Shown here one piece after another: positions 1 to 64,000 of a DNA stretch of 64,000 nt. Source of the stretch: Piromyces finnis finn. Its lineage: Eukaryota > Fungi > Neocallimastigomycota. The notes under the pieces were generated by a model. It was not told the DNA's origin and did no database searches. It saw nothing but the letters and a program-made list of their open reading frames with translations. The position numbers were made by a program, and so were the translations under genes. The DNA lies in NCBI GenBank assembly GCA_002104945.1, contig MCFH01000049.1, positions 1 to 64,000 of the forward strand, read 5' to 3'. How positions within the stretch are numbered: position 1 is the first letter of the stretch; every line of letters begins with the position of its first letter.

Positions 1-1215
1 TTATCTTAAACAATAAATCAATTTTGATATTTACTTATTGTCAAAAAACTGAATAATACATTTGAATTTTTTAACACTTTATAATAACAATCTAAATATT
101 TATTACAGTAAGATGAGAAAAAAATTTTTTTAATAATTAAATTAAAAGAATTCCACTTTTTTTTATAAAATAAAATACTATTATTATCTTAATTATTATT
201 TAATTATATTTTATGAATATTATTATTTATAATATGTTAGCATATTTTTGAAAAACGTACTATAATATGCTTTATATATATTTTTCAAAATATTTCAATA
301 TATTATAATTTTATGATTTAAATTTGATTAAAATTTTTATTTTTAAATTACATTTCATAAATCAATTTAAAATTTTTTTTTTTTTAAACTTTTTGTGCTT
401 CTATAAATTATAAGCAAAGTTCTAAATCATTATTATTATTTTAATCTAAATTTTTTTATTATTTTAAAAGAAATTAATAGAACAGGAATTTTTTTTAAAA
501 TTTTCTTAATATTATAAAATATTTTTTTTACTCATTAATTTGTTGTAATATTATGAATATTGTGATATGGTTTAATTAATGAAAGTATTATTTATTAATT
601 TGAAGTTATTTTTTATATTAAATTAATTTCATTTATTGTGTAAAAATGTATTATTGTATTTGGTTAGAAAAAATATATTGATAAAATTTTTGTTTGATTA
701 TTATTTCTTTTCTTGTTTTTATTTAATTTATTACCTAAATTATTTTTATATTTTAAATCGTGGAATATCTAAAAAATTTATTTAATATTTTTGTTAAAAA
801 ATATATTATTATAACAAAATATTATTTTTATTTTATTATAATTATTAAAAAAAGTAAAAATAAAGCTAATTATATTATTTTTTTTTATTAATTTTTTTTT
901 AAGTTGAAAAAATGAGATTAATTTAAAAAGTTTACTAATGATTTTTATGCATTAATATAACATATATATAAAATATTAAAAATGTATCTATTTAATAGAA
1001 ATGCTTAAACTTAAAGGAATATTTTTTTCATTCAGAATTATCAAAAATTAATACAAATTATAGATATTTTATTCACATTTATTTTAAAATTGATATAGAA
1101 AAAAAGATATCCTAAAAAAAATATTAAATATAAAATTGGAATTAGTTGAATGAAAACATTAATAATTCTAATTTTTAAGGTAATAATTACTTTAACCCGT
1201 TTCATTTAAAATTTT

Positions 1216-2309
1216 TATAAAAAAAGAAGAAAAGTTTTTTAAATTTTTTTGAAATTTTCTTTCTTTTATATTAAAATATTTTTAATGTGGTTCATTAAAC
1301 TATTGACCAATAATATTCATTCCATTTTTAAATTATTTTTAAAAATTAGAAATTTTTTTAAAAATTTATTCCATTTTTTAAATTAAAATTGATCTTAAAT
1401 TCTTCAATTTAATTTCCAATATTTTATTATGTTTATGACATATATTATAAATGAATTACATATATTATAATAAACATTATTATATATACGCCATTGATTA
1501 TTTTAAAATTAAAATTAAAAATAAATAAATAAAAAAGAATTTCTCTTTTTTTTTATTTTTTTTTTTTTAATTTTTTTTTAAATATTAAAAAGAAAAGGGC
1601 TAGTTGTCAGCTTGATAGTCATAAAGGTAAGTATTACTATTATTATTTAATTTTTTAAAAAAAGAGGAAGGAATATAAAAAAAAGATGATAAAAAAGAGA
1701 AAGTTTTCAGAGTATAAAACCTATTTAATTATGAAATGGATTATAATCTTTGTTACTGCTTTTTATTATTTATTATAAACATAGAGGGAAATGAGGGTTT
1801 ATCATAAACCTTGCTAGGAATATTTAAATAATATTGCTTAATTGAAATAAAAAAACCTATTATTATATAATTTTAAAAAGATGTTGCATTTATACTTTGA
1901 AAAGAAAGATTTATAACCAATTGTGAAATTAAAAGAACCAACCACAAAGATGGTTCAATTAAGTTTCTAATAATAGTTTTTTTTTTTTTTTATTTTTTAT
2001 AAAAATTGATATCTATATGATAATAATTAAAAGGAATTAAAATAAATAGTGGGAATATGAAACTTTTATTTACTATATTTAAGTAAAAGATAATAAAGTC
2101 AGTGTATAATATGAATGATATAAAAAATCAACAAAGTAAAAGTTATTTTATTACATATTAAAAAAAGAGTGAATATAAAAAAAATATTAGTAATAAAAGT
2201 AAATAAAAAAGAATTAGTTTAAAAATATTATAGAAATATCAGTAGAATAGAAAAAATAAACTAAAATAAAAAGATAATAATAATTATAAAAATATAAATA
2301 TATATTAAT
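1216..2309. repeat. Long inverted repeat arm A (partner 12991-14144)
   Basis: Reverse complement aligns near-continuously with 12991-14144, e.g. accaccacaaagatggttcaattaagtttctaataatag (~1940-1978) vs ctattattagaaacttaattgaaccatctttgtggttggt (~13394-13433). Ends approximate. Confidence 0.9.
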
Positions 2310-2408
2310 GTTAAATGAAATGTTAGCATAATTATATAGTTAACTATTTTTTAAATTTCATATACTAAGTTTTACCACTTCAAATTAAATAGTATATATA
2401 TTATTTAA

Positions 2409-3143
2409 ATATAAATGAATTATTATTTTTCTTTCAAATTTTATTTATATTATTATTCATATTGTTATATGTTATATTATTGTATAGTTTTATTTCAAAT
2501 AGAATAATGAATAATCGATATAAAATTTAGTTATATTTAAAAAGTTATACTTTTCTCTATTTGCTAAATCCAAAACATATTTCAGTACAAACTTCAAAAA
2601 TTAAAATAATACAATGATGCATTAAAAAAAATATTAAAAATTATATTGTAGTAGTTTTTTGGTTTAATAAAACTCTTATAATTTCAATTCATTTTAATAA
2701 ATATTTAATGCCTGATTATTATTATTATTATTATATCTATCATTATTAGATCGTATTAACTTGAATATTTATATATTTATACGGTTAAATAAAATGTTAT
2801 TAATCATTAATCAAGAAATAATAACTATTTTTTAAAATAAAATTTTTGCACTTTAACAATTAAATATGATAATATGTAATATACCAAATGATTATTTTCA
2901 ATATAGGATTATTATTTAATATTTATAATTTATCATTTATTTTTTTTATATTATTGTAATCAATAGATTTTCTCTTTTTTTTATTTATTATTTTATTATA
3001 TATATTTATTATATATATTTACTATATATTTATAGTATACCTTTTTACGCTTTTATTAATAGTTTACTATCCTTATTATATTTACAATATGAACCTATTA
3101 AAATTGTATATTCCAAATTTATTATAGATTCATTTATTAAATT
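2409..3143. repeat. Long inverted repeat arm B (partner 6412-7156)
   Basis: Reverse complement aligns with 6412-7156, e.g. ctatttgctaaatccaaaacatatttcagtacaaacttc (~2557-2596) vs gaagtttgtactgaaatttgttttggatttagcaaatag (~6968-7006). Ends approximate. Confidence 0.9.
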
Positions 3144-6100
3144 TCTTTTACATCTACTTTTTGATATTATTATAATACAATATATATATAATTATTATTT
3201 CATTTTGAATTTTTTATTTTAAATATTGAATTTCTGACTTTATATTTATATTATGTATATAAAATATGTATAACAAAATAAATAAGTATTAGAAAAAATT
3301 AAATATATATGTTATTATATTCATAGTTTATTATTTATTCTGTTTCATATATTTCATTTATTTCATTTCTATTTAACATTTTTTGGTTTTCTTTTTCAGG
3401 TATCTTTATATCTTTAATATACATTTGAAATTATATTTTATGTATATATAAGTAATTTAAATTAGTTATATATTCTTATATTTCAATTTTTAAATTCATA
3501 AAGTTAAATATAATATAAATCATAAAATTTAAATAATTAATTTTCGATTTTATTTGGAAATTTCTCTTTAATTGAATATAATTTTATTTATTTATTTTAA
3601 ATACCTGATATATATTTAATGATATATAATGAATTCCTATTATATCTTTAGTAACTTTATCATTTTTAAGATTATTAAAATAATCAATTTTAACATTTTT
3701 ATTTTCTTTTTATATTATTACTAATTTTTATTATTGTTTTTACTATTTCTTTTTGTATTAAATTATTTTTACTTTTATCTGTTGTCATTTTTTTCTTCTT
3801 TTGACTTTAAATCTATTAATATTTTATTAAATGAATTATTTCTTAGACTAACATAATTATTTTTTATTGATTGATTTTCAATTTCAATTTTTTCTATACA
3901 AGAAAATAAATTGATAAGATTTAATAATTTCTTATAATAAACAGTCTTTATTTCAACAAACCTAAATGAATTTTATTTATTAACATAGTAATATTTATAT
4001 TTTAATATAATTTTGAAATGCTTTAAAGTATTTATACCTTTATTCTTGTTTGTTAAATAAATTTTATTCATCAAATCTATCTTTTTCTAATGATGTGTAA
4101 AATTTTCAAATGTTACATTAATTTTTTAATATTATTACTGTCACAATAAATATACAATCCTCATTATATTTTTAATTAACAATATGATATATGTATCTTA
4201 TATTTTTTTTATTTCTTTTTTTATTAATGGTTATATCACAAAATATTTTCTTTCTTTTAATTTATTATATATAAACTTTTAATATAAATATTTGTAATTG
4301 AATATATAAATATTCATTTATAAATTGGTATCCATAATGTTTTTAATTTCAAATATACTCTTCTTTAAATTTTCTTCATTTTTATATCTTGAACCTTTCC
4401 ATATTATTTTTTTTTCATCGAATTATATTTTTTAAATAATATATTTTGAAATATAAATTCATTACATTTTAACCATTTTTATAAAGGAAATAGCAATAGA
4501 ATTGTTTTGTTTTAAAATATTATTTTATTAAATAAATTAACATATATTTAGAAATCTTTTATTTATAACTTATTTGTAAATAACTATATATATGCAAAAT
4601 TATTTACAATAATTATTCTAATTACATAATTTTATTCTCCAATTAAGAAATATCAATGTAAATAATAAATTAATTTATAAAAATAATAATTTCTAAATTT
4701 AACTTTTAAAAACTATTTTAAATCATTTTTACTGCTTTTTCATTAAATTTCAACAATAGTGCAATAGTTATGTAAGAGTTATAACCATTTCAATTATTAT
4801 ATAGAATTATATTTAAGGCTAAAAATAAAATAATATATTTTATGTAAATTTATTAAATTTTGAATCTATAATTATATTTATATTTATTACTAATAGTATT
4901 GAAGTATTAATAAATTTTATGATTTCCATACAAAATAAGTATTTATAAAATAAAAATAAAAATGAATATATTATATTAATTATCATTTTTAAATTTTGAA
5001 GTTTCTTCACTTGAATTCTTTTTAAAAGCTAAAAGTTATTATTTTTTATACTTTAATGTTCACTGTTATCTTTATCTTTAAAATACCTCATAATTACTTA
5101 TATTCAATATAGTTATTGAAAATATTTAATCATTAATATTCATTAATATTATAGTTTAAAAATAAAAACAAATCATTATTTTAGTAAGTATTATATGTTA
5201 TAATAAATATTTCGGCTAAATTATTTTAATACTAGGTAATTTATATTTCTATTGTTACATTATTAATATAACATTTGAACATTAACCGGTTATTTGTATA
5301 TGATTGATTTTCAATAACATCAAAATTCGAAATCTTATCAATATTATATTCAATCAATTACCTAAATAAAAAATTATCTATATTAAGTTAATATTTCTAT
5401 AAAGGTATATAGGTTTGTTTGACTAACAAATATAAACCAAGTGATATTAGTTTTTATTATTACTACAAATAATATTTTTTCTTTTTAATTTTTTAAATTA
5501 TTATACTGTATTATTTATCATTTAAATATTTTCTTTAAATATTGTATTTATAGTAATGAAATAAAAAAGAATTTTGATACGTTAAAAAAATGAAACCATA
5601 AAAGTAACCTACTTTTATTTCTATTTAATAATATATTTATTAATAAAATTCATGTTTTTGTTTTGTCTTTCCTTCATTTTTTATTCAGTTGAACTATAGT
5701 TATTTATAAATGGTATTCATTTTATTTTTATTTACCTTTTACCTTTTAATGAAAAAGTTGCCTTTGTTATTTAAAAAATAAGAAAAAGTCCACTTTTCAA
5801 CTTTTTTTTTTTTAAAAAAATAAAGTGAATTTCTTGAAATTTCAAAAAAATTCAAAATTTTTTTATTTTAAAACCATCACATGATCAAAATGTTGAATTA
5901 ATTTTTTTTAATTATTGCATCATCATTAAAAATTAATTTTTTTTTTACTTTTACTTTTAAAAGAGACTTTTTTTTCCTTTTTTTCTCTTTTAACTTTTAA
6001 AAAAGTGGACTTTGATACTTTGAATTTATATTTTATAAAATAAACCTTTTATTCAATTGTATTCATCAAGTAAAAAGTAAAGTATTTTACAATTAATGTA

Positions 6101-6411
6101 CCTGAAAATATTTTATTTCATTTTATTAAATATTAAATATTATTTTTATTTTTATTTTTAAAAATACTATACAATGTTGATAATACTGAAGATGATGAAT
6201 TAGCACTGCCGTTATAAACAAACGTATTTTATTAGCAAAAAATAATATTAAATAAAAGTTTATGAAATAATGAAAATCTAAAAAGTAATCTCTTCAGAAT
6301 GTGTATGTGTAATGACTTTTTAAAATTTTGAAATGCCTTTAATAATATTCATGATTGATGTGAAATACTGTAATAAAACAAAAAATTTATAAAATGATAT
6401 TTATATATTAT

Positions 6412-7156
6412 AATTTAATAAATGAATCTATAATAAAATTTGGAATATACAATTTTAATAGGTTCATATTGTAAATATAATAAGGATAGTAAACTATATT
6501 AATAAAAGCGTAAAAAGGTATACTATAAATATATATAGTAAATATATATAATAAATATATATAATAAAAATAATAAAATAAAAAAAGAGAAAATCTATTG
6601 ATTACAATAATATAAAAAAAATAAATGATAAATTATAAATATTAAATAATAATCCTATATTGAAAATAATCATTTGGTATATTACATATTATCATATTTA
6701 ATTGTTAAAGTGCAAAATTTTATTTTAAAAAATAGTTATTATTTCTTGATTAATGATTAATAACATTTTATTTAACCGTATAAATATATAAATATTCAAG
6801 TTAATACGATCTAATAATGATAGATATAATAATAATAATAATAATAATCAGGCATTAAATATTTATTAAAATGAATTGAAATTATAAGAGTTTTATTAAA
6901 CCAAAAAACTACTACAATATAATTTTTAATATTTTTTTTAATGCATCATTGTATTATTTTAATTTTTGAAGTTTGTACTGAAATTTGTTTTGGATTTAGC
7001 AAATAGAGAAAAAGTATAATTTTTTAAATATAACTAAATTTTATATCGATTATTCATTATTCTATTTGAAATAAAACTATACAATAATATAACATATAAC
7101 AATATGAATAGTATTAAATAAAAATTTGAAAGAAAAAAATAATAATTCATTTATAT
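6412..7156. repeat. Long inverted repeat arm B' (partner 2409-3143)
   Basis: Reverse complement of arm B with scattered substitutions. Confidence 0.9.
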
Positions 7157-8245
7157 AGGTAAAACAATCAAAGTTTATACTTTATATATTGAAAATTTGA
7201 TAATAAAATATTTGTAGTTATTATTACACTTTTTTTTTATTAAAGATATACCATCACTGTTATCATTACTTTTTATTTAAAAATTGTCATGATAAACTAT
7301 ACAAAATAGTTGTTCATTAATTCATTATTATTTTTAAAGCAACTATTGTATTATTGTATTATATTTATTCAAAATACATGTTATCCTTTTATTATGAAAT
7401 TTTATGTTTACTATTTAAATTTTTAATTGTAATTAAAGTACATTTTTATGTTTTTTTTTCTTTCAATAAACAATCATTTTTTTATATTTTCTTTGTTTAA
7501 ATGTTACATTTTATATGACATAAGAAAATTTAAAAAGAATATTAAAAATATAAAAAGATTTTAAAACAACTACACAATATCAAAATATAATTTTTATACA
7601 TGTTCTTTTTACTCTATATTGTATATCAGATGAAAATATAAATGTACTGAAAAGTATTATAAGTAAAATAAGCATTATAAAATAATTAATTGATTATTCT
7701 AAAATGAAAATAAAGCAATTTTAAAATTAAATCAAAGAGTAAAGAACTTTAGCTATTTTTATTCTAACATAAAGAAACAATTGGTTATTAAACTACAATT
7801 AGTGAATTAAAATATTTTTATAAATATAACTAGTGGCTTGAATGAAAATAAAATTTAATACAAATCAAATTTGATAAGAGTTTTAGGTAAAATGAATTTT
7901 TTTTATATCACTAATTTTTATTATTGTATATAAATATAAAATTTAATTGACTCTACAATATATTAAATTTATAAACAACCAACCACTAAAATATAAAATA
8001 TATGAAGTCAAAAAAAAATAAAAAAAGAAAAAATAAAGCTAAACAAAAAAAAAATATTATTTTACTTTGGAAAATAATAAAATAGGAAAATAGTAAAAGT
8101 AATATTATAATAATAAAGTGTTTAAATAAAATATGAAATATTGAATAAAGTAAAAGATATATTATAGAAAATAATAATATAATAATAGTATTGTAAAAAA
8201 AGGACTATGACTATAAATATATAAAAATAGTGAATAGTTATAATA

Positions 8246-10414
8246 ATGGGAAGTAACACTTTAAATAAACTATTAAAAAGAGAAAATTCAAATATTCAAC
8301 AAAAAATAATTTCGGATGAAGATATAAAAATATATGAATCTGAAATAATAGATATTATGATTGATAAATTAAAAGAAATTCATGTGAGAGAATTCACCTT
8401 TCAAAATCTAAAAAAACTAATAATAAATAATGAGCGATATAAGCATCTTAATGTTGATAATAATAGGAAAGAAAAAATTAAAAATCTTCTTTCTATTTTA
8501 TTTGGAAAAGCTATTAATATGAATATATTAGAGATTCATGATATATATACAATAGAATTTCCAAAAGAAATAGGATGTTTAACCAGATTAACTGAGTTGA
8601 ATCTTAAACACAATAATACATCTGAATTACCAAAAGAAATAGGAAATTTAACTAATTTAGTGAATTTAATTCTTGAACGTAATAATTTAACAGAACTACC
8701 AAGAGAAATAGGAAATTTAACTAAATTAACAAATTTAAGTCTTGTTTATAATAAATTAAATAAAATACCAAAAGAAATAGGAAATTTAACACTTTTGACT
8801 AGTTTAAATCTTAATGATAATAGAATAAGTAAATTACCAAAAGAAATAGGAAATTTAACACTTTTAACCAGTTTAAATCTTTGTCAAAATCAAATAACCG
8901 AATTACCAAAAGAAATTGGAAATTTAAAAAAATTATCAATTTTAAAGCTTAAACATAACCAAATAATTAAATTGCCAAAAGAAATAGGAAATTTAACTAA
9001 TCTAGAATGTTTGAAACTTTTTAATAATAAATTAATAGAATTGCCAAAAGAAATAGGAAATCTAATAAACTTAACGAACTTGTCCATTGAATATAATAAT
9101 TTAATCAGATTACCAAAAGAAATTGGAAATTTAATCAATCTAAGATATTTAGAACTTAATTATAACAATTTAACAGAATTACCAAACGAGATAGGAAATT
9201 TAACCAATTTATATAATTTGCTTCTATCGTATAATAAATTAACAAAATTACCTAAAGAAATAAAATATTTAACTCGTTTAACTATATTGAATCTTAATGA
9301 TAATAGAATTAGTAAATTACCAAAAGAGATAGGCGATTTAACACTTTTAACTAGCTTAAATCTTTGTCAAAATCAAATAACTGAATTACCAAAAGAAATT
9401 GGAAATTTAAAAGAATTAACAATTTTAAAACTTAAACATAACCAAATAATTAAATTGCCAAAAGAAATAGGAAATTTAACTAATTTAAAATGTTTGAAGC
9501 TTTTTAATAATAAATTAATAGAATTGCCAAAAGAAATAGGAAATTTAGTAAACTTAACGAAATTATCTATTAAGTACAATCGTATTATCAAACTACCTAA
9601 AGAAATAGGAAATTTAATCAATCTAAGATACTTTGAACTAAATAATAATAATTTAACAGAATTACCAAAAGAAATAGGAAGTTTAACTAATTTATATAAT
9701 TTATTATTATCTTATAATAAATTAAGTGAATTACCAAAAGAAATAGGAAATTTGACTAAATTAGCCAATTTAGAATTAAATTTTAATAATTTAATAGAGC
9801 TACCAATAGAAATAGGAAATTTATCTGATTTACGTAGTTTATATCTTACTAATAATAAAATAACAAAATTACCAAAAGAAATTGTAAAACTAGCTGGATT
9901 ACTTAGGTTAGAGGTTGATGCATCTTTATCCATTACACAATATGGATATACTTTAGAAAGTAAAGAAATAAATTTAAGAAAGAGAAAATTAACTGAATTA
10001 CCCTATGATATAATTAATATGAAATATTCAGAGAATATGGATATAAGTAATAATCAATTAACAGATTTGCCTCCACTTGGTATTAGTTTAAAAAGACTAG
10101 ATATGCATAATAATAATTTCCAAACGATATCAAACAATATATGGAGTTTACATAATTTAGAAGAAGTTATTTTGGATAGTAATATTTTTTCTTCCCAATT
10201 AAAAAAAATTAAATTAGATCCAACCGTAAAAATTAACAGAATAGAACCTGTCCTAAGATCGGATAATTTTATAACTGTCATCACCATCCTTCTTAATATA
10301 AGTAAAATGAAATATCCACTAACAAATAATGATTTAATCAAAATATTTGACATCTCTCATGTTTATTTATCGCATAAAATATACATTCCAGAATGTATTA
10401 AATCAATCTTATAG
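8246..10414 (+). CDS. Intronless cytoplasmic LRR protein, 722 aa: ~95-aa N-terminal domain, 20 regular 23-aa repeats (LPKEIGNLxxLxxLxLxxNxLxx), degenerate C-terminal repeats
   Basis: Uninterrupted 722-aa ORF; 20 xPxEI repeats counted; no signal peptide or TM segment; collinear paralog at 16452-18981. Confidence 0.92.
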   Translation: MGSNTLNKLLKRENSNIQQKIISDEDIKIYESEIIDIMIDKLKEIHVREFTFQNLKKLIINNERYKHLNVDNNRKEKIKNLLSILFGKAINMNILEIHDIYTIEFPKEIGCLTRLTELNLKHNNTSELPKEIGNLTNLVNLILERNNLTELPREIGNLTKLTNLSLVYNKLNKIPKEIGNLTLLTSLNLNDNRISKLPKEIGNLTLLTSLNLCQNQITELPKEIGNLKKLSILKLKHNQIIKLPKEIGNLTNLECLKLFNNKLIELPKEIGNLINLTNLSIEYNNLIRLPKEIGNLINLRYLELNYNNLTELPNEIGNLTNLYNLLLSYNKLTKLPKEIKYLTRLTILNLNDNRISKLPKEIGDLTLLTSLNLCQNQITELPKEIGNLKELTILKLKHNQIIKLPKEIGNLTNLKCLKLFNNKLIELPKEIGNLVNLTKLSIKYNRIIKLPKEIGNLINLRYFELNNNNLTELPKEIGSLTNLYNLLLSYNKLSELPKEIGNLTKLANLELNFNNLIELPIEIGNLSDLRSLYLTNNKITKLPKEIVKLAGLLRLEVDASLSITQYGYTLESKEINLRKRKLTELPYDIINMKYSENMDISNNQLTDLPPLGISLKRLDMHNNNFQTISNNIWSLHNLEEVILDSNIFSSQLKKIKLDPTVKINRIEPVLRSDNFITVITILLNISKMKYPLTNNDLIKIFDISHVYLSHKIYIPECIKSIL

Positions 10415-12990
10415 TTTTTCAATTTCTTTTTTCATTTTAAATAATAATTTAAAAAAAAAGTATTTTAATCTCATTATTATTATTAATATATAAATAATAA
10501 GTTCAAATAAGTTTAGTTATAATCTTAATCATTTGGTATGAATATATAATACTAAATCAATGGGTAGTGCAATGTTCTACCTCAAATATAATCTGTTTAT
10601 ATATATAATGTATTAAATAGAAATGTTTAGAAAAGGGATTAGAGATTATTTATTTATTAATACCTATAAAAAATAAAATGCCATTATATTATTTAATAGT
10701 ATCTATTTATAATACATAGGTAGAAATAGTCTTGACATATATGAATAATAGTTATTATATTATATCATAAATGTCATAAGTCGTAATAGTAAAATAAATT
10801 GTTTTATTATGTAGTCAACCTTCAATAGAATAGATGTAATTACAGATGAAAGATAAATTATATATTAATAATTAAATTTTAAAAAATTAATTATAAAAAT
10901 AATTATAATAAATAAAAATATATTTTTATATATAAAAATTGAATTATAATTAAAACCAAAATTTCATTCATTACACCTTCTTCTTGATTTTATGTATATC
11001 TTTTGCAATTTATATATTTAAATATCATATAGATTACATATATCAATAATATTATATAAAACACAAATTATATAACCTATAGAATTATTATTTTATTAAA
11101 TGCTTCTTCTTCTAATTAACACTTTAAGAATGTTGTTTCCTTTTTTAAATAATATAATTAAGAGAATAGTTATAATAACCTTACAATATGAATTGAAAAT
11201 GTTTTTTTGGTTTAAAATAAAATTTATATATTATTTTATTCTTATGAATAAAACGAGAACTTTGTAACTAAAAATACAAATTATATTTTCTCCTATAATA
11301 ATACTGTGGCTAATTTTATTAACTATCAATTTACAAATAATTTTTATAATATTTAAATAATTTAATTTTATATATATATGATACTAAAAAATTTATGATA
11401 AATCAGATGTTTCAGTGTTTCAGTAATAATAAATAAATAAACTCTATATTTATAAATATTCTTACATTCTTTTTATAATAAATGTAATTATATAAAATCA
11501 TTTAACATTATTATTCTTAAATATTTCAACTTATTTTCAATTGGAATATTTATATTCAACAATAAAAAAAAATATGAAAATAATTGATTAAAGGTATTGC
11601 ATATTATTTTACTTAAAAAAAATAGTATTACATTCAGTAAATAATATTAAATTAATAAAATATATTTTTGTAATTTAATATAGTTAAATATGTTAAATAT
11701 ATCTTTTCAATTTAATATAGTTAAGTGAGTTAAATAATCAGTTCCTTTTATTAATTTCAATTTCTTATTAATATTTAAAGCTATCGATTTATATATTCAT
11801 CTTTCAAAAATTTAAAAAAATGTGTATTAATAAACTAATTTTACTATCTTAAAAGTAATTTATTATTACCAATAGTTTCTTTCTCTTTAAACACTGACTT
11901 TTCAATTTTTTCATGTTATTTTTTCTTATTAATTTAATAAGAAACAACTTTTTGTTAAAATTCTCCTTTTAATTATAACTAATTCTACTTTTTATATCAT
12001 TTTAATAAAAAGTTTCATTAACAACATTTTCATGATTTATTTTCTTAGTAAATAATATATATAAACATATGAATCATTATAATATAAATTTTATTTAATC
12101 ATAAAACTGATTATGAGATTGTAATGTGTATTTTTTATTACAAATGTTTATATGATCTTTGTTCAAAGAAGTTTTTTCTCATTTTTTAAAATTATGCATT
12201 AAATCATTTTTAAAATTAAATATGAAAGATAATAATAAAATATCTATTCATAAAATAAATTTTAATAATATATATAGTATATTTTTATTATTCATAATGT
12301 TTTTATTGATTTTTCATTAAATATCATTTTATTAAAAACAAAGCTGTGTTTATGGTAATGATATTTTGAGTATATAAGATTAAATAATGTTGATATCTTT
12401 ATATATATAATATCCATATTTATTTATATTTTATGAATATTTCTGCTTGATAATGTTTTTTTTAAATAAATATACAAATTATGGTTTATATGAATAAAGT
12501 CATATTTTCTATCTTCAATTATATACATTTAAGTTTAATATTAATAGATGTGTTTATAAATATTAGTTTTATATACAAAGCATCTTTTATTCTTTGCTTC
12601 CCCCCTTTTTTTTTTTTTTTCATCATCATTTTTAATAAAATATTAATTATTATTTTAAAAATTCTAACTTTCATTTTTAAAAAATAATTAATCAATAATA
12701 TCCCTTCAACATTTACAATATTAATAAAATAATTAATGAATTAGTAATAATTATATATCAAAATTTAAATAAAATACTATCTATTAAAAAAATTAATATC
12801 CTTATTTTCTATTTTATATCCTATATAATCTAATATGAAATTTAGCATAATTTTATTTACCATTTATACTAATAATAAGATATGTAATATTATTATATTT
12901 GCTAATTAAATATTATTTGTATTTATTATTATTATTATTATTATATAATAAATATATATATATCACAAGTATTTCTTTTTTTTTATTTAT

Positions 12991-14144
12991 ATTAATATAT
13001 ATTTATATTTTTATAATATATTTTTATAATTATTATTATCTTTTTATTTTAGTTTATTTTTTCTATTCTACTGATATTTCTATAATATTTTTAAACTAAA
13101 TTCTTTTTTATTTACTTTTATTACTAATATTTTTTTTAATATTCACTCTTTTTTTAATATGTAATAAAATAACTTTTACTTTGTTGATTTTTTATATCAT
13201 TCATATTATACACTGACTTTATTATCTTTTACTTAAATATAGTAAAATAAAAGTTTCATATTATACACTGACTTTATTATCTTTTACTTAAATATAGTAA
13301 AATAAAAGTTTCATATTCCACTATTTATTTTAATTCCTTTTAATTATTATCATATAGATATCAATTTTTATAAAAAATAAAAAAAAAAAAAAACTATTAT
13401 TAGAAACTTAATTGAACCATCTTTGTGGTTGGTTCTTTTAATTTCACAATTGGTTATAAATCTTTCTTTTCAAAGTATAAATGCAACATCTTTTTAAAAT
13501 TATATAATAATAGGTTTTTTTATTTCAATTAAGCAATAATTATTTAAATATTTCTAGCAAGGTTTATGATAAACCCTCATTTCCCTCTATGTTTATAATA
13601 AATAATAAAAAGCAGTAACAAAGATTATAATCCATTTCCTAATTAAATAGGTTTTATACTCTGAAAACTTTCTTTTTTATCATCTTTTTTTTATATTCCT
13701 TCCTCTTTTTTTAAAAAATTAAATAATAATAGAATACTTACCTTTATGACTATCAAGCTGACAACTAGCCTTTTCTTTTTAATATTTAAAAAAAAATTAA
13801 AAAAAAAAAAATAAAAAAAAGAGAAATTCTTTTTTATTTATTTATTTTTAATTTTAATTTAAAATAATCAATGGCGTATATATAATAATGTTTATTATAA
13901 TATATGTAATTCATTTATAATATATGTCATAATATAATAAAATATTGGAAATTAAATTGAAGAATTTAAGATCAATTTTAATTAAAAAATGGAATAAATT
14001 TTTAAAAAAATTTCTAATTTTTAAAAATAATTTAAAATGAATGAATATTATTGGTCAATAGTTTAATGAACCACATTAAAAATATTTTAATATAAAAGAA
14101 AGAAAAATTTCAAAAAAATTAAAAAACTTTTCTTCTTTTTTTAT
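12991..14144. repeat. Long inverted repeat arm A' (partner 1216-2309)
   Basis: Reverse complement of arm A; carries an extra 55-bp tandem duplication absent from arm A. Confidence 0.9.
13201..13310. repeat. Exact 55-bp tandem duplication within arm A'
   Basis: tcatattatacactgactttattatcttttacttaaatatagtaaaataaaagtt at 13201-13255 and 13256-13310; single copy in arm A. Confidence 0.92.
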
Positions 14145-16451
14145 TATTAAAAAAGGAAGGGTTAAAAGTTGATACTAATAAAAATACTTTAAATATGAAT
14201 TTTGCAAATTCACAAAAAAAAAAAAAATAATTCAACGTTCATTGCTGGTGATGGAAAATTTTCATTTTCATTGTAGGAATGAAGGAAAAAAAATAAAATT
14301 AAACAAATGCTTCTTTTTGAAATTGTACTTTTACTTTTTAAAAACTTATTTATCATAAATGATTAAACTAATGGAATCTATTTTGTTGATAATATTTATA
14401 ATACTATGTAGGCTAAATTTACATATGTAAATATTATTAAATTACTAATCGTGATAAATATTTTAATGGATTTAAAGATATAAATATATTGAATAGTCTT
14501 CAATTAAAAAAATGGTAATGTTAAGTAAAAGATTATTTACATTTATAGTTCGTTGTTATTACTTTAAATTTTTAAAAAATATGAATTTAATTTGATATAA
14601 TGTTATTTAATAAATTATAATATTTATTTATTATACATATTTACTAACTATTTATTTCGATTAAATTGAACTTTACTACCTTAAATAGCAAAGTATAATT
14701 TTAAATACATAATTTATTTATATTATTTTTATTATTTACTTTAATATTAACGACCAATATCTTAAACAATTTAAACTGTGCATTTGAGTATCATTAATAG
14801 TTATATTATTAATATAATAATAAGGTATTAATATATTAATGCTTAATATGATAATTGCTATAATATTCAACTTAGTAACACTAAGTTTGATTAAGATTAT
14901 CTATTGAATGATAATAATAAAAAATAGTAATATAAATATATATATATAATTTCCTCTGTTTAATAAATAGGTAAATGTTTAATTTTTAATAATTCTATAA
15001 TAATTCTATACTTAAGTTTTATTTTATTCAAATTCAAAATAATAAAATACACAATAAATAATTTAATAAATAAATACCAAATAAACAAATAGGTAAATCA
15101 ATAGAGAATATGTTTCATTTTTATCTTTTAAATAAATCAATTAATAGTTAAACTTTGTTCAATTTAAATTATACTTAAACTTTTACCTTTTTTTTTTTTT
15201 AAATTTAAATTCACTATAGATTAACAGTAAAATAAAAATATTATAATAAAAATTTATTGGTGGCTAAGTTAAAAAAAATAAAAATTCAATTTTTAATATT
15301 TTCAAAGATTAGTAGGATTACATTTATAAATATATTTCTTCAACCAATAACATTTTTAATTTTATTTTTATTATCGACATTAGTAGCATTAATTATTAGG
15401 GAAATAGGATAAAATTAATATTTACACTATTCTAAAAAGAAAGGTGTAAGAGCTATATTTTTTTCAATTTCAATTAAAAAAATACTATTTTATTCAATTT
15501 TGTACTAAAAATTAAATAAAATATTATTTTTTTTTATTTTTTGTTGAAAATACATTATATAAGATAGTGCTTAAAATATTTAAAAAATAAAGTAATATAG
15601 TAATTAAAAATTATTAAGATGCAACATTTTTTCATAACAATATAGATGTAATTTAGAATCTTTATTTAAATTATTGATATAGTTAATGATTAATATATAT
15701 TACAACTTTTGAAGAATATAAATATTGATGAAATTAAATTTACTATCTCTGTCATTTTTAAGTTGCAAAGCTTTGAATTTAAATTTTTAAAATATTGACT
15801 TTCTCTAACTATTTTGATAGTTAATGATATTCTTAGTACATTATATTAATTGATATATATTTATATATTTTAATATAAACATGAATCTTTTGAATTATCT
15901 AATAACCTTTTCTAATATATTTATTTTTTAGTATTAGTGAATTTTAAGGAAATTCAAAATTTATAAAGCTGTTCAATAAATTATAATTTAACTCAAAAGA
16001 TAATTGGAAAAACTTATTTAATTTCATTTATAAAATTATAAAAAATATAAATCAATCAAGTTTCAATTTTAAATTGTAAGATATTAACATTTAATTCATT
16101 TTGTAAATACATCCTTTTTTGATAATAGTAAAATTTAGGACAACATTTTATTATTATTTAGTATCACAACAAATATATAAAAAGTTTAGTTTGTGGCTTT
16201 ATTCTAATAAAAATTTGAAAAGTTTTTATTATTAGTTTTTTTTTAGAACAATATTATATATTAAATTTATTAATTATTAACCATTTAAAATGTAAAATAA
16301 AAAAAGTAAAAAAAAAATTATAAAAGAAAACAATAAGAAACAAGAAAAATATTACTATCTTTTTCATAACAAATAAAAAATAATAATAAGTAAACATAAC
16401 AAAAAGAGTAATTAATTGAAAATAGTTTAAAATAAGAGAAAAATTTAAAAA

Positions 16452-18981
16452 ATGGTAGAAAGGAATAAAAATCCAATTTCATTATCATTAATGGTTTCTG
16501 ATGAAGCTATTAAAATAGATGAGTCAGAAACAATAAATATTATGATAGATGAATTAAAAAAAATCCATGTAAAAAATTCACTATTCAAAATTTAAAAAAT
16601 TAGTAATTAATAATAATCGATATGTCTATCAAGATATTGACAATAATATTAGGAAAAATATTAAAAATTTTTTTCTATTTTATTTGAGAAAGCTATTAAT
16701 ATGGATATATTAGAAATAAGTAATGTATATACAATAGAACTTCCCAAAGAAATAGAATGGTTAACAAAATTAACCGATTTAAATCTTAAACATAATTATA
16801 TATCTGAATTACCAAGAGAAATAGGAAACTTGACCAATTTAATAAATTTAACTGTTGAATATAATGATTTGATAGAATTACCAAAAGAAATAGGAAATCT
16901 AATCAATTTGATAAATTTATCTCTTGAATCTAAATGGATTGTAAAACTACCCAAAGAAATAGGAAATTTGACCAATTTAAATGTTAGCCATAATAGACTT
17001 AATGAAATACCAAAAGAGATAGGAAACTTGATTAAATTAACAAATATAAGTCTTAAACATAATGAATTAAACAAATTACCAAAAGAAATAGGAAATTTAA
17101 CTAGTTTAACTAGTTTAAACCTTTGCCAAAATCAGCTTTGTAAATTACCAAAAGAAATAGGAAATTTAATTCATTTAACTACTTTAAATATTAATGAAAA
17201 TCAAATAATAGAATTTCCAAAAGAAATTATGAATTTAAAAAAATTATCTTTATTTATGTATAAATTAAATCATTTAACCAAATCACCAGAAAAAATAGGG
17301 TGTTTATCTAATTTAAAATGTTTAAATCTTTTTAATAATGGATTAAAGGAATTACCAAAAGAAATAGGAAATTTAAATCATTTAAATATTAAAGGTAATC
17401 ATTCAATAAAATTCGCTGGAGAAATTAAAGGTTTATACAATTTAACAAACTTAAATCTAGAGGAAATTCAATTAGAAAATATTCCAAAAGGGATATTATA
17501 ATTAACCAGATTAGAGATTCTAAACCTTGGATGTAACAAATTAACAGAAATACCAAAGGAAATGAAAAATCTTACAAATTTGACTTTTTTAAATCTTAAA
17601 TTTAACCAAATAACTGAATTATCAAACAAAATAGGAAAACTTTCGAATTTAATAGCATTAAATTTAATACATAATGAATTAACTAAATGACCAAAAGAAA
17701 TAAAGAAAATGAAAAATTTATCAAATTTATATCTTTCTATTAATCATATTACAGTATTACCAGAGGAAATAGAAAATTTAACAAATTTAAAAGAATTCTT
17801 TCTAGATGATAATAAATTAACTGAACTACCAAAAAAAATAGAAAGTCTTACCAAACGAACAAAATTATATCTTCATTATAACCAAATTGCTGAAATCCCA
17901 AAATAAATTGGAAACCAAACAAAATTAACGAAATTAAATCTTGAAAATAATCAACTACCAGAAGAAATTGAAATTTTACTAATTTAAAAGATTTGAATTT
18001 TAAAAACAATAAAATGGTCGTAGTATCAAAACAAATCAAAAGTTTAACTAATTTAGTAGTATTGAGTCTAGATAATAACCAATTAAGTGAATTGCCAGAA
18101 GAAATAGGAAATCTAACAAATTTAAAAGGTTTACAGATTAATAATAATAACATAACTAAATTACCAAAAGAAATTGGGAATTTAAATAATTTAACAAAGT
18201 TATCACTTTCTAATAATGAACTAATTGAAATAACGAAAGAAATTGGAAGATTGACTGAGTTATCATGGTTACGTTTAGATGAAAATAAATTAACCAAATT
18301 ACCAAAAGAAATAGGGAATTTAACTGCTTTATATAGCTTAAATATTGGTAATAATAAAATAACAGAAATACCAAAAGAAGTAGAAAAATTAACTAGTTTA
18401 TATAATTTAATTGTTAATAATAATGACTTTAATAATAAATTATTAGTAAAATACCCTGCCCAAAAAGAAGAATTAGCACGGTTAATAAAACTTGATGTTG
18501 ATGAACCTTTATCTATTATACAATATGATTACACCTTTGAAAGTAAAGAAATAAATTTTAGAAAAAGAAAATTAACAGAATTACCCCATGATATATTAAA
18601 TATGAAAACCTTAGATAGTATGGATATAAGCGATAATCAATTAACAAATATACCTCTTTATTAGTCCCAATATAAGAAAAATAGATATGCATAATAATAA
18701 CTTTCAAAACATATCAGATAATATATGGAGTTTACATCATTTGAAAGAAATTATTTTAGATAATAATATTTTTACTCCAGAATATAAAAAATAAACAGAG
18801 TAAAACTTTTCCTAAATCCAAATAATTATATATATATTATCGTAAAACTCCTTGTTTTAAGTAAAATAAAATGTCCACTTTCAGATAATGATTTAATTAG
18901 AATATTTGATTTTTCCCATGTTTATTTATCACGTAAGTCAAATATCCCAAAATGGATGAAATCATTACATTTTTCTTATAA
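16452..18981 (+). pseudogene. Decayed paralog of the intronless LRR gene at 8246-10414
   Basis: Collinear N-terminal domain (SDEAIKIDESETINIMIDELKKIHV vs SDEDIKIYESEIIDIMIDKLKEIHV), LRRs and C-terminus (LSIIQYDYTFESKEINFRKRKLTELP). Broken into ORFs 16701-17501, 17709-17906 and 17993-18664 by several frameshifts and a TGA at ~17688 replacing Leu of LPKE. Confidence 0.88.
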
Positions 18982-21627
18982 TTAATTTTTTTTTTTAGTT
19001 TCTATCATTCATTATAATTATAATGATTATATATTATATATTCACTTTTTATTAATATTAAATTTAATAAAAAAGATAAATCATATAGGAAGAAGCTATA
19101 ATCATTATACAACTACTACATCTGCTATTATTATTATTATTACTACAAATAATATTATATTTAATTATTATATTGTATTATTTAAATATTTTCTTTGTGA
19201 CAACAGTAAAATAAAAAAAGAAAACCATCACTTTATCAAAAATTTAATGAAAAAAAAAACAACTTACTTTTATTTATACTTAACAGTATATTTTGATAAT
19301 AAATCTGAATGTGTCTTGAAATATTATTTTAAACAGATGCATTATATTAATACAATAATATTAAAAAAAAGGTTTATATGCAATAAATTTTTTTTTCTAA
19401 AATTGTATATAAATAATAATGTATTGATATTTAAATATAATAAGATATATATTCAATAGATAAGTTTCAAATTATTATAACCTTTCCTATATATAGTTAA
19501 TACTATTATTATTCAATTTATGTATTCTAAATAGATAATGAATAAATTTATATTAACCTTATAATATACATTTACTTATTTTATTTATTCCATAATTTTT
19601 TTTATTAGTCATTAAAGGTATAAATGTTTTGAATGGTTTTTTAACTAAAGAAATAGTAATGTTAAGTAATAGTTTATGTAATATTATTAATTCATTATAA
19701 TTTTATTATTATTACTATTTATTTTAATATAATTAAAAAGATTTTTAAATCAATATTAAAATTATAGAAAAAATAAACTAAAAATCCATTATATATATAA
19801 ATTTAACCCCTACAAAATATTATAAATATTATCAACAATATAGATTTCACTAGTTTAATCGTTTAAATACAAATTCAAAAAGTAACCTTTATTTTTTTTT
19901 ATATAATAATTTAAATTATAATTTTGAAATATATATAAATAAAAAATTCACTAAAAAATTAAAATTTTTTTTAAAAAAAAAAAACAGAATGAAAGAAGAA
20001 AAGCAATTTTATTCATTTTAAAAGTGTAAAGAAAGGAAATTTACTGCAAAATTTATTTATTTAAAATCTTTTCAACGTCATTCAATGCATACTGGAAAAG
20101 TAAAATAAAAGGAAGCATTGTTAATATTTTTAATCTAAAAAAATAAAAAAATATTCAACTGGAGGAACAAGAAAAAACATAATAAAATCAGCAATGAATT
20201 TAATTTATTTGATATTGAACCAATATGAATTAACATTAAACAAAGAAAGAGGTTTATGTAATTGACTTGTCAAAATAGTTTGGATTATTTTTTTTTATTA
20301 TTTTATAGAGTCTTGGTTTTTTTTACATGAGATGAGATTAATTACAATTATAATGCCTAATTTAATAATAATTATATTTGACATATATACCATTATAAAT
20401 AAAATATAATATGAAAAATAATAAAAAAGTAAAATGAATCTATGATTTTAATTTATTTTATTATATCATTTTTTTTTTTTTTTTGTTTATCTAATCTCAT
20501 ATATATCAAATTAATATTAACTATTTTTATAGTATTATTAATACAATAGATTTTATAAACAATATTTCAAAATACTATATGTAAGTAAATAACATTATTT
20601 AAAATTGTTTAATTGCCTGGTTGTAATTAAATTTCTTTTGTGAGGATTTAATAAAATAGTATTATTTCTTTTTTTAATTCATCATCATCATCATTATTAT
20701 TATGGTATAAGTCTGAAGGAAAAAAGAGAGAAAATAACAACAATAACAATGGTGTAAATATTTTAAAGGAATGAACTATTAAAGAAATTTAATAAAAATA
20801 ATGGTTATGTTGATAAAACATGATTTATATGGTGTATGGAATTAAGTGTTGTAGAAATAATAACTTGTCAAAAAAGATTTAGAAAATCATTAAATCTAGT
20901 TATGTTAAATTCTTTTATAGCAAAAACGAAAATGATAAAAAAAGTCAGTTATGAATTTCATATATTTTTAGAAAAAGCGGATATAAAAAAGATTTTTTAA
21001 AAATCTTCAAAGAACGATCCCAGTGATATATTTAAGTTTTTATAATTTTTAAAGATAAAACAAAAGAAGAATTTTAGGAATGTTTTTTAAAATAAAAATA
21101 GTCGACCTATACGAATTTAATAAGGCACAAAAAAATTAGGTAAATTATATCATAAACGTTATTATTTATTTCATCAATATATATATATATATTTATTTTA
21201 ATTGTTATCCTTCCCTTTGAAACCATTAAATTTAACCATAATAAATTTTATTCATGGCTAGTTTTTTCCTAATAAAAATTGACGAAGGAAGGTTTTAAAT
21301 TTATTATTTTAATATAAATATTTTATTAGAAATTAAATTAATTTTTTTTTATTATTGGTATCTCCCATTGAATAACATCCCCTTTTTTTCAAATTTAACA
21401 TTTCAATACAATGCACTTTAATAATTAAAAAAAAAAGAATGATGCTAAAGAAAATAAAATAAATAATAAAAGGATTTAGCCATAAACAAAACAAAACTTT
21501 TTTTTTTAAGTTATTCTTTAAAATCTAATATTTTTTTTTTTTTTTGAAATTTGGTTTTAAAATGCCTTTTTTTTTTTTATTTTTCAAATTCTTATTTTTT
21601 TTTTAATTTATGCCATTCAATATTAAT

Positions 21628-22120
21628 GTTACACCAATTTAATTACTTATGTTATCATTATTGATGTAACATAAATACTGACGTTTATTGGTTCATACAT
21701 TTTCTTTTATTAAAATTTATATTAATTTTATATTAAACAGAAAAACAAATAAATTATTATTTATAAATAAAAATTCAATTTATTTAATATATTTTAATAA
21801 AAATACAGAAATTTAAATTTCCATAATAAAAAATTAGAAATTAAAAAATTTTTTTTTATATTATTCATAATCATGACTCAAATCATTAATAATTGGTATA
21901 ACAACCTTTTTTGTTATTAGTTGAATTAAGATTATTGTTTTTATCTTTGTTATTTTTCTTATTATTTATTCATCCTTTCAACCAAGTTTAAATATTTATT
22001 ATTTTAAAAAGAAAGAATTAAAAGAAAATAATCAAATTTTAATTTTATTTAAATTAAAATTTTTGATGATCCATTTTTTGATTATTAAATTTTATTTGAG
22101 AAATTTAATGGTTACACAAA
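21628..22120 (+). promoter_or_regulatory. Pair of GTTACAC(C/A)AA motifs upstream of 4TM gene A
   Basis: GTTACACCAA 21628-21637 and GTTACACAAA 22111-22120; the same pair lies upstream of paralog C. Function is inferred. Confidence 0.35.
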
Positions 22121-22264
22121 AAAAGGAAAGAATATAAATTGAAGGAAAAATTTTTTTTTTTATTTTTTTGCTAAAAAGGAATTAAAAGTAAAAAAAAAAA
22201 AAAAAAAAAATAAAAAAAATAATATTTATAATAAAGTAAAAAATAAATAAAAAAGTAAATAAAA

Positions 22265-23269
22265 ATGGGTTTTTTCGATAAATGTTTATGCTGTTTCTGC
22301 TTATCAAAAGAAGAATCAGTTAAAGTTGCTACTTTATCAATGATTGTAAGTTAAATTTCAATAATTCAATATTATATATAAAATTATAATACTAAATTAG
22401 AAAAAGAATATAAATATTTTATTCATTAATACATAATGTTATTTAAAACATATAATGTCGGTAAAATTGATATTAAAAAGATTATAGAAATATTATATTC
22501 TATTTTTCAATTATCCGTAAAGAATTTAGTTTCTTTTGTATTTTCCATTCTTTCAATTGCTCTTATTATATCACTTGTACTCTTTATTATCGGTATCAAA
22601 AATGTAACTATTAATATTTTGAATTATAATATACTTCTTGGATAAAAAATAAATAAATAAAAAAGATTAATATTTAAAATTAGTTACTAAGAAAATAATT
22701 ATTTTTATTTTTATTGTTGTTGTTGATATTATTATATTAGGATAATACAAAATATATAAATCAATTCAAAACATTTTCTGGAACAATTCTTGCTATTCAA
22801 GTAATATTATTAATTAAATCTATTATTAATAGTACTATGGAATATTCAAGTGCTACAGATATCGAGAAAATTGAAGAAATAAAAATTGATATGGAAAATA
22901 ATAATGCTAATATGGATATATCAAATGAAAATATTATTTCCTTAATTAGAACTATTGCTCTTGGAAGTATTATATTATCTATTGTTTTTATTCTCATTGA
23001 TGTAAGTATATAATAAAAAAAACGTCACATACAACTTGAAATATAAATCAATAATAATTATAGATATGATATACTTATTTTAAAATAATTTTTTTTTTAA
23101 TTAGATTGATTACTATATCTCTACTACATATTACATTAAAGAACTTCTTCAAATCATTGATAGTAAAAATATGGCTATGATGAAAGAAGAAAGTATTCAA
23201 ATGATGAACAATTTATCAAGTAATATATCCAATTCTAATAATTTATCATTCTGTTATTCCAATAATTAA
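22265..23269 (+). CDS. Four-TM membrane protein with N-terminal Cys cluster, gene A, 209 aa, 4 exons
   Basis: Exons 22265-22345, 22481-22603, 22741-23001, 23105-23269; GT-AG phase-0 introns; open spliced frame MGFFDKCLCCFCLSKEESVKVATLSMI|IIEILY...; same exon structure as gene C. Confidence 0.82.
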
Positions 23270-24171
23270 TCAAATAATTATTATCAATAAATCAAACAAA
23301 TAATAAGAATAATAAAACAATTTATTTATTTAATTTATTAAAAATAAAAGTAAAAAAAAAAAAAAAGTAAAATATCATCATAATTTTTTTTAAAAAAAAT
23401 TATAGTAATGAATCTATAAATCAAAATAACTAAACAAAACAAAACAAAAAAAAAAAAAAAAACATTTTTCGAAATAGTTTCGTCATCTCATTATTTATTA
23501 ATTATGATTTTGATGATTAAACCATTGTATATAAAATAAAATAAAAAATATTGAGTATATTATATTTTTTGTATATAAATACTTAAATAAATATATATAT
23601 ACTTTATAATTATTATAATATAAATACATAAAAAAAAAATTATTAAGATATAAACAAAAATAAAAAATAAAAAGAATTATAGAAACATATTACCATAGAA
23701 ATAGATTATAGAAATCAATAATTACAAATAATAAAAACTAATAATGAAAATAAAAATATTTATTTTTAAATTGACTAAGTTATTTTTTAAAAGATTTTCA
23801 TTTTATTAAATATTTTTTTTTTTATTTATGAAATAGTTGTAGAATGGTAAATTACATTTTCTTTTTATTTTTTTTCTCTCTTATTATATTTAAAATATTT
23901 AAAAACCTACAAGTATTATTATTATTATTATTATTCTAATTATTATTAATGAGCATTCGTTCTTTTTTTTAAATTTAATATAGAAATTTGATTTTTCCAT
24001 ATTAGAATCAATAAAAGCGATTATTGATTCTAATACCTTTTATTATCATTCATTCATGTTTTAATTAGTAATATTAGAATAAAAAATTATTACATGGAAA
24101 TTAATTTTTTTTTAAATATTATAATTTATCGTCAATATTACAAATACTCTTATTTTTATCATACTCTACTA

Positions 24172-24999
24172 CTATACTTTACTTTTACTATTTTTTTTAG
24201 CATTTTCATATATATTATCCCATTCCTTATTTAATTTTTCATTATATTTTTTATAAATACGAAAAGAAAGAGATACTTTACAATAAAACTTTAAACATTC
24301 ATAGTCCATAGTAGAATCTAATATATTAACAATAAAAACGTTTTCATTACTTGGAGGATTAACAACGAAAACCTCTCGTAATTTACGATAAATGCGAACA
24401 ACATGCAATTTAAAATAACAAAATTTTACATATTTAAAAAGATGTTCGGACGAAAAAACGGTTTGCGTAATGAGGACTAAAAATTCAAGATTTTTAACTT
24501 CAACCAATAAGAAAACAAATAAAACAATAATAACAAATGCTTTAAGACTTTCAAAAATAGTCATTTTTTTTACTATAAATTTCGTGAAAAATACATTTTC
24601 AAAAGTATTAAGACCCATTTTTTTTATTGATTCTTTTTCTTCATTATTATAATAGTCTCTGGAAGTTGTTTTATCAGTAATTGCTACATTAAAGGAATCC
24701 TTGATAAATACCTTTCTTCGTTCGTTTTCAGCCACATTTTTATAGTAAATATCGTTAAAATTAGTCAAGAGGATGTAGGTCAAACTAGTTAAAATATTTA
24801 TTATAAAGAATAAATCTTGATATTCAAATTCAATAATTGTAATACCGGATACCACCAAATTAATGTAAAATAAAAAATCTGTAATATTTTCTAAAGTATC
24901 AACTCTTTTAAATAGTTTACCAACATCATCTTTTTCTTTTTGACCTTTTTCAATTTTTTCCTTTGTTATATTATTATTTTCATTATAAAGGTTAATTTG
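24172..24999 (-). CDS. Intronless four-TM protein, downstream copy; no in-frame ATG at its N-terminus
   Basis: Frame open from 24999 to the stop at 24172. Homology to 24992-25816 starts at DDVGKLFKRV, upstream of the TTG start used by the ORF track. Shared motifs ERRKxFxKxSFNV, YYNNxEKESIKKMG, YECLK, KEWD. Confidence 0.7.
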   Translation of the reverse strand, partial: QINLYNENNNITKEKIEKGQKEKDDVGKLFKRVDTLENITDFLFYINLVVSGITIIEFEYQDLFFIINILTSLTYILLTNFNDIYYKNVAENERRKVFIKDSFNVAITDKTTSRDYYNNEEKESIKKMGLNTFENVFFTKFIVKKMTIFESLKAFVIIVLFVFLLVEVKNLEFLVLITQTVFSSEHLFKYVKFCYFKLHVVRIYRKLREVFVVNPPSNENVFIVNILDSTMDYECLKFYCKVSLSFRIYKKYNEKLNKEWDNIYENAKKNSKSKV

Positions 25000-25816
25000 T
25001 TAAAGTTTCTATTTTTTTATGATAAATAATGTCCCATTCTTTTGACAGAGTAGGATTGTACTTTTCAAAAATACGTGAAGAAAGAGATATTTTACAAAAA
25101 TATTTCAAGCATTCATAATTCATTGTACAATCAAGAATACGAGCTATGAAAATATTTTCTTCTTTAGGTGGAGAAAGGATAAAAATATTGTAGATCTCGT
25201 CATAAATAAGTTCCACTTGAGTTTTGAAATGACGAAATTTAAGAAATTTAAATATAAATTCAAATAAAAATAAAGTTTGACTAAAAATTAATTCAAATCC
25301 TTTTAAATCTTTTACTTGGACAAGTAAAATGAGGAAAATAATAGAAATTGTTGTTATTTTTATTGTTTCACCTCGAGCCATTTTATTTGAAATAAAACGA
25401 GTAAAAAATAAATTTTCAAAACAATTTACACCCATTTTTTTAATGGATTCTTTTTCCAAATTATTATAATAATTTTTTGTTTCATTTTCTGTAATATTGA
25501 CATTAAATGAATTTTTGAGGAATCCTTTACGACGTTCAATTTCTACTGAATTTTTTAAATAAATATTAATGAGATTTGTCATAATAACATAACTTGTACT
25601 CAAAAAAATTGTTGTGAAAATGAAATAATTTTGAAATGGTGATGTAATTAATGATGGTACTAATATACCAAAATTGATATATACTAATGTATTGGCTATG
25701 GTTTCATAAAAATTAATTTTATCATAAAGTTTACCAATATCATCTATGACTACAATTTCTTTTTCTTTTTTTTTTTTTGTTTCGTTTCTTAAAGCATCCT
25801 TTTTATTATCCGCCAT
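24992..25816 (-). CDS. Intronless four-TM protein, 274 aa (2TM-soluble-2TM-soluble), bacterial-like
   Basis: ATG-initiated 274-aa ORF with four hydrophobic segments; aligns over its full length with 24172-24999. Confidence 0.85.
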   Translation of the reverse strand: MADNKKDALRNETKKKKEKEIVVIDDIGKLYDKINFYETIANTLVYINFGILVPSLITSPFQNYFIFTTIFLSTSYVIMTNLINIYLKNSVEIERRKGFLKNSFNVNITENETKNYYNNLEKESIKKMGVNCFENLFFTRFISNKMARGETIKITTISIIFLILLVQVKDLKGFELIFSQTLFLFEFIFKFLKFRHFKTQVELIYDEIYNIFILSPPKEENIFIARILDCTMNYECLKYFCKISLSSRIFEKYNPTLSKEWDIIYHKKIETLTN

Positions 25817-27479
25817 CTTTCTTTTTTTTTTTTTTTTTTTTTTTTTTTTATTTATTTTTTGATAAAAAAAAAATTAAATCAATATAAATAGTTTTAATTA
25901 TTGTTATATATAGTATTTCCCTTTATTATATTTTTATTGTAATTATGTAATTATATAATATTATTATTTGATTATAGTATTTTGTTGTAGTTATTTTTAC
26001 TGTTACTGTTGATGATTTTTTTGTTAAATGAATAGAAAAGAAAAGAAAAAAAAAATTGTCCCAGTTTTATTTATTAAATTTATTATACAAAAAAATTTAA
26101 TTATATATAAATATAATATATAATTTTTTGATATATTAATTTTCATTTATATAGTATTAAAAAAATTTATTTAAAAAAAAAAAAACACACATATACATCG
26201 ACCCAATTTTCGAATAATTAAAAAAAAAAAAAGGATTATTATAAAAGAAAAAAACAATTAAAAAAAGAATTATGTTACTTCAAAAGAACTTTTTTTTCCT
26301 TTTCTTATTTTTTTTAATTTAAAGATTGGACAGTTAACAGTATTATATAGTATTTCCTTCAAATTCTCTAATAATAATAATAAAAAAAAAATTAATTGAT
26401 AGAATGGTTGAATTAATAATTATATATATTCCTTTTTAAAAGATTTTTATTTATTATAAAATAATAATAAAAGTTGGAGTAAAAAGAAAAATATATATAT
26501 TGTAATTATACATTAAGTAGTTCATACCTTCATTCCTTCTTAATAATATATATATATTTTATATCAAACTTTAATGATAAAATTTTATATCTAAAAAATT
26601 GAATCATAGTTAAAAAAAAAAAAAAAAAAGCTTATTTATCAATAAAATTAAAATATAATATGTTTTTCTTTTTTCAATTTAATTAATGATTTTAAAAAAA
26701 CATACTGATTTATATAATAAATAATATTAACGAATTATTCAAACATTATATTATATAACAAATTTAAAAGAAAACATGTTAAGTAAAGAAGTAAATTATC
26801 TTTATCTAAAAATAAAAATATCAATAGTTTTACAGTATTAATTTTAGAATCTATTAGGAATACTTATTTATTATCTTAACTTTTATTTATATTAAAACCG
26901 TTTAAATGATAAATAATGTATTAAAATATTATAATATCGAAAGAATAAATAATAAATGGTACTAGGATATTTTAAATATTTTATTGCTATATATTTTTTA
27001 TTCAAATACATCCTATAATATAGAATATTTGAATGACGCTGTTAATGATTGTTGTGCTTATTATAGATGTCATTCTTGTTCGAAATGTTTAACCAGCAAA
27101 TATATTGATAATACTCTCAACAAAAGAAGAATCAATAGTTTATTATAGTTCGATTTATCAAGGCACTACAATTTTTAAAAGTGAATATTAGTATGTGTAT
27201 TGTAGTAAATCAATTAGTGATACATGTAAAAGTAATCATAAATATTATAAATGTTTTTCTAAGTAATATATAGATAGAAAATTTCATGGGACAAACCTAT
27301 ATCAATGATTCTGATAGTATGATACCAACATTACTACATATTCCTGTAATGCTTATGATTATGGTTAATTTTTGTTTTTGGTGTTGTAATATATATATTT
27401 TTTTGGTATAAAACCAAAAATGATGAAAACAAAAAGAAATTAAATCATAACATTAGAATATAACATTTGATATTATTTG

Positions 27480-28115
27480 AATTATTATATAATAGAGGAT
27501 ATGTACCACAGGTAAAACGATAGATAATTTTTTTTAATACTTTTAGGATTAGAATACCTAATTATAAAGTTAAATCACAACTTTTAAATAATTATTCCGC
27601 ATGGATTAAAGAAAATTCCAATTTAGATTTATACAATGATTTTGTTAAAGCAGTGTTACAAGAAAATGTAAATGAAGCGCATAAAAAAATTACTAAAGTT
27701 TATGAAAACTCAATAAATTATTATGATCTTCAAAATAAAAAAAGAGGTTACGAACACTGAAAATGAAGATAGATTAAATGAATCAAATTTTCACAAGTTA
27801 GTAATGGGATTATTCCTTTTATTAGGAGAAGATTATAAAGTCAAGACGAATAGAGAAAGTGAAACAGGAAGATATGATATTTGTATCATTCCAAGAAGAA
27901 ATCGAAACGTCATACCACTAGGAATAATTATTGAAATGAAGGTATGTAAAAAAAATTCAACTAAATATTTGACAAAGGTAGCAAAGGAAGCACTTCAACA
28001 AATATTAATGTAAAGAATATACAATAGAATTAGAAGATGATAAAATTCAAAAAACAATACTATATAGGGTATATTTCAAAGGATAGGAATGTGCTATTCA
28101 AATAGAATATAAAAA
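27480..28115 (+). pseudogene. C-terminal fragment of an AAA-ATPase-like + PD-(D/E)XK nuclease gene (PF09820/PF08011-type)
   Basis: Motifs LLYNRGY, RIPNYKV, FHKLVMGLF, KTNRESETGRYDICI, IIIEMKV, AKEALQQIxxKEY fit this bacterial family. Frameshifts at ~27735 (A7 run) and ~28005, in-frame stops, N-terminal ATPase missing. Confidence 0.8.
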
Positions 28116-28623
28116 TGTAAATAATAATTTTTTTTATTTGTTTCAACAATTACAACTATTTTATATAGAAATATTTATTATTATTATTATTATTGTAATA
28201 TCAAAAAATTACTTTTTTTATATTTTTGTTACATTTTTTTAAACATTACAAAAATTATTAATATATAAATTTATTATAAAGAAAAATAATGTCAATTCTT
28301 AAATATATATTATGTTAATGTATGAATTTATGATTACCTTTTAAATTGAATCATCGTTTCTATTCTAATTATTCTATTATTACCTATTTATATTGTTTTA
28401 TTATAAAAATGATGACTTTAAAGGGTTTGTTATAGAATTGTTATTTTTCAATATAAAAAATATTGAAAAGACTGTTGAAATATATAAAAGAAGAAGGTTT
28501 ACACACACGCAAAATATTTTAATGTAACACAAAATGAAAAAAACTATAAAAAAGATTTTTTTTGGTTTTTTTTATTTTTTTTTAAAAAAAATACCAAAAA
28601 ATAAAAAAAGAAATAAAATAAGA

Positions 28624-29510
28624 ATGGGTTTCTTTAGTAAGTGCTTATGTTGTTGCTATTTATCAGAAGAAAAGTTTGTACATGGCTATTTCTTGTAAGT
28701 TTTATTTTCTAAATAATTTTTTTTAAAAAAATAAAGTTTTTATTTAAATTTAATTTTTTTTTAAAGATTTATCAAATATTAAACATTCCAATTAGTATAT
28801 ATAAAGGAGGTATTTTATATATGTATTATGTTCTTTTATTTCCATTGCAGCTTCAATATCACTTGCATTATTACTTTATGGTATCAAGAGTGTAATTTTT
28901 AAAATATTTTATTTAAATATAAAAAATTTCAATTAATATAAATAGATATAAATGATTATACTTGATTCTTTTTTTTTTTCTTTCTAAAAAAAAAAGAAAA
29001 GACTGTTGAAATATATATATAATATTAAAGTAAGATATTAATAATTTAAAATGCAACTATTTTAAATTTAGAAAAATGAAAAATATATGCGTCAATACAT
29101 CATTATAGTTTTTGGAATATGCGTTATTTTGCAAATTTTGCCAGTTAGTTTAAGAATTTATTCAAATAAACAAATATTAGAAAATCCAAATAATTATGTA
29201 GATATTATTAAGTTCAGATTACCTCATAATTATCAAAAAATTATCCTAAAACTGAAGCAGAACTCGTTAATGAAATTAAAACTGAAGCTTCAAGAATGAC
29301 TATGTTAGCATTAATTTTTTCCTTTTTATAAGTATAAAAATCACCCTTTATTTTTTAACAAATAATCATTTATAATATTACAAAGAATATTCCTTCAATA
29401 ACATATTTTTTCTTTCTTTTATTAGATTGATTATTATTTATCTACTCGTCATTACATCAAGGACCTTCTGGAAGCAACTTACACCCGAAAGTTAAAAGAT
29501 GGTTTAAAAA
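28624..29510 (+). pseudogene. Four-TM Cys-cluster gene B, disabled paralog of A and C
   Basis: Starts MGFFSKCLCCCYLSEE; 10-bp deletion (agttctgtta) in exon 1 relative to gene C; further frameshifts in exon 2 (~28820) and exon 3 (~29240); exon 4 remnant IDYYLSTRHYIK at ~29428. Confidence 0.75.
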
Positions 29511-29560
29511 AAAAAATATTTTTTTTAAGAATTTTTTTTCCTTTTTTCCATCTAAAGTAT

Positions 29561-29933
29561 GTTACACCAAATAAATTAAATTATATTAATTTGTGTAATA
29601 GTATTAAATTAAAATTTTATTAAATTTTATTATTATTGTTTTAATAAAATCTAAAAAAACGATATTTTACCTTTAAAGCTTTATGTATTAAAAAATAAAG
29701 GAATAATGGGGAGTTTCCTACGAATTAATTATTTATCTATAGAACATGAAAAGTTATTTTTTACTTTAAAAATTGTTATTATTTATATATATAAATTTAA
29801 ACCTTTTCCATTTATTTCAATATTATTTTGAAAAATAAAAAAAAATTTCCTTTTTTCCTTATTTAATTTTTATTATAAATAAAGTTTATTATTTTAAATT
29901 AAAATTAAATTATAGATCTTAAGGTTACACCAA
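29561..29933 (+). promoter_or_regulatory. Pair of GTTACACCAA motifs upstream of 4TM gene C
   Basis: GTTACACCAA at 29561-29570 and 29924-29933. Confidence 0.35.
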
Positions 29934-30053
29934 TGATGTGTATATTTTTTTTTTTTTTTTTTTTTTTTTTCAAATTTAAACTAAAAAAAAAATAAAAAAA
30001 AAAAAAAAGAAAGAAATTAAACATTGAACAAATGAAATATGAAATAAAAAAAA

Positions 30054-31012
30054 ATGGGTTTCTTTAATAAATGTTTTTGTTGTTGCTGTTTACCAGAAGA
30101 AAGTTCTGTTAAAGTTTGTACATGGGTATTTCTTGTAAGTTTTATTTTCTAAATATATATAACATTTATTATAATGGTAATGTAACTTTATTAACCTATT
30201 TTATTTATTAACCATCTTAATTTATTATAAATATTATATTATTTATTTTAATAATAATAAAAAAAAAGATTTTTGAAATATTATTTGTTATTTTATTAAA
30301 ATTAAATGAAACATTTACTTTACTAAATGTTATTGACATAGTTGCCATTGTAGTACTTATATTATTAATTTATGGAATAAAAAATGTAAATATTACTTAT
30401 GAATCACATTATAAAAAAATAATTTATGTTTAACTCAAATGATGATAATAATAATAACAATAATAATAATATATATGTTTATATTCATTCATTATTTAAA
30501 TTAGAAAAATAAAGAATATTTAAGTAAATATAATATAACTTTTGGAATATTTACAACACTTGAGATTATACTATTAGCATATTATATCATAACTATTATC
30601 TCGGTTTGCTTATATGATTTTGATGACGAATATCTTGATTCTTTTATTGATGATCTAGCAAATTCTGATGAACCCATTATTTATACAAGAGAAAACGCAA
30701 AAAAATTATTATTATTTAGTGCAATTTGTATAATTTTAGTAATAAGTTTTTTAATTTTCATATTAGTAAGTATAATGTGTTTTAAAATAATTACTATTAA
30801 ATATGACTAATTTATAATGTCATTAAAAAAAAAGTAATTTAAATAGAAAATAAAATATGAAAATGATTTTTAATTTAATTATTTTAAATGTAATATATAT
30901 ATATATATTTTAATAGGTTGATTATTATTTTACTACTCGTCATTATGTCAATAAGCTTATTGAATCTATTGATAATTCTGATTCTAATAGAAAATATGAA
31001 AATGGACTATAA
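30054..31012 (+). CDS. Four-TM membrane protein with N-terminal Cys cluster, gene C, 184 aa, 4 exons
   Basis: Exons 30054-30134, 30269-30385, 30505-30765, 30917-31012; GT-AG phase 0; MGFFNKCFCCCCLPEESSVKVCTWVFL...; exons 1 and 3 are the same length as in gene A (81 and 261 nt). Confidence 0.82.
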
Positions 31013-33907
31013 ATAATAGAATAGTATAAAATTCCAAATAATACTACTTTAACAAAATAATAAACAACATTCAACAATTCATAAATTTATTTATTTACTT
31101 TTAATAAAAAAAAATTATCACCAATATATAAATAAATAGATATATAAAAAAAAGTAGTTTTTAATAAATATTACATTTATTAAGGTTTATTTTATCGTCA
31201 CCACTTACCGCCATCATTCAATATTTATTTAGATATTTTTTTTTTATATAGTAACATAGAAATAAAATTAATTTTAATAACAGTAATAATAATAAAAAAT
31301 ACAATACTTACAAAGAATATAAAATCTATATTTTTTTTTTTTTTAAAAAAAAAAAAAACAATTAATTTATAAAAGCATAATAATGGACGATTCATTATTT
31401 AATAATAAATAATTATAATTTATATAATTGGAAAATCTTTGTCTCTTTATTTGTTTTATTTCTAAAAGTTATTAAATAATAATAAACCTTTTATGATGAC
31501 TACACTTTTTCTAATTATTTTCGACAAGTACCATTATTTAAAGCCATATCTAAATTTTATATCACTAGTAAAATTGTTTATAAACTATTTTCACTCTGTC
31601 TACAAGAGTTTTTTGAGAATTTTCAGAATTTACAGTATTGAGGAATTCTTTTATATAGCTCCGAGTAGAAAGGTAATAGTCAATCTGGTATTAATTATAT
31701 ATTTTATATTTTATTTAATTATTAAAATATTTTCAAATCATTTTAATTATATAAGGATAATTATATACTGTAATTGTATATAAAATACTTTTTTTAAATT
31801 ACATTAATAAAAGTATAAACTGTATCAATGATAATATATAAAATAGAAACTAATCTTAAAAACATCTGACAATATATTTTCCCTTCACTCGGCCTCTCAT
31901 GTCATTATATATATTGTGATACAGAAAACAATAATTAAATAGAAATCCATTATTAGTATTACAATAAATATTTCATAAATTATATTAAATTGCCTCAATT
32001 ATTTTAAATTGCCCTAGGTATAAGGAATAAGGAATAACGAATGATAATTTTATAAAAATTAAATTAGAAAAAAAAAAAAAAAAAGATCAAAAATGAAGTT
32101 AATAATAAAAAGAATAAAAATAAACGATTTATATATACAAAATAATGGTTTATAAAAGATTTATTGTTGGTGTATATTAGAGACCATTTTGATATAATTT
32201 TATTTATTTATTAACTTTCATTTATGAATATATATTATGTATTATTATTTTATTATTTCCTAAATAAAAAAAATATTATATTTTATATTTAAAATAATTA
32301 TTTAAATGAAAAAAATAAAAATAATAGAAAACATATATAATAATATTTAAATTATGCACATTAGCCTGTCGGATATTCTTTCTTTAATATCTCAAGTAAA
32401 AAAGGTTGAATTTATTTAAACTAAAATAACAAAAAAAAAAAAAAAAAGTCAAAAAAAATCATAGTTCTTAATACTTTTTGATATCATTTGCTGCTTTAAT
32501 TTTTAGTTTATATATTTTATAATAATAATAAATAAAAAAAAAATAATACTAAAAAAATAAGAAAGAAAAATAATAAATATTAAATTAAAAAAAAATTATA
32601 ATCATTTGTCTCTAATTTCCATTTAGATATATTGACTAGTAATAAAAATATGAATTTTTATTATTTTAATTATAAATGAATAATAGTAATTTATACTATG
32701 CCTTATTGTGTATTACTTTATACATATTAGAAAGGGTTTAATTATAAATATAAAAAATATATCTTTTTTTTTTTTTTTATTTTTATATATTATAAATAAT
32801 ATCTACTGTATCTACTCCATCTACCATATATAATATTATTTTTATTTTTATATAATTAATAATTGATTAAACTATAACTATGAAATATTTATACTATATT
32901 ATTTACAAGATTATAATAATTACAATATATATATATATTATATATTATATTACGTTTTATGTTATTTTCGAAACTATAAAAGTTTTTTGATTGCGTTCAT
33001 CATTCATAATTTATAATTATTTAAAAGTTTTTAAACAGCGTCTGATTCATTATATTCTTGAACTTTTTGACTCAACCAATTTATAGTCTCTTCGAATTTG
33101 TTATTTTTTACTTTATATTTCTTTAAAATTTTAGGATACTACTACTCTATTGGAATAAAACTGATTTAAATAAATAGTAATAAAACTATAAATTATGAAA
33201 TTAAATAGTCTTATTAAACAAAATATAAAACCATGTAAAAAATTATATTTAGATTATATCATAATGAATAAATAATAATTTAATAGTAAATTCATATTTT
33301 TTTATCTAATTGTATCATTTGTAAAGTCGTAAAATTAATGTATTAATTATAATTTATAAATGGTATTATAATATATCCTAATAACTTTACATGTAATGGT
33401 CATTTAACTATAAAAAATAGAAAAAATTTTAAATCTTTTATACTAAAAATTTATATTGTTTCATTAGAAAAATTTAAAATAAAAAAAAAATAATTTAATT
33501 TTATATATAAATAATACGTCTGTTTCGAAATAAAACCATCAAAACTTCAGACAAGGAATATATCATCTACAATCTTTTTAAATTTATAAAGCTTTTTTTT
33601 TTTTTTTTTGATTTACTTTAAACTTTATTTTTTATAGGTAATTTTTTTTTTGTTATTGAAAGAAAAAATACTCTTTCAATTTTTTTTTAAAAGTATTTTA
33701 AAATAAAAAATAGAGTTGAAAATAAAATATTTTATAAAAAAAAATCACTTATTTAAAATAATAATAAAATTAAAATGTTAATAATAAACTACTTTTATTA
33801 AAATTTAAGGAATAATAGATTTAATTGAATTTTTATAAAGATTATATTTTAAACATATTGTATATAAATTTCTTATTTAAAGATTTACTTAAAAAATAGT
33901 TAGGGTT

Positions 33908-36900
33908 TTACCAACATTTTCCAAATTCAGATTGGCATCCTTGTTCTTTACTACAGTATGCTTCGCTCTTACCACACCATCCATATTTACTACAACAGTA
34001 TCCTTTCTTACAGGAACCAATATCTTTACCACATTTCCATGGATGAATTTTAGAGTTTGCATTTTCGTGATGATGCTTTTTTTCTGGAGTGTATTTCTTG
34101 CAATGACCAAATTCAGATTGACAACCTTGAGCAAGATCACAATAATCCTTACTTTTTCCACACCAACCATATCTACTACAGCAATATCCTTTTTGACAGG
34201 ATCTAATACCTTTTCCACATTGCCATGGATGAAAAGTTGAGGATGGTTTAATAGTGGTAGTGCTAGTTGTAGTCTTTGTTTTTGTAGTAGTTCTAGTAGT
34301 AGATGCTTTGATTATTGTAGTAGTTCTAGTAGTTGTTGTTGTTGAAGAAGTTATCATAGTTTTGACCATTGAGGTTGTACTAGATTTAATATTTGTAATT
34401 TTACTTGTAATTGATTCAGAAGTTGTTGGTTGAATTGTTGTTGTTGTTAATTTTTCAATTATGCTTGTTTCTTCAGTAGTAACTTTTGGATGAGTTGTTG
34501 TAGTTGTTAATTCTTTATCTGTCATTGATTCAAAAGTTGTAGTTGCTAATTCCTCACTTGAAGTGAAAGTTGTTGTCACTGTTTCTTCACTATTATTAGA
34601 TATATTAAACTTATCTTCTACACAAAATCCATTATTAGTACAGAACTGATCAAGAGGACATTCTTCATACTGATCACCACATTTTCTTAAATTTTTACAT
34701 TTTTCGTCATTATTTTCTTCTAAATAACTAATTAAATTTATATAAATAGCGAAAATAAAATTATTTTATATTATTATCAATTTTTTTCTTTCAAGTTAAT
34801 TAAACAAATTTATATTTAAAAAATAGTATACAATACAGAGAATATTTTTCGTCTCCTGTCATTACTGGTGATGAAGTAATACAATTATTAATTAAACTAT
34901 TAATTTATTTTTAAAATATAAAATTTTTGTTAAAAAAAAAAGCAAAATAATAAAATTGTTAAATTTTAATAGATACATAAAATAATTTTATAATGATTTA
35001 ATTAAATAATTACCTAATAAAAATATATTCACTTTTAATAGTGGGAAGCTCAGTAATGTAATTATTATCTAAACATCTATATAATAAATTTATTTCAATT
35101 AATTAAATACTTCAATTTTTATATATAATACTTTTATAAAAAATGATAATACAAATTAAAATGTATTTTTATCTCCTTCCAGGGAAGCTTAGTTATGTAA
35201 TTATCATTTAAATATCTATATTAATTCAATTAATAATTAAATAAATATATAATTAATAAATTATTTATATTTTCATTTTATTTAGACTATATTTTTATTA
35301 TATAATCTGTTTTTGATTAAATACAAATGTTGAATATAATTATATATAATTTCAGCTGGAATCTTGGTTATTTTATTATTGTTTAATTCTCTACATTAAT
35401 TAAATATATATAAATAAATATATAATTAATAAAATATTTTAATTAATAATTAATTATTTATAATAATACTTTAATAATAAGTAATATAAATGCTTACAAA
35501 TATTTAATACCCCCAAACTTAGCAGGAATCTCACTAATTCTATTATCATTGAGTTCTCTATATTAATTAAATTATTATTTAAATTAATTAATCAAATATT
35601 TCAATATATAATTAAAGATAAATAATAAATATATACAGTGAATAAAGTTTAGTGAGATTTCCAATCTCAGGAGGAATCTCACTAATTCTATTATCATTGA
35701 GTTCTCTATATTAATTAAATTATTATTTAAATTAATTAATCAAATATTTCAATATATAATTAAAGATAAATAATAAATATATACAGTGAATAAAGTTTAG
35801 TGAGATTTTCAATCTCAGGAGGAATCTTGGTTATTTTATTATTGTTTAATTCTCTACATTAATTAAATGATGATTAATTAAATTTATATAAATATCAACT
35901 ATAATTAATTATACATATAATATTTTTATAATAAATAATATAAATACATACAAATGTTCAATTCTTCCTGTTTTAAAAGGAAACTCGGTAATTTTATTAT
36001 CGCTTAATTCTCTATATTAATTAAATTATTATTTACATTTTTAAAAAAATATAATTAATAGAATATTTTAAATTTTAAATCATTGTATATAATACTTTTA
36101 TTATAAATAATATAAATCTATACAATCTCCAAACATTTCCAAGTTCAGCAGGAATCTCAGTTAAACTATTATTATTTAAATATCTTTAAAAATATTAATG
36201 GATTATTTAAATTTATATAAATAAATATATAATTAATAAAATATTTTAAATTATAATTATTATATATAATGATTTTATGATAAATACTTACAATGAAAAG
36301 CTTTCATTGCAATTTACAATTTCCTTTGAAACTTTAGATATCTTGTTATTAGACAATTCTCTATGAAAATATTTAAAATATTATCATTAAATTATCTCCA
36401 CTATTATTATAAATTCTTTGATTATATAAATAATATAAAGAATAATATACAAAACTCTAATATTAGAAAGCTTTCCAGCTGAATCAGGAATTTCGGTAAA
36501 ATTATTATAATTTAAATTTCTATTTAAGTTAATATTTTATAAATATTTTTTAATATTATTTTTCATAAGATAAAGCATAATATTGTTAACATAGAAAAAG
36601 AGGAAAAACATACAAATACTCAATTGGAAGATTTACTATTTTATCAAAAATCTCAGATAAACTATTATTACTTATATATCTATAAAATACAATAAATACA
36701 ATTATATATATTAATAATTAAGTATTATTTTTACTTTTCAATTATTTAAATTCATACAAATAAGTAAGATTAATCATTCCTTCGATAGAATCAGGAAGGA
36801 CAGTTAAATTATTGTTTGACAAATATCTTAGTAAATTAAATAATATGAAAAATATATAAATATTTAATAAAGTATTTTTATGTATTATATTATATTATAT

Positions 36901-39373
36901 TATATTATATTATATTATATTATATTATATTATATTATATTATATTATATTATATTATATTATATTATATTATATTATATTATATTATTTTAAAATGTAA
37001 TGAAAACTTACAAACAATGAAGTTGAGTAAGCTTTCCAATGGTATCAGGAAGAGTTGTTAAATTATTTCCGAATAAATCTCTATAAGATTATTTTAAATA
37101 AAAACTTTAATATTTATTTTAATTATTTTCTAAATCAAGAAAAACATACATTCTTTCAAGTTTTGTAAGATTTCCAATGGAATCGGGAAGAGTTGATAAA
37201 TTATTTTCTATCATCTCTCTAATATTTACAAATATTAAATATTAAATATTAATAATTGATTATAAAAATATTTATTTATTTTATAAAGTATTCATCAAAT
37301 TATATAAAACAAAATTTATACAGAGATGAAAGATTAGAAAAATTTCCAATGGAATCTGGAAGTGTTTCCAAATTATTATAATTTAAATACCTATAAAACA
37401 ATTATCAAAAAAAAAAAAAAAGAATAAATTAATACAATTCCAATTCTATTCAATAATAACATAAAATTTTATATTCTCTTTTTTTTTAAAAAAAAATAAA
37501 TCATAATTTAATTGTATTTTAAAAATTTATCACTTACAGTTGTTCAAGTTTTGTAAGCTTTCCAATGGTATCAGGAAGAGTTTTTAAATTATTATAATTT
37601 AAATACCTATAAAAGTATTTTAAAGAAAAGCATCAATATTAAAAAACTATTATTATTTTAATTATTTTCTAAATAAAAAAACATACAGTAAAGTGAGATT
37701 ACTAAGGTTTCCAATTGAATCTGGAAGTGTTTCCAAACTATTACTATTTAAACTCCTATAAAACAATTTTCAAAAAAAAAATGAATAAATAAATATTTTA
37801 GAATTTTTTAAAAAGAATGAAATTTCAATTCTATTCAATAATAATATAAATTTTTTATATTCTCTTTTTTTTTTTTAAAAAAAAAATAAATCATAATTTA
37901 ATTGTATTTTAAAAATTTAGCACTTACAGTTGTTCAAGATTTGTAAGTTTTCCAATGGTATCAGGAAGAGTTTTTAAATTATTTCCGTACAAAATTCTAT
38001 AAATTTATATAATTATATTAATAATTAAAAATCAATATAAATGTTAAAATAATTAATATTTAATATCTTTTTTTTTTTTTTTTTTTTTTTTTTGGAACAC
38101 ATACAACTCTTTTAGATTAACAAGATTTCCAATTTCAGAGGTAATTTTAGAAAAATCATTACCTCCTAAATTTCTTTTTAATTTATTTTTTAATTTTTAA
38201 AAATTATTAAAACTTTACAATGAAATTTTTTTTTCTCTTATTAATTTTATTATATATGCATTATCATACAATTTTTCAAGATTGGTAAAATTTCCAAAAA
38301 AACACGGAACCAATTCTAATTTATTATTTTGTATATCTCTTTAATTTTTTAAAAATAGAATTATTATACAATAAAATAATTTATTACTATTATTTCTTAT
38401 ATTTTTACTATAAATAATAATAATACATACAAACTCCAAAGTTCAGTCAAATTTCCAAATGAATCTGGGATGGAAGAAATTTCATTACTATTTAAATGTC
38501 TATTTTGTATTTTTATTTTAAAATAAGAAAATTAATAAAATATAATAATTATGATAATAATCATGTGATAAAAATGCACTTACAAATTCCATAAACCTCT
38601 TAATTCACCAATTTCATTAGGGATATTTTTTATATTGTTATAGCCTAAATCTCTATTATATTTTTTATATATAATTTAACTATTATTATTAATGTTTTTA
38701 TTTAATTTTATATTTAAATATTTAAAAAATAATTACTAACAAATATCTTAGATTAGTGAGTTTTCCTATTTCATTTGGAATATTGTTTATATCATTTTTG
38801 TATAAAAGTCTTTTTTTAATTTTTTTATTAAAATGAATATTTATTTACTAAAATTGATTTATAAATACTTTTATTTTATAATTAAAAAAAATATACAAAC
38901 AAATGTTCAAGATTTTTAAGATTTCCTATTTCAACTGGAATTTCAGTCAATTTATTTATAGAAAGATCTCTATATAAATTTATTTAAATAAATGAATAAA
39001 ATATAAAATATATACAGGTGGATAATTTAGGGTGATTCTCTTTAACTTATTTTAACTTTATTTACTTACAATTTTTTTAAGGTTGTTACATTAAAAATAA
39101 ATTCAGGAATCTCTAATAAGTCCTTTCTAGACATTAATCTTAATATTTTTTTTATTTTTTTAGTACTTTTGATAAACTACCAAGTAGATAAGAATAATAT
39201 ATTTATTTCATTATTAATAATATCAATACATACAATTCAATGGCATCTCCATTACTATCCTCTTTACAGTTATTATAATTTTCTACTTTTAGTTGTTCAC
39301 AAATTTCTTCGCATGAATATCCAAATGCTATTGTAATCAATAGCAATAAATTCATAATAAATTTTAATATCAT
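33908..39373 (-). CDS. Secreted LRR protein with Cys motif, Thr-rich linker and two C-terminal chitin-binding CBM18 (hevein) modules, 899 aa, 28 exons
   Basis: Exon 1 39234-39373 (signal peptide MILKFIMNLLLLITIAFG + Cys cap). 26 LRR exons: 39070-39138, 38901-38969, 38741-38809, 38584-38652, 38431-38499, 38270-38338, 38105-38173, 37928-37996, 37687-37755, 37538-37606, 37322-37390, 37150-37218, 37012-37080, 36758-36826, 36614-36679, 36451-36519, 36292-36360, 36124-36183, 35952-36011, 35785-35853, 35637-35705, 35498-35557, 35325-35390, 35153-35215, 35014-35076, 34837-34896. Last exon 33908-34727. All introns GT-AG phase 2; spliced length 2700 nt, stop-free. CBM18 motif CGKxIxSCxKGYCCSxYGWCGKSxxYC occurs twice. 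Confidence 0.88.
35524..35819. repeat. Near-exact 148-bp tandem duplication (one LRR exon-equivalent plus one intron)
   Basis: 35524-35671 vs 35672-35819, one substitution seen; 148 = 69-nt exon + 79-nt intron. Confidence 0.92.
36884..36987. repeat. (ATATT)n pentanucleotide microsatellite in an intron of the LRR-CBM18 gene
   Basis: About 21 perfect units. Confidence 0.95.
37322..37996. repeat. Older duplication of a two-exon LRR unit including its intron
   Basis: Exon pair 37322-37390/37538-37606 resembles 37687-37755/37928-37996 (LETLPDSIGN / LKTLPDTIGKLT), and intron sequence is shared (caattctattcaataata...aaatcataatttaattgtattttaaaaattta). Confidence 0.82.
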
Positions 39374-41701
39374 TTTTATTAATTATTCTTTACACCTTTT
39401 GGCAAAAGATTAAAAAAAAAAAAAGGAAGGAAGAAAGAAGAAGAAAAAGAAAAAGAAAAATTCTTCTTTTATACCTTTTAAATTCGGAGGTGATTTAAAG
39501 AATTTCTTTTAAAAAAATTAATTTAAATAAATTGAATATATTGAAATATATTGTAATATATAATTAAATTTTTTAATTAAATTTTTAATTCTAATTAAAA
39601 AAATTTATTTAAATATAAAAAAAATAAATTAAAATATCTAATATATTACAATATACTCTAATATATAATTAAATTTAATATTATTATCTTTAACAAATAA
39701 TATTATTTTTAAATAACTAATATTTTTTGTAAAAATAATAATATTTGTAAAAAAAGATTTTAATAAAATATATATTGTTATATTGTTATATATAAATATT
39801 ATAAATATTGCTATACATTATTAGGAATCCTCTATTTTTAAAGGTTTTTTTTATAAATAATTATTTTAAAAATAATAAATTGAAAATGCTGATGAAAGAA
39901 AGGCAGATTTATCATTTATTTCCCCAAAAAAAATTCTTTTAAAAGAAATTCTTAATTCGGAAATTTTTTTTAATTAAAAAATTATAATTAATTAATTATA
40001 TTGTAATATATATTACTTTATACTATAATATATGATATTTATTAATTAATTATATGCATGTATAATAATTAGACTTTAATTATTATACTTGACTATTTTA
40101 CATTATAATTTTTTGTATATATATATTTTTGAATATTGAATATTAAATATTTTCTATGATTATTTAATAATAAATAATTTTTAATGAAAAGAATAACTAA
40201 TAATTAAGAAAGAGGTATATCAAAGATACTATATAGGATTATGGTTACTTTGATAACAAAGATATTTTTATTATTGATATAATGTAATAATAAAATGAAT
40301 TATAACAAATGATTATAGTGATAATACAAAGAAGGTAAGCCTGGAAAAAAGAATTGGAAAGAAGAAAAAACAAATTAACAATATAGAAACTAACATAGTA
40401 AAGAAAATTTTTATATTATATACAATTTATGCTATTTTATAAATTAGATATATATAATACTTATTATTATAAAATTTATTATTATTAGATGAGAGTACAT
40501 ACTCATAAAACATCTAAGGCTTATACTTTTGTTATTAAATTTAATATTCTTCTAATAATATAATAACATTAATCTATTTATATATCATATAAATATAAAA
40601 GTTTCATATATAAAAATTATGATTATATAGTCTAGAAATAGTAATACTCAAAAAAGTATATAATAGAAAAATTCACAATATTAATAATAATTATATAACT
40701 TGATTTATATCATTTATAGGAATGATATAATATAATGAATAGTACACACCTAATATTGGAAAAATTCATAAATGGATTTAATATAAAACTGAATTATATT
40801 ATATATAAAATTTAATATATATATTAACTAAAAATCCAATAATCTATTTTAACATCATTTTAATTAATAATATAATTTTATAAATGTTAGTGTCATGCAT
40901 TATATAAATAGATAAAAAAAAATAATATCTAATATAAAAAAACCTTTAATCCTTAATAATTTTATTTCAATAATTTTTAATTATTAATATTTATATTTAT
41001 TTTATTTGTCCTTTATAGACTCACTAATACATAATACATTAAATAAGTTGTAATTAAAAATGAGATAAAAATTGTTAAATATTTTACATATTATTTACAA
41101 AATACAGTATTTTTTGGTTAAAAGATTCACGATGTTTGTTATAAACATCGTCTGATTCGTTATATTCAAATTCTGTAATATCAATTGAACAACTTTCTCT
41201 ATTTAATATTTCGTTTGTTAATGAATTTGTATAAACAAATTTAGGGACAGAGTGATCAAAGGAAGAATTTGAAGTGACAGAGTTTTCATCAATAGTTATA
41301 ATGATATAATCTCCATTCTTACTTGTTCCAAAAATACTACCTACACATTCATGTCCAACAAGATAGTTTTTAGCTGGCATTGTAACATCTGCTGTAATTT
41401 TGTAGATTAAATAAATATTAAATTGATTATCATCAATAACTTCAATCTTTCCATTTGAACTTTTACCGAATTTATAACCAGAACATCCTTTTTGAGTACA
41501 GGTATAAATGCCATTCTTACTATTAATATAATAACCTAAATCCCCTTTTTTATTACATTCAAAAATATCATTATTAGTTTCACAATAATAAAGTAAACCT
41601 GGTATAGATTTGTCTTCTTGAAGTAAATGTTTATCTTCATCAACGACCAAGTTATAAGTTTTTTCTTCACAATTTACATCCTTATCTTCATTACACTTTA
41701 A

Positions 41702-41880
41702 AATAATATAATATAATATAATATAATATAATATAATATAATATAATATAATATAATATAATATAATATAATATAATATAATATAATATAATATAATATA
41801 ATATAATATAATATAATATAATATAATATAATATAATATAATATAATATAATATAATATAATATAATATAATATAATATA
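41702..41880. repeat. (AATAT)n pentanucleotide microsatellite
   Basis: About 36 perfect units; causes the spurious (YYIIL)n ORFs. Confidence 0.95.
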
Positions 41881-42269
41881 GCATTAATTAAAAAAAAAAA
41901 AGAGAAATCTTTATAATTTTTATTTTTATATACTATCATCTTCAATTGGATCTTCTTTTGGACCTATGATTATTATATTATAATGTTAGATTTCTATTTA
42001 TATTTTAATTTCATTAAAAGATAAATAAACATAAATAATAATAGATTTATACACTTTTTAAGACCGTAATAATTGCATCTTCTACTAATAATTGTATAAC
42101 ATAATCCAGTTGTAATTGACAAGTTTTATTTGCAGGATTCAATTCCATATTATCATAAATATTTAAATCAGGTATTTCACCAGTTAAACCAGAATTAACC
42201 TTGACATATCTGTTACAGTCATTTATTTTTAATCTTTTAAAAAATATTATAACATGAAAATAAAATTTC

Positions 42270-42486
<217 letters not shown>

Positions 42487-42914
42487 TAGTATAAACTTAT
42501 TTTAAAAGAATTCTAAATATTTTAGGTCTTCAGTTTCCGAAGGAATTGAATCTGCTAATTTGTTATTACTTAAATCTCTATATTATTAATAATTAAAATT
42601 AAAAAATATATAAAAAGCTTGTTTACTGTCTTCTTCTTTCTATGTATTAATAATTTAAAGTAATTCATTAATTCATTTTTACAAAGCTTCTAAATATTTA
42701 ATATTTTTTATATCCGATGGGATCGAGTCAGTTAATTAATAAAAATTTAGAATTCCTATTGAATATCAAATCAAATATAATATATATAATATTTATACAT
42801 TAATTCCACATATGGCATGGATCCAAATGAATCAGGGAATACAGTATTTTTGACTTTTTCTTTTGTAAATGTACTATCATATATTTTTAATATTTAATAT
42901 AAATTGTAGGTTCC

Positions 42915-42947
<33 letters not shown>

Positions 42948-43965
42948 TTAATAATTATCTATGGTAATATATTAACTACAAACTTTCTAAATATTGTAAA
43001 TTTTAAATACCTTCAGGAAAAGTCAAAGATAATTCATAATTACTGAAATTACTTTTTAAAATAAATAAAGGATTATTCTTTACCAATTAAATTATTAATA
43101 AATTTGCATTCAACATTAGTCTCTGTATTAATGAATGGATTATTCCTTAAATTTCTATTTTATATAATCAATATATAAATAGATATTTTAAGATATTAAT
43201 ATAACTATAAAAAAAATAATTTTTATTTTTTAATGTAAATATATATTTACAATTCTATTTTATCTGAGAGATCTTTAAATATTTGAGGAATTTCACCAAA
43301 TAATTGATTATTATTTAATTTTCTATAATATATATTCAATTATAATATTTTTCAAATTAAAAAAAGCCACAAATGAATTTGACTAAAAAATATATAATCA
43401 GTTATATATATAAGTTGAAAATATATAGGTATTTATTATTAACAAAAGGCATATAAAAAAGTTTTAAAGTATCTAGAATATTTTTAAATATTTTTTTTAT
43501 TTAAAACCATAAAATAATAAATATTAATTGTTATTTGATGAAGTATAAAAATGATTTCTCAAAAACTAAACTATTTAATATTTATTAATTATATAAAAAC
43601 TAGAAAATTTTGTCAACTTTATTGAAGATATATTTTCCTTATTTAGATGATCTGGATAATTTATTTTGTTAAAATTATTACATAAATATTTCATATTCAA
43701 TAACTTGGTTTATATTTGGATAGAGAATTAGAAATCATTATTAAAAAATATATTTTTTATTACCATTTTAAAATAGATGAGATACAGTTATTAATGTATT
43801 AAAGCATTAAAATAGTTTCATTATATACCATTATGAATAATTTTAAAATTTTTTTGTTTATGAAAATATATTTTGTATTAAATACCATTTTCTGAATATT
43901 TCCAATTTAAATTACATATCTAAAGGTACTAAGAAGGAACTTAACCACATAATTAATTTGTCCGC

Positions 43966-44659
43966 CTGATATATAGTAAACATTTTATTTTTTTATTTTT
44001 ATTTTATTTTAAAAATATTAAATACCTTTAATTTTTTTCCATATATTCGAAATAAATTTATTTATTAGTTGTAAAGTAATTGAATATTTATATATATAAA
44101 TATAAATATTTCAAATAATATCAAATCAGCATTTCCATATTACTAAAGCATCTTTTTTATATTAAACAAAAGTAGTATATATATATATATAAATATAAAA
44201 ATAAATAAATTCTAAATAAAAGTTATTATTTTCAATAATTTAAGATTAACTTTAAAAAAATACATTTAAATACATGTTAATTTTAAAAAGAAAAAAAAAC
44301 ACTATAAAGAATAATAAATAATAAATAGCTATTCTTTTTTAATTTTTCAAAATAAATAAAGTAACCAAAAAAGTTATTAAAATTAACCTGGTAAAGATAT
44401 GGAATATTTATTATAAACTTTAATTGAAATTAAACCATTTTTATTATTATAAAATTCCTTTATATATATAATTAAACTATTTAAATCTTATCGCTTTTAA
44501 AAAATAGATATTATCCATTTTTATTAATACTATATTATTTAAACATTGGACATTTTATTTAATTATTTAATAATTTTAGGATAAAATAAGTTTATTCCTG
44601 TATTAAGATACTTATCTTTCATTATAAATTATTTAATATTCTTTTATAGCATGTCGAAA
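43966..44659. mobile_element. ~695-bp non-coding dispersed repeat, copy 1 (inverted copy at 59816-60510)
   Basis: Near-identical reverse complement with sharp ends (ctgatatatag...gcatgtcgaaa). No ORF, TIR or TSD seen; mobility is inferred from dispersion. Confidence 0.6.
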
Positions 44660-44807
44660 TAATATATATATTTATAATTTATACAATCTTTGAATATTAA
44701 CATCTTATCATAATTTAATTATTAATTTGAAAATAAAAATTTTAATACTTTACATGTTTACATAGCTAAAAAAACTTTTTTTATTTTGGTGAAATTTTTG
44801 GTAAATC

Positions 44808-44841
<34 letters not shown>

Positions 44842-45386
44842 TATTTGTGTTGTTACTTTAAAAATAATTAATAAAAAGGTCAAAGGATTTATTATTATTT
44901 TTAAAAACCATACTATAATCTTTTTATTTATAATAATATTATAAAATATTATATTTAGTTACTACTAAAAACATTACTTTTTTTTAATATTAAAAACAAA
45001 CAAATTATAAAGTTTTTTTTTATTCCAAAGTATAATTTGTAACATAATGTATTAAAATAACGTATACAACAAATTTTTTATATAAATTTTCAGTTTAATT
45101 AATATTGAAAAAGTTAAAATTATGATAAATGTAATTCTTTCGCCGATGTAAATTTAAACATATTTATAGATTTGTAAAATAAATAAAAAGGAACATATAT
45201 GTTAAAATAATAACATTTCTTTATAGTCTAACAAAAATTAAAAAGTTTATGTTTTGAGTAATTTTTAAGAATTTATATTTATATAAAATTTTGAAATATT
45301 TATTAATTAAAAGAATGATAGAAATATAAAGTTATAATAAAGATTTCAAATTAAAGAAATTTAAATATTAGATATTTATTGATTTC

Positions 45387-47858
45387 TTAATTTTCATCAT
45401 TTGAAGAATTATTTCTACTTTCTTCTATGGTAAAGTTTCTGTTTTTTGCTTTTAGATATATTAACACCACCACTGTAATAAATAATAGAATACATACTGA
45501 AATAATAATAATCGTTAAAAGAGGTGACCTTTTATCCTCTTCAGTTTCTAATAACGGATTATTTGATACATTTCTTAATATTTGAATTAAAAACGTAAAA
45601 TAATATAATTAATAATTTAACATCATAATAAAAAGAAATTTATATTAAAGTATATTTAAATTTATATTTTGATAGAGTAAAACTTATTTACAATTTTATA
45701 TCCTTTTTTTTTAATTCTTTTGGAATGGAACCACTTAAATTATTATCATTTAAGAGTCTATTTTGTTTTTCATATTAAAATAATATTAACAATAAAATAA
45801 AAATTGTAAATATATTATATTATATTTTGTTAACTTGTTCAATAAATAATAAAAACTTTTAATTACAAAGATTTTAAATTAGATAAATTTCCTAGCTCAG
45901 ATGGAATAGATCCTGATAATTTATTAAAAGATAAATCTCTATATTATACAAAAATAAGATATTATGCAAAAAAATATGTTATATTTTTTATTATTAATTA
46001 TCATTATTATTGTTGTTGTTGTTATTTTTATTTTAATTACAATTTTTCCATATTAGTTAGCTTTCCAAGTTCAGGAGGAATAGAATCTACCAGAAAGTTA
46101 TCGGATAAATCTCTATCATATTAAATTATACATTTAATATTAAATATAATAGTAAATATGTAATAATATTCATTTATTAAAATAAAGTATGTTAACATTC
46201 AGCAATTACAATGTTTTTAAATTAGACAAATTTCCGAGTTCAGAAGGTATAGAACCAATTAAATCATTTATATTAAGTTCTCTATTTTAAATAAAATAAT
46301 AATTATGTATATTACATAATAAGTAAATATTTAATTTTAAATAATAATGTTTTAAAATTTTTTAAATATATACAAATTCTTTAATTTTGATAATTTTCCA
46401 AATTCCCGAGGTATATGTCCAGATAAATAGTTATATGAAAAATCACTTTTTTATATTTAATAAAATATTAAGTATCAATCAATAAATGTATAGTATTTAA
46501 TATACTAATTAATATATTACATCAACTATAAATATAAATATTAAACCCATTTATTATTACATTCTTTCCAGATTTGATAAATTTCCAAGTTCGGATGGTA
46601 TTTTACCATCTATTAAATTTTGATCTATAACTCTTTTCAAATGAAAGTTATGGGAAATAATAAATTATTATTTAATAGTATTTAATTGATTGATATTTAA
46701 TTATTATTTTTAATTAATTACAATGTTTTTAAATTTGATAATTTTCCAAGTGAAGAAGGAATTGAACCTGTTATATTATTTCTAGTAATATACCTTTTTT
46801 TTTTTCGTATAAAGTATATAATAAATTAATGCCTTTTTCATAAACATGTAACATAAAATGATATCTAAATAGTTACATTTCTTTCAAATTTGTTAAATTT
46901 CCAAGTTCAGATGGCAAAGTACCATTTATACTTTTTCCATGCAAATATCTTTAATGAATTAAAAGTAAATTCAAAATTTAATAAACATAACAATAATAAT
47001 TAATATAAGAAATTTTAATAAATACAGTACATATATTCTAATTTTGATAAGTTTCCAAGTTCAGGTGGTATGGTACTAGATAATTTATCTCCATATATAT
47101 ATCTATTGAAATGTACAAAATATGTTATTATAAATATAAAAACATATTTGATGATTAATAAAATAATATAATTAGGTAAAAAAGCATTTACAAATATTCT
47201 AGATTTGTTAAGTTTCCGAGCTCAGATGGTATAGAACCTTTTAAATTTTTTCCACTTATACTCCTGTTTCCAAATAAAAATATATATAAATATAAAAATC
47301 ATTTTTTAATAGATATAATATTTATTATGTATTATAAAGCATTACAAATATGTTAGATATGTTAAATTTCCAAATTCAGGTGGTATGGATCTATTTAAAC
47401 AGTAAAAATATATTTGAATATTTTATTAATAAATATTATAAAATCTTGAATATATAATGATCATTTATATAAAAAGTAATATTAGTAATATTAAAAAAAA
47501 AAAAAAAAAAACGTATTACTTTTCATTTGTAATATCTTCAACTTCATCAGAATTTGAATAACCAAAATTAAAATTTCTTTTATTTAATAAAAATTGTTAT
47601 TAATACTACTAATAAAAAATATTTACAATTATAAATATCTAATAATGAAATAAATATTTTAATATTAATTCATTACATTCTAATTATATGACCATCATCT
47701 GAACATATAATATTCTTGTGTATACAACAATCAAATGATAGATCTATATTTAATAATTTATTTACTATTTCACATTCTTTATTAATATCTTTTTCAGCAA
47801 GTATAAATTTTATTATAAAAATGAAATTAATCAATAAAATAAATATATTCATTATCAA
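45387..47858 (-). CDS. LRR receptor-like protein 1: signal peptide, Cys cap, 11 LRR exons (plant-type 24-aa xLxxNxLxGxIP), TM helix, short tail; 394 aa, 14 exons
   Basis: Exons 47677-47858, 47520-47576, 47346-47390, 47192-47263, 47031-47102, 46877-46948, 46722-46793, 46561-46632, 46374-46445, 46210-46281, 46041-46112, 45867-45938, 45692-45757, 45387-45573. All GT-AG phase 2; 1185 nt, stop-free; TM LLTIIIISVCILLFITVVVLIYL followed by KAKNR. Confidence 0.9.
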
Positions 47859-48197
47859 AAATATTTTTATACTATTTAAAAATAATAAAATGAAAGGTAT
47901 AATAAAAAAAATCCTACTAAATCTATTATTTTTTAAAAATACTTTAATAACTTTTATAGGACTATTAATAAAAATTAAAAATAAAATTTTCCATCCGTGT
48001 ATGGAATAAGGTTCAATGATAAATTGTAATTATTTATGTTTTTAAGAAAAGTATTAATTTTCTTTTTAATGAACTTTAAATTATTTAATTTTATTTTGAA
48101 TTATGTTAGCTCTGTTTAATTGTACTATTTTTCTATTATTTAAACTATTTGAAATTATCATTTCTCCCGATAGCATATGGCTAACAATACAAAATAC

Positions 48198-48420
48198 TAT
48201 AGAAATACGCTCTATATAGAATTAATAAGAATTAATGAATAATTTTCCTATTTCTAATAATTAAAGATACATAATTCTATATGGACTATTATAAAAAATA
48301 TAACATTTAATTATTAGCTATTTTTGATGTTTCCTACATTTATATACATTATTTAATATTTTAATACAATAATTACTTATATAATGAACTATAATTTTTA
48401 TTATTTTATATTTCATATCT
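48198..48420. repeat. ~220-bp direct repeat upstream of RLP1, second copy at ~58555-58790 upstream of RLP3
   Basis: Shared tagaattaataagaatt(a/g)atgaat...ctaataattaaagatac...attattagctatttttgat...ataatgaactataatttttattattttat. Confidence 0.75.
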
Positions 48421-49082
48421 ACTAATTATTAGAATGACTCAATTTAATAATTAAAGCCCATTAAATAAGAATAAATATATTATATTTATTGTTTTTAATC
48501 AGCATAGATTAAAAGGTTCAGTTCCTTTACATAATATGTAAATTGACATATTTAATTATGTTTTAATAAAAGTTTTATACTAATTTTCTATGCTATTTTA
48601 AATTATAATTTTAATATATCCTTTTTTTCTCAAGTATCATTTAAAAAAAAAACAAATAATTCATCTTAAATATTGCTATAAAAATTAGTTATTTAAAATA
48701 TATTCTCTCTTTATTTAAGCTTTACATAATTATTGTTATTTATTTTATTGAGCTTTTCTATTAGAATTGGACTATTACAGAAACAATTTATTAAAAATAA
48801 TGTTTTCGTTCGTTGTGTTAATTAGAATGTCAGATAATGGCATGCACTCATAGAGATTATATAATGTATAGATAGGGTGAAATGTATTAAAATTGGTAAT
48901 CTTGTTGTGTTTTATTTATATTTCCATTAATTTTTATAAATATACAATTATTACATGAAATAATTTTTGTTTATCTTATTATATTATATATATATATATA
49001 TCAAATAAAATTAAACAGTATGACAATTTTAGTTAATATTTTTATACACTAAATTGAAAATAAAATGAATTATTTGAATTTA

Positions 49083-49113
<31 letters not shown>

Positions 49114-51066
49114 TATGATTTGTTATTTTGTCAACTTTTGATATTGAAGTACCCTTATAAAATAATATTTTATTATATTATTAAATTATCATTAAAATAA
49201 CAATATTATTATTATTATTATTATTATTATTAAATTCTTTTTAAATATATTTTCTTTTATGTTTGAATGAGGTTTTTTCGATTGTGTAAATATTTGAAAC
49301 GATATTAGCCCTTTCAAGTGATTAAAAAATAGGAGGTGTATTTGAAAAAGAATTATTATTTATTCGTATTTACCAAAGTAACATATCCTAATCCTAATTT
49401 ATAGGAGAAAATCTCAAGTGTAAAACCAGAAAATAAAACATGGTAAATTAGTTTTTATCATGATTTAGACATTAATTTAGTTTACATTGGAGATTAAATT
49501 ATATTTTTATCTGGGTGAAATGTTTAATACTTTCATAATTAAACTTTCATATACAAAAACAAATAAATTTTTAGAATAGAAGAAAAAAGAAAATTACTTT
49601 CTTAACAAAGAACTTTTAATATTTTCTAAAAATAATAATATTTTTATAATATTTATTTGTATTTGCTTTTACTTAATAAACAACTATTATTAATAGAAAG
49701 CTGAAATAATGACATGGCTTCAATTAAATATGTAATATAAACAGTTTATAAAAATTAAAAAAAAAAAACCTCAACATTTCATTATTAAATTTTATTTTTA
49801 ACAAAGAAATTATATATTAATTTTTAAAAAAAAATAAATAATAGAGATAAAGAAATAAACATTGTAAGTAATAGTATTTAAAGTATTTAAATAAAATTTT
49901 ATTTATTATTGACTGTGATATTTTTTAAATTATATTATATCTACATATTGACATAATTTAAAAAATACGAATTATTAGATATAAACAATATATTTAATAA
50001 ACTTGTTTTTATATAAGTATATAAGTAGAGAATTAGAAATTATTAATTAAAGATATTAACTTATTTAAATGCTTTAGATTTTAAATTTTTTGATTAGTTA
50101 TTTTTTTGTATATTTCAATTAAGATTTTGGAAAGAATATATTAGAACCTGAAAGTTATCGTATATTAAAGATTTAAAATTTAAATGACTAAGTTGTAAAC
50201 TTTATTTAAGATATAATAGTTTCTTGAGTCTTGAATGTTATATCATTGTTCTAGTACATAAAAAAAATTAAAATTGTTTATATGTTGGTTTATTCATACT
50301 AACAATAAATAAACAATTCAAATATGGATTCTAGTCAGTCCTAAAAAATAATTTATATCTTATATTATTAATATTATTTTTTCCTCTAAATTATATATAA
50401 TATATATGATATATACATCATGTTAAGTTTATATCTTAATTTATTAATAAATTTTCAATAAAATATAATTTCCTACATTTTTAATCCAATTAAAGTTAAT
50501 AAGAGTATAAAATTTTTATTTTATTTTTTTTGTTGTTGGAATTATTACATTTTTTGTGGAAGATGTTATTAAATTTCCCTTTTTTTTTTTTATGAAATTA
50601 ACTTGTGTGGAATTCAAATTAATTAATATATTAATGATATAATTGGTATTTAATAAAAGTGGAATCAATTTATTATTTCTTTAATAATAATACTAATTTT
50701 ATTCAATTTTTATTTTTTTTATTTCAAATTATAAGTTTATATTTATTATAGAAAATATATTAATATTAATAGTTTTCTTGTTGAATCATATATTATATAC
50801 TAATTAAGAAAAAGTAAGTATTCTCAAAATTTAATAAATACTCCAATATAAAGAAAAGAAAGAAAGGAGTGTTAATTTTAAATTTATTGATTTGATTTAT
50901 TTTATTTATTTAATATATAATATTTACTTTAATTTATAGTTTATTGAAAGTTCTATTTTAAAATAAAATAAATAAAAATTATTTTATTTATATTTTATTC
51001 ATTTAAATTATTAATAATAATTGATAACATATTTAAAAAGATGTATATTTGTAGATCTATTTGCTT

Positions 51067-53617
51067 TCATGAACAATTAGATACTTTAACATTTTTTAGA
51101 GTATTGCCAATTGTACTAGTTTTATTTCCATTATCATAGATTTTCCTTTTAGTTTTTAGATATATTAATAATATTACTATAGCAAGAACTAAAATACATA
51201 TAATTGCAATAATTATATATGAAATTGATGAATCATTATCTTCAGTTTCTAATAACGGATTATTTGATATGTTTCTTAATTTATAAATTTAAGTTAATAC
51301 ATGTAATTATTAATTTAAAAAATGATAAAATATATATTAATAGATTAATAGTATAGTTTATTTACAATTTTATTTCCATTTTTTTTAATTTTTTTGGAAT
51401 TGAACCACTTAAGTTATTTTCTGCTAAATTTCTATAAATTATACAAAGTAAAAAAAAGTTATATGTTACTTATAACATTTTATTTCATATTATTTTAATT
51501 AAAAAAAATTTAATTACAAAGATTTTAAATTTGATAAATTCCCAAGTTCAGGTGGAATAGATCCTGATAATTCATTATGAGCCAAGAATCTTTCAATTAT
51601 AAAAACAAATTATTAAATATAGAAATTATTATTATTATTATTATTATTATTTTAACTACAGTTTTTCTAATTTAGATAGTTTTCCTAGTTCTGGTGGAAT
51701 AGAATCTACTAAATAATTACTACTTAAATCCCTAAAAGTTAAAATTTAATAATAAAGAAATTATTAATAATTATAATTATTTTAAAAAATTATAGAAATA
51801 TATGACAATTAAAATTACAAGGTTTTTAAATTAGATAGGTTTCCAAGTTCAGGAGGTATAGGACCAATTAAATCATTTAAATCAAGATCTCTGTTTTAAA
51901 TAAAATTAAAATTTGCATGAAATAATATTAAAATAAGAATTATTATATAAATAATGTTATTTTAATTTATTCTTTTTTTTAATACTTACAAATTTTTTAA
52001 TTTAGATAATTTTCCTAGTTCTGGTGGTATTTGACCAGATAACGTATTATTGGAAAAGTCTCTATTTTACATGTCATTTGAAATATTAATAAAAGTAAAA
52101 AATTTATTAATAATTAACATATTATTAATAATTACTATAATATTTATTTAAAAATCTTATTAATTAATAAAAAAGCGAAAGTATTACATTCTTTCTAATT
52201 TTGATAAATTTCCAAGTTCAGGTGGTATTTCACCACTAATAGAATTTTGATCTATTACTCTTTTCAATTAATAATAACGTAAATGGTGGAATTATTAAAC
52301 TATTATTAAATAGTTTTTAATTAATTACTATTTATTAAATATTTTTTATTACAATGTTTTTAAATTCGATAATTTTCCAAATGAAGAAGGAATTGGTCCT
52401 GTTAAATAATTTCTTGAAAAATACCTATTATAAATAGAATTATAGATAAATTAATAATAGAATATAATAATACCTTAATACTTTTTTTCATTTTTCTTTA
52501 ATAAATATTTAATTAATAAACATTACATTTCTTGCATATTTGATAAATTTCCAAGTTCAGATGGTATAGTACCATTAATATATTTTCCATGCAAATATCT
52601 ATTATTAAAATTAAAAAATAATTAAAATCATAGGGATTATTACAAATATAATAAATGTGATAAACATAATTACATTTTATTAATATAAATAATTTAATAA
52701 CATGTACATATAAAATAATTTTTTTAAATTCCCAATTTCAGGTGTATAGAAGTAACCAATTTATCTCCATATATATATCTTTTTAAAAATTAAAGTATTT
52801 ATTGTAATTTTAAAGTTAATATAAAAAATAGATATAAATAATAATGTAATAATCAAATAGAAAATTTTAAAACAATTACAAATATTCTAAATTTGTTAAA
52901 TTTCCAAGTTCAGGTGGTATAGAACCTCTTAAGTTTTCTCCTTTTATACTCCTATTTTCGAATAAAAATATAAATATTATATATTATAAATATAAAATTG
53001 AATTATATTTTATTATATATTATATATTATATATTATTTATTATAAATTTTACAAGTATGTTAAGTTTGTTAAATTCCCAAGTTCAGATGGTATGCATCT
53101 ATTTTAATCATTTAAAAAATATAAAATCTTAATATAATAATAAATTATATATATAATAATATTAATATAGAAATAATTAATTAATTACTACCTATATTTA
53201 TCATTTGTAATATCATCTTCTCCATCAGTATATTTAATATCTAAGTTTCTTTTATTAACATGAATAATAAAGATGAATAAAGAATATTAAAATTAAAAAA
53301 TATAAATCACATCACTTTATAAATTTTAAATATTGTTGAATATTAAGATTGGATATTTAACCGATTAAAAATATGCTTTAATATTTTTTAAAAAAATATC
53401 ATAATTAACAAAATATTAAAATTTTGATTTATTACATCCTCGTAATATGACCATCATTTGAACATAAAATATCTCCATGTGTACAACAATCAAATGATGG
53501 ATCTTTGTTTAATAATTTGTTTACTCCTTCACATTCCTTATTAACATTGGTTTGTGCATAAATGAATTTTACTATTAAAATGAAATTAATTAAAAAAATA
53601 GGTATATCCATTTTCAA
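51067..53617 (-). CDS. LRR receptor-like protein 2, 14 exons; exon 5 carries a 1-bp deletion (pseudogene, exon-skipped isoform or sequence error)
   Basis: Exon 1 53436-53617 (182 nt, as in RLP1 and RLP3); exon 2 53192-53248; same exon series. Exon 5 52708-52778 is 71 nt instead of 72. TM ISYIIIAIICILVLAIVILLIYL; stop at 51067. Confidence 0.78.
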
Positions 53618-54615
53618 TGAATATTTTTATTATTTAAAAAAAATAATATTTTTTTTTTTTTTTGTTAAGTAAATATATATATTGATATATTTTTTGAATT
53701 TATAAAAAAAATCTAGTTAAGTTTAATAATTTAAACTATTTTTAAGACCTTTAAAATAATTTTTATCCATATTTTATAATTCTGTTTTAATAAAATAATT
53801 AAAAAAATATAATAAATTTAAATAATCATATATTATAAATTATGAAAGTAGGTTAAATTTTGACTATTTATTTTTATTAGCAAATACATAAATATTTAAC
53901 TACTTATTCATTTCCAAATATAATATATCATAAAATGGTATATTATAAAATATCATAAATAAGCCTTTAAAATAAATCTTAATTTTAAATAAAATAAATT
54001 AATATATTTAAAAATTGTTATATAATTCAATAATAAATATTATAACCTATCAAAAATAGATATTTCTTTTTTAAAATATATCATATATATACATATCTAG
54101 TGTAAGTTAATTTTTTAATAAAATCTTTTTAAGAAATAAATTAAGCAATTTAAGTTTTGAAAAATAAAAACTTTAATTCATGGAGATTATTTACTTTCTT
54201 GAGCAATTAGATAGTATAGTTTTTCAATAGTTCGATTACAATATAGGATTAATAAATAAAAATAATAAAAATCAATATGATTGCTTTTCTTTTAGTAAAT
54301 AAGTACAAAGCAAAAATAATTAAAAATATTAAAAAAAAAGGATTAAAATACATTTTTTATTAAAATTTTAATTTTTTTTAAATTATTGAATAAAAATATA
54401 TAATAAAATGTTATATACAAAGTATTAAATTTAATATCAATTGTAAATCATTATTACTTAATAATTAATAACTTTAAATTATAATTATTTTATTAAATCA
54501 TATTATAATTAATATAAAAAGTATACTTTCATTTAATAAGAATCATTATAATTAATACTATTAATCAATATCTATGTTCATTAGCAATAACCATTTAGTA
54601 TTTTCCAATTAGCAA

Positions 54616-57292
54616 TTAGACAGAATGTACATTTTGGTTATTAGATATTGAATTACTTTTTCTATTTCCATAAATTTTCTTTTTAGTTTTTAAATATATT
54701 AATACTATTACTATAATAAGTATTATGATGCATATTGCTATTATAATAATAGTTACAAGTGATGAATCATTATCTCCAGTATTTAATAATGGGTTATTTG
54801 ATACATTTCTTAATATTTAAATTTAAAGTTATAAATAAAAATTATTATTATTTAATATGCTTATATATATTTTTCCTAAAATATATTTATATTTATATTA
54901 ATAATAAAGATTAATTACAATTTTATATCCATTTTCTTTAATTTTTTTGGAATTGAACCACTTAAATTATTGTCTGCTAAATTTCTATTATTTATACCAA
55001 AAAAAAAAAAAATTATAATAAATATCAAATATTATAGGTTACATTTTATTATACTATAAATATATCTTTATTACAAAGATTTTAAATTAGTTAGATCTCC
55101 AAGTTCAGGTGGAATAGACCCTGTTAATTTATTATCAGATAAGAGTCTTTCTATAATAATAATAAAAAAAAAGGTATTTAATAGAAGAATTATTGTTTTT
55201 GTTTTTATTAATATTATTATACATATATTATTGATTATTATATATTAACTACAATTTTTCCAATTTAGATAATTTTCCAAGTTCAGGAGGAATAGAATCT
55301 ATTAAATAGTTATCAGATAAATCCCTAACATGTTAAAGTGAGCATTTATTATGAATAAAATTAATAATTTTTATATTTATTTATTTATTATTATTTTACA
55401 AAATAATAATAACATATTGTTAATTAAAATTACAGTGATTTCAAATTAGAGAGGTTTCCGAGTTCAGGAGGTATAGAACCTATTAAATTATTTAAGTCAA
55501 GTTCTCTATTATAGTATTAATGAAATTTGTATACCATGATAACATAATATGAAATATTATATATATATATAAAATATTTATATTTAGCATAGTTTTATCA
55601 TTATTATTTATTATTTAAAATAATTTAAATAGAAAACGATATTTAATGTTTTTAATGATTACAAATTTTTTAATTTAGATAATTTTCCTAGTTCTGGAGG
55701 TATATGACCGGATAAAGTGTTATTTGAAAAATCTCTATTTTATATTTAATTTTAAATATTATAAAAAACTAATAAAAAGAAAATATAGTAATAATAATAT
55801 ATAGTTTTATTAATCGTATTTATTAATATCTACATTCTTTCTAATTTTGATAAATTTCCAAGTTCAGGTGGTATTTCACTACTAATAGAACCTTGATCTA
55901 TAACCCTTTTTCAAATAAAAACAATGAAAATAATAAAAATATAAAATTATTATAAAAAAGAATTTAATATCTTTTTTAATAATTATAGCTTATTACTTAC
56001 AATGCTTTTAAATTTGATAATTTTCCAAACGAAGAAGGAATTGGACCTGTTAAATAATTTCTAGTTATATACCTATTATAAATAAAAATATAGATAAATT
56101 AATAATAAAAATATAATAATACCTTTTTTTCATTTTTCTTTAATAAATACATAATAAATAAACATTTACATTTCTTGTAAATTTGATAAATTTCCAAGTT
56201 CCGGTGGAATAGTACCACTTATATTTTTTCCATGCAAATGCCTATTATAAATTAAATTTAAGATTGAATTATGAATATTTATTATAATAGTATATATAAT
56301 TTCAAGCCATTACATATATGATAATCTTGATAAATTTCCAAGTTCTGGTGGTATAGTACTAATTATCTTTTCTCCATGTATATATCTATTAGAAGTATGA
56401 AATATATGAATGCATATAAAGCAAAAAAAATATAAATATATGATTATTATAACAAATATAAAAAACATATATTATGATAACAATAATATAATAAAATTTA
56501 TTATTATTTATAATAATTACAAATATTCTAGATTTGGTAACTTTCCAAGTTCAGGTGGTATAGAACCTTTTAAATTACTTCCAACAAAAGTTCTATTTTG
56601 AAATTAAAAATAAAAATATTATTATATTTATACATTTACATTATATATATTTATTGTATATTATAATAATTACAAAGATGTTAAATATGTAAAATTTCCT
56701 ATTTCTGGTGGCAAATAGCTTTATAAAATATTTATAAAGAAATTTAATTATATTTTAATAAAATATTCAAATATTTTTAATAATTAAATAAAAAATATAA
56801 AATAGTTAATACTTGTATATTTCTTTAGTAAAGTTTTCAACATCATCTTCATAATTATAATCAAATTTTACATTTCTATTCACAAAGGCAACAATATAAG
56901 TATAACAAAAAATATTTATCAAAAAATAAATTAATTTATAATATTTTATTTTCTTTTAATGATATTTTTGAAGAATATAATAGGAATTATTTTAAGTAAA
57001 ATGGTATCTAATGTAAAATTTATTGATTTAATTATAAATTTATTTTATTTTTATATTTTCCTAGTGTTTTATATAAAAAAGTATTTGATATATAAATATC
57101 AATTCATTACAAGCTAAAAACATGACCATCAACTAAATATTGAACACCTGGCTCTTCACAACAATTATTTGATTGATTGTCTTTTCGATATAGTCTATTT
57201 ATTACAACACATTCTTCATTAACACCGCTTTGTGCTGAAATGAGTTTTATTATAAAAATTAAATTAGTTATAAATAAAATAGTAATATTCAT
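54616..57292 (-). CDS. LRR receptor-like protein 3, 14 exons, apparently intact
   Basis: Exon 1 57111-57292, linker exon of 63 nt, 45-nt exon, nine 72-nt LRR exons, 66-nt exon, TM exon (LVTIIIIAICIIILIIVIVLIYL-KTKKK); stop at 54616. Confidence 0.88.
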
Positions 57293-57619
57293 TATTATTT
57301 TTTTTATTTAAAAAATAACTGGAAATAAAAATATTTTTAGAACCATTACCATATATGTAAATCCAATAAAGTTAATTTAAATTAAACTTTTAACAAAAAA
57401 AGTTTAAAAACTTATTCAATTTTTTAATTGTATATGGAAAATGGAAAAACAAATTTAAATAATAGTTTTATTTTAAATCATTATGATAGGATTCAACTAC
57501 AAAATGTATTTATAAAAGCTTTAAGAGGTTTTAATTTTCTTAATATAAATAATTTCATTAAAGATGTGAACATTTATGGACACATAATTTTATTTATCCA
57601 TATCATATATTTATAAACA

Positions 57620-57746
57620 CACGTGACTAATTTATAAAAACATAAACATGTATTAAAAATGTTGTAAACGTAATGTCTATGTGTTGTATGTTGTAGAGAA
57701 AGTTATTTTTTATTTATTTTAATTTATTTTATATGGTCACATGACC
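57620..57746. promoter_or_regulatory. Two E-box-type bHLH motifs upstream of RLP3
   Basis: CACGTGAC at 57620-57627 (GTCACGTG on the minus strand) and GGTCACATGACC at 57735-57746, ~330 and ~450 bp upstream of the ATG. Function is inferred. Confidence 0.3.
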
Positions 57747-57768
57747 TGACATCTCACTCTATAACTGT

Positions 57769-58312
57769 TTTTTTTTTTTTTTTTTTTTTTAACGGCATCA
57801 AATATTTTAAACTTTATTATTAATTTAATTAAAATTATAATACATGTAATAAAAAATTAAAAATAAAAATAAAAATAAAAAAATATGTTTAAATAAACAC
57901 AAATAAATAAAAATTGGGTATAATGTATTCTAGTAATTTTAATTAAAGTAAGAAAGCCACTATTATACTAAAGTATAATAATTGTATTTGACTTCCAATG
58001 GGACACCGAAGCCAAAGATCAAAATTTTGTCATGGAACAAAATTATGATCTCCATTGGTTGCGCTGGCCCTCCTGGCCTGTCTTACTGTTTCTTCAGCAT
58101 TGACGCTCTTGGATGTTGCTTCAAACCTTTTGAACATTGACCATTGCTGGCCAATAGCAAAAGGCATGATTTTGGTTAGAAGTTCCGCGGTTACCGTTAA
58201 GAATGGTGTTCCTTCGTTAGTACCAGATTGAATCTGACGCTTACAAAGTTCTTTCCATTCCCTTGAATTGTAATTAATATTGTTAAAACTTCTTCCCCCA
58301 AGAAGGAATTTA
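57769..58312 (-). mobile_element. 5'-truncated non-LTR retrotransposon 3' end with poly(A) tail and 13-bp TSD
   Basis: Poly-T at 57768-57790; ACTCTATAACTGT duplicated at 57756-57768 and 58313-58325; GC-richer ORF end NSREWKELCKRQ...NGDHNFVP*. Confidence 0.88.
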
Positions 58313-59144
58313 ACTCTATAACTGTAATATTTACGATGTAACTTTTTCTCTTTGTTAACCTTATTAATAAAATTATTTATTAATTAAATTTATTTCACAA
58401 AAGATAACATAAATTTCAGTATTTTAATTATTTACTGCTTTTATGAACTAACCCTATTTAATTTAGCTATTTTTCAACTATTTCTACTAATTTAATATTA
58501 CCATATCTTCTTTTATAATAATGCATAACTTTTCTCTTATACTATACATAATATTATAGAAATATGTTCTATAGAATTAATAAGAATTGATGAATGATTT
58601 TCCCATTTCTAATAATTAAAGATACAAAATTCTATATGTACATGGACTATTATAACTTTTAATTATTAGCTATTTTTGATATTTCCTACATTTTTATACA
58701 TTATATAAGATTTTATTATATTACGTATACATTAATTACTTATATAATGAACTATAATTTTTATTATTTTATATTTATACTTTATATTTTTATTTACTTC
58801 TAGTGTGTTTCTTTCCCTCTATACAATATATAAAAGCTTATCACTTCTTTATTATGAATTATGATTGCATTTCTTATTATTTAATATTTTAGTTTATATT
58901 TTATTATTATTTCATTTCAATTATCAATTGGTATTCAATTTATATATATATAAATTAAATAATTAATACTTTTAATTTGTTATTTTCTTTGAGTATTTGT
59001 AAAAGCCATTTTAATTATTAAGATATTATTATAATATCTTATGTTAAATATTGATATGTTATATCAATTAAAATAAAATGACAATGCTCTATATAATTAT
59101 TAATTATATTTCCAAAAAAATCGAATACTTTTTTATTTAAAATT

Positions 59145-59650
59145 TTTTTTTATTTTTTATTTTTTATTTTTTTTAATGGCATCAAATATTTTTAAAATTT
59201 ATTAATTTAATTATAATACATGTTAAAAAAAACAAAGTTAAAAATAAAAAAAAATATGTTTAAATAAACACAAATGAGTAAAAATTGGGTATAATATATA
59301 ATGTATTCTAGTAATTTTAATTAAAGTAAGAAAATCATTATTATTATAAAGTATAATAATTGTATTTGACTTACAATAGGACATTGAGTCAAAGATCAAA
59401 ACTTTGTCATGGGATATAATTATGATCTCCATCGGTTGGGTTGGCCCTCTTGACCTGTCTTACTATTTCTTCAGCATTGACTCTCTTGGATGTTGCTTCA
59501 AACCTTTTGAATATTGCTGACCAATAATAAAAGATTTTGGTTAGAAATTCCGCTATTTGAAAAGGTTCATCTGTAGAAACATTAGGATCGTTGAGGTTTG
59601 CTGAAAGTATTTGGAATTTATTATGATTGAGAATAGATTCCTTTTCCTTA
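59145..59650 (-). mobile_element. Older copy of the same LINE 3' end with degenerate poly(A)
   Basis: Aligns with 57791-58190 (KRFEATSKRVNAEEIVRQVKRANPTDGDHNYIP*); no clear TSD. Confidence 0.78.
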
Positions 59651-59815
59651 ATACATTTTAATCTATTAAAAATATTTTTTTATATCTTGTTGAAAATATA
59701 AGTTGTAATGTCAATATAAATATATTTAATAAAATAAATTACATAAGAAAATATAATGATAATTAATTAAAAGAATGAATTATTAGTAATAATATAGCAT
59801 TTCCCCTATTTTTTT

Positions 59816-60510
59816 TTTCGACATGCTATAAAAGAATATTAAATAATTTATAATGAAAGATAAGTATCTTAATACAGGAATAAACTTATTTTATCCTAAA
59901 ATTATTAAATAATTAAATAAAATGACCAATGTTTAAATAATATAGTATTAATAAAAATGGATAATATCTATTTTTTAAAAGCGATAAGATTTAAATAGTT
60001 TAATTATATATATAAAGGAATTTTATAATAATAAAAATGGTTTAATTTCAATTAAAGTTTATAATAAATATTCCATATCTTTACCAGGTTAATTTTAATA
60101 ACTTTTTTGGTTACTTTATTTATTTTGAAAAATTAAAAAAGAATAGCTATTTATTATTTATTATTCTTTATAGTGTTTTTTTTTCTTTTTAAAATTAACA
60201 TGTATTTAAATGTATTTTTTTAAAGTTAATCTTAAATTATTGAAAATAATAACTTTTATTTAGAATTTATTTATTTTTATATTTATATATATATATATAC
60301 TACTTTTGTTTAATATAAAAAAGATGCTTTAGTAATATGGAAATGTTGATTTGATATTATTTGAAATATTTATATTTATATATATAAATATTCAATTACT
60401 TTACAACTAATAAATAAATTTATTTCGAATATATGGAAAAAAAATTAAAGGTATTTAATATTTTTAAAATAAAATAAAAATAAAAAAATAAAATGTTTAC
60501 TATATATCAG
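59816..60510. mobile_element. ~695-bp dispersed repeat, copy 2 (inverted relative to 43966-44659)
   Basis: Near-identical reverse complement of 43966-44659. Confidence 0.6.
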
Positions 60511-60841
60511 ACTAGGAAGAGAATACACTTCTTGTATTTATTATTTAATTTGAAATATTGCATTATATTAAGTGATAATACATATTGATATAATAATAAA
60601 TAAAAATATTAAATATATATATAAAAATATAAATATATAATAAAATATAATAATTATTTAAATTGCATAAAAGTTCAATGAACTTTTTGCAACTTGTACT
60701 ATTGGTCCCTCCCTAATAAATTAAATGAAATAAAAAAGAAGTAACATCAGGTATGATAATGTGGTGTCCACTAAACTCTCCCATGAGTTCATAATATTTT
60801 CATTCAAAGAAATATTAACATTGAACCCTGTGTACGGAACA

Positions 60842-61322
60842 TTAGGAATGTTCATTTTTTAAATCAATAGGAACACAATTGTTAGTAAGAAAGCTCTTGA
60901 AAGAGAATAAAGATTTTTGAACTTTTTTGTACATATTAGATAGAATAGGAGTCAGAGAAGGATCTTCATCGAATGGGATTCCAAGATAAGTATAGTAAGA
61001 AACCTTTAGAATCGAGTACATATCGATGTAAAATGTTTGGTCTACATAACTAGAGGATCTATTAAAGTTGATAGGTTTAACAACAATAGTTGCACACTTA
61101 TTTATTCCGAAAGACATTTCATTTAAGCTATGTTTTGTAACATCAAATGCAAGATTTTCATAATGTTCAGCCCATCGTTTTAGCTGTTCTTGTGGAGAAA
61201 ATAAATCTCTACCATTCTTGTCCTTAATGGTAGAAACATGAGAGAATGAATAACTTGGTTTGGCAAGTTTTTTAAGGCTTTTCCAACCTTGTCTAAAACT
61301 TTTGTCAATAAAGTGTTTACCT
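60842..61322 (-). mobile_element. Non-LTR retrotransposon ORF fragment: pre-RT linker fused to the last RT motif
   Basis: One open frame: WKSLKKLAK...IKDKNG...EQLKRWAEHYENL (endonuclease-RT linker pattern) then MSFGINKC...YTYLGIPF (terminal RT motif). No YADD motif. Confidence 0.78.
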
Positions 61323-61376
61323 TATTAATATATATAAACAAATATTAAATTATTTCAACATAAAATAAACATACAT

Positions 61377-61474
61377 TTTTTTTTTTTTTTAACGGCATCA
61401 AATATTTTTAAACTTTATTATTAATTTAATTAAAACTATAATACATATTATAAAAAACAAAAATTAAAAATAAG
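61377..61474 (-). mobile_element. Very short (~100 bp) LINE 3'-end insertion with 10-bp TSD
   Basis: Poly-T 61376-61390 followed by aacggcatcaaatattttaaac as in the 57791 copy; AAACATACAT at 61367-61376 and 61475-61484. Confidence 0.82.
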
Positions 61475-61985
61475 AAACATACATATCATTCTGTTTATCA
61501 TAACTTCTAGAACAATGCATTCTTAAATGTAAATAAATAAAGTTGATAAACTTTAGATTACAAAAATCAAACTTAAAATTTACTAATAAAAATTTAAAAA
61601 AAAAAAAAAAAATTTTTAACATTTTTAAAATAAAACAATTACATATATATAATTATTTCTTTTAGAAATAATCATATATGATTAATTGTTTTATTATTTA
61701 CTAAAATAAATAAAATTGACATATATTTATTTATAAAAGAAATAAATGTAGTGGTAAAGTATTAATAAATATGAAAATGTATGATTCATATCATTCTGTT
61801 ATTGCTGTGATTGAATATAATTAGTCAATAATAATTAAATATTAAAATGTCTTTTTTTTTAGTAAAGTTTACACTTTGTATAATATTACTTTCATATGAT
61901 TCTAATAATTTATATTACAATAAATTTTGAAATATTTATTAATTATTTATATATAAAGTTTTAAATATACAATAATTGAGGAAAT

Positions 61986-64000
61986 TTATCTTCCTGTGCA
62001 ATTAGATATTTGAACATTTTTTAGATTACTAGGCATTGTACTATTTCTATTTCCATTTTCGTAGATTTTTTTTTTGGTTTTTAAATATATTAATACTATT
62101 ACTATAATAAGTATTATAATGCATATTGCTATTATAATAATAGTTACAAGTGATGAATCATTATCTCCAGTATTTAATAATGGGTTATTTGATACATTTC
62201 TTAATATTTAAATTTAAAGTTATAAATAAAAATTATTATTATTTAATATGCTTATATATATTTTTCCTAAAATATATTTATATTTATATTAATAATAAAG
62301 ATTAATTACAATTTTATATCCATCTTCTTTATTTTTTTTGGAATTGAACCACTTAAATTATTGTCTGCTAAATTTCTATTATTTATACCAAAAAAAAATT
62401 ATAATAAATATTAAATATTATAGGTTATATTTAATTATACTATAAATATATCTTTATTACAAAGATTTTAAATTAGTTAGATCTCCAAGTTCAGGTGGAA
62501 TAGACCCTGTTAATTTATTTTCAGATAATAGTCTATTTTATATAAAAGTAAAATATTAACTATGAAATGGTTGTTACTAGTCTATTATTATTAATATAAA
62601 ATAAATTACAATTTTTCCAATTTAGACAATTTTCCTAGCTCAGAAGGAATAGAATCTACTAAATAATTACTAGATAAATCCCTAATAAATCAAATTAAGT
62701 TTAATTACAAAACATATAAATATTTTAAATTAATTAAAACAAAAAATATTGATAATTAATAATTACAAGGTTTTTAAATTAGCCAAATTTCCAAGTTCAA
62801 TAGGTATGGATCCTATTAAATCATTTGAATCAAGTTCTCTATTTAAAATAAAAATATAATTTGTGTGAAATAATATCAGAATAAAAAAATTTTATATATA
62901 ATTATATTATCAAATATCATTTAGAATGTTTATATATAAATAATAATATTTTAATTTATTATTTTTTTTTATATTTACAAATTCTTTAATTTCGATAATT
63001 TTCCTAGTTCTGGAGGTATATGACCGGATAAAGTATTATTAGAAAAATCCCTATTTTATATTTCGTTTTAAAATAATATATTAATTAATAAGTAAAAGAT
63101 AATAATAAATAATAATTATTATTATTTTAATATTAAAACGATTATAATTACATTCTTTCTAATTTCGATAAATTTCCAAGTTCAGGTGGTATTTCACCAC
63201 TTAATTCATTTTGATCAACAACACTTTTACAAATAAAAATAATAAATTTAATAAAAATAATAAACTATTATAAAACAGTTTTTAATTAATTACATTGTTT
63301 TTAAATTTGATAATTTTCCAAATGAAGAAGGAATTGGTCCTGCTATAGAACATCTTGAAAAATACCTATTATAAATAGAATTATAGATAAATTAATAATA
63401 ATAGATTATAATAATACCTTAATACTTTTTTTTTCATTTTTCTTTAATAAATATTTAATAAACATTTACATTTCTTGTAAATTTGATAAATTTCCAAGTT
63501 CAGATGGTATAGTACCATTAATATATTTTCCATGTAAATATCTATTACAGATTAAAATAAAGTATTATTCTTTTTATGAATATTCTACATAATAATATAA
63601 TATAATATAATATTAATAAACAATTTTAATAAATACATATAAAACAATTTTGGTAAATTTCCTAGTTCAGGTGGTATTGTACTAGTTAATTTATCTGCAT
63701 ATATATATCTGTTTAATAATTAGAAATAATAGTAATGTAAGTAAAAAAAACATATTTGAACAATAATAAGAATTATTAATAATTACAAGTATTCTAAATT
63801 TGTTAAATTCCCTAACTCAGGTGGTATGGAACCTCTTATATTATCTCCACATATACTCCTATTTCCAAGTTGTAAATATAAATATTATAAATATTATAAT
63901 AATTTTTTGCCACAAATATCATAATTGTTACATAATTACAAATATGTTAAATTAGTTAAACTTCCAAGTTCAGGTGGTATATAGCTGTTTAAAATTAAAT
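61986..64000 (-). CDS. LRR receptor-like protein 4, 5'-partial (exons 1-2 lie beyond the window)
   Basis: Exons 3-14 present from ~63940-63984 down to the TM exon; stop at 61986; all readable exons in frame, GT-AG phase 2. Confidence 0.86.

Follow-up and report, generated by a model that had tools for sequence, protein, structure and literature searches.

A tandem pair of CBASS-type 4TM effector genes of bacterial origin in the gut fungus Piromyces finnis, apparently without a partner cyclase

Two adjacent minus-strand genes of Piromyces finnis encode four-transmembrane (4TM) proteins whose closest non-fungal relatives are effectors of bacterial cyclic-oligonucleotide (CBASS) defence operons. 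The reading that best explains the data as a whole, to which we assign a probability of about 0.75, is that gut fungi carry a family derived from the 4TM effector of a Bacillota type I CBASS operon, which entered once, split by duplication into A and B lineages, and persists without a cyclase, perhaps as a still-regulated membrane protein. The family identity, the bacterial origin and the orphan status of the genes are, taken jointly, highly probable.

Studies that trace eukaryotic immunity back to bacteria have dealt mainly with cGAS-like synthases, STING, TIR, viperin and gasdermin. Here, the part taken up by a eukaryote is the membrane effector of a cyclic-nucleotide defence operon; its gene was duplicated and has been maintained by selection across genera, seemingly in the absence of the controlling enzyme of the bacterial operon. 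This raises the question of how a self-killing effector, once parted from its trigger, stays both safe and useful, and it adds a gene of a conflict system to the largely metabolic list of horizontal transfers into gut fungi. The proteins are small, intronless and expressible and have clear bacterial operon partners for comparison.

Organization of the locus

The window analysed here comprises the first 64 kb of contig C177 in an assembly of 56.46 Mb and 232 contigs. The two minus-strand open reading frames of the original prediction are both present (Table 1), with one correction at the 5' limit of copy B, which had been listed as 24858..24172 from a TTG and whose homologous open frame extends to 24999. 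Within this frame of 275 aa, the six-frame HMM match spans 24205-24936; the analyses of copy B draw on this open frame alone. Copy A, a member of the A lineage of the gut fungus 4TM family, begins with an ATG in a good start context (A at -3, G at +4). At the composition of the window, where the median stop-to-stop frame is 6 codons, frames of 274-275 codons would be open by chance with a probability of about 1e-12. The mean GC content of the window is 16.6%; that of the flanks of the genes is 13-14% and that of the genes themselves 22.5%. Both genes are intronless, as had been supposed, because they are colinear with single bacterial ORFs.

Table 1. Coordinates of the tandem 4TM genes and of the junction between them, in positions of the window.
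Feature	Coordinates	Strand	Description
Copy A	25816..24992	minus	intact, intronless; 274 aa + stop; ATG start
Copy B	24999..24172 (open frame)	minus	275 codons + stop; 5'-truncated; member of the B lineage
A/B junction	24982..25011	minus	copy A stop at 24994..24992; stops in the copy B frame at 25011..25009 and 25002..25000

The end-to-end relatedness of the two copies was borne out by an identity of 51% over 213 aligned residues (E 5e-68), and the five motifs that had been singled out (ERRKxF, YYNN, FENxFFT, YECLK and KEWD) are all found in both. The proposed 2TM-soluble-2TM-soluble layout is likewise backed, by hydropathy and by a confident AlphaFold model. Hydropathy reveals two hydrophobic hairpins at positions matching those of bacterial relatives. 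The AlphaFold model, built from an alignment of 39 sequences (pLDDT 87, pTM 0.80), places helices at residues 26-56, 62-104, 125-167, 171-214, 220-241 and 247-273; the membrane parts of its four long helices run on into a cytosolic helical bundle, and there is a C-terminal helical hairpin besides. The K/R-rich N-terminal, middle and C-terminal segments, together with the short uncharged loops, fit a cytosolic location of the soluble domain.

The fungal proteins belong to the CBASS 4TM effector family

The original prediction that these are bacterial-type 4TM effectors of cyclic-oligonucleotide defence is supported both by profile matches and by the position of all 19 bacterial homologs examined next to a SMODS CD-NTase (see below). 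Copy A matches the PADLOC model PDLC00719 ('Effector 4TM') with an E-value of 2.5e-51 over residues 25-265, corresponding to profile positions 5-251 of 256, while copy B matches it nearly end to end (E 7.4e-48); a six-frame search of the genome with the same model returned 1.8e-50 and 2.6e-49. A second 4TM model, PDLC00726, is matched by the copies at 1e-28 and 1e-22, and the bacterial relatives match the same PADLOC models as the fungal proteins. The features by which the CBASS 4TM family is recognised, namely a full-length HMM match, two TM hairpins with cytosolic helices, and the conserved residues, are all present, and the alignment of 39 fungal and bacterial sequences contains 12 invariant columns.

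Other resources returned little for this family. Neither Pfam nor NCBIfam provided an informative match for either copy, a PDB sequence search with the family profile yielded noise only, and a Foldseek comparison of the model with the PDB found no resembling solved structure (best E 0.7). A wide VIA-align comparison retrieved only generic helical hairpins, with Z of at most 9.4 over residues 22-106, which lies under the noise level stated for helical proteins by the tool; weak rows in the same output pointing to ClyA-type pore toxins (XaxA, SmhB, AhlC) were not counted as evidence. To our knowledge, the 4TM effector class is without a solved structure or a defined mechanism, and we know of no established ligand even in bacteria.

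Bacterial homologs are encoded beside a SMODS cyclase

Bacterial relatives were found by scanning prokaryotic genomes and metagenomes with back-translated patterns. The closest non-fungal relatives, at 31-44% identity, come from gut and rumen Bacillota bins with genomes of only 1.2-1.7 Mb, among them uncultured Bacilli, Erysipelotrichaceae RUG bins, Clostridium sp. CAG:609 and human-gut contigs, in agreement with the gut-bacterial donor that had been suggested from the sequence. More distant relatives (26-33%) are located on plasmids of Bacillus, Priestia, Staphylococcus, Lactococcus and Rhizobium. Inspection of the gene neighbourhoods confirmed the anticipated association with SMODS cyclases: in 19 of 19 bacterial loci examined, including that of the conjugative Lactococcus plasmid pMRC01, a SMODS CD-NTase is encoded directly upstream on the same strand, a few bases away. 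These partner cyclases match PF18144 at 1e-31 to 1e-44 and PADLOC PDLC00769 at up to 2.5e-94, and the two-gene layout is that of a minimal type I CBASS. An E. coli type I cyclase-4TM operon, EcCdnD12-4TM, restricts a broad range of phages, and its toxicity depends on the CD-NTase being active (bioRxiv 10.1101/2023.05.21.541620); the likeness to the present genes is one of effector class, and its 4TM protein may belong to another sequence family.

A single transfer and an early duplication

A profile search recovered 13 full-length gut fungus or gut-fungus-like sequences and three partial gene models. Named orthologs are known from four other gut fungus assemblies, the species represented being Anaeromyces robustus (loci BCR32DRAFT_271639 and _249217), Piromyces sp. 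E2 (PIROE2DRAFT_62488 and _12533), Neocallimastix lanati (H8356DRAFT_989649, _1730208 and _1667118) and N. 'constans'; a metagenome scan for fungal loci contributed one 1-kb contig. In a maximum-likelihood tree of 13 fungal, 32 ingroup bacterial and seven distant bacterial or plasmid outgroup sequences, all 13 fungal sequences group in a single clade (ultrafast bootstrap 100, SH-aLRT 99) that is nested among the bacterial ones. Within this clade, the A lineage (100/100) and the B lineage (98/89) each include members from Piromyces and Neocallimastix. The base of the ingroup is a polytomy with support of 94/57, and the tree singles out no exact bacterial sister group of the fungal clade. The single fungal clade and its A/B split support the predicted order of events, transfer and then duplication.

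Further observations concern the fungal clade as a whole. A- and B-type proteins are encoded on a shared contig in A. robustus, Piromyces sp. E2 and Neocallimastix, and four substitutions at bacterially conserved positions (W257L, Y197F, L201V and Y133F) are common to all 13 fungal sequences. As judged from these sequences, the A/B split is older than the genera Piromyces, Anaeromyces and Neocallimastix. The simplest history is that of one transfer from a CBASS operon of gut Bacillota into an ancestor shared by these genera, with a tandem duplication afterwards. GC composition was considered as an additional signal of transfer and discarded, since the bacterial homologs (21-23%) are as AT-rich as the fungal genes (22.5%) and composition therefore cannot separate donor from host.

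Search for a partner cyclase

In line with the original prediction, no nucleotidyltransferase was found in the window, nor was there a cyclase remnant beside the two genes. Searches of the 56-Mb genome with PF18144, PDLC00769 and a bacterial cyclase protein found no cyclase, these being six-frame HMM searches that could miss a divergent or intron-split cyclase. One candidate on contig C79 (PDLC00769, E 0.005) turned out to be a RasGEF-domain exon. Genome searches for Mab-21 and SAVED gave no match and weigh little, because the control searches were also silent. A complete CBASS, in which the effector is accompanied by a CD-NTase beside it or in the same genome, was not found in this fungus. 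As no cyclase was detected in either window or genome, the effector appears to be orphaned; this status refers to the P. finnis window and genome, and a linked cyclase elsewhere in the phylum is possible.

Selection on the two lineages and the state of copy B

Comparison of copies A and B gives pN 0.31 and pS 0.66, with a dN/dS of about 0.26 that is a rough guide, because dS (about 1.6) is near saturation. Of 55 positions with a conservation of at least 90% in the bacterial ingroup, each copy retains 39, as many as the cyclase-linked member from pMRC01 does, and among those retained are the polar and aromatic motifs of the cytosolic part. At the level of sequence, these data show that the A and B lineages evolved under purifying selection after the duplication.

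The present state of copy B in P. finnis is a separate matter. It could be, with odds not far below even, that this copy alone is a recently disabled pseudogene, in which a deletion took the upstream region, the start codon and the N-terminal motif, so that the remaining frame now abuts copy A. In favour of such a loss, copy B has no in-frame ATG before TM1; its first in-frame ATG lies in the KKMGLN motif, after TM2, and the sole ATG of the junction (24984..24982) is in another frame and is followed by a stop after five codons. The B-lineage orthologs carry an N-terminal extension of 25-45 residues with a K-H-x-LSCPELTV motif that is conserved in the Piromyces E2, Neocallimastix and Anaeromyces proteins. 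This motif was sought near copy B and is not encoded there; the two stops in the copy B frame (Table 1) fall in the stretch that aligns with the ortholog extension, and this stretch continues into copy A at its 3' end. Two ways of supplying the missing part by splicing, a fusion of A with B and an exon lying upstream, were also considered, and a reading of the junction showed no plausible donor/acceptor pair. Moreover, copy B is 61.5% identical to its Piromyces E2 ortholog, which is below the 76.1% shared by the E2 and Neocallimastix orthologs, and its terminal branch is long (0.47 versus 0.06 for Piromyces E2).

Against a disabled copy B stands the frame itself, which is intact over its whole length and as rich in conserved positions as copy A. 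In a rough simulation of neutral drift at the same composition, the probability that the frame stays open was 0.11 at 20 replacements and 0.004 at 45. Since a neutral frame would close quickly and this one is still open, most of the divergence of copy B must have accrued under selection, and the damage at its 5' end would accordingly be of recent date, be harmless to function, or stem from misassembly of the A-rich junction. Any inactivation of copy B must have been recent, given the improbability of an open frame under long neutral drift; an assembly error at the junction or an unconventional initiation may also account for the missing start.

Possible modes of action in the fungus

In the bacterial systems, by the general scheme of CBASS, the upstream CD-NTase would respond to phage infection by making a nucleotide second messenger, which would bind the cytosolic helical domain of the effector; the effector would then permeabilise the membrane so that the infection is aborted. 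In the fungus, the proteins may still be regulated membrane-permeabilising or channel proteins that respond to a trigger other than the ancestral cyclase. Candidate triggers would be the product of a fungal synthase, microbial or viral nucleotides, or a protein input received via the fungus-specific N-terminal extensions. This is the best supported of the readings considered, because the 2+2 TM hairpins and almost all of the conserved cytosolic polar residues have been kept; as a mode of action in the fungus it is a tentative proposal.

The main rival to a still-regulated effector is a protein repurposed as a constitutive or otherwise gated channel, or as a structural membrane protein, that does housekeeping work at a site such as the plasma membrane or the hydrogenosome and has lost nucleotide sensing and any part in conflict or cell death. 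In its favour, the genome yields no detectable cyclase, a tryptophan conserved in bacteria has been replaced in all 13 fungal sequences (W257L) alongside the other lineage-wide changes, and retention and duplication across genera are easily explained by a non-lethal everyday function. However, E92/E94/R96/K97, Y116-Y117-N118-N119, Y234-E-C-L-K238 and W261 are kept in both lineages, and since these are motifs of the cyclase-linked members, their retention would be unexpected had ligand gating been abandoned. We consider a housekeeping channel rather unlikely, if the closest competitor.

A more far-reaching version of the regulated-effector reading is that gut fungi possess a cyclase-less eukaryotic offshoot of CBASS, in which the A and B proteins act as ligand-gated effectors of cell death or ion flux. 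Their trigger would be cyclic (oligo)nucleotides, made by a fungal synthase or by invading bacteria or viruses, or a protein input via the N-terminal motif. We regard this as doubtful at present; if true, it would amount to a cell-autonomous immune or cell-death switch borrowed from bacterial neighbours.

Relation to known families and to earlier cases of transfer

The likeness to type I CBASS 4TM effectors extends to the full-length PDLC00719 match (about 1e-50), the same length, the 2+2 TM hairpin and helical cytosolic layout and the motifs, and the nearest relatives are genuine operon partners of SMODS cyclases. The fungal genes differ in that they reside in a eukaryote, have no detectable cyclase and are tandemly duplicated, and in that the fungal lineages have N-terminal extensions of their own (which in the B lineage include the conserved motif K-H-x-LSCPELTV) and lineage-wide replacements, W257L among them.

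One part of the original prediction was not supported, namely the assignment to the Pfam family S_4TM (PF18159). Membership of that family or of a SLATT family is very improbable. Both copies do have four TM helices, the bacterial relatives are SMODS-associated as in S_4TM, for which a membrane-disrupting role is predicted, and in a protein-language-model search an S_4TM cluster came third among the named look-alikes, with a score of 0.89 and 191 shared features, which is a lead only. In contrast, hmmscan gave no S_4TM hit for the fungal copies at E<=10 or for four bacterial members at E<=0.01, no SLATT family was hit by the fungal copies in Pfam at E<=10, and the profile-profile comparison by hhalign returned a probability of 1.3% over 68 TM columns. 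The latter set a 39-sequence family profile against five genuine S_4TM members from Bacillota genomes, a small set, for which reason a very remote homology is still possible. Given the lack of an hmmscan hit and the hhalign result, the resemblance is one of layout and operon association and not of Pfam-family membership: by these tests the two are separate families with a parallel layout.

Gut fungi have made hundreds of bacterial gene acquisitions and a fungal version of SLATT, SLATT_fungal, is in Pfam, so that the phenomenon has precedents. We are not aware of an earlier description of the 4TM effector family as a fungal orphan. A literature search found no paper joining Neocallimastigomycota and CBASS, and neither the survey of eukaryotic CBASS-related genes cited below nor two surveys of transfer into gut fungi and early-diverging fungi mention fungal members of this effector family. 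The main study of CBASS-related acquisitions in eukaryotes is confined to CD-NTases (eSMODS and cGLR), STING (with bacteria-like STINGs lacking CD-NTases) and viperin (Culbertson and Levin, 2023; PMC10732462). These acquisitions and SLATT_fungal share with the present case the horizontal transfer of parts of bacterial cyclic-nucleotide defence, sometimes without their partner, and they differ in the part acquired, which is a synthase, STING or SLATT in those cases and a 4TM effector here. A nearer parallel in terms of host is the acquisition of a bacterial toxin-immunity gene by gut fungi (bioRxiv 10.1101/2020.10.15.341461). This is reported as an instance of Neocallimastigomycota keeping a bacterial conflict gene instead of a metabolic one, although the protein family is another and the gene confers immunity against a bacterial toxin, whereas the 4TM protein is a self-acting membrane effector.

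It is extremely improbable that the pair represents bacterial contamination or a chimeric assembly, or a vertically inherited eukaryotic family passed from fungi to bacteria: the GC content of the genes does equal that of the bacterial homologs, but they sit inside a 421.8-kb contig with flanks of 13-14% GC and intron-rich LRR genes, have orthologs in four other independently assembled gut fungus genomes and reach only about 44% identity to the best bacterial sequence, and the fungal clade is nested in a broad radiation of bacterial and plasmid sequences in which the cyclase is present throughout.

The large ORFs neighbouring the tandem pair belong to LRR genes, which are intron-rich, and to chitin-binding genes. 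That the pair forms a repurposed cell-death or defence module tied in function to the LRR cluster, in the sense of the original prediction, is a conjecture. The tie between the LRR cluster and the 4TM genes is one of proximity and nothing further.

Changes specific to the gut fungus proteins

Position 257 of the copy A alignment is tryptophan in at least 90% of the bacterial members of the 4TM family and leucine in all of the gut fungus sequences (13/13). This W257L substitution is a candidate change in ligand handling following cyclase loss. An N-terminal extension is found in the fungal orthologs of the B lineage (proteins P0127, P0128, P0130 and P0134) and is absent from the bacterial members; within it, a short motif, K-H-x-L-S-C-P-E-L-T-V, is common to the proteins of Piromyces sp. 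E2, Neocallimastix and Anaeromyces. The B-lineage extension could serve as a eukaryote-specific regulatory handle. The extensions of the A lineage are exclusively low-complexity and unconserved. A Neocallimastix-type A-lineage gene lies on a 1-kb metagenome contig (L018) that terminates in a run of A, and its frame, compared with the deposited protein P0004, is broken in an A-run after the first six codons, which illustrates the fragility of start regions in such A-rich sequence.

Coordinates of the features discussed
Feature	Location	Strand	Family match
PD-(D/E)XK nuclease family fragment	window 27524-28010	+	PF08011 PDDEXK_9, E 5e-10
W257L site in copy A	window about 25048..25046
Start region with the frame break in the Neocallimastix-type A-lineage gene	L018:53-110
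Decayed cyclase-4TM operon copy	L012:7196-8738
HD-domain and metallo-beta-lactamase-fold proteins following the cyclase-4TM pair (one bacterial locus)	L007:8752-10202		HD-domain protein, PF13023, 1e-26

Bacterial loci

The genes downstream of the cyclase-4TM pair differ between L007 and the other bacterial loci. The metallo-beta-lactamase-fold protein of L007 has a sub-threshold match to the Apyc1 (anti-Pycsar nuclease) family, scoring 24.9 bits where the cut-off is 50 (E 1.6e-5). On a Bacilli MAG chromosome (L012, CP091726.1), the decayed operon copy carries eight stop codons inside the 4TM match, and its cyclase match is shortened to about 110 codons.

A nuclease fragment near copy A

The PDDEXK_9 fragment lies on the strand opposite to copy A and some 1.9 kb upstream of it, within the kilobase that is locally the GC-richest in the window (24%). 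It is separate from the 4TM pair and looks like a degraded gene; the match is split between two neighbouring reading frames.

Follow-up and report, generated by a model that had tools for sequence, protein, structure and literature searches.

A tandem array of six paralogous LRR-TM genes in the gut fungus Piromyces finnis, probably built by duplication and recombination under purifying selection

The window, the whole stretch of 64,000 nucleotides analysed here, covers positions 1 to 64,000 of contig MCFH01000049.1 (assembly GCA_002104945.1) of Piromyces finnis. A motif scan of the whole window revealed four minus-strand clusters with GxIPxELGxLxxL motifs, all confined to 45.4-64 kb. These clusters belong to a tandem array of six paralogous intact genes, g1-g6, of which g1-g4 lie within the window and g5 and g6 follow past its end on the same contig. 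The first-pass annotation, which had claimed at least four same-strand genes, was therefore right on this point. The genes and associated features are listed below.

g1, 47852-45387, minus strand: 14 exons, 392 aa.
Roles of the g1 exons: E1, putative signal peptide and Cys cap; E2 and E3, irregular LRR1; E4-E12, nine LRR exons of 72 nt; E13, 66 nt; E14, TM helix and 21-aa tail.
Exons of g1, minus strand (GT-AG, phase 2, open frame): 47852-47677, 47576-47520, 47390-47346, 47263-47192, 47102-47031, 46948-46877, 46793-46722, 46632-46561, 46445-46374, 46281-46210, 46112-46041, 45938-45867, 45757-45692, 45573-45387.
g2, 53611-51067, minus strand: 13 exons, 375 aa; the build of g1 minus a working exon 5.
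Exons of g2, minus strand: 53611-53436, 53248-53192, 53098-53054, 52951-52880, 52598-52527, 52424-52353, 52259-52188, 52061-51990, 51890-51819, 51731-51660, 51589-51518, 51431-51366, 51274-51067.
Dead exon 5 of g2, 52708..52778, minus strand: 71 nt remain, 1 bp having been deleted in comparison with exon 5 of g4 (alignment and translation).
g3, 57292-54616, minus strand: 14 exons, 398 aa; the last cap Cys is lost.
Exons of g3, minus strand: 57292-57111, 56875-56813, 56718-56674, 56592-56521, 56385-56314, 56241-56170, 56072-56001, 55905-55834, 55734-55663, 55505-55434, 55324-55253, 55146-55075, 54984-54919, 54808-54616.
Repeated-element fragment, 60509..61124, no strand assigned: between g4 and g3.
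g4, 64717-61986, minus strand: 14 exons, 402 aa; cut by the window end (61986..64000 inside).
Exons of g4 beyond the window, same contig, minus strand: E1, 64717-64545; E2, 64132-64070.
Exons E3-E14 of g4, in the window, minus strand: 63984-63940, 63858-63787, 63708-63637, 63541-63470, 63365-63294, 63223-63152, 63050-62979, 62838-62767, 62681-62610, 62532-62461, 62375-62310, 62199-61986.
g5, 70614-67409: same contig, beyond the window.
g6, 75941-72847: same contig, beyond the window.

All six genes have open reading frames, GT-AG splice sites throughout and introns that are without exception in phase 2, with exons of 57-63 nt (E2), 45 nt (E3), 72 nt (each of E4-E12) and 66 nt (E13). Exon 2 is predicted from its conservation among the models; the annotated partial model P0001 does not include it. 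The DNA here is 15% G+C and stop codons are frequent, yet the six frames are open across 13-14 exons each. A redundant copy of g2 on another contig (C93) carries a partial annotated model, ORX34885.1, named 'L domain-like protein [Piromyces finnis]', with Pfam matches to LRR_1 (39.6 bits) and LRR_8 (29 bits). The repeated-element fragment has a second copy between g6 and g5 (contig 71143-72305); the two copies are 85-93% identical, and the ORF at 60842-61117 within the fragment has no Pfam match.

Each product begins with a putative signal peptide and a Cys cap, continues with ~11 plant-type 24-residue LRRs and ends, after a single TM helix, in a short basic tail. The N-termini of all six begin with 18-20 hydrophobic residues followed by A-Q or A-E, a putative signal peptide. 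Exons E4-E12 of all six genes align to the repeat consensus LxxLxLxxNxLxGxIPxxLGxLxx. When searched alone, single LRR exons match Pfam LRR_1 with E values of 0.02-0.05; the spliced partial g2 product P0001 clears the cut-offs of LRR_1 and LRR_8, and Pfam assigns LRR_1, LRR_8, LRR_4 and LRR_14 to this annotated partial product and to P0018, an annotated paralogue of the same family outside g1-g6. Neither the cap exons nor P0001 and P0018 match the Pfam LRRNT_2 cap (PF08263), and alignment of the cap to LRRNT_2-bearing caps with hhalign was weak (probability 37%, P=3.5e-4, 21 columns, in the DCCxxxxIxC...GH[IV] part). The repeats of E4-E13 are uninterrupted, with no island (loop-out) domain. An acidic stretch (ETEEDK, NTGDND) precedes the TM helix, and the hydrophobic stretch encoded by the last exons is 23 residues long, shows no GxxxG by reading and is followed by a basic stop-transfer and then 21-57 basic, Asn/Ser-rich residues to the stop codon. 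Searched against Pfam, the last exons gave only sub-threshold TM-type matches; among the 150 of 171 matches listed, no Pkinase match lies on the array contig (C177), and a genome-wide search for TIR_2 found none.

Searched against the PDB, the g2 repeats match plant LRR-RK/RLP ectodomains best (E down to 2e-95). The AF2 model of P0018 (pLDDT 84 overall, 91-99 over the repeats) comprises a signal helix (residues 2-20), a cap, a curved solenoid, a TM helix and a disordered tail, and each of its repeats is modelled with two strands (x3-x5 and x12-x14) and a helix (x17-x21). Its best fold matches by Foldseek are MIK2, PEPR1, PGIP and SERK2. Gene models, Pfam, PDB matches and the paralogue model thus support the LRR-RLP-like architecture first proposed for the array, with putative signal peptide, Cys cap, LRRs, TM helix and a short tail without kinase or TIR. 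By analogy with PGIPs and LRR-extensins, such proteins might instead be structural or adhesive and not signal at all, attaching the cell to plant fibre or microbes or organising the wall. The short, disordered tail without a signalling domain, the PGIP and LRR-extensin entries among the sequence and fold neighbours and the chitin-binding LRR gene nearby (described below) would fit this, but true receptors are also among those neighbours and g1-g6 have no carbohydrate-binding or wall-anchoring module, so we consider it unlikely.

Three sequence blocks of g1-g6 yield different trees. The 5' part of g5 is g6-like and its 3' part g4-like (Fisher 9e-9), while g4 joins a g2-like 5' part to a g3/g5-like 3' part, and an orphan copy of g5 exon 1 with its promoter is 97% identical to the original. 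Reading through the relic of exon 5 in g2 would meet a frameshift and a stop, and an open frame therefore requires that the relic be skipped; such skipping is suggested by sequence conservation, and the relic stretch is identical in the redundant contig. The genes g1-g6 are mosaics made by unequal crossing-over between paralogues, and the mosaics, orphan exon 1, dead exon and block-specific trees together show birth-and-death evolution, which with unequal crossing-over is common to many ordinary gene families.

Exon identity follows exon number, as the first-pass annotation had said: for 53 of 53 72-nt LRR exons, the best nucleotide match is the exon of the same number in another gene, with identities of 0.84 between same-numbered and 0.64 between different-numbered exons. 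The variable strings it quoted from exons 4, 7 and 12 are verbatim correct. These exons are among the more variable ones, since the strand is nearly invariant in exons 9 and 11; in exon 8 it is more variable, above all at N9 and x10. The quoted strand (x5 L6 x7 x8 N9 x10) has an omega of 0.23 versus 0.11 elsewhere (LRT p=4e-6), and the first half of the exon 0.22 versus 0.09 for the second (p=2e-9), with synonymous divergence about equal in the two halves. The reported contrast between a variable xLxxN strand and a nearly fixed IPxELGxLxxL half therefore holds as a roughly twofold difference in rate, but the strand is not the same set as the canonical concave positions (x2, x3, x5, x7 and x8): two of the latter, x2 and x3, fall in the 'fixed' half and rank with the best-conserved x positions, and x10, part of the quoted strand, does not belong to the concave sheet.

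Selection was analysed on 253 codons of the six mosaic sequences using our own implementation, with branch lengths fixed from M0 plus a free scale factor for each of three partitions. Maximum likelihood estimates of concave omega were 0.19 (F3x4), 0.24 (F61) and 0.56 (equal frequencies), and omega=1 was rejected under all three codon-frequency models (2dlnL 13-110); NG86 gave 0.45 (bootstrap 0.23-0.89). Omega was 0.085 for core, 0.19 for concave, 0.28 for lateral and 0.13 for convex positions and ~0.14 overall, and synonymous divergence (~0.3) exceeded nonsynonymous divergence in every site class. Concave positions did not differ in omega from other exposed x positions (p=0.73). The comparison of M1a with M2a gave 2dlnL=0, and in that of M7 with M8 the extra M8 class sat at omega=1.00, with no class above 1; positive selection on a few sites or in a recent episode could escape this analysis, which found no positively selected class in g1-g6. 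The fastest positions are x10, x12 and x14, on the flank adjoining the concave sheet. In the closest pair, g5 and g6, the concave codons of E3-E7 differ by four amino-acid and no silent changes, too few to test. The faster first half of each repeat reflects weaker constraint, not positive selection.

The more exciting claim, made in the first pass, was of a diversifying, immune-type receptor repertoire whose variation concentrates on the ligand-binding surface. On this reading, positive selection would act on the concave face much as it does in plant R genes and RLPs of the Cf-9/Cf-4 type. The RLP-like architecture, the tandem organisation and unequal crossing-over that are also seen in plant R/RLP clusters, the twofold faster strand x5-x10 and the 6 of 20 near-neutral sites that fall on canonical concave positions (e.g. 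exon 4 x7, S/K/V/C/R/R) all agree with it, but concave sites showed no excess of nonsynonymous change, the outcome that the first pass itself had named as refuting, and the suggested codon-site check (M7 versus M8) gave no class above 1; the range of concave omega, with its NG86 upper limit below 1, the likeness of concave to other exposed positions, the conservation of x2 and x3 and the placement of the fastest class on the flank all point the other way. This claim was not borne out, and we now hold it to be improbable. We hold it to be very improbable that g1-g6 are pseudogenes in decay or, the DNA being so AT-rich, artefacts of gene prediction. The dead exon of g2, the lost cap Cys of g3, the orphan exon 1 and the fragmentary annotated model of the redundant g2 copy might suggest this, but against it stand the six open frames at 15% G+C, the wholly canonical splice sites, the low overall omega and the excess of synonymous over nonsynonymous divergence in every site class.

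The array is an ordinary but undescribed lineage-specific family, and its six LRR-TM paralogues probably arose by tandem duplication and recombination under purifying selection and not in an arms race. Each gene would encode a type-I membrane protein. Behind a cleavable signal peptide would come a small cap containing Cys and ~11 LRRs in a curved solenoid, and then a short stalk of acidic residues, a single TM helix and a basic tail without a known domain. The family would grow and reshuffle via tandem duplication and unequal crossing-over between paralogues, helped by a one-repeat-per-exon, all-phase-2 build in which every possible join between exons preserves the frame. This process would have produced the mosaic genes, the orphan exon 1 and the skippable dead exon. 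Purifying selection would maintain the proteins, with constraint weakest at x5-x14 (the first strand and the following flank), a pattern to be expected if the paralogues drifted or sub-specialised in binding and not the one expected of an arms race. The ectodomain presumably binds an extracellular partner. With no catalytic domain in the tail, any signalling would have to be relayed by a partner membrane protein; alternatively, the proteins may serve in adhesion or recognition only.

The cap-exon profile matches 55 places in the P. finnis genome, a count that takes in places on redundant contigs, an orphan copy and a few matches interrupted by stops. About 20 further matches lie at 208-272 kb of the array contig, which holds two large tandem arrays. 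The same cap exon and one-repeat-per-exon build are found in Piromyces sp. E2 (OUM65897.1), in Pecoramyces ruminantium models and in gut metagenome contigs (L009-L012), but the cap exons there are only 43-57% identical to that of g1 and no close orthologue of g1-g6 was found among these relatives. Another LRR gene of several exons, close by in the window, carries chitin-binding modules at its end (Chitin_bind_1, E=9e-16), so LRR solenoids do get combined with wall-binding parts in P. finnis.

A 2010 survey of 101 eukaryotic genomes counted no more than five LRR-plus-one-TM proteins across all the fungi it covered (PMC2939053), and later literature describes only a few LRR kinases, in chytrids (PMC13618815). 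No discussion of this P. finnis family was found in the literature searched, and its annotation reads only 'L domain-like protein'. An LRR-TM family with 55 cap-exon places thus usefully corrects how surface recognition in fungi has been pictured, and the array is a clean example of how one-repeat-per-exon, single-phase genes recombine and lose exons with the frame unbroken. More speculatively, gut fungi may own an RLP-style perception system in which several dozen kinase-less LRR receptors pair with a separate membrane or cytosolic kinase and sense plant or microbe ligands, the paralogues being specialised and not racing. We regard this as doubtful; if true, a kingdom reported as having no LRR receptor repertoire (PMC2939053) would turn out to have a sizeable one.

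Among known systems, the plant kinase-less RLPs (TOO MANY MOUTHS, RXEG1, Cf-9/RLP23 type), two of which, TMM and RXEG1, also came up in the PDB sequence search, resemble g1-g6 in the putative signal peptide, N-terminal Cys cap and 24-residue LRRs, in the acidic stretch before a single TM helix, in the short tail without a catalytic domain and in tandem clusters with unequal crossing-over. The fungal genes differ in having only ~11 repeats, no island domain, no visible GxxxG, a cap exon below Pfam LRRNT_2 (with the weak profile comparison given above) and no sign of concave-face positive selection, and they belong to another kingdom. An island domain and a TM GxxxG are typical of SOBIR1-dependent RLPs but not universal. 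Plant LRR receptor kinases (MIK2, GSO1, FLS2, PEPR1, ERL1/2, SERK), whose ectodomains supply the top sequence hits of the g2 repeats and the top fold hits of the P0018 model, share the repeat consensus and two strands per repeat, whereas g1-g6 have no kinase domain; the ERECTA-family and SERK genes of plants also have one repeat per exon. PGIP (1OGQ) and the plant ice-binding LRR protein 6W78 have ~10 plant-type repeats (TM-score by target 0.47-0.54) but are secreted and soluble, unlike the fungal proteins with their TM helix and tail. Finally, a GxIPxELGNLxNL repeat also occurs, with 45-60% identity over the repeats, in hundreds of proteins encoded without introns by Planctomycetota, Chloroflexota, Gemmatimonadota and unassigned metagenome contigs. 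They have other caps (ALxALY...CxWxGVxC) and other C-termini (FN3, Big_2, PPC), and neither introns nor the signal peptide-cap exon typical of the fungal family; they match the repeat type as well as the plant proteins do, and the plant-type repeat is therefore not restricted to plants.

A motif scan of the window, which is extremely AT-rich (13-22% GC), places the GxIPxELGxLxxL motif on the minus strand only and in four clusters only, between 45.4 and 64 kb. On this strand, 72-nt open segments are flanked by AG and GT; because the segments close with TT, to which the following exon adds the third base of a Leu, Ile or Met codon, all introns are phase 2. Gene models were generated by a scripted cluster-and-score procedure comparing AG..GT candidates with reference exon peptides, and two exons were added by hand. 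Coordinates are those of the window unless marked as contig positions, the contig being MCFH01000049.1 (C177), whose first 64 kb are the window.

47852-45387, minus strand: g1, 14 exons, 392 aa
53611-51067, minus strand: g2, 13 exons, 375 aa
57292-54616, minus strand: g3, 14 exons, 398 aa
64717-61986, minus strand: g4, 14 exons, 402 aa, with exons 1 and 2 (E1-E2) past the window end
Contig 70614-67409, minus strand: g5, 405 aa, from the next 20 kb of C177
Contig 75941-72847, minus strand: g6, 472 aa, from the next 20 kb of C177

Reading frames are open in all six genes and every splice site is GT-AG. The first-pass annotation had described a tandem, same-strand array of at least four leucine-rich repeat (LRR) genes; g1-g4 are that array and g5 and g6 extend it, and the peptide strings quoted for exons 4, 7 and 12 match the sequence exactly. 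Three sequencing runs, possibly of RNA, contain 7-15% of sampled words. Two contigs, C93 (20.6 kb) and C75 (22.2 kb), are collinear with C177:33-53 kb. Treating them as alleles in a polymorphism test was considered and rejected, since they show 0-1 mismatches to C177 but 45-96 gap positions (window 52960-53000, in a g2 intron, was left out of the comparison) and are thus redundant unpolished copies; the differences are almost solely single-base, exon-breaking indels. The database entry ORX34885.1, 'L domain-like protein [Piromyces finnis]', is the partial annotated product of the broken g2 copy on C93.

Exon 1 encodes a hydrophobic leader followed by a cap with Cys 27, 42, 43, and 50, the last of which is lost in g3. 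The first repeat is irregular and made by E2 and E3 together, E4-E12 each encode one 24-residue repeat, and E13 encodes a shortened repeat with a basic stretch at its end. E14 begins with a half-repeat (LNVSNNPL) and a roughly 8-residue stalk that is acidic or rich in Ser. A hydrophobic helix of 23 residues, a KTKKK-type stop-transfer, and an Asn/Ser/Lys-rich tail of 21-57 residues follow; no PPxY-type motif is visible in the six tails of g1-g6. In g6, E1 (L004:1636-1941; contig 75636-75941) carries a tandem Gln/Asn/Glu-rich peptide repeat of INTEQ-like units, approximately 45 residues long, between putative signal peptide and cap, and the tail is longer, with SSGSKQ repeats.

Sequence searches used single exons or two spliced database proteins, ORX34885.1 (P0001) and an annotated full-length paralogue from contig C156 (P0018); the joined spliced products of g1-g6 served for alignment and codon analysis. 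In Pfam, single LRR exons match LRR_1 at E 0.02-0.05, the cap exon has no match, and E14 has TM-type matches only, all sub-threshold; P0001 and P0018 both exceed the LRR_1, LRR_8 and LRR_4 cut-offs and have no other Pfam domain. The AF2 model of P0018 (mean pLDDT 84; 91-99 across the repeats) consists of a leader helix, cap, solenoid, TM helix, and disordered tail. Repeat positions follow the standard LRR register, in which exon residue 1 is L4 and residues 23 and 24 are x2 and x3; in the modeled solenoid, x3-x5 and x12-x14 are strands and x17-x21 form a short helix. Genome searches place none of the 150 listed Pkinase matches on C177 and give zero TIR_2 matches in the genome. An architecture like that of plant receptor-like proteins (leader, Cys cap, LRRs, TM helix, and short tail, with no kinase or TIR found), as first proposed, is therefore supported.

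For all 53 of the 72-nt exons, the best nucleotide match is the exon of the same number in another gene, with mean identities of 0.84 between same-numbered and 0.64 between different-numbered exons. The exon-by-exon correspondence noted in the first-pass annotation thus holds throughout, and the repeats diverged before the genes duplicated, without homogenization across positions. Averaged over paralogue pairs, amino acid difference peaks at x10 (0.50), x12 (0.43), x17 (0.42), x8 (0.37), x23 (0.35), and x14 (0.34), and low at x2 (0.09), x3 (0.19), and x18 (0). Synonymous divergence is approximately 0.3 in either exon half, so the IPxELGxLxxL half is kept by constraint at the protein level rather than by homogenization.

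Selection was analyzed with our own maximum likelihood codon model (GY94, F3x4 frequencies, 253 codons, three blocks with separate trees), with branch lengths fixed from M0 except for one free scale factor in each of three partitions. Applied with this home-made code to a small set of mosaic sequences, the model gives omega of 0.23 at the xLxxN strand (x5-x10) vs 0.11 elsewhere (p=4e-6) and 0.22 in the first exon half vs 0.09 in the second (p=2e-9), confirming that the strand varies faster than the IPxELGxLxxL half. The first-pass annotation had attributed this variation to diversification of the ligand-binding face. With the concave face defined structurally (x2, x3, x5, x7, x8), omega under F3x4 is 0.19 for concave positions, 0.28 for the flank (x10, x12, x14), 0.13 for convex x positions, and 0.085 for the core, and the concave set shows no difference from the remaining x positions (p=0.73). 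Omega=1 is rejected for the concave face under F3x4 (2dlnL=110), as it is with F61 (omega 0.24) and equal codon frequencies (omega 0.56; 2dlnL 84 and 13, respectively); NG86 gives 0.45 (bootstrap range 0.23-0.89).

Site models agree: M2a gives no gain over M1a (2dlnL=0), and the M7 vs M8 comparison, proposed earlier as a check, gives a slight gain for M8 (2dlnL 6.4), yet its extra class lies at omega=1.00. Twenty sites fall in the neutral class (three at x10; two each at x7, x8, N9, x12, and x17; others elsewhere), 14 of them within x5-x14. Concave codons of E3-E7 in the closest pair, g5 and g6, have four amino acid changes and no silent ones, too few to interpret. With concave omega below 1, no difference from other x positions, and no M2a or M8 class above 1, there is no excess of nonsynonymous change on the concave face, and DIVERSIFYING selection was rejected. 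The observed array is confirmed and its receptor-like architecture supported; their reading as a diversifying repertoire is not supported.

Across exons and introns together, identity among the paralogues is 73-87%, and their block trees disagree: g5 groups with g6 in E3-E7 (100% support), g2 with g3 in E8-E10, and g4 with g5 in E11-E13. Gene g5 is a mosaic whose 5' part resembles g6 (29 vs 68 differences) and whose 3' part resembles g4 (15 vs 49; Fisher 9e-9), and the switch is located in intron 7 (L001:4639-5040; contig 68639-69040), which a long AAT microsatellite has expanded to 402 nt. Gene g4 is likewise mosaic, with a 5' part resembling g2 and a 3' part resembling g3/g5 (p=3e-4 and 2e-8). 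Further features lie within the array or beside it.

L001:1279-1984 (contig 65279-65984): orphan copy of the g5 promoter and exon 1, 0.7 kb, 97% identical to contig 70330-71054
52708-52778, minus strand: dead exon 5 of g2, 71 nt not 72, with a 1-bp deletion, frameshift, and stop
43966-44668 (plus) and 59807-60510 (minus): inverted pair of 704 bp, 99% identical
60509-61124 and L001:7143-8305: fragment of a repeated element in two copies, 85-93% identical

The orphan exon 1 lies by itself upstream of g4 and is not followed by LRR exons. Skipping of exon 5 in g2 would keep the frame because all exons are symmetric (phase 2). The genome has no true copies of the 704-bp repeat besides these two, other matches being redundant contigs; the copies lie approximately 15 kb apart and flank g1-g3, and could therefore mediate inversion of that block. 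The repeated element has one copy in the g4-g3 interval and one in the g6-g5 interval; its open frame (91-158 aa) has no Pfam match, and a reverse-transcriptase label for the 60.5-61.1 kb fragment was dropped for this reason.

The window holds other LRR genes.

8246-10414 and 16701-18664, plus strand: intron-free LRR genes with 23-residue LPKEIGNLxNL repeats
33908-39373, minus strand: LRR gene of several exons, with a Thr-rich stalk and two chitin-binding modules (Chitin_bind_1 E=9e-16) encoded by the last large exon

The intron-free genes (for 8246-10414, LRR_14 E=2e-86 and LRR_8 E=8e-53) have a different LRR type and no signal peptide, and thus form a second, unrelated LRR family.

A profile search with the cap exon matched 55 places in the genome, a count that includes redundant contigs, the orphan exon 1, and a few stop-interrupted matches. 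Among the 55 are approximately 20 beyond the array at C177:208-272 kb, on the same strand, and six at C196:253-268 kb, with others on contigs C156, C197, C226, C91, and C184. Cap exons 43-57% identical to that of g1 occur in Piromyces sp. E2, Pecoramyces ruminantium, and gut metagenome contigs, the latter also with one repeat per exon. With g1 exon 1, a search of protein representatives yielded mainly exon-sized fragments and a word search no match; a metagenome scan with g2 exon 1 gave no relative. The cap alignment was too variable for use as a scan query. Among the poorly sampled close relatives of P. finnis, the searches revealed no close orthologue for g1 or g2.

A survey of 101 genomes counted five LRR-plus-one-TM proteins in all fungi (Soanes and Talbot, PMC2939053), a few LRR kinases are noted in chytrids (2026 paper, PMC13618815), and an 'LRR receptor-like' gene is down-regulated in methanogen co-culture in a Pecoramyces transcriptome (PMC6414434). 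A gut-fungus membrane-proteome paper does not mention LRR proteins, and our literature search found no paper describing the cap/one-repeat-per-exon LRR surface-protein family. Genes g1-g6 are an intact, constrained, recombining cluster of this lineage-specific family; their role is most likely extracellular binding, with signaling, if any, through a putative partner.

One repeat per exon is also the arrangement of plant ERECTA and SERK genes. By sequence, the g2 repeats best match the ectodomains of the plant LRR receptor kinases GSO1, MIK2, FLS2, ERL, and PEPR1, and likewise match the kinase-less TMM and RXEG1. The best Foldseek matches of the P0018 model are MIK2, GSO1, PEPR1, PGIP, a plant ice-binding LRR protein, and SERK2. 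Bacterial and plant LRR proteins dominate the word searches run with P0001 and P0018, and the repeat type of the array is common among intron-free proteins from bacteria and metagenomes, so that 'plant-specific' is the name of this repeat and not its distribution.
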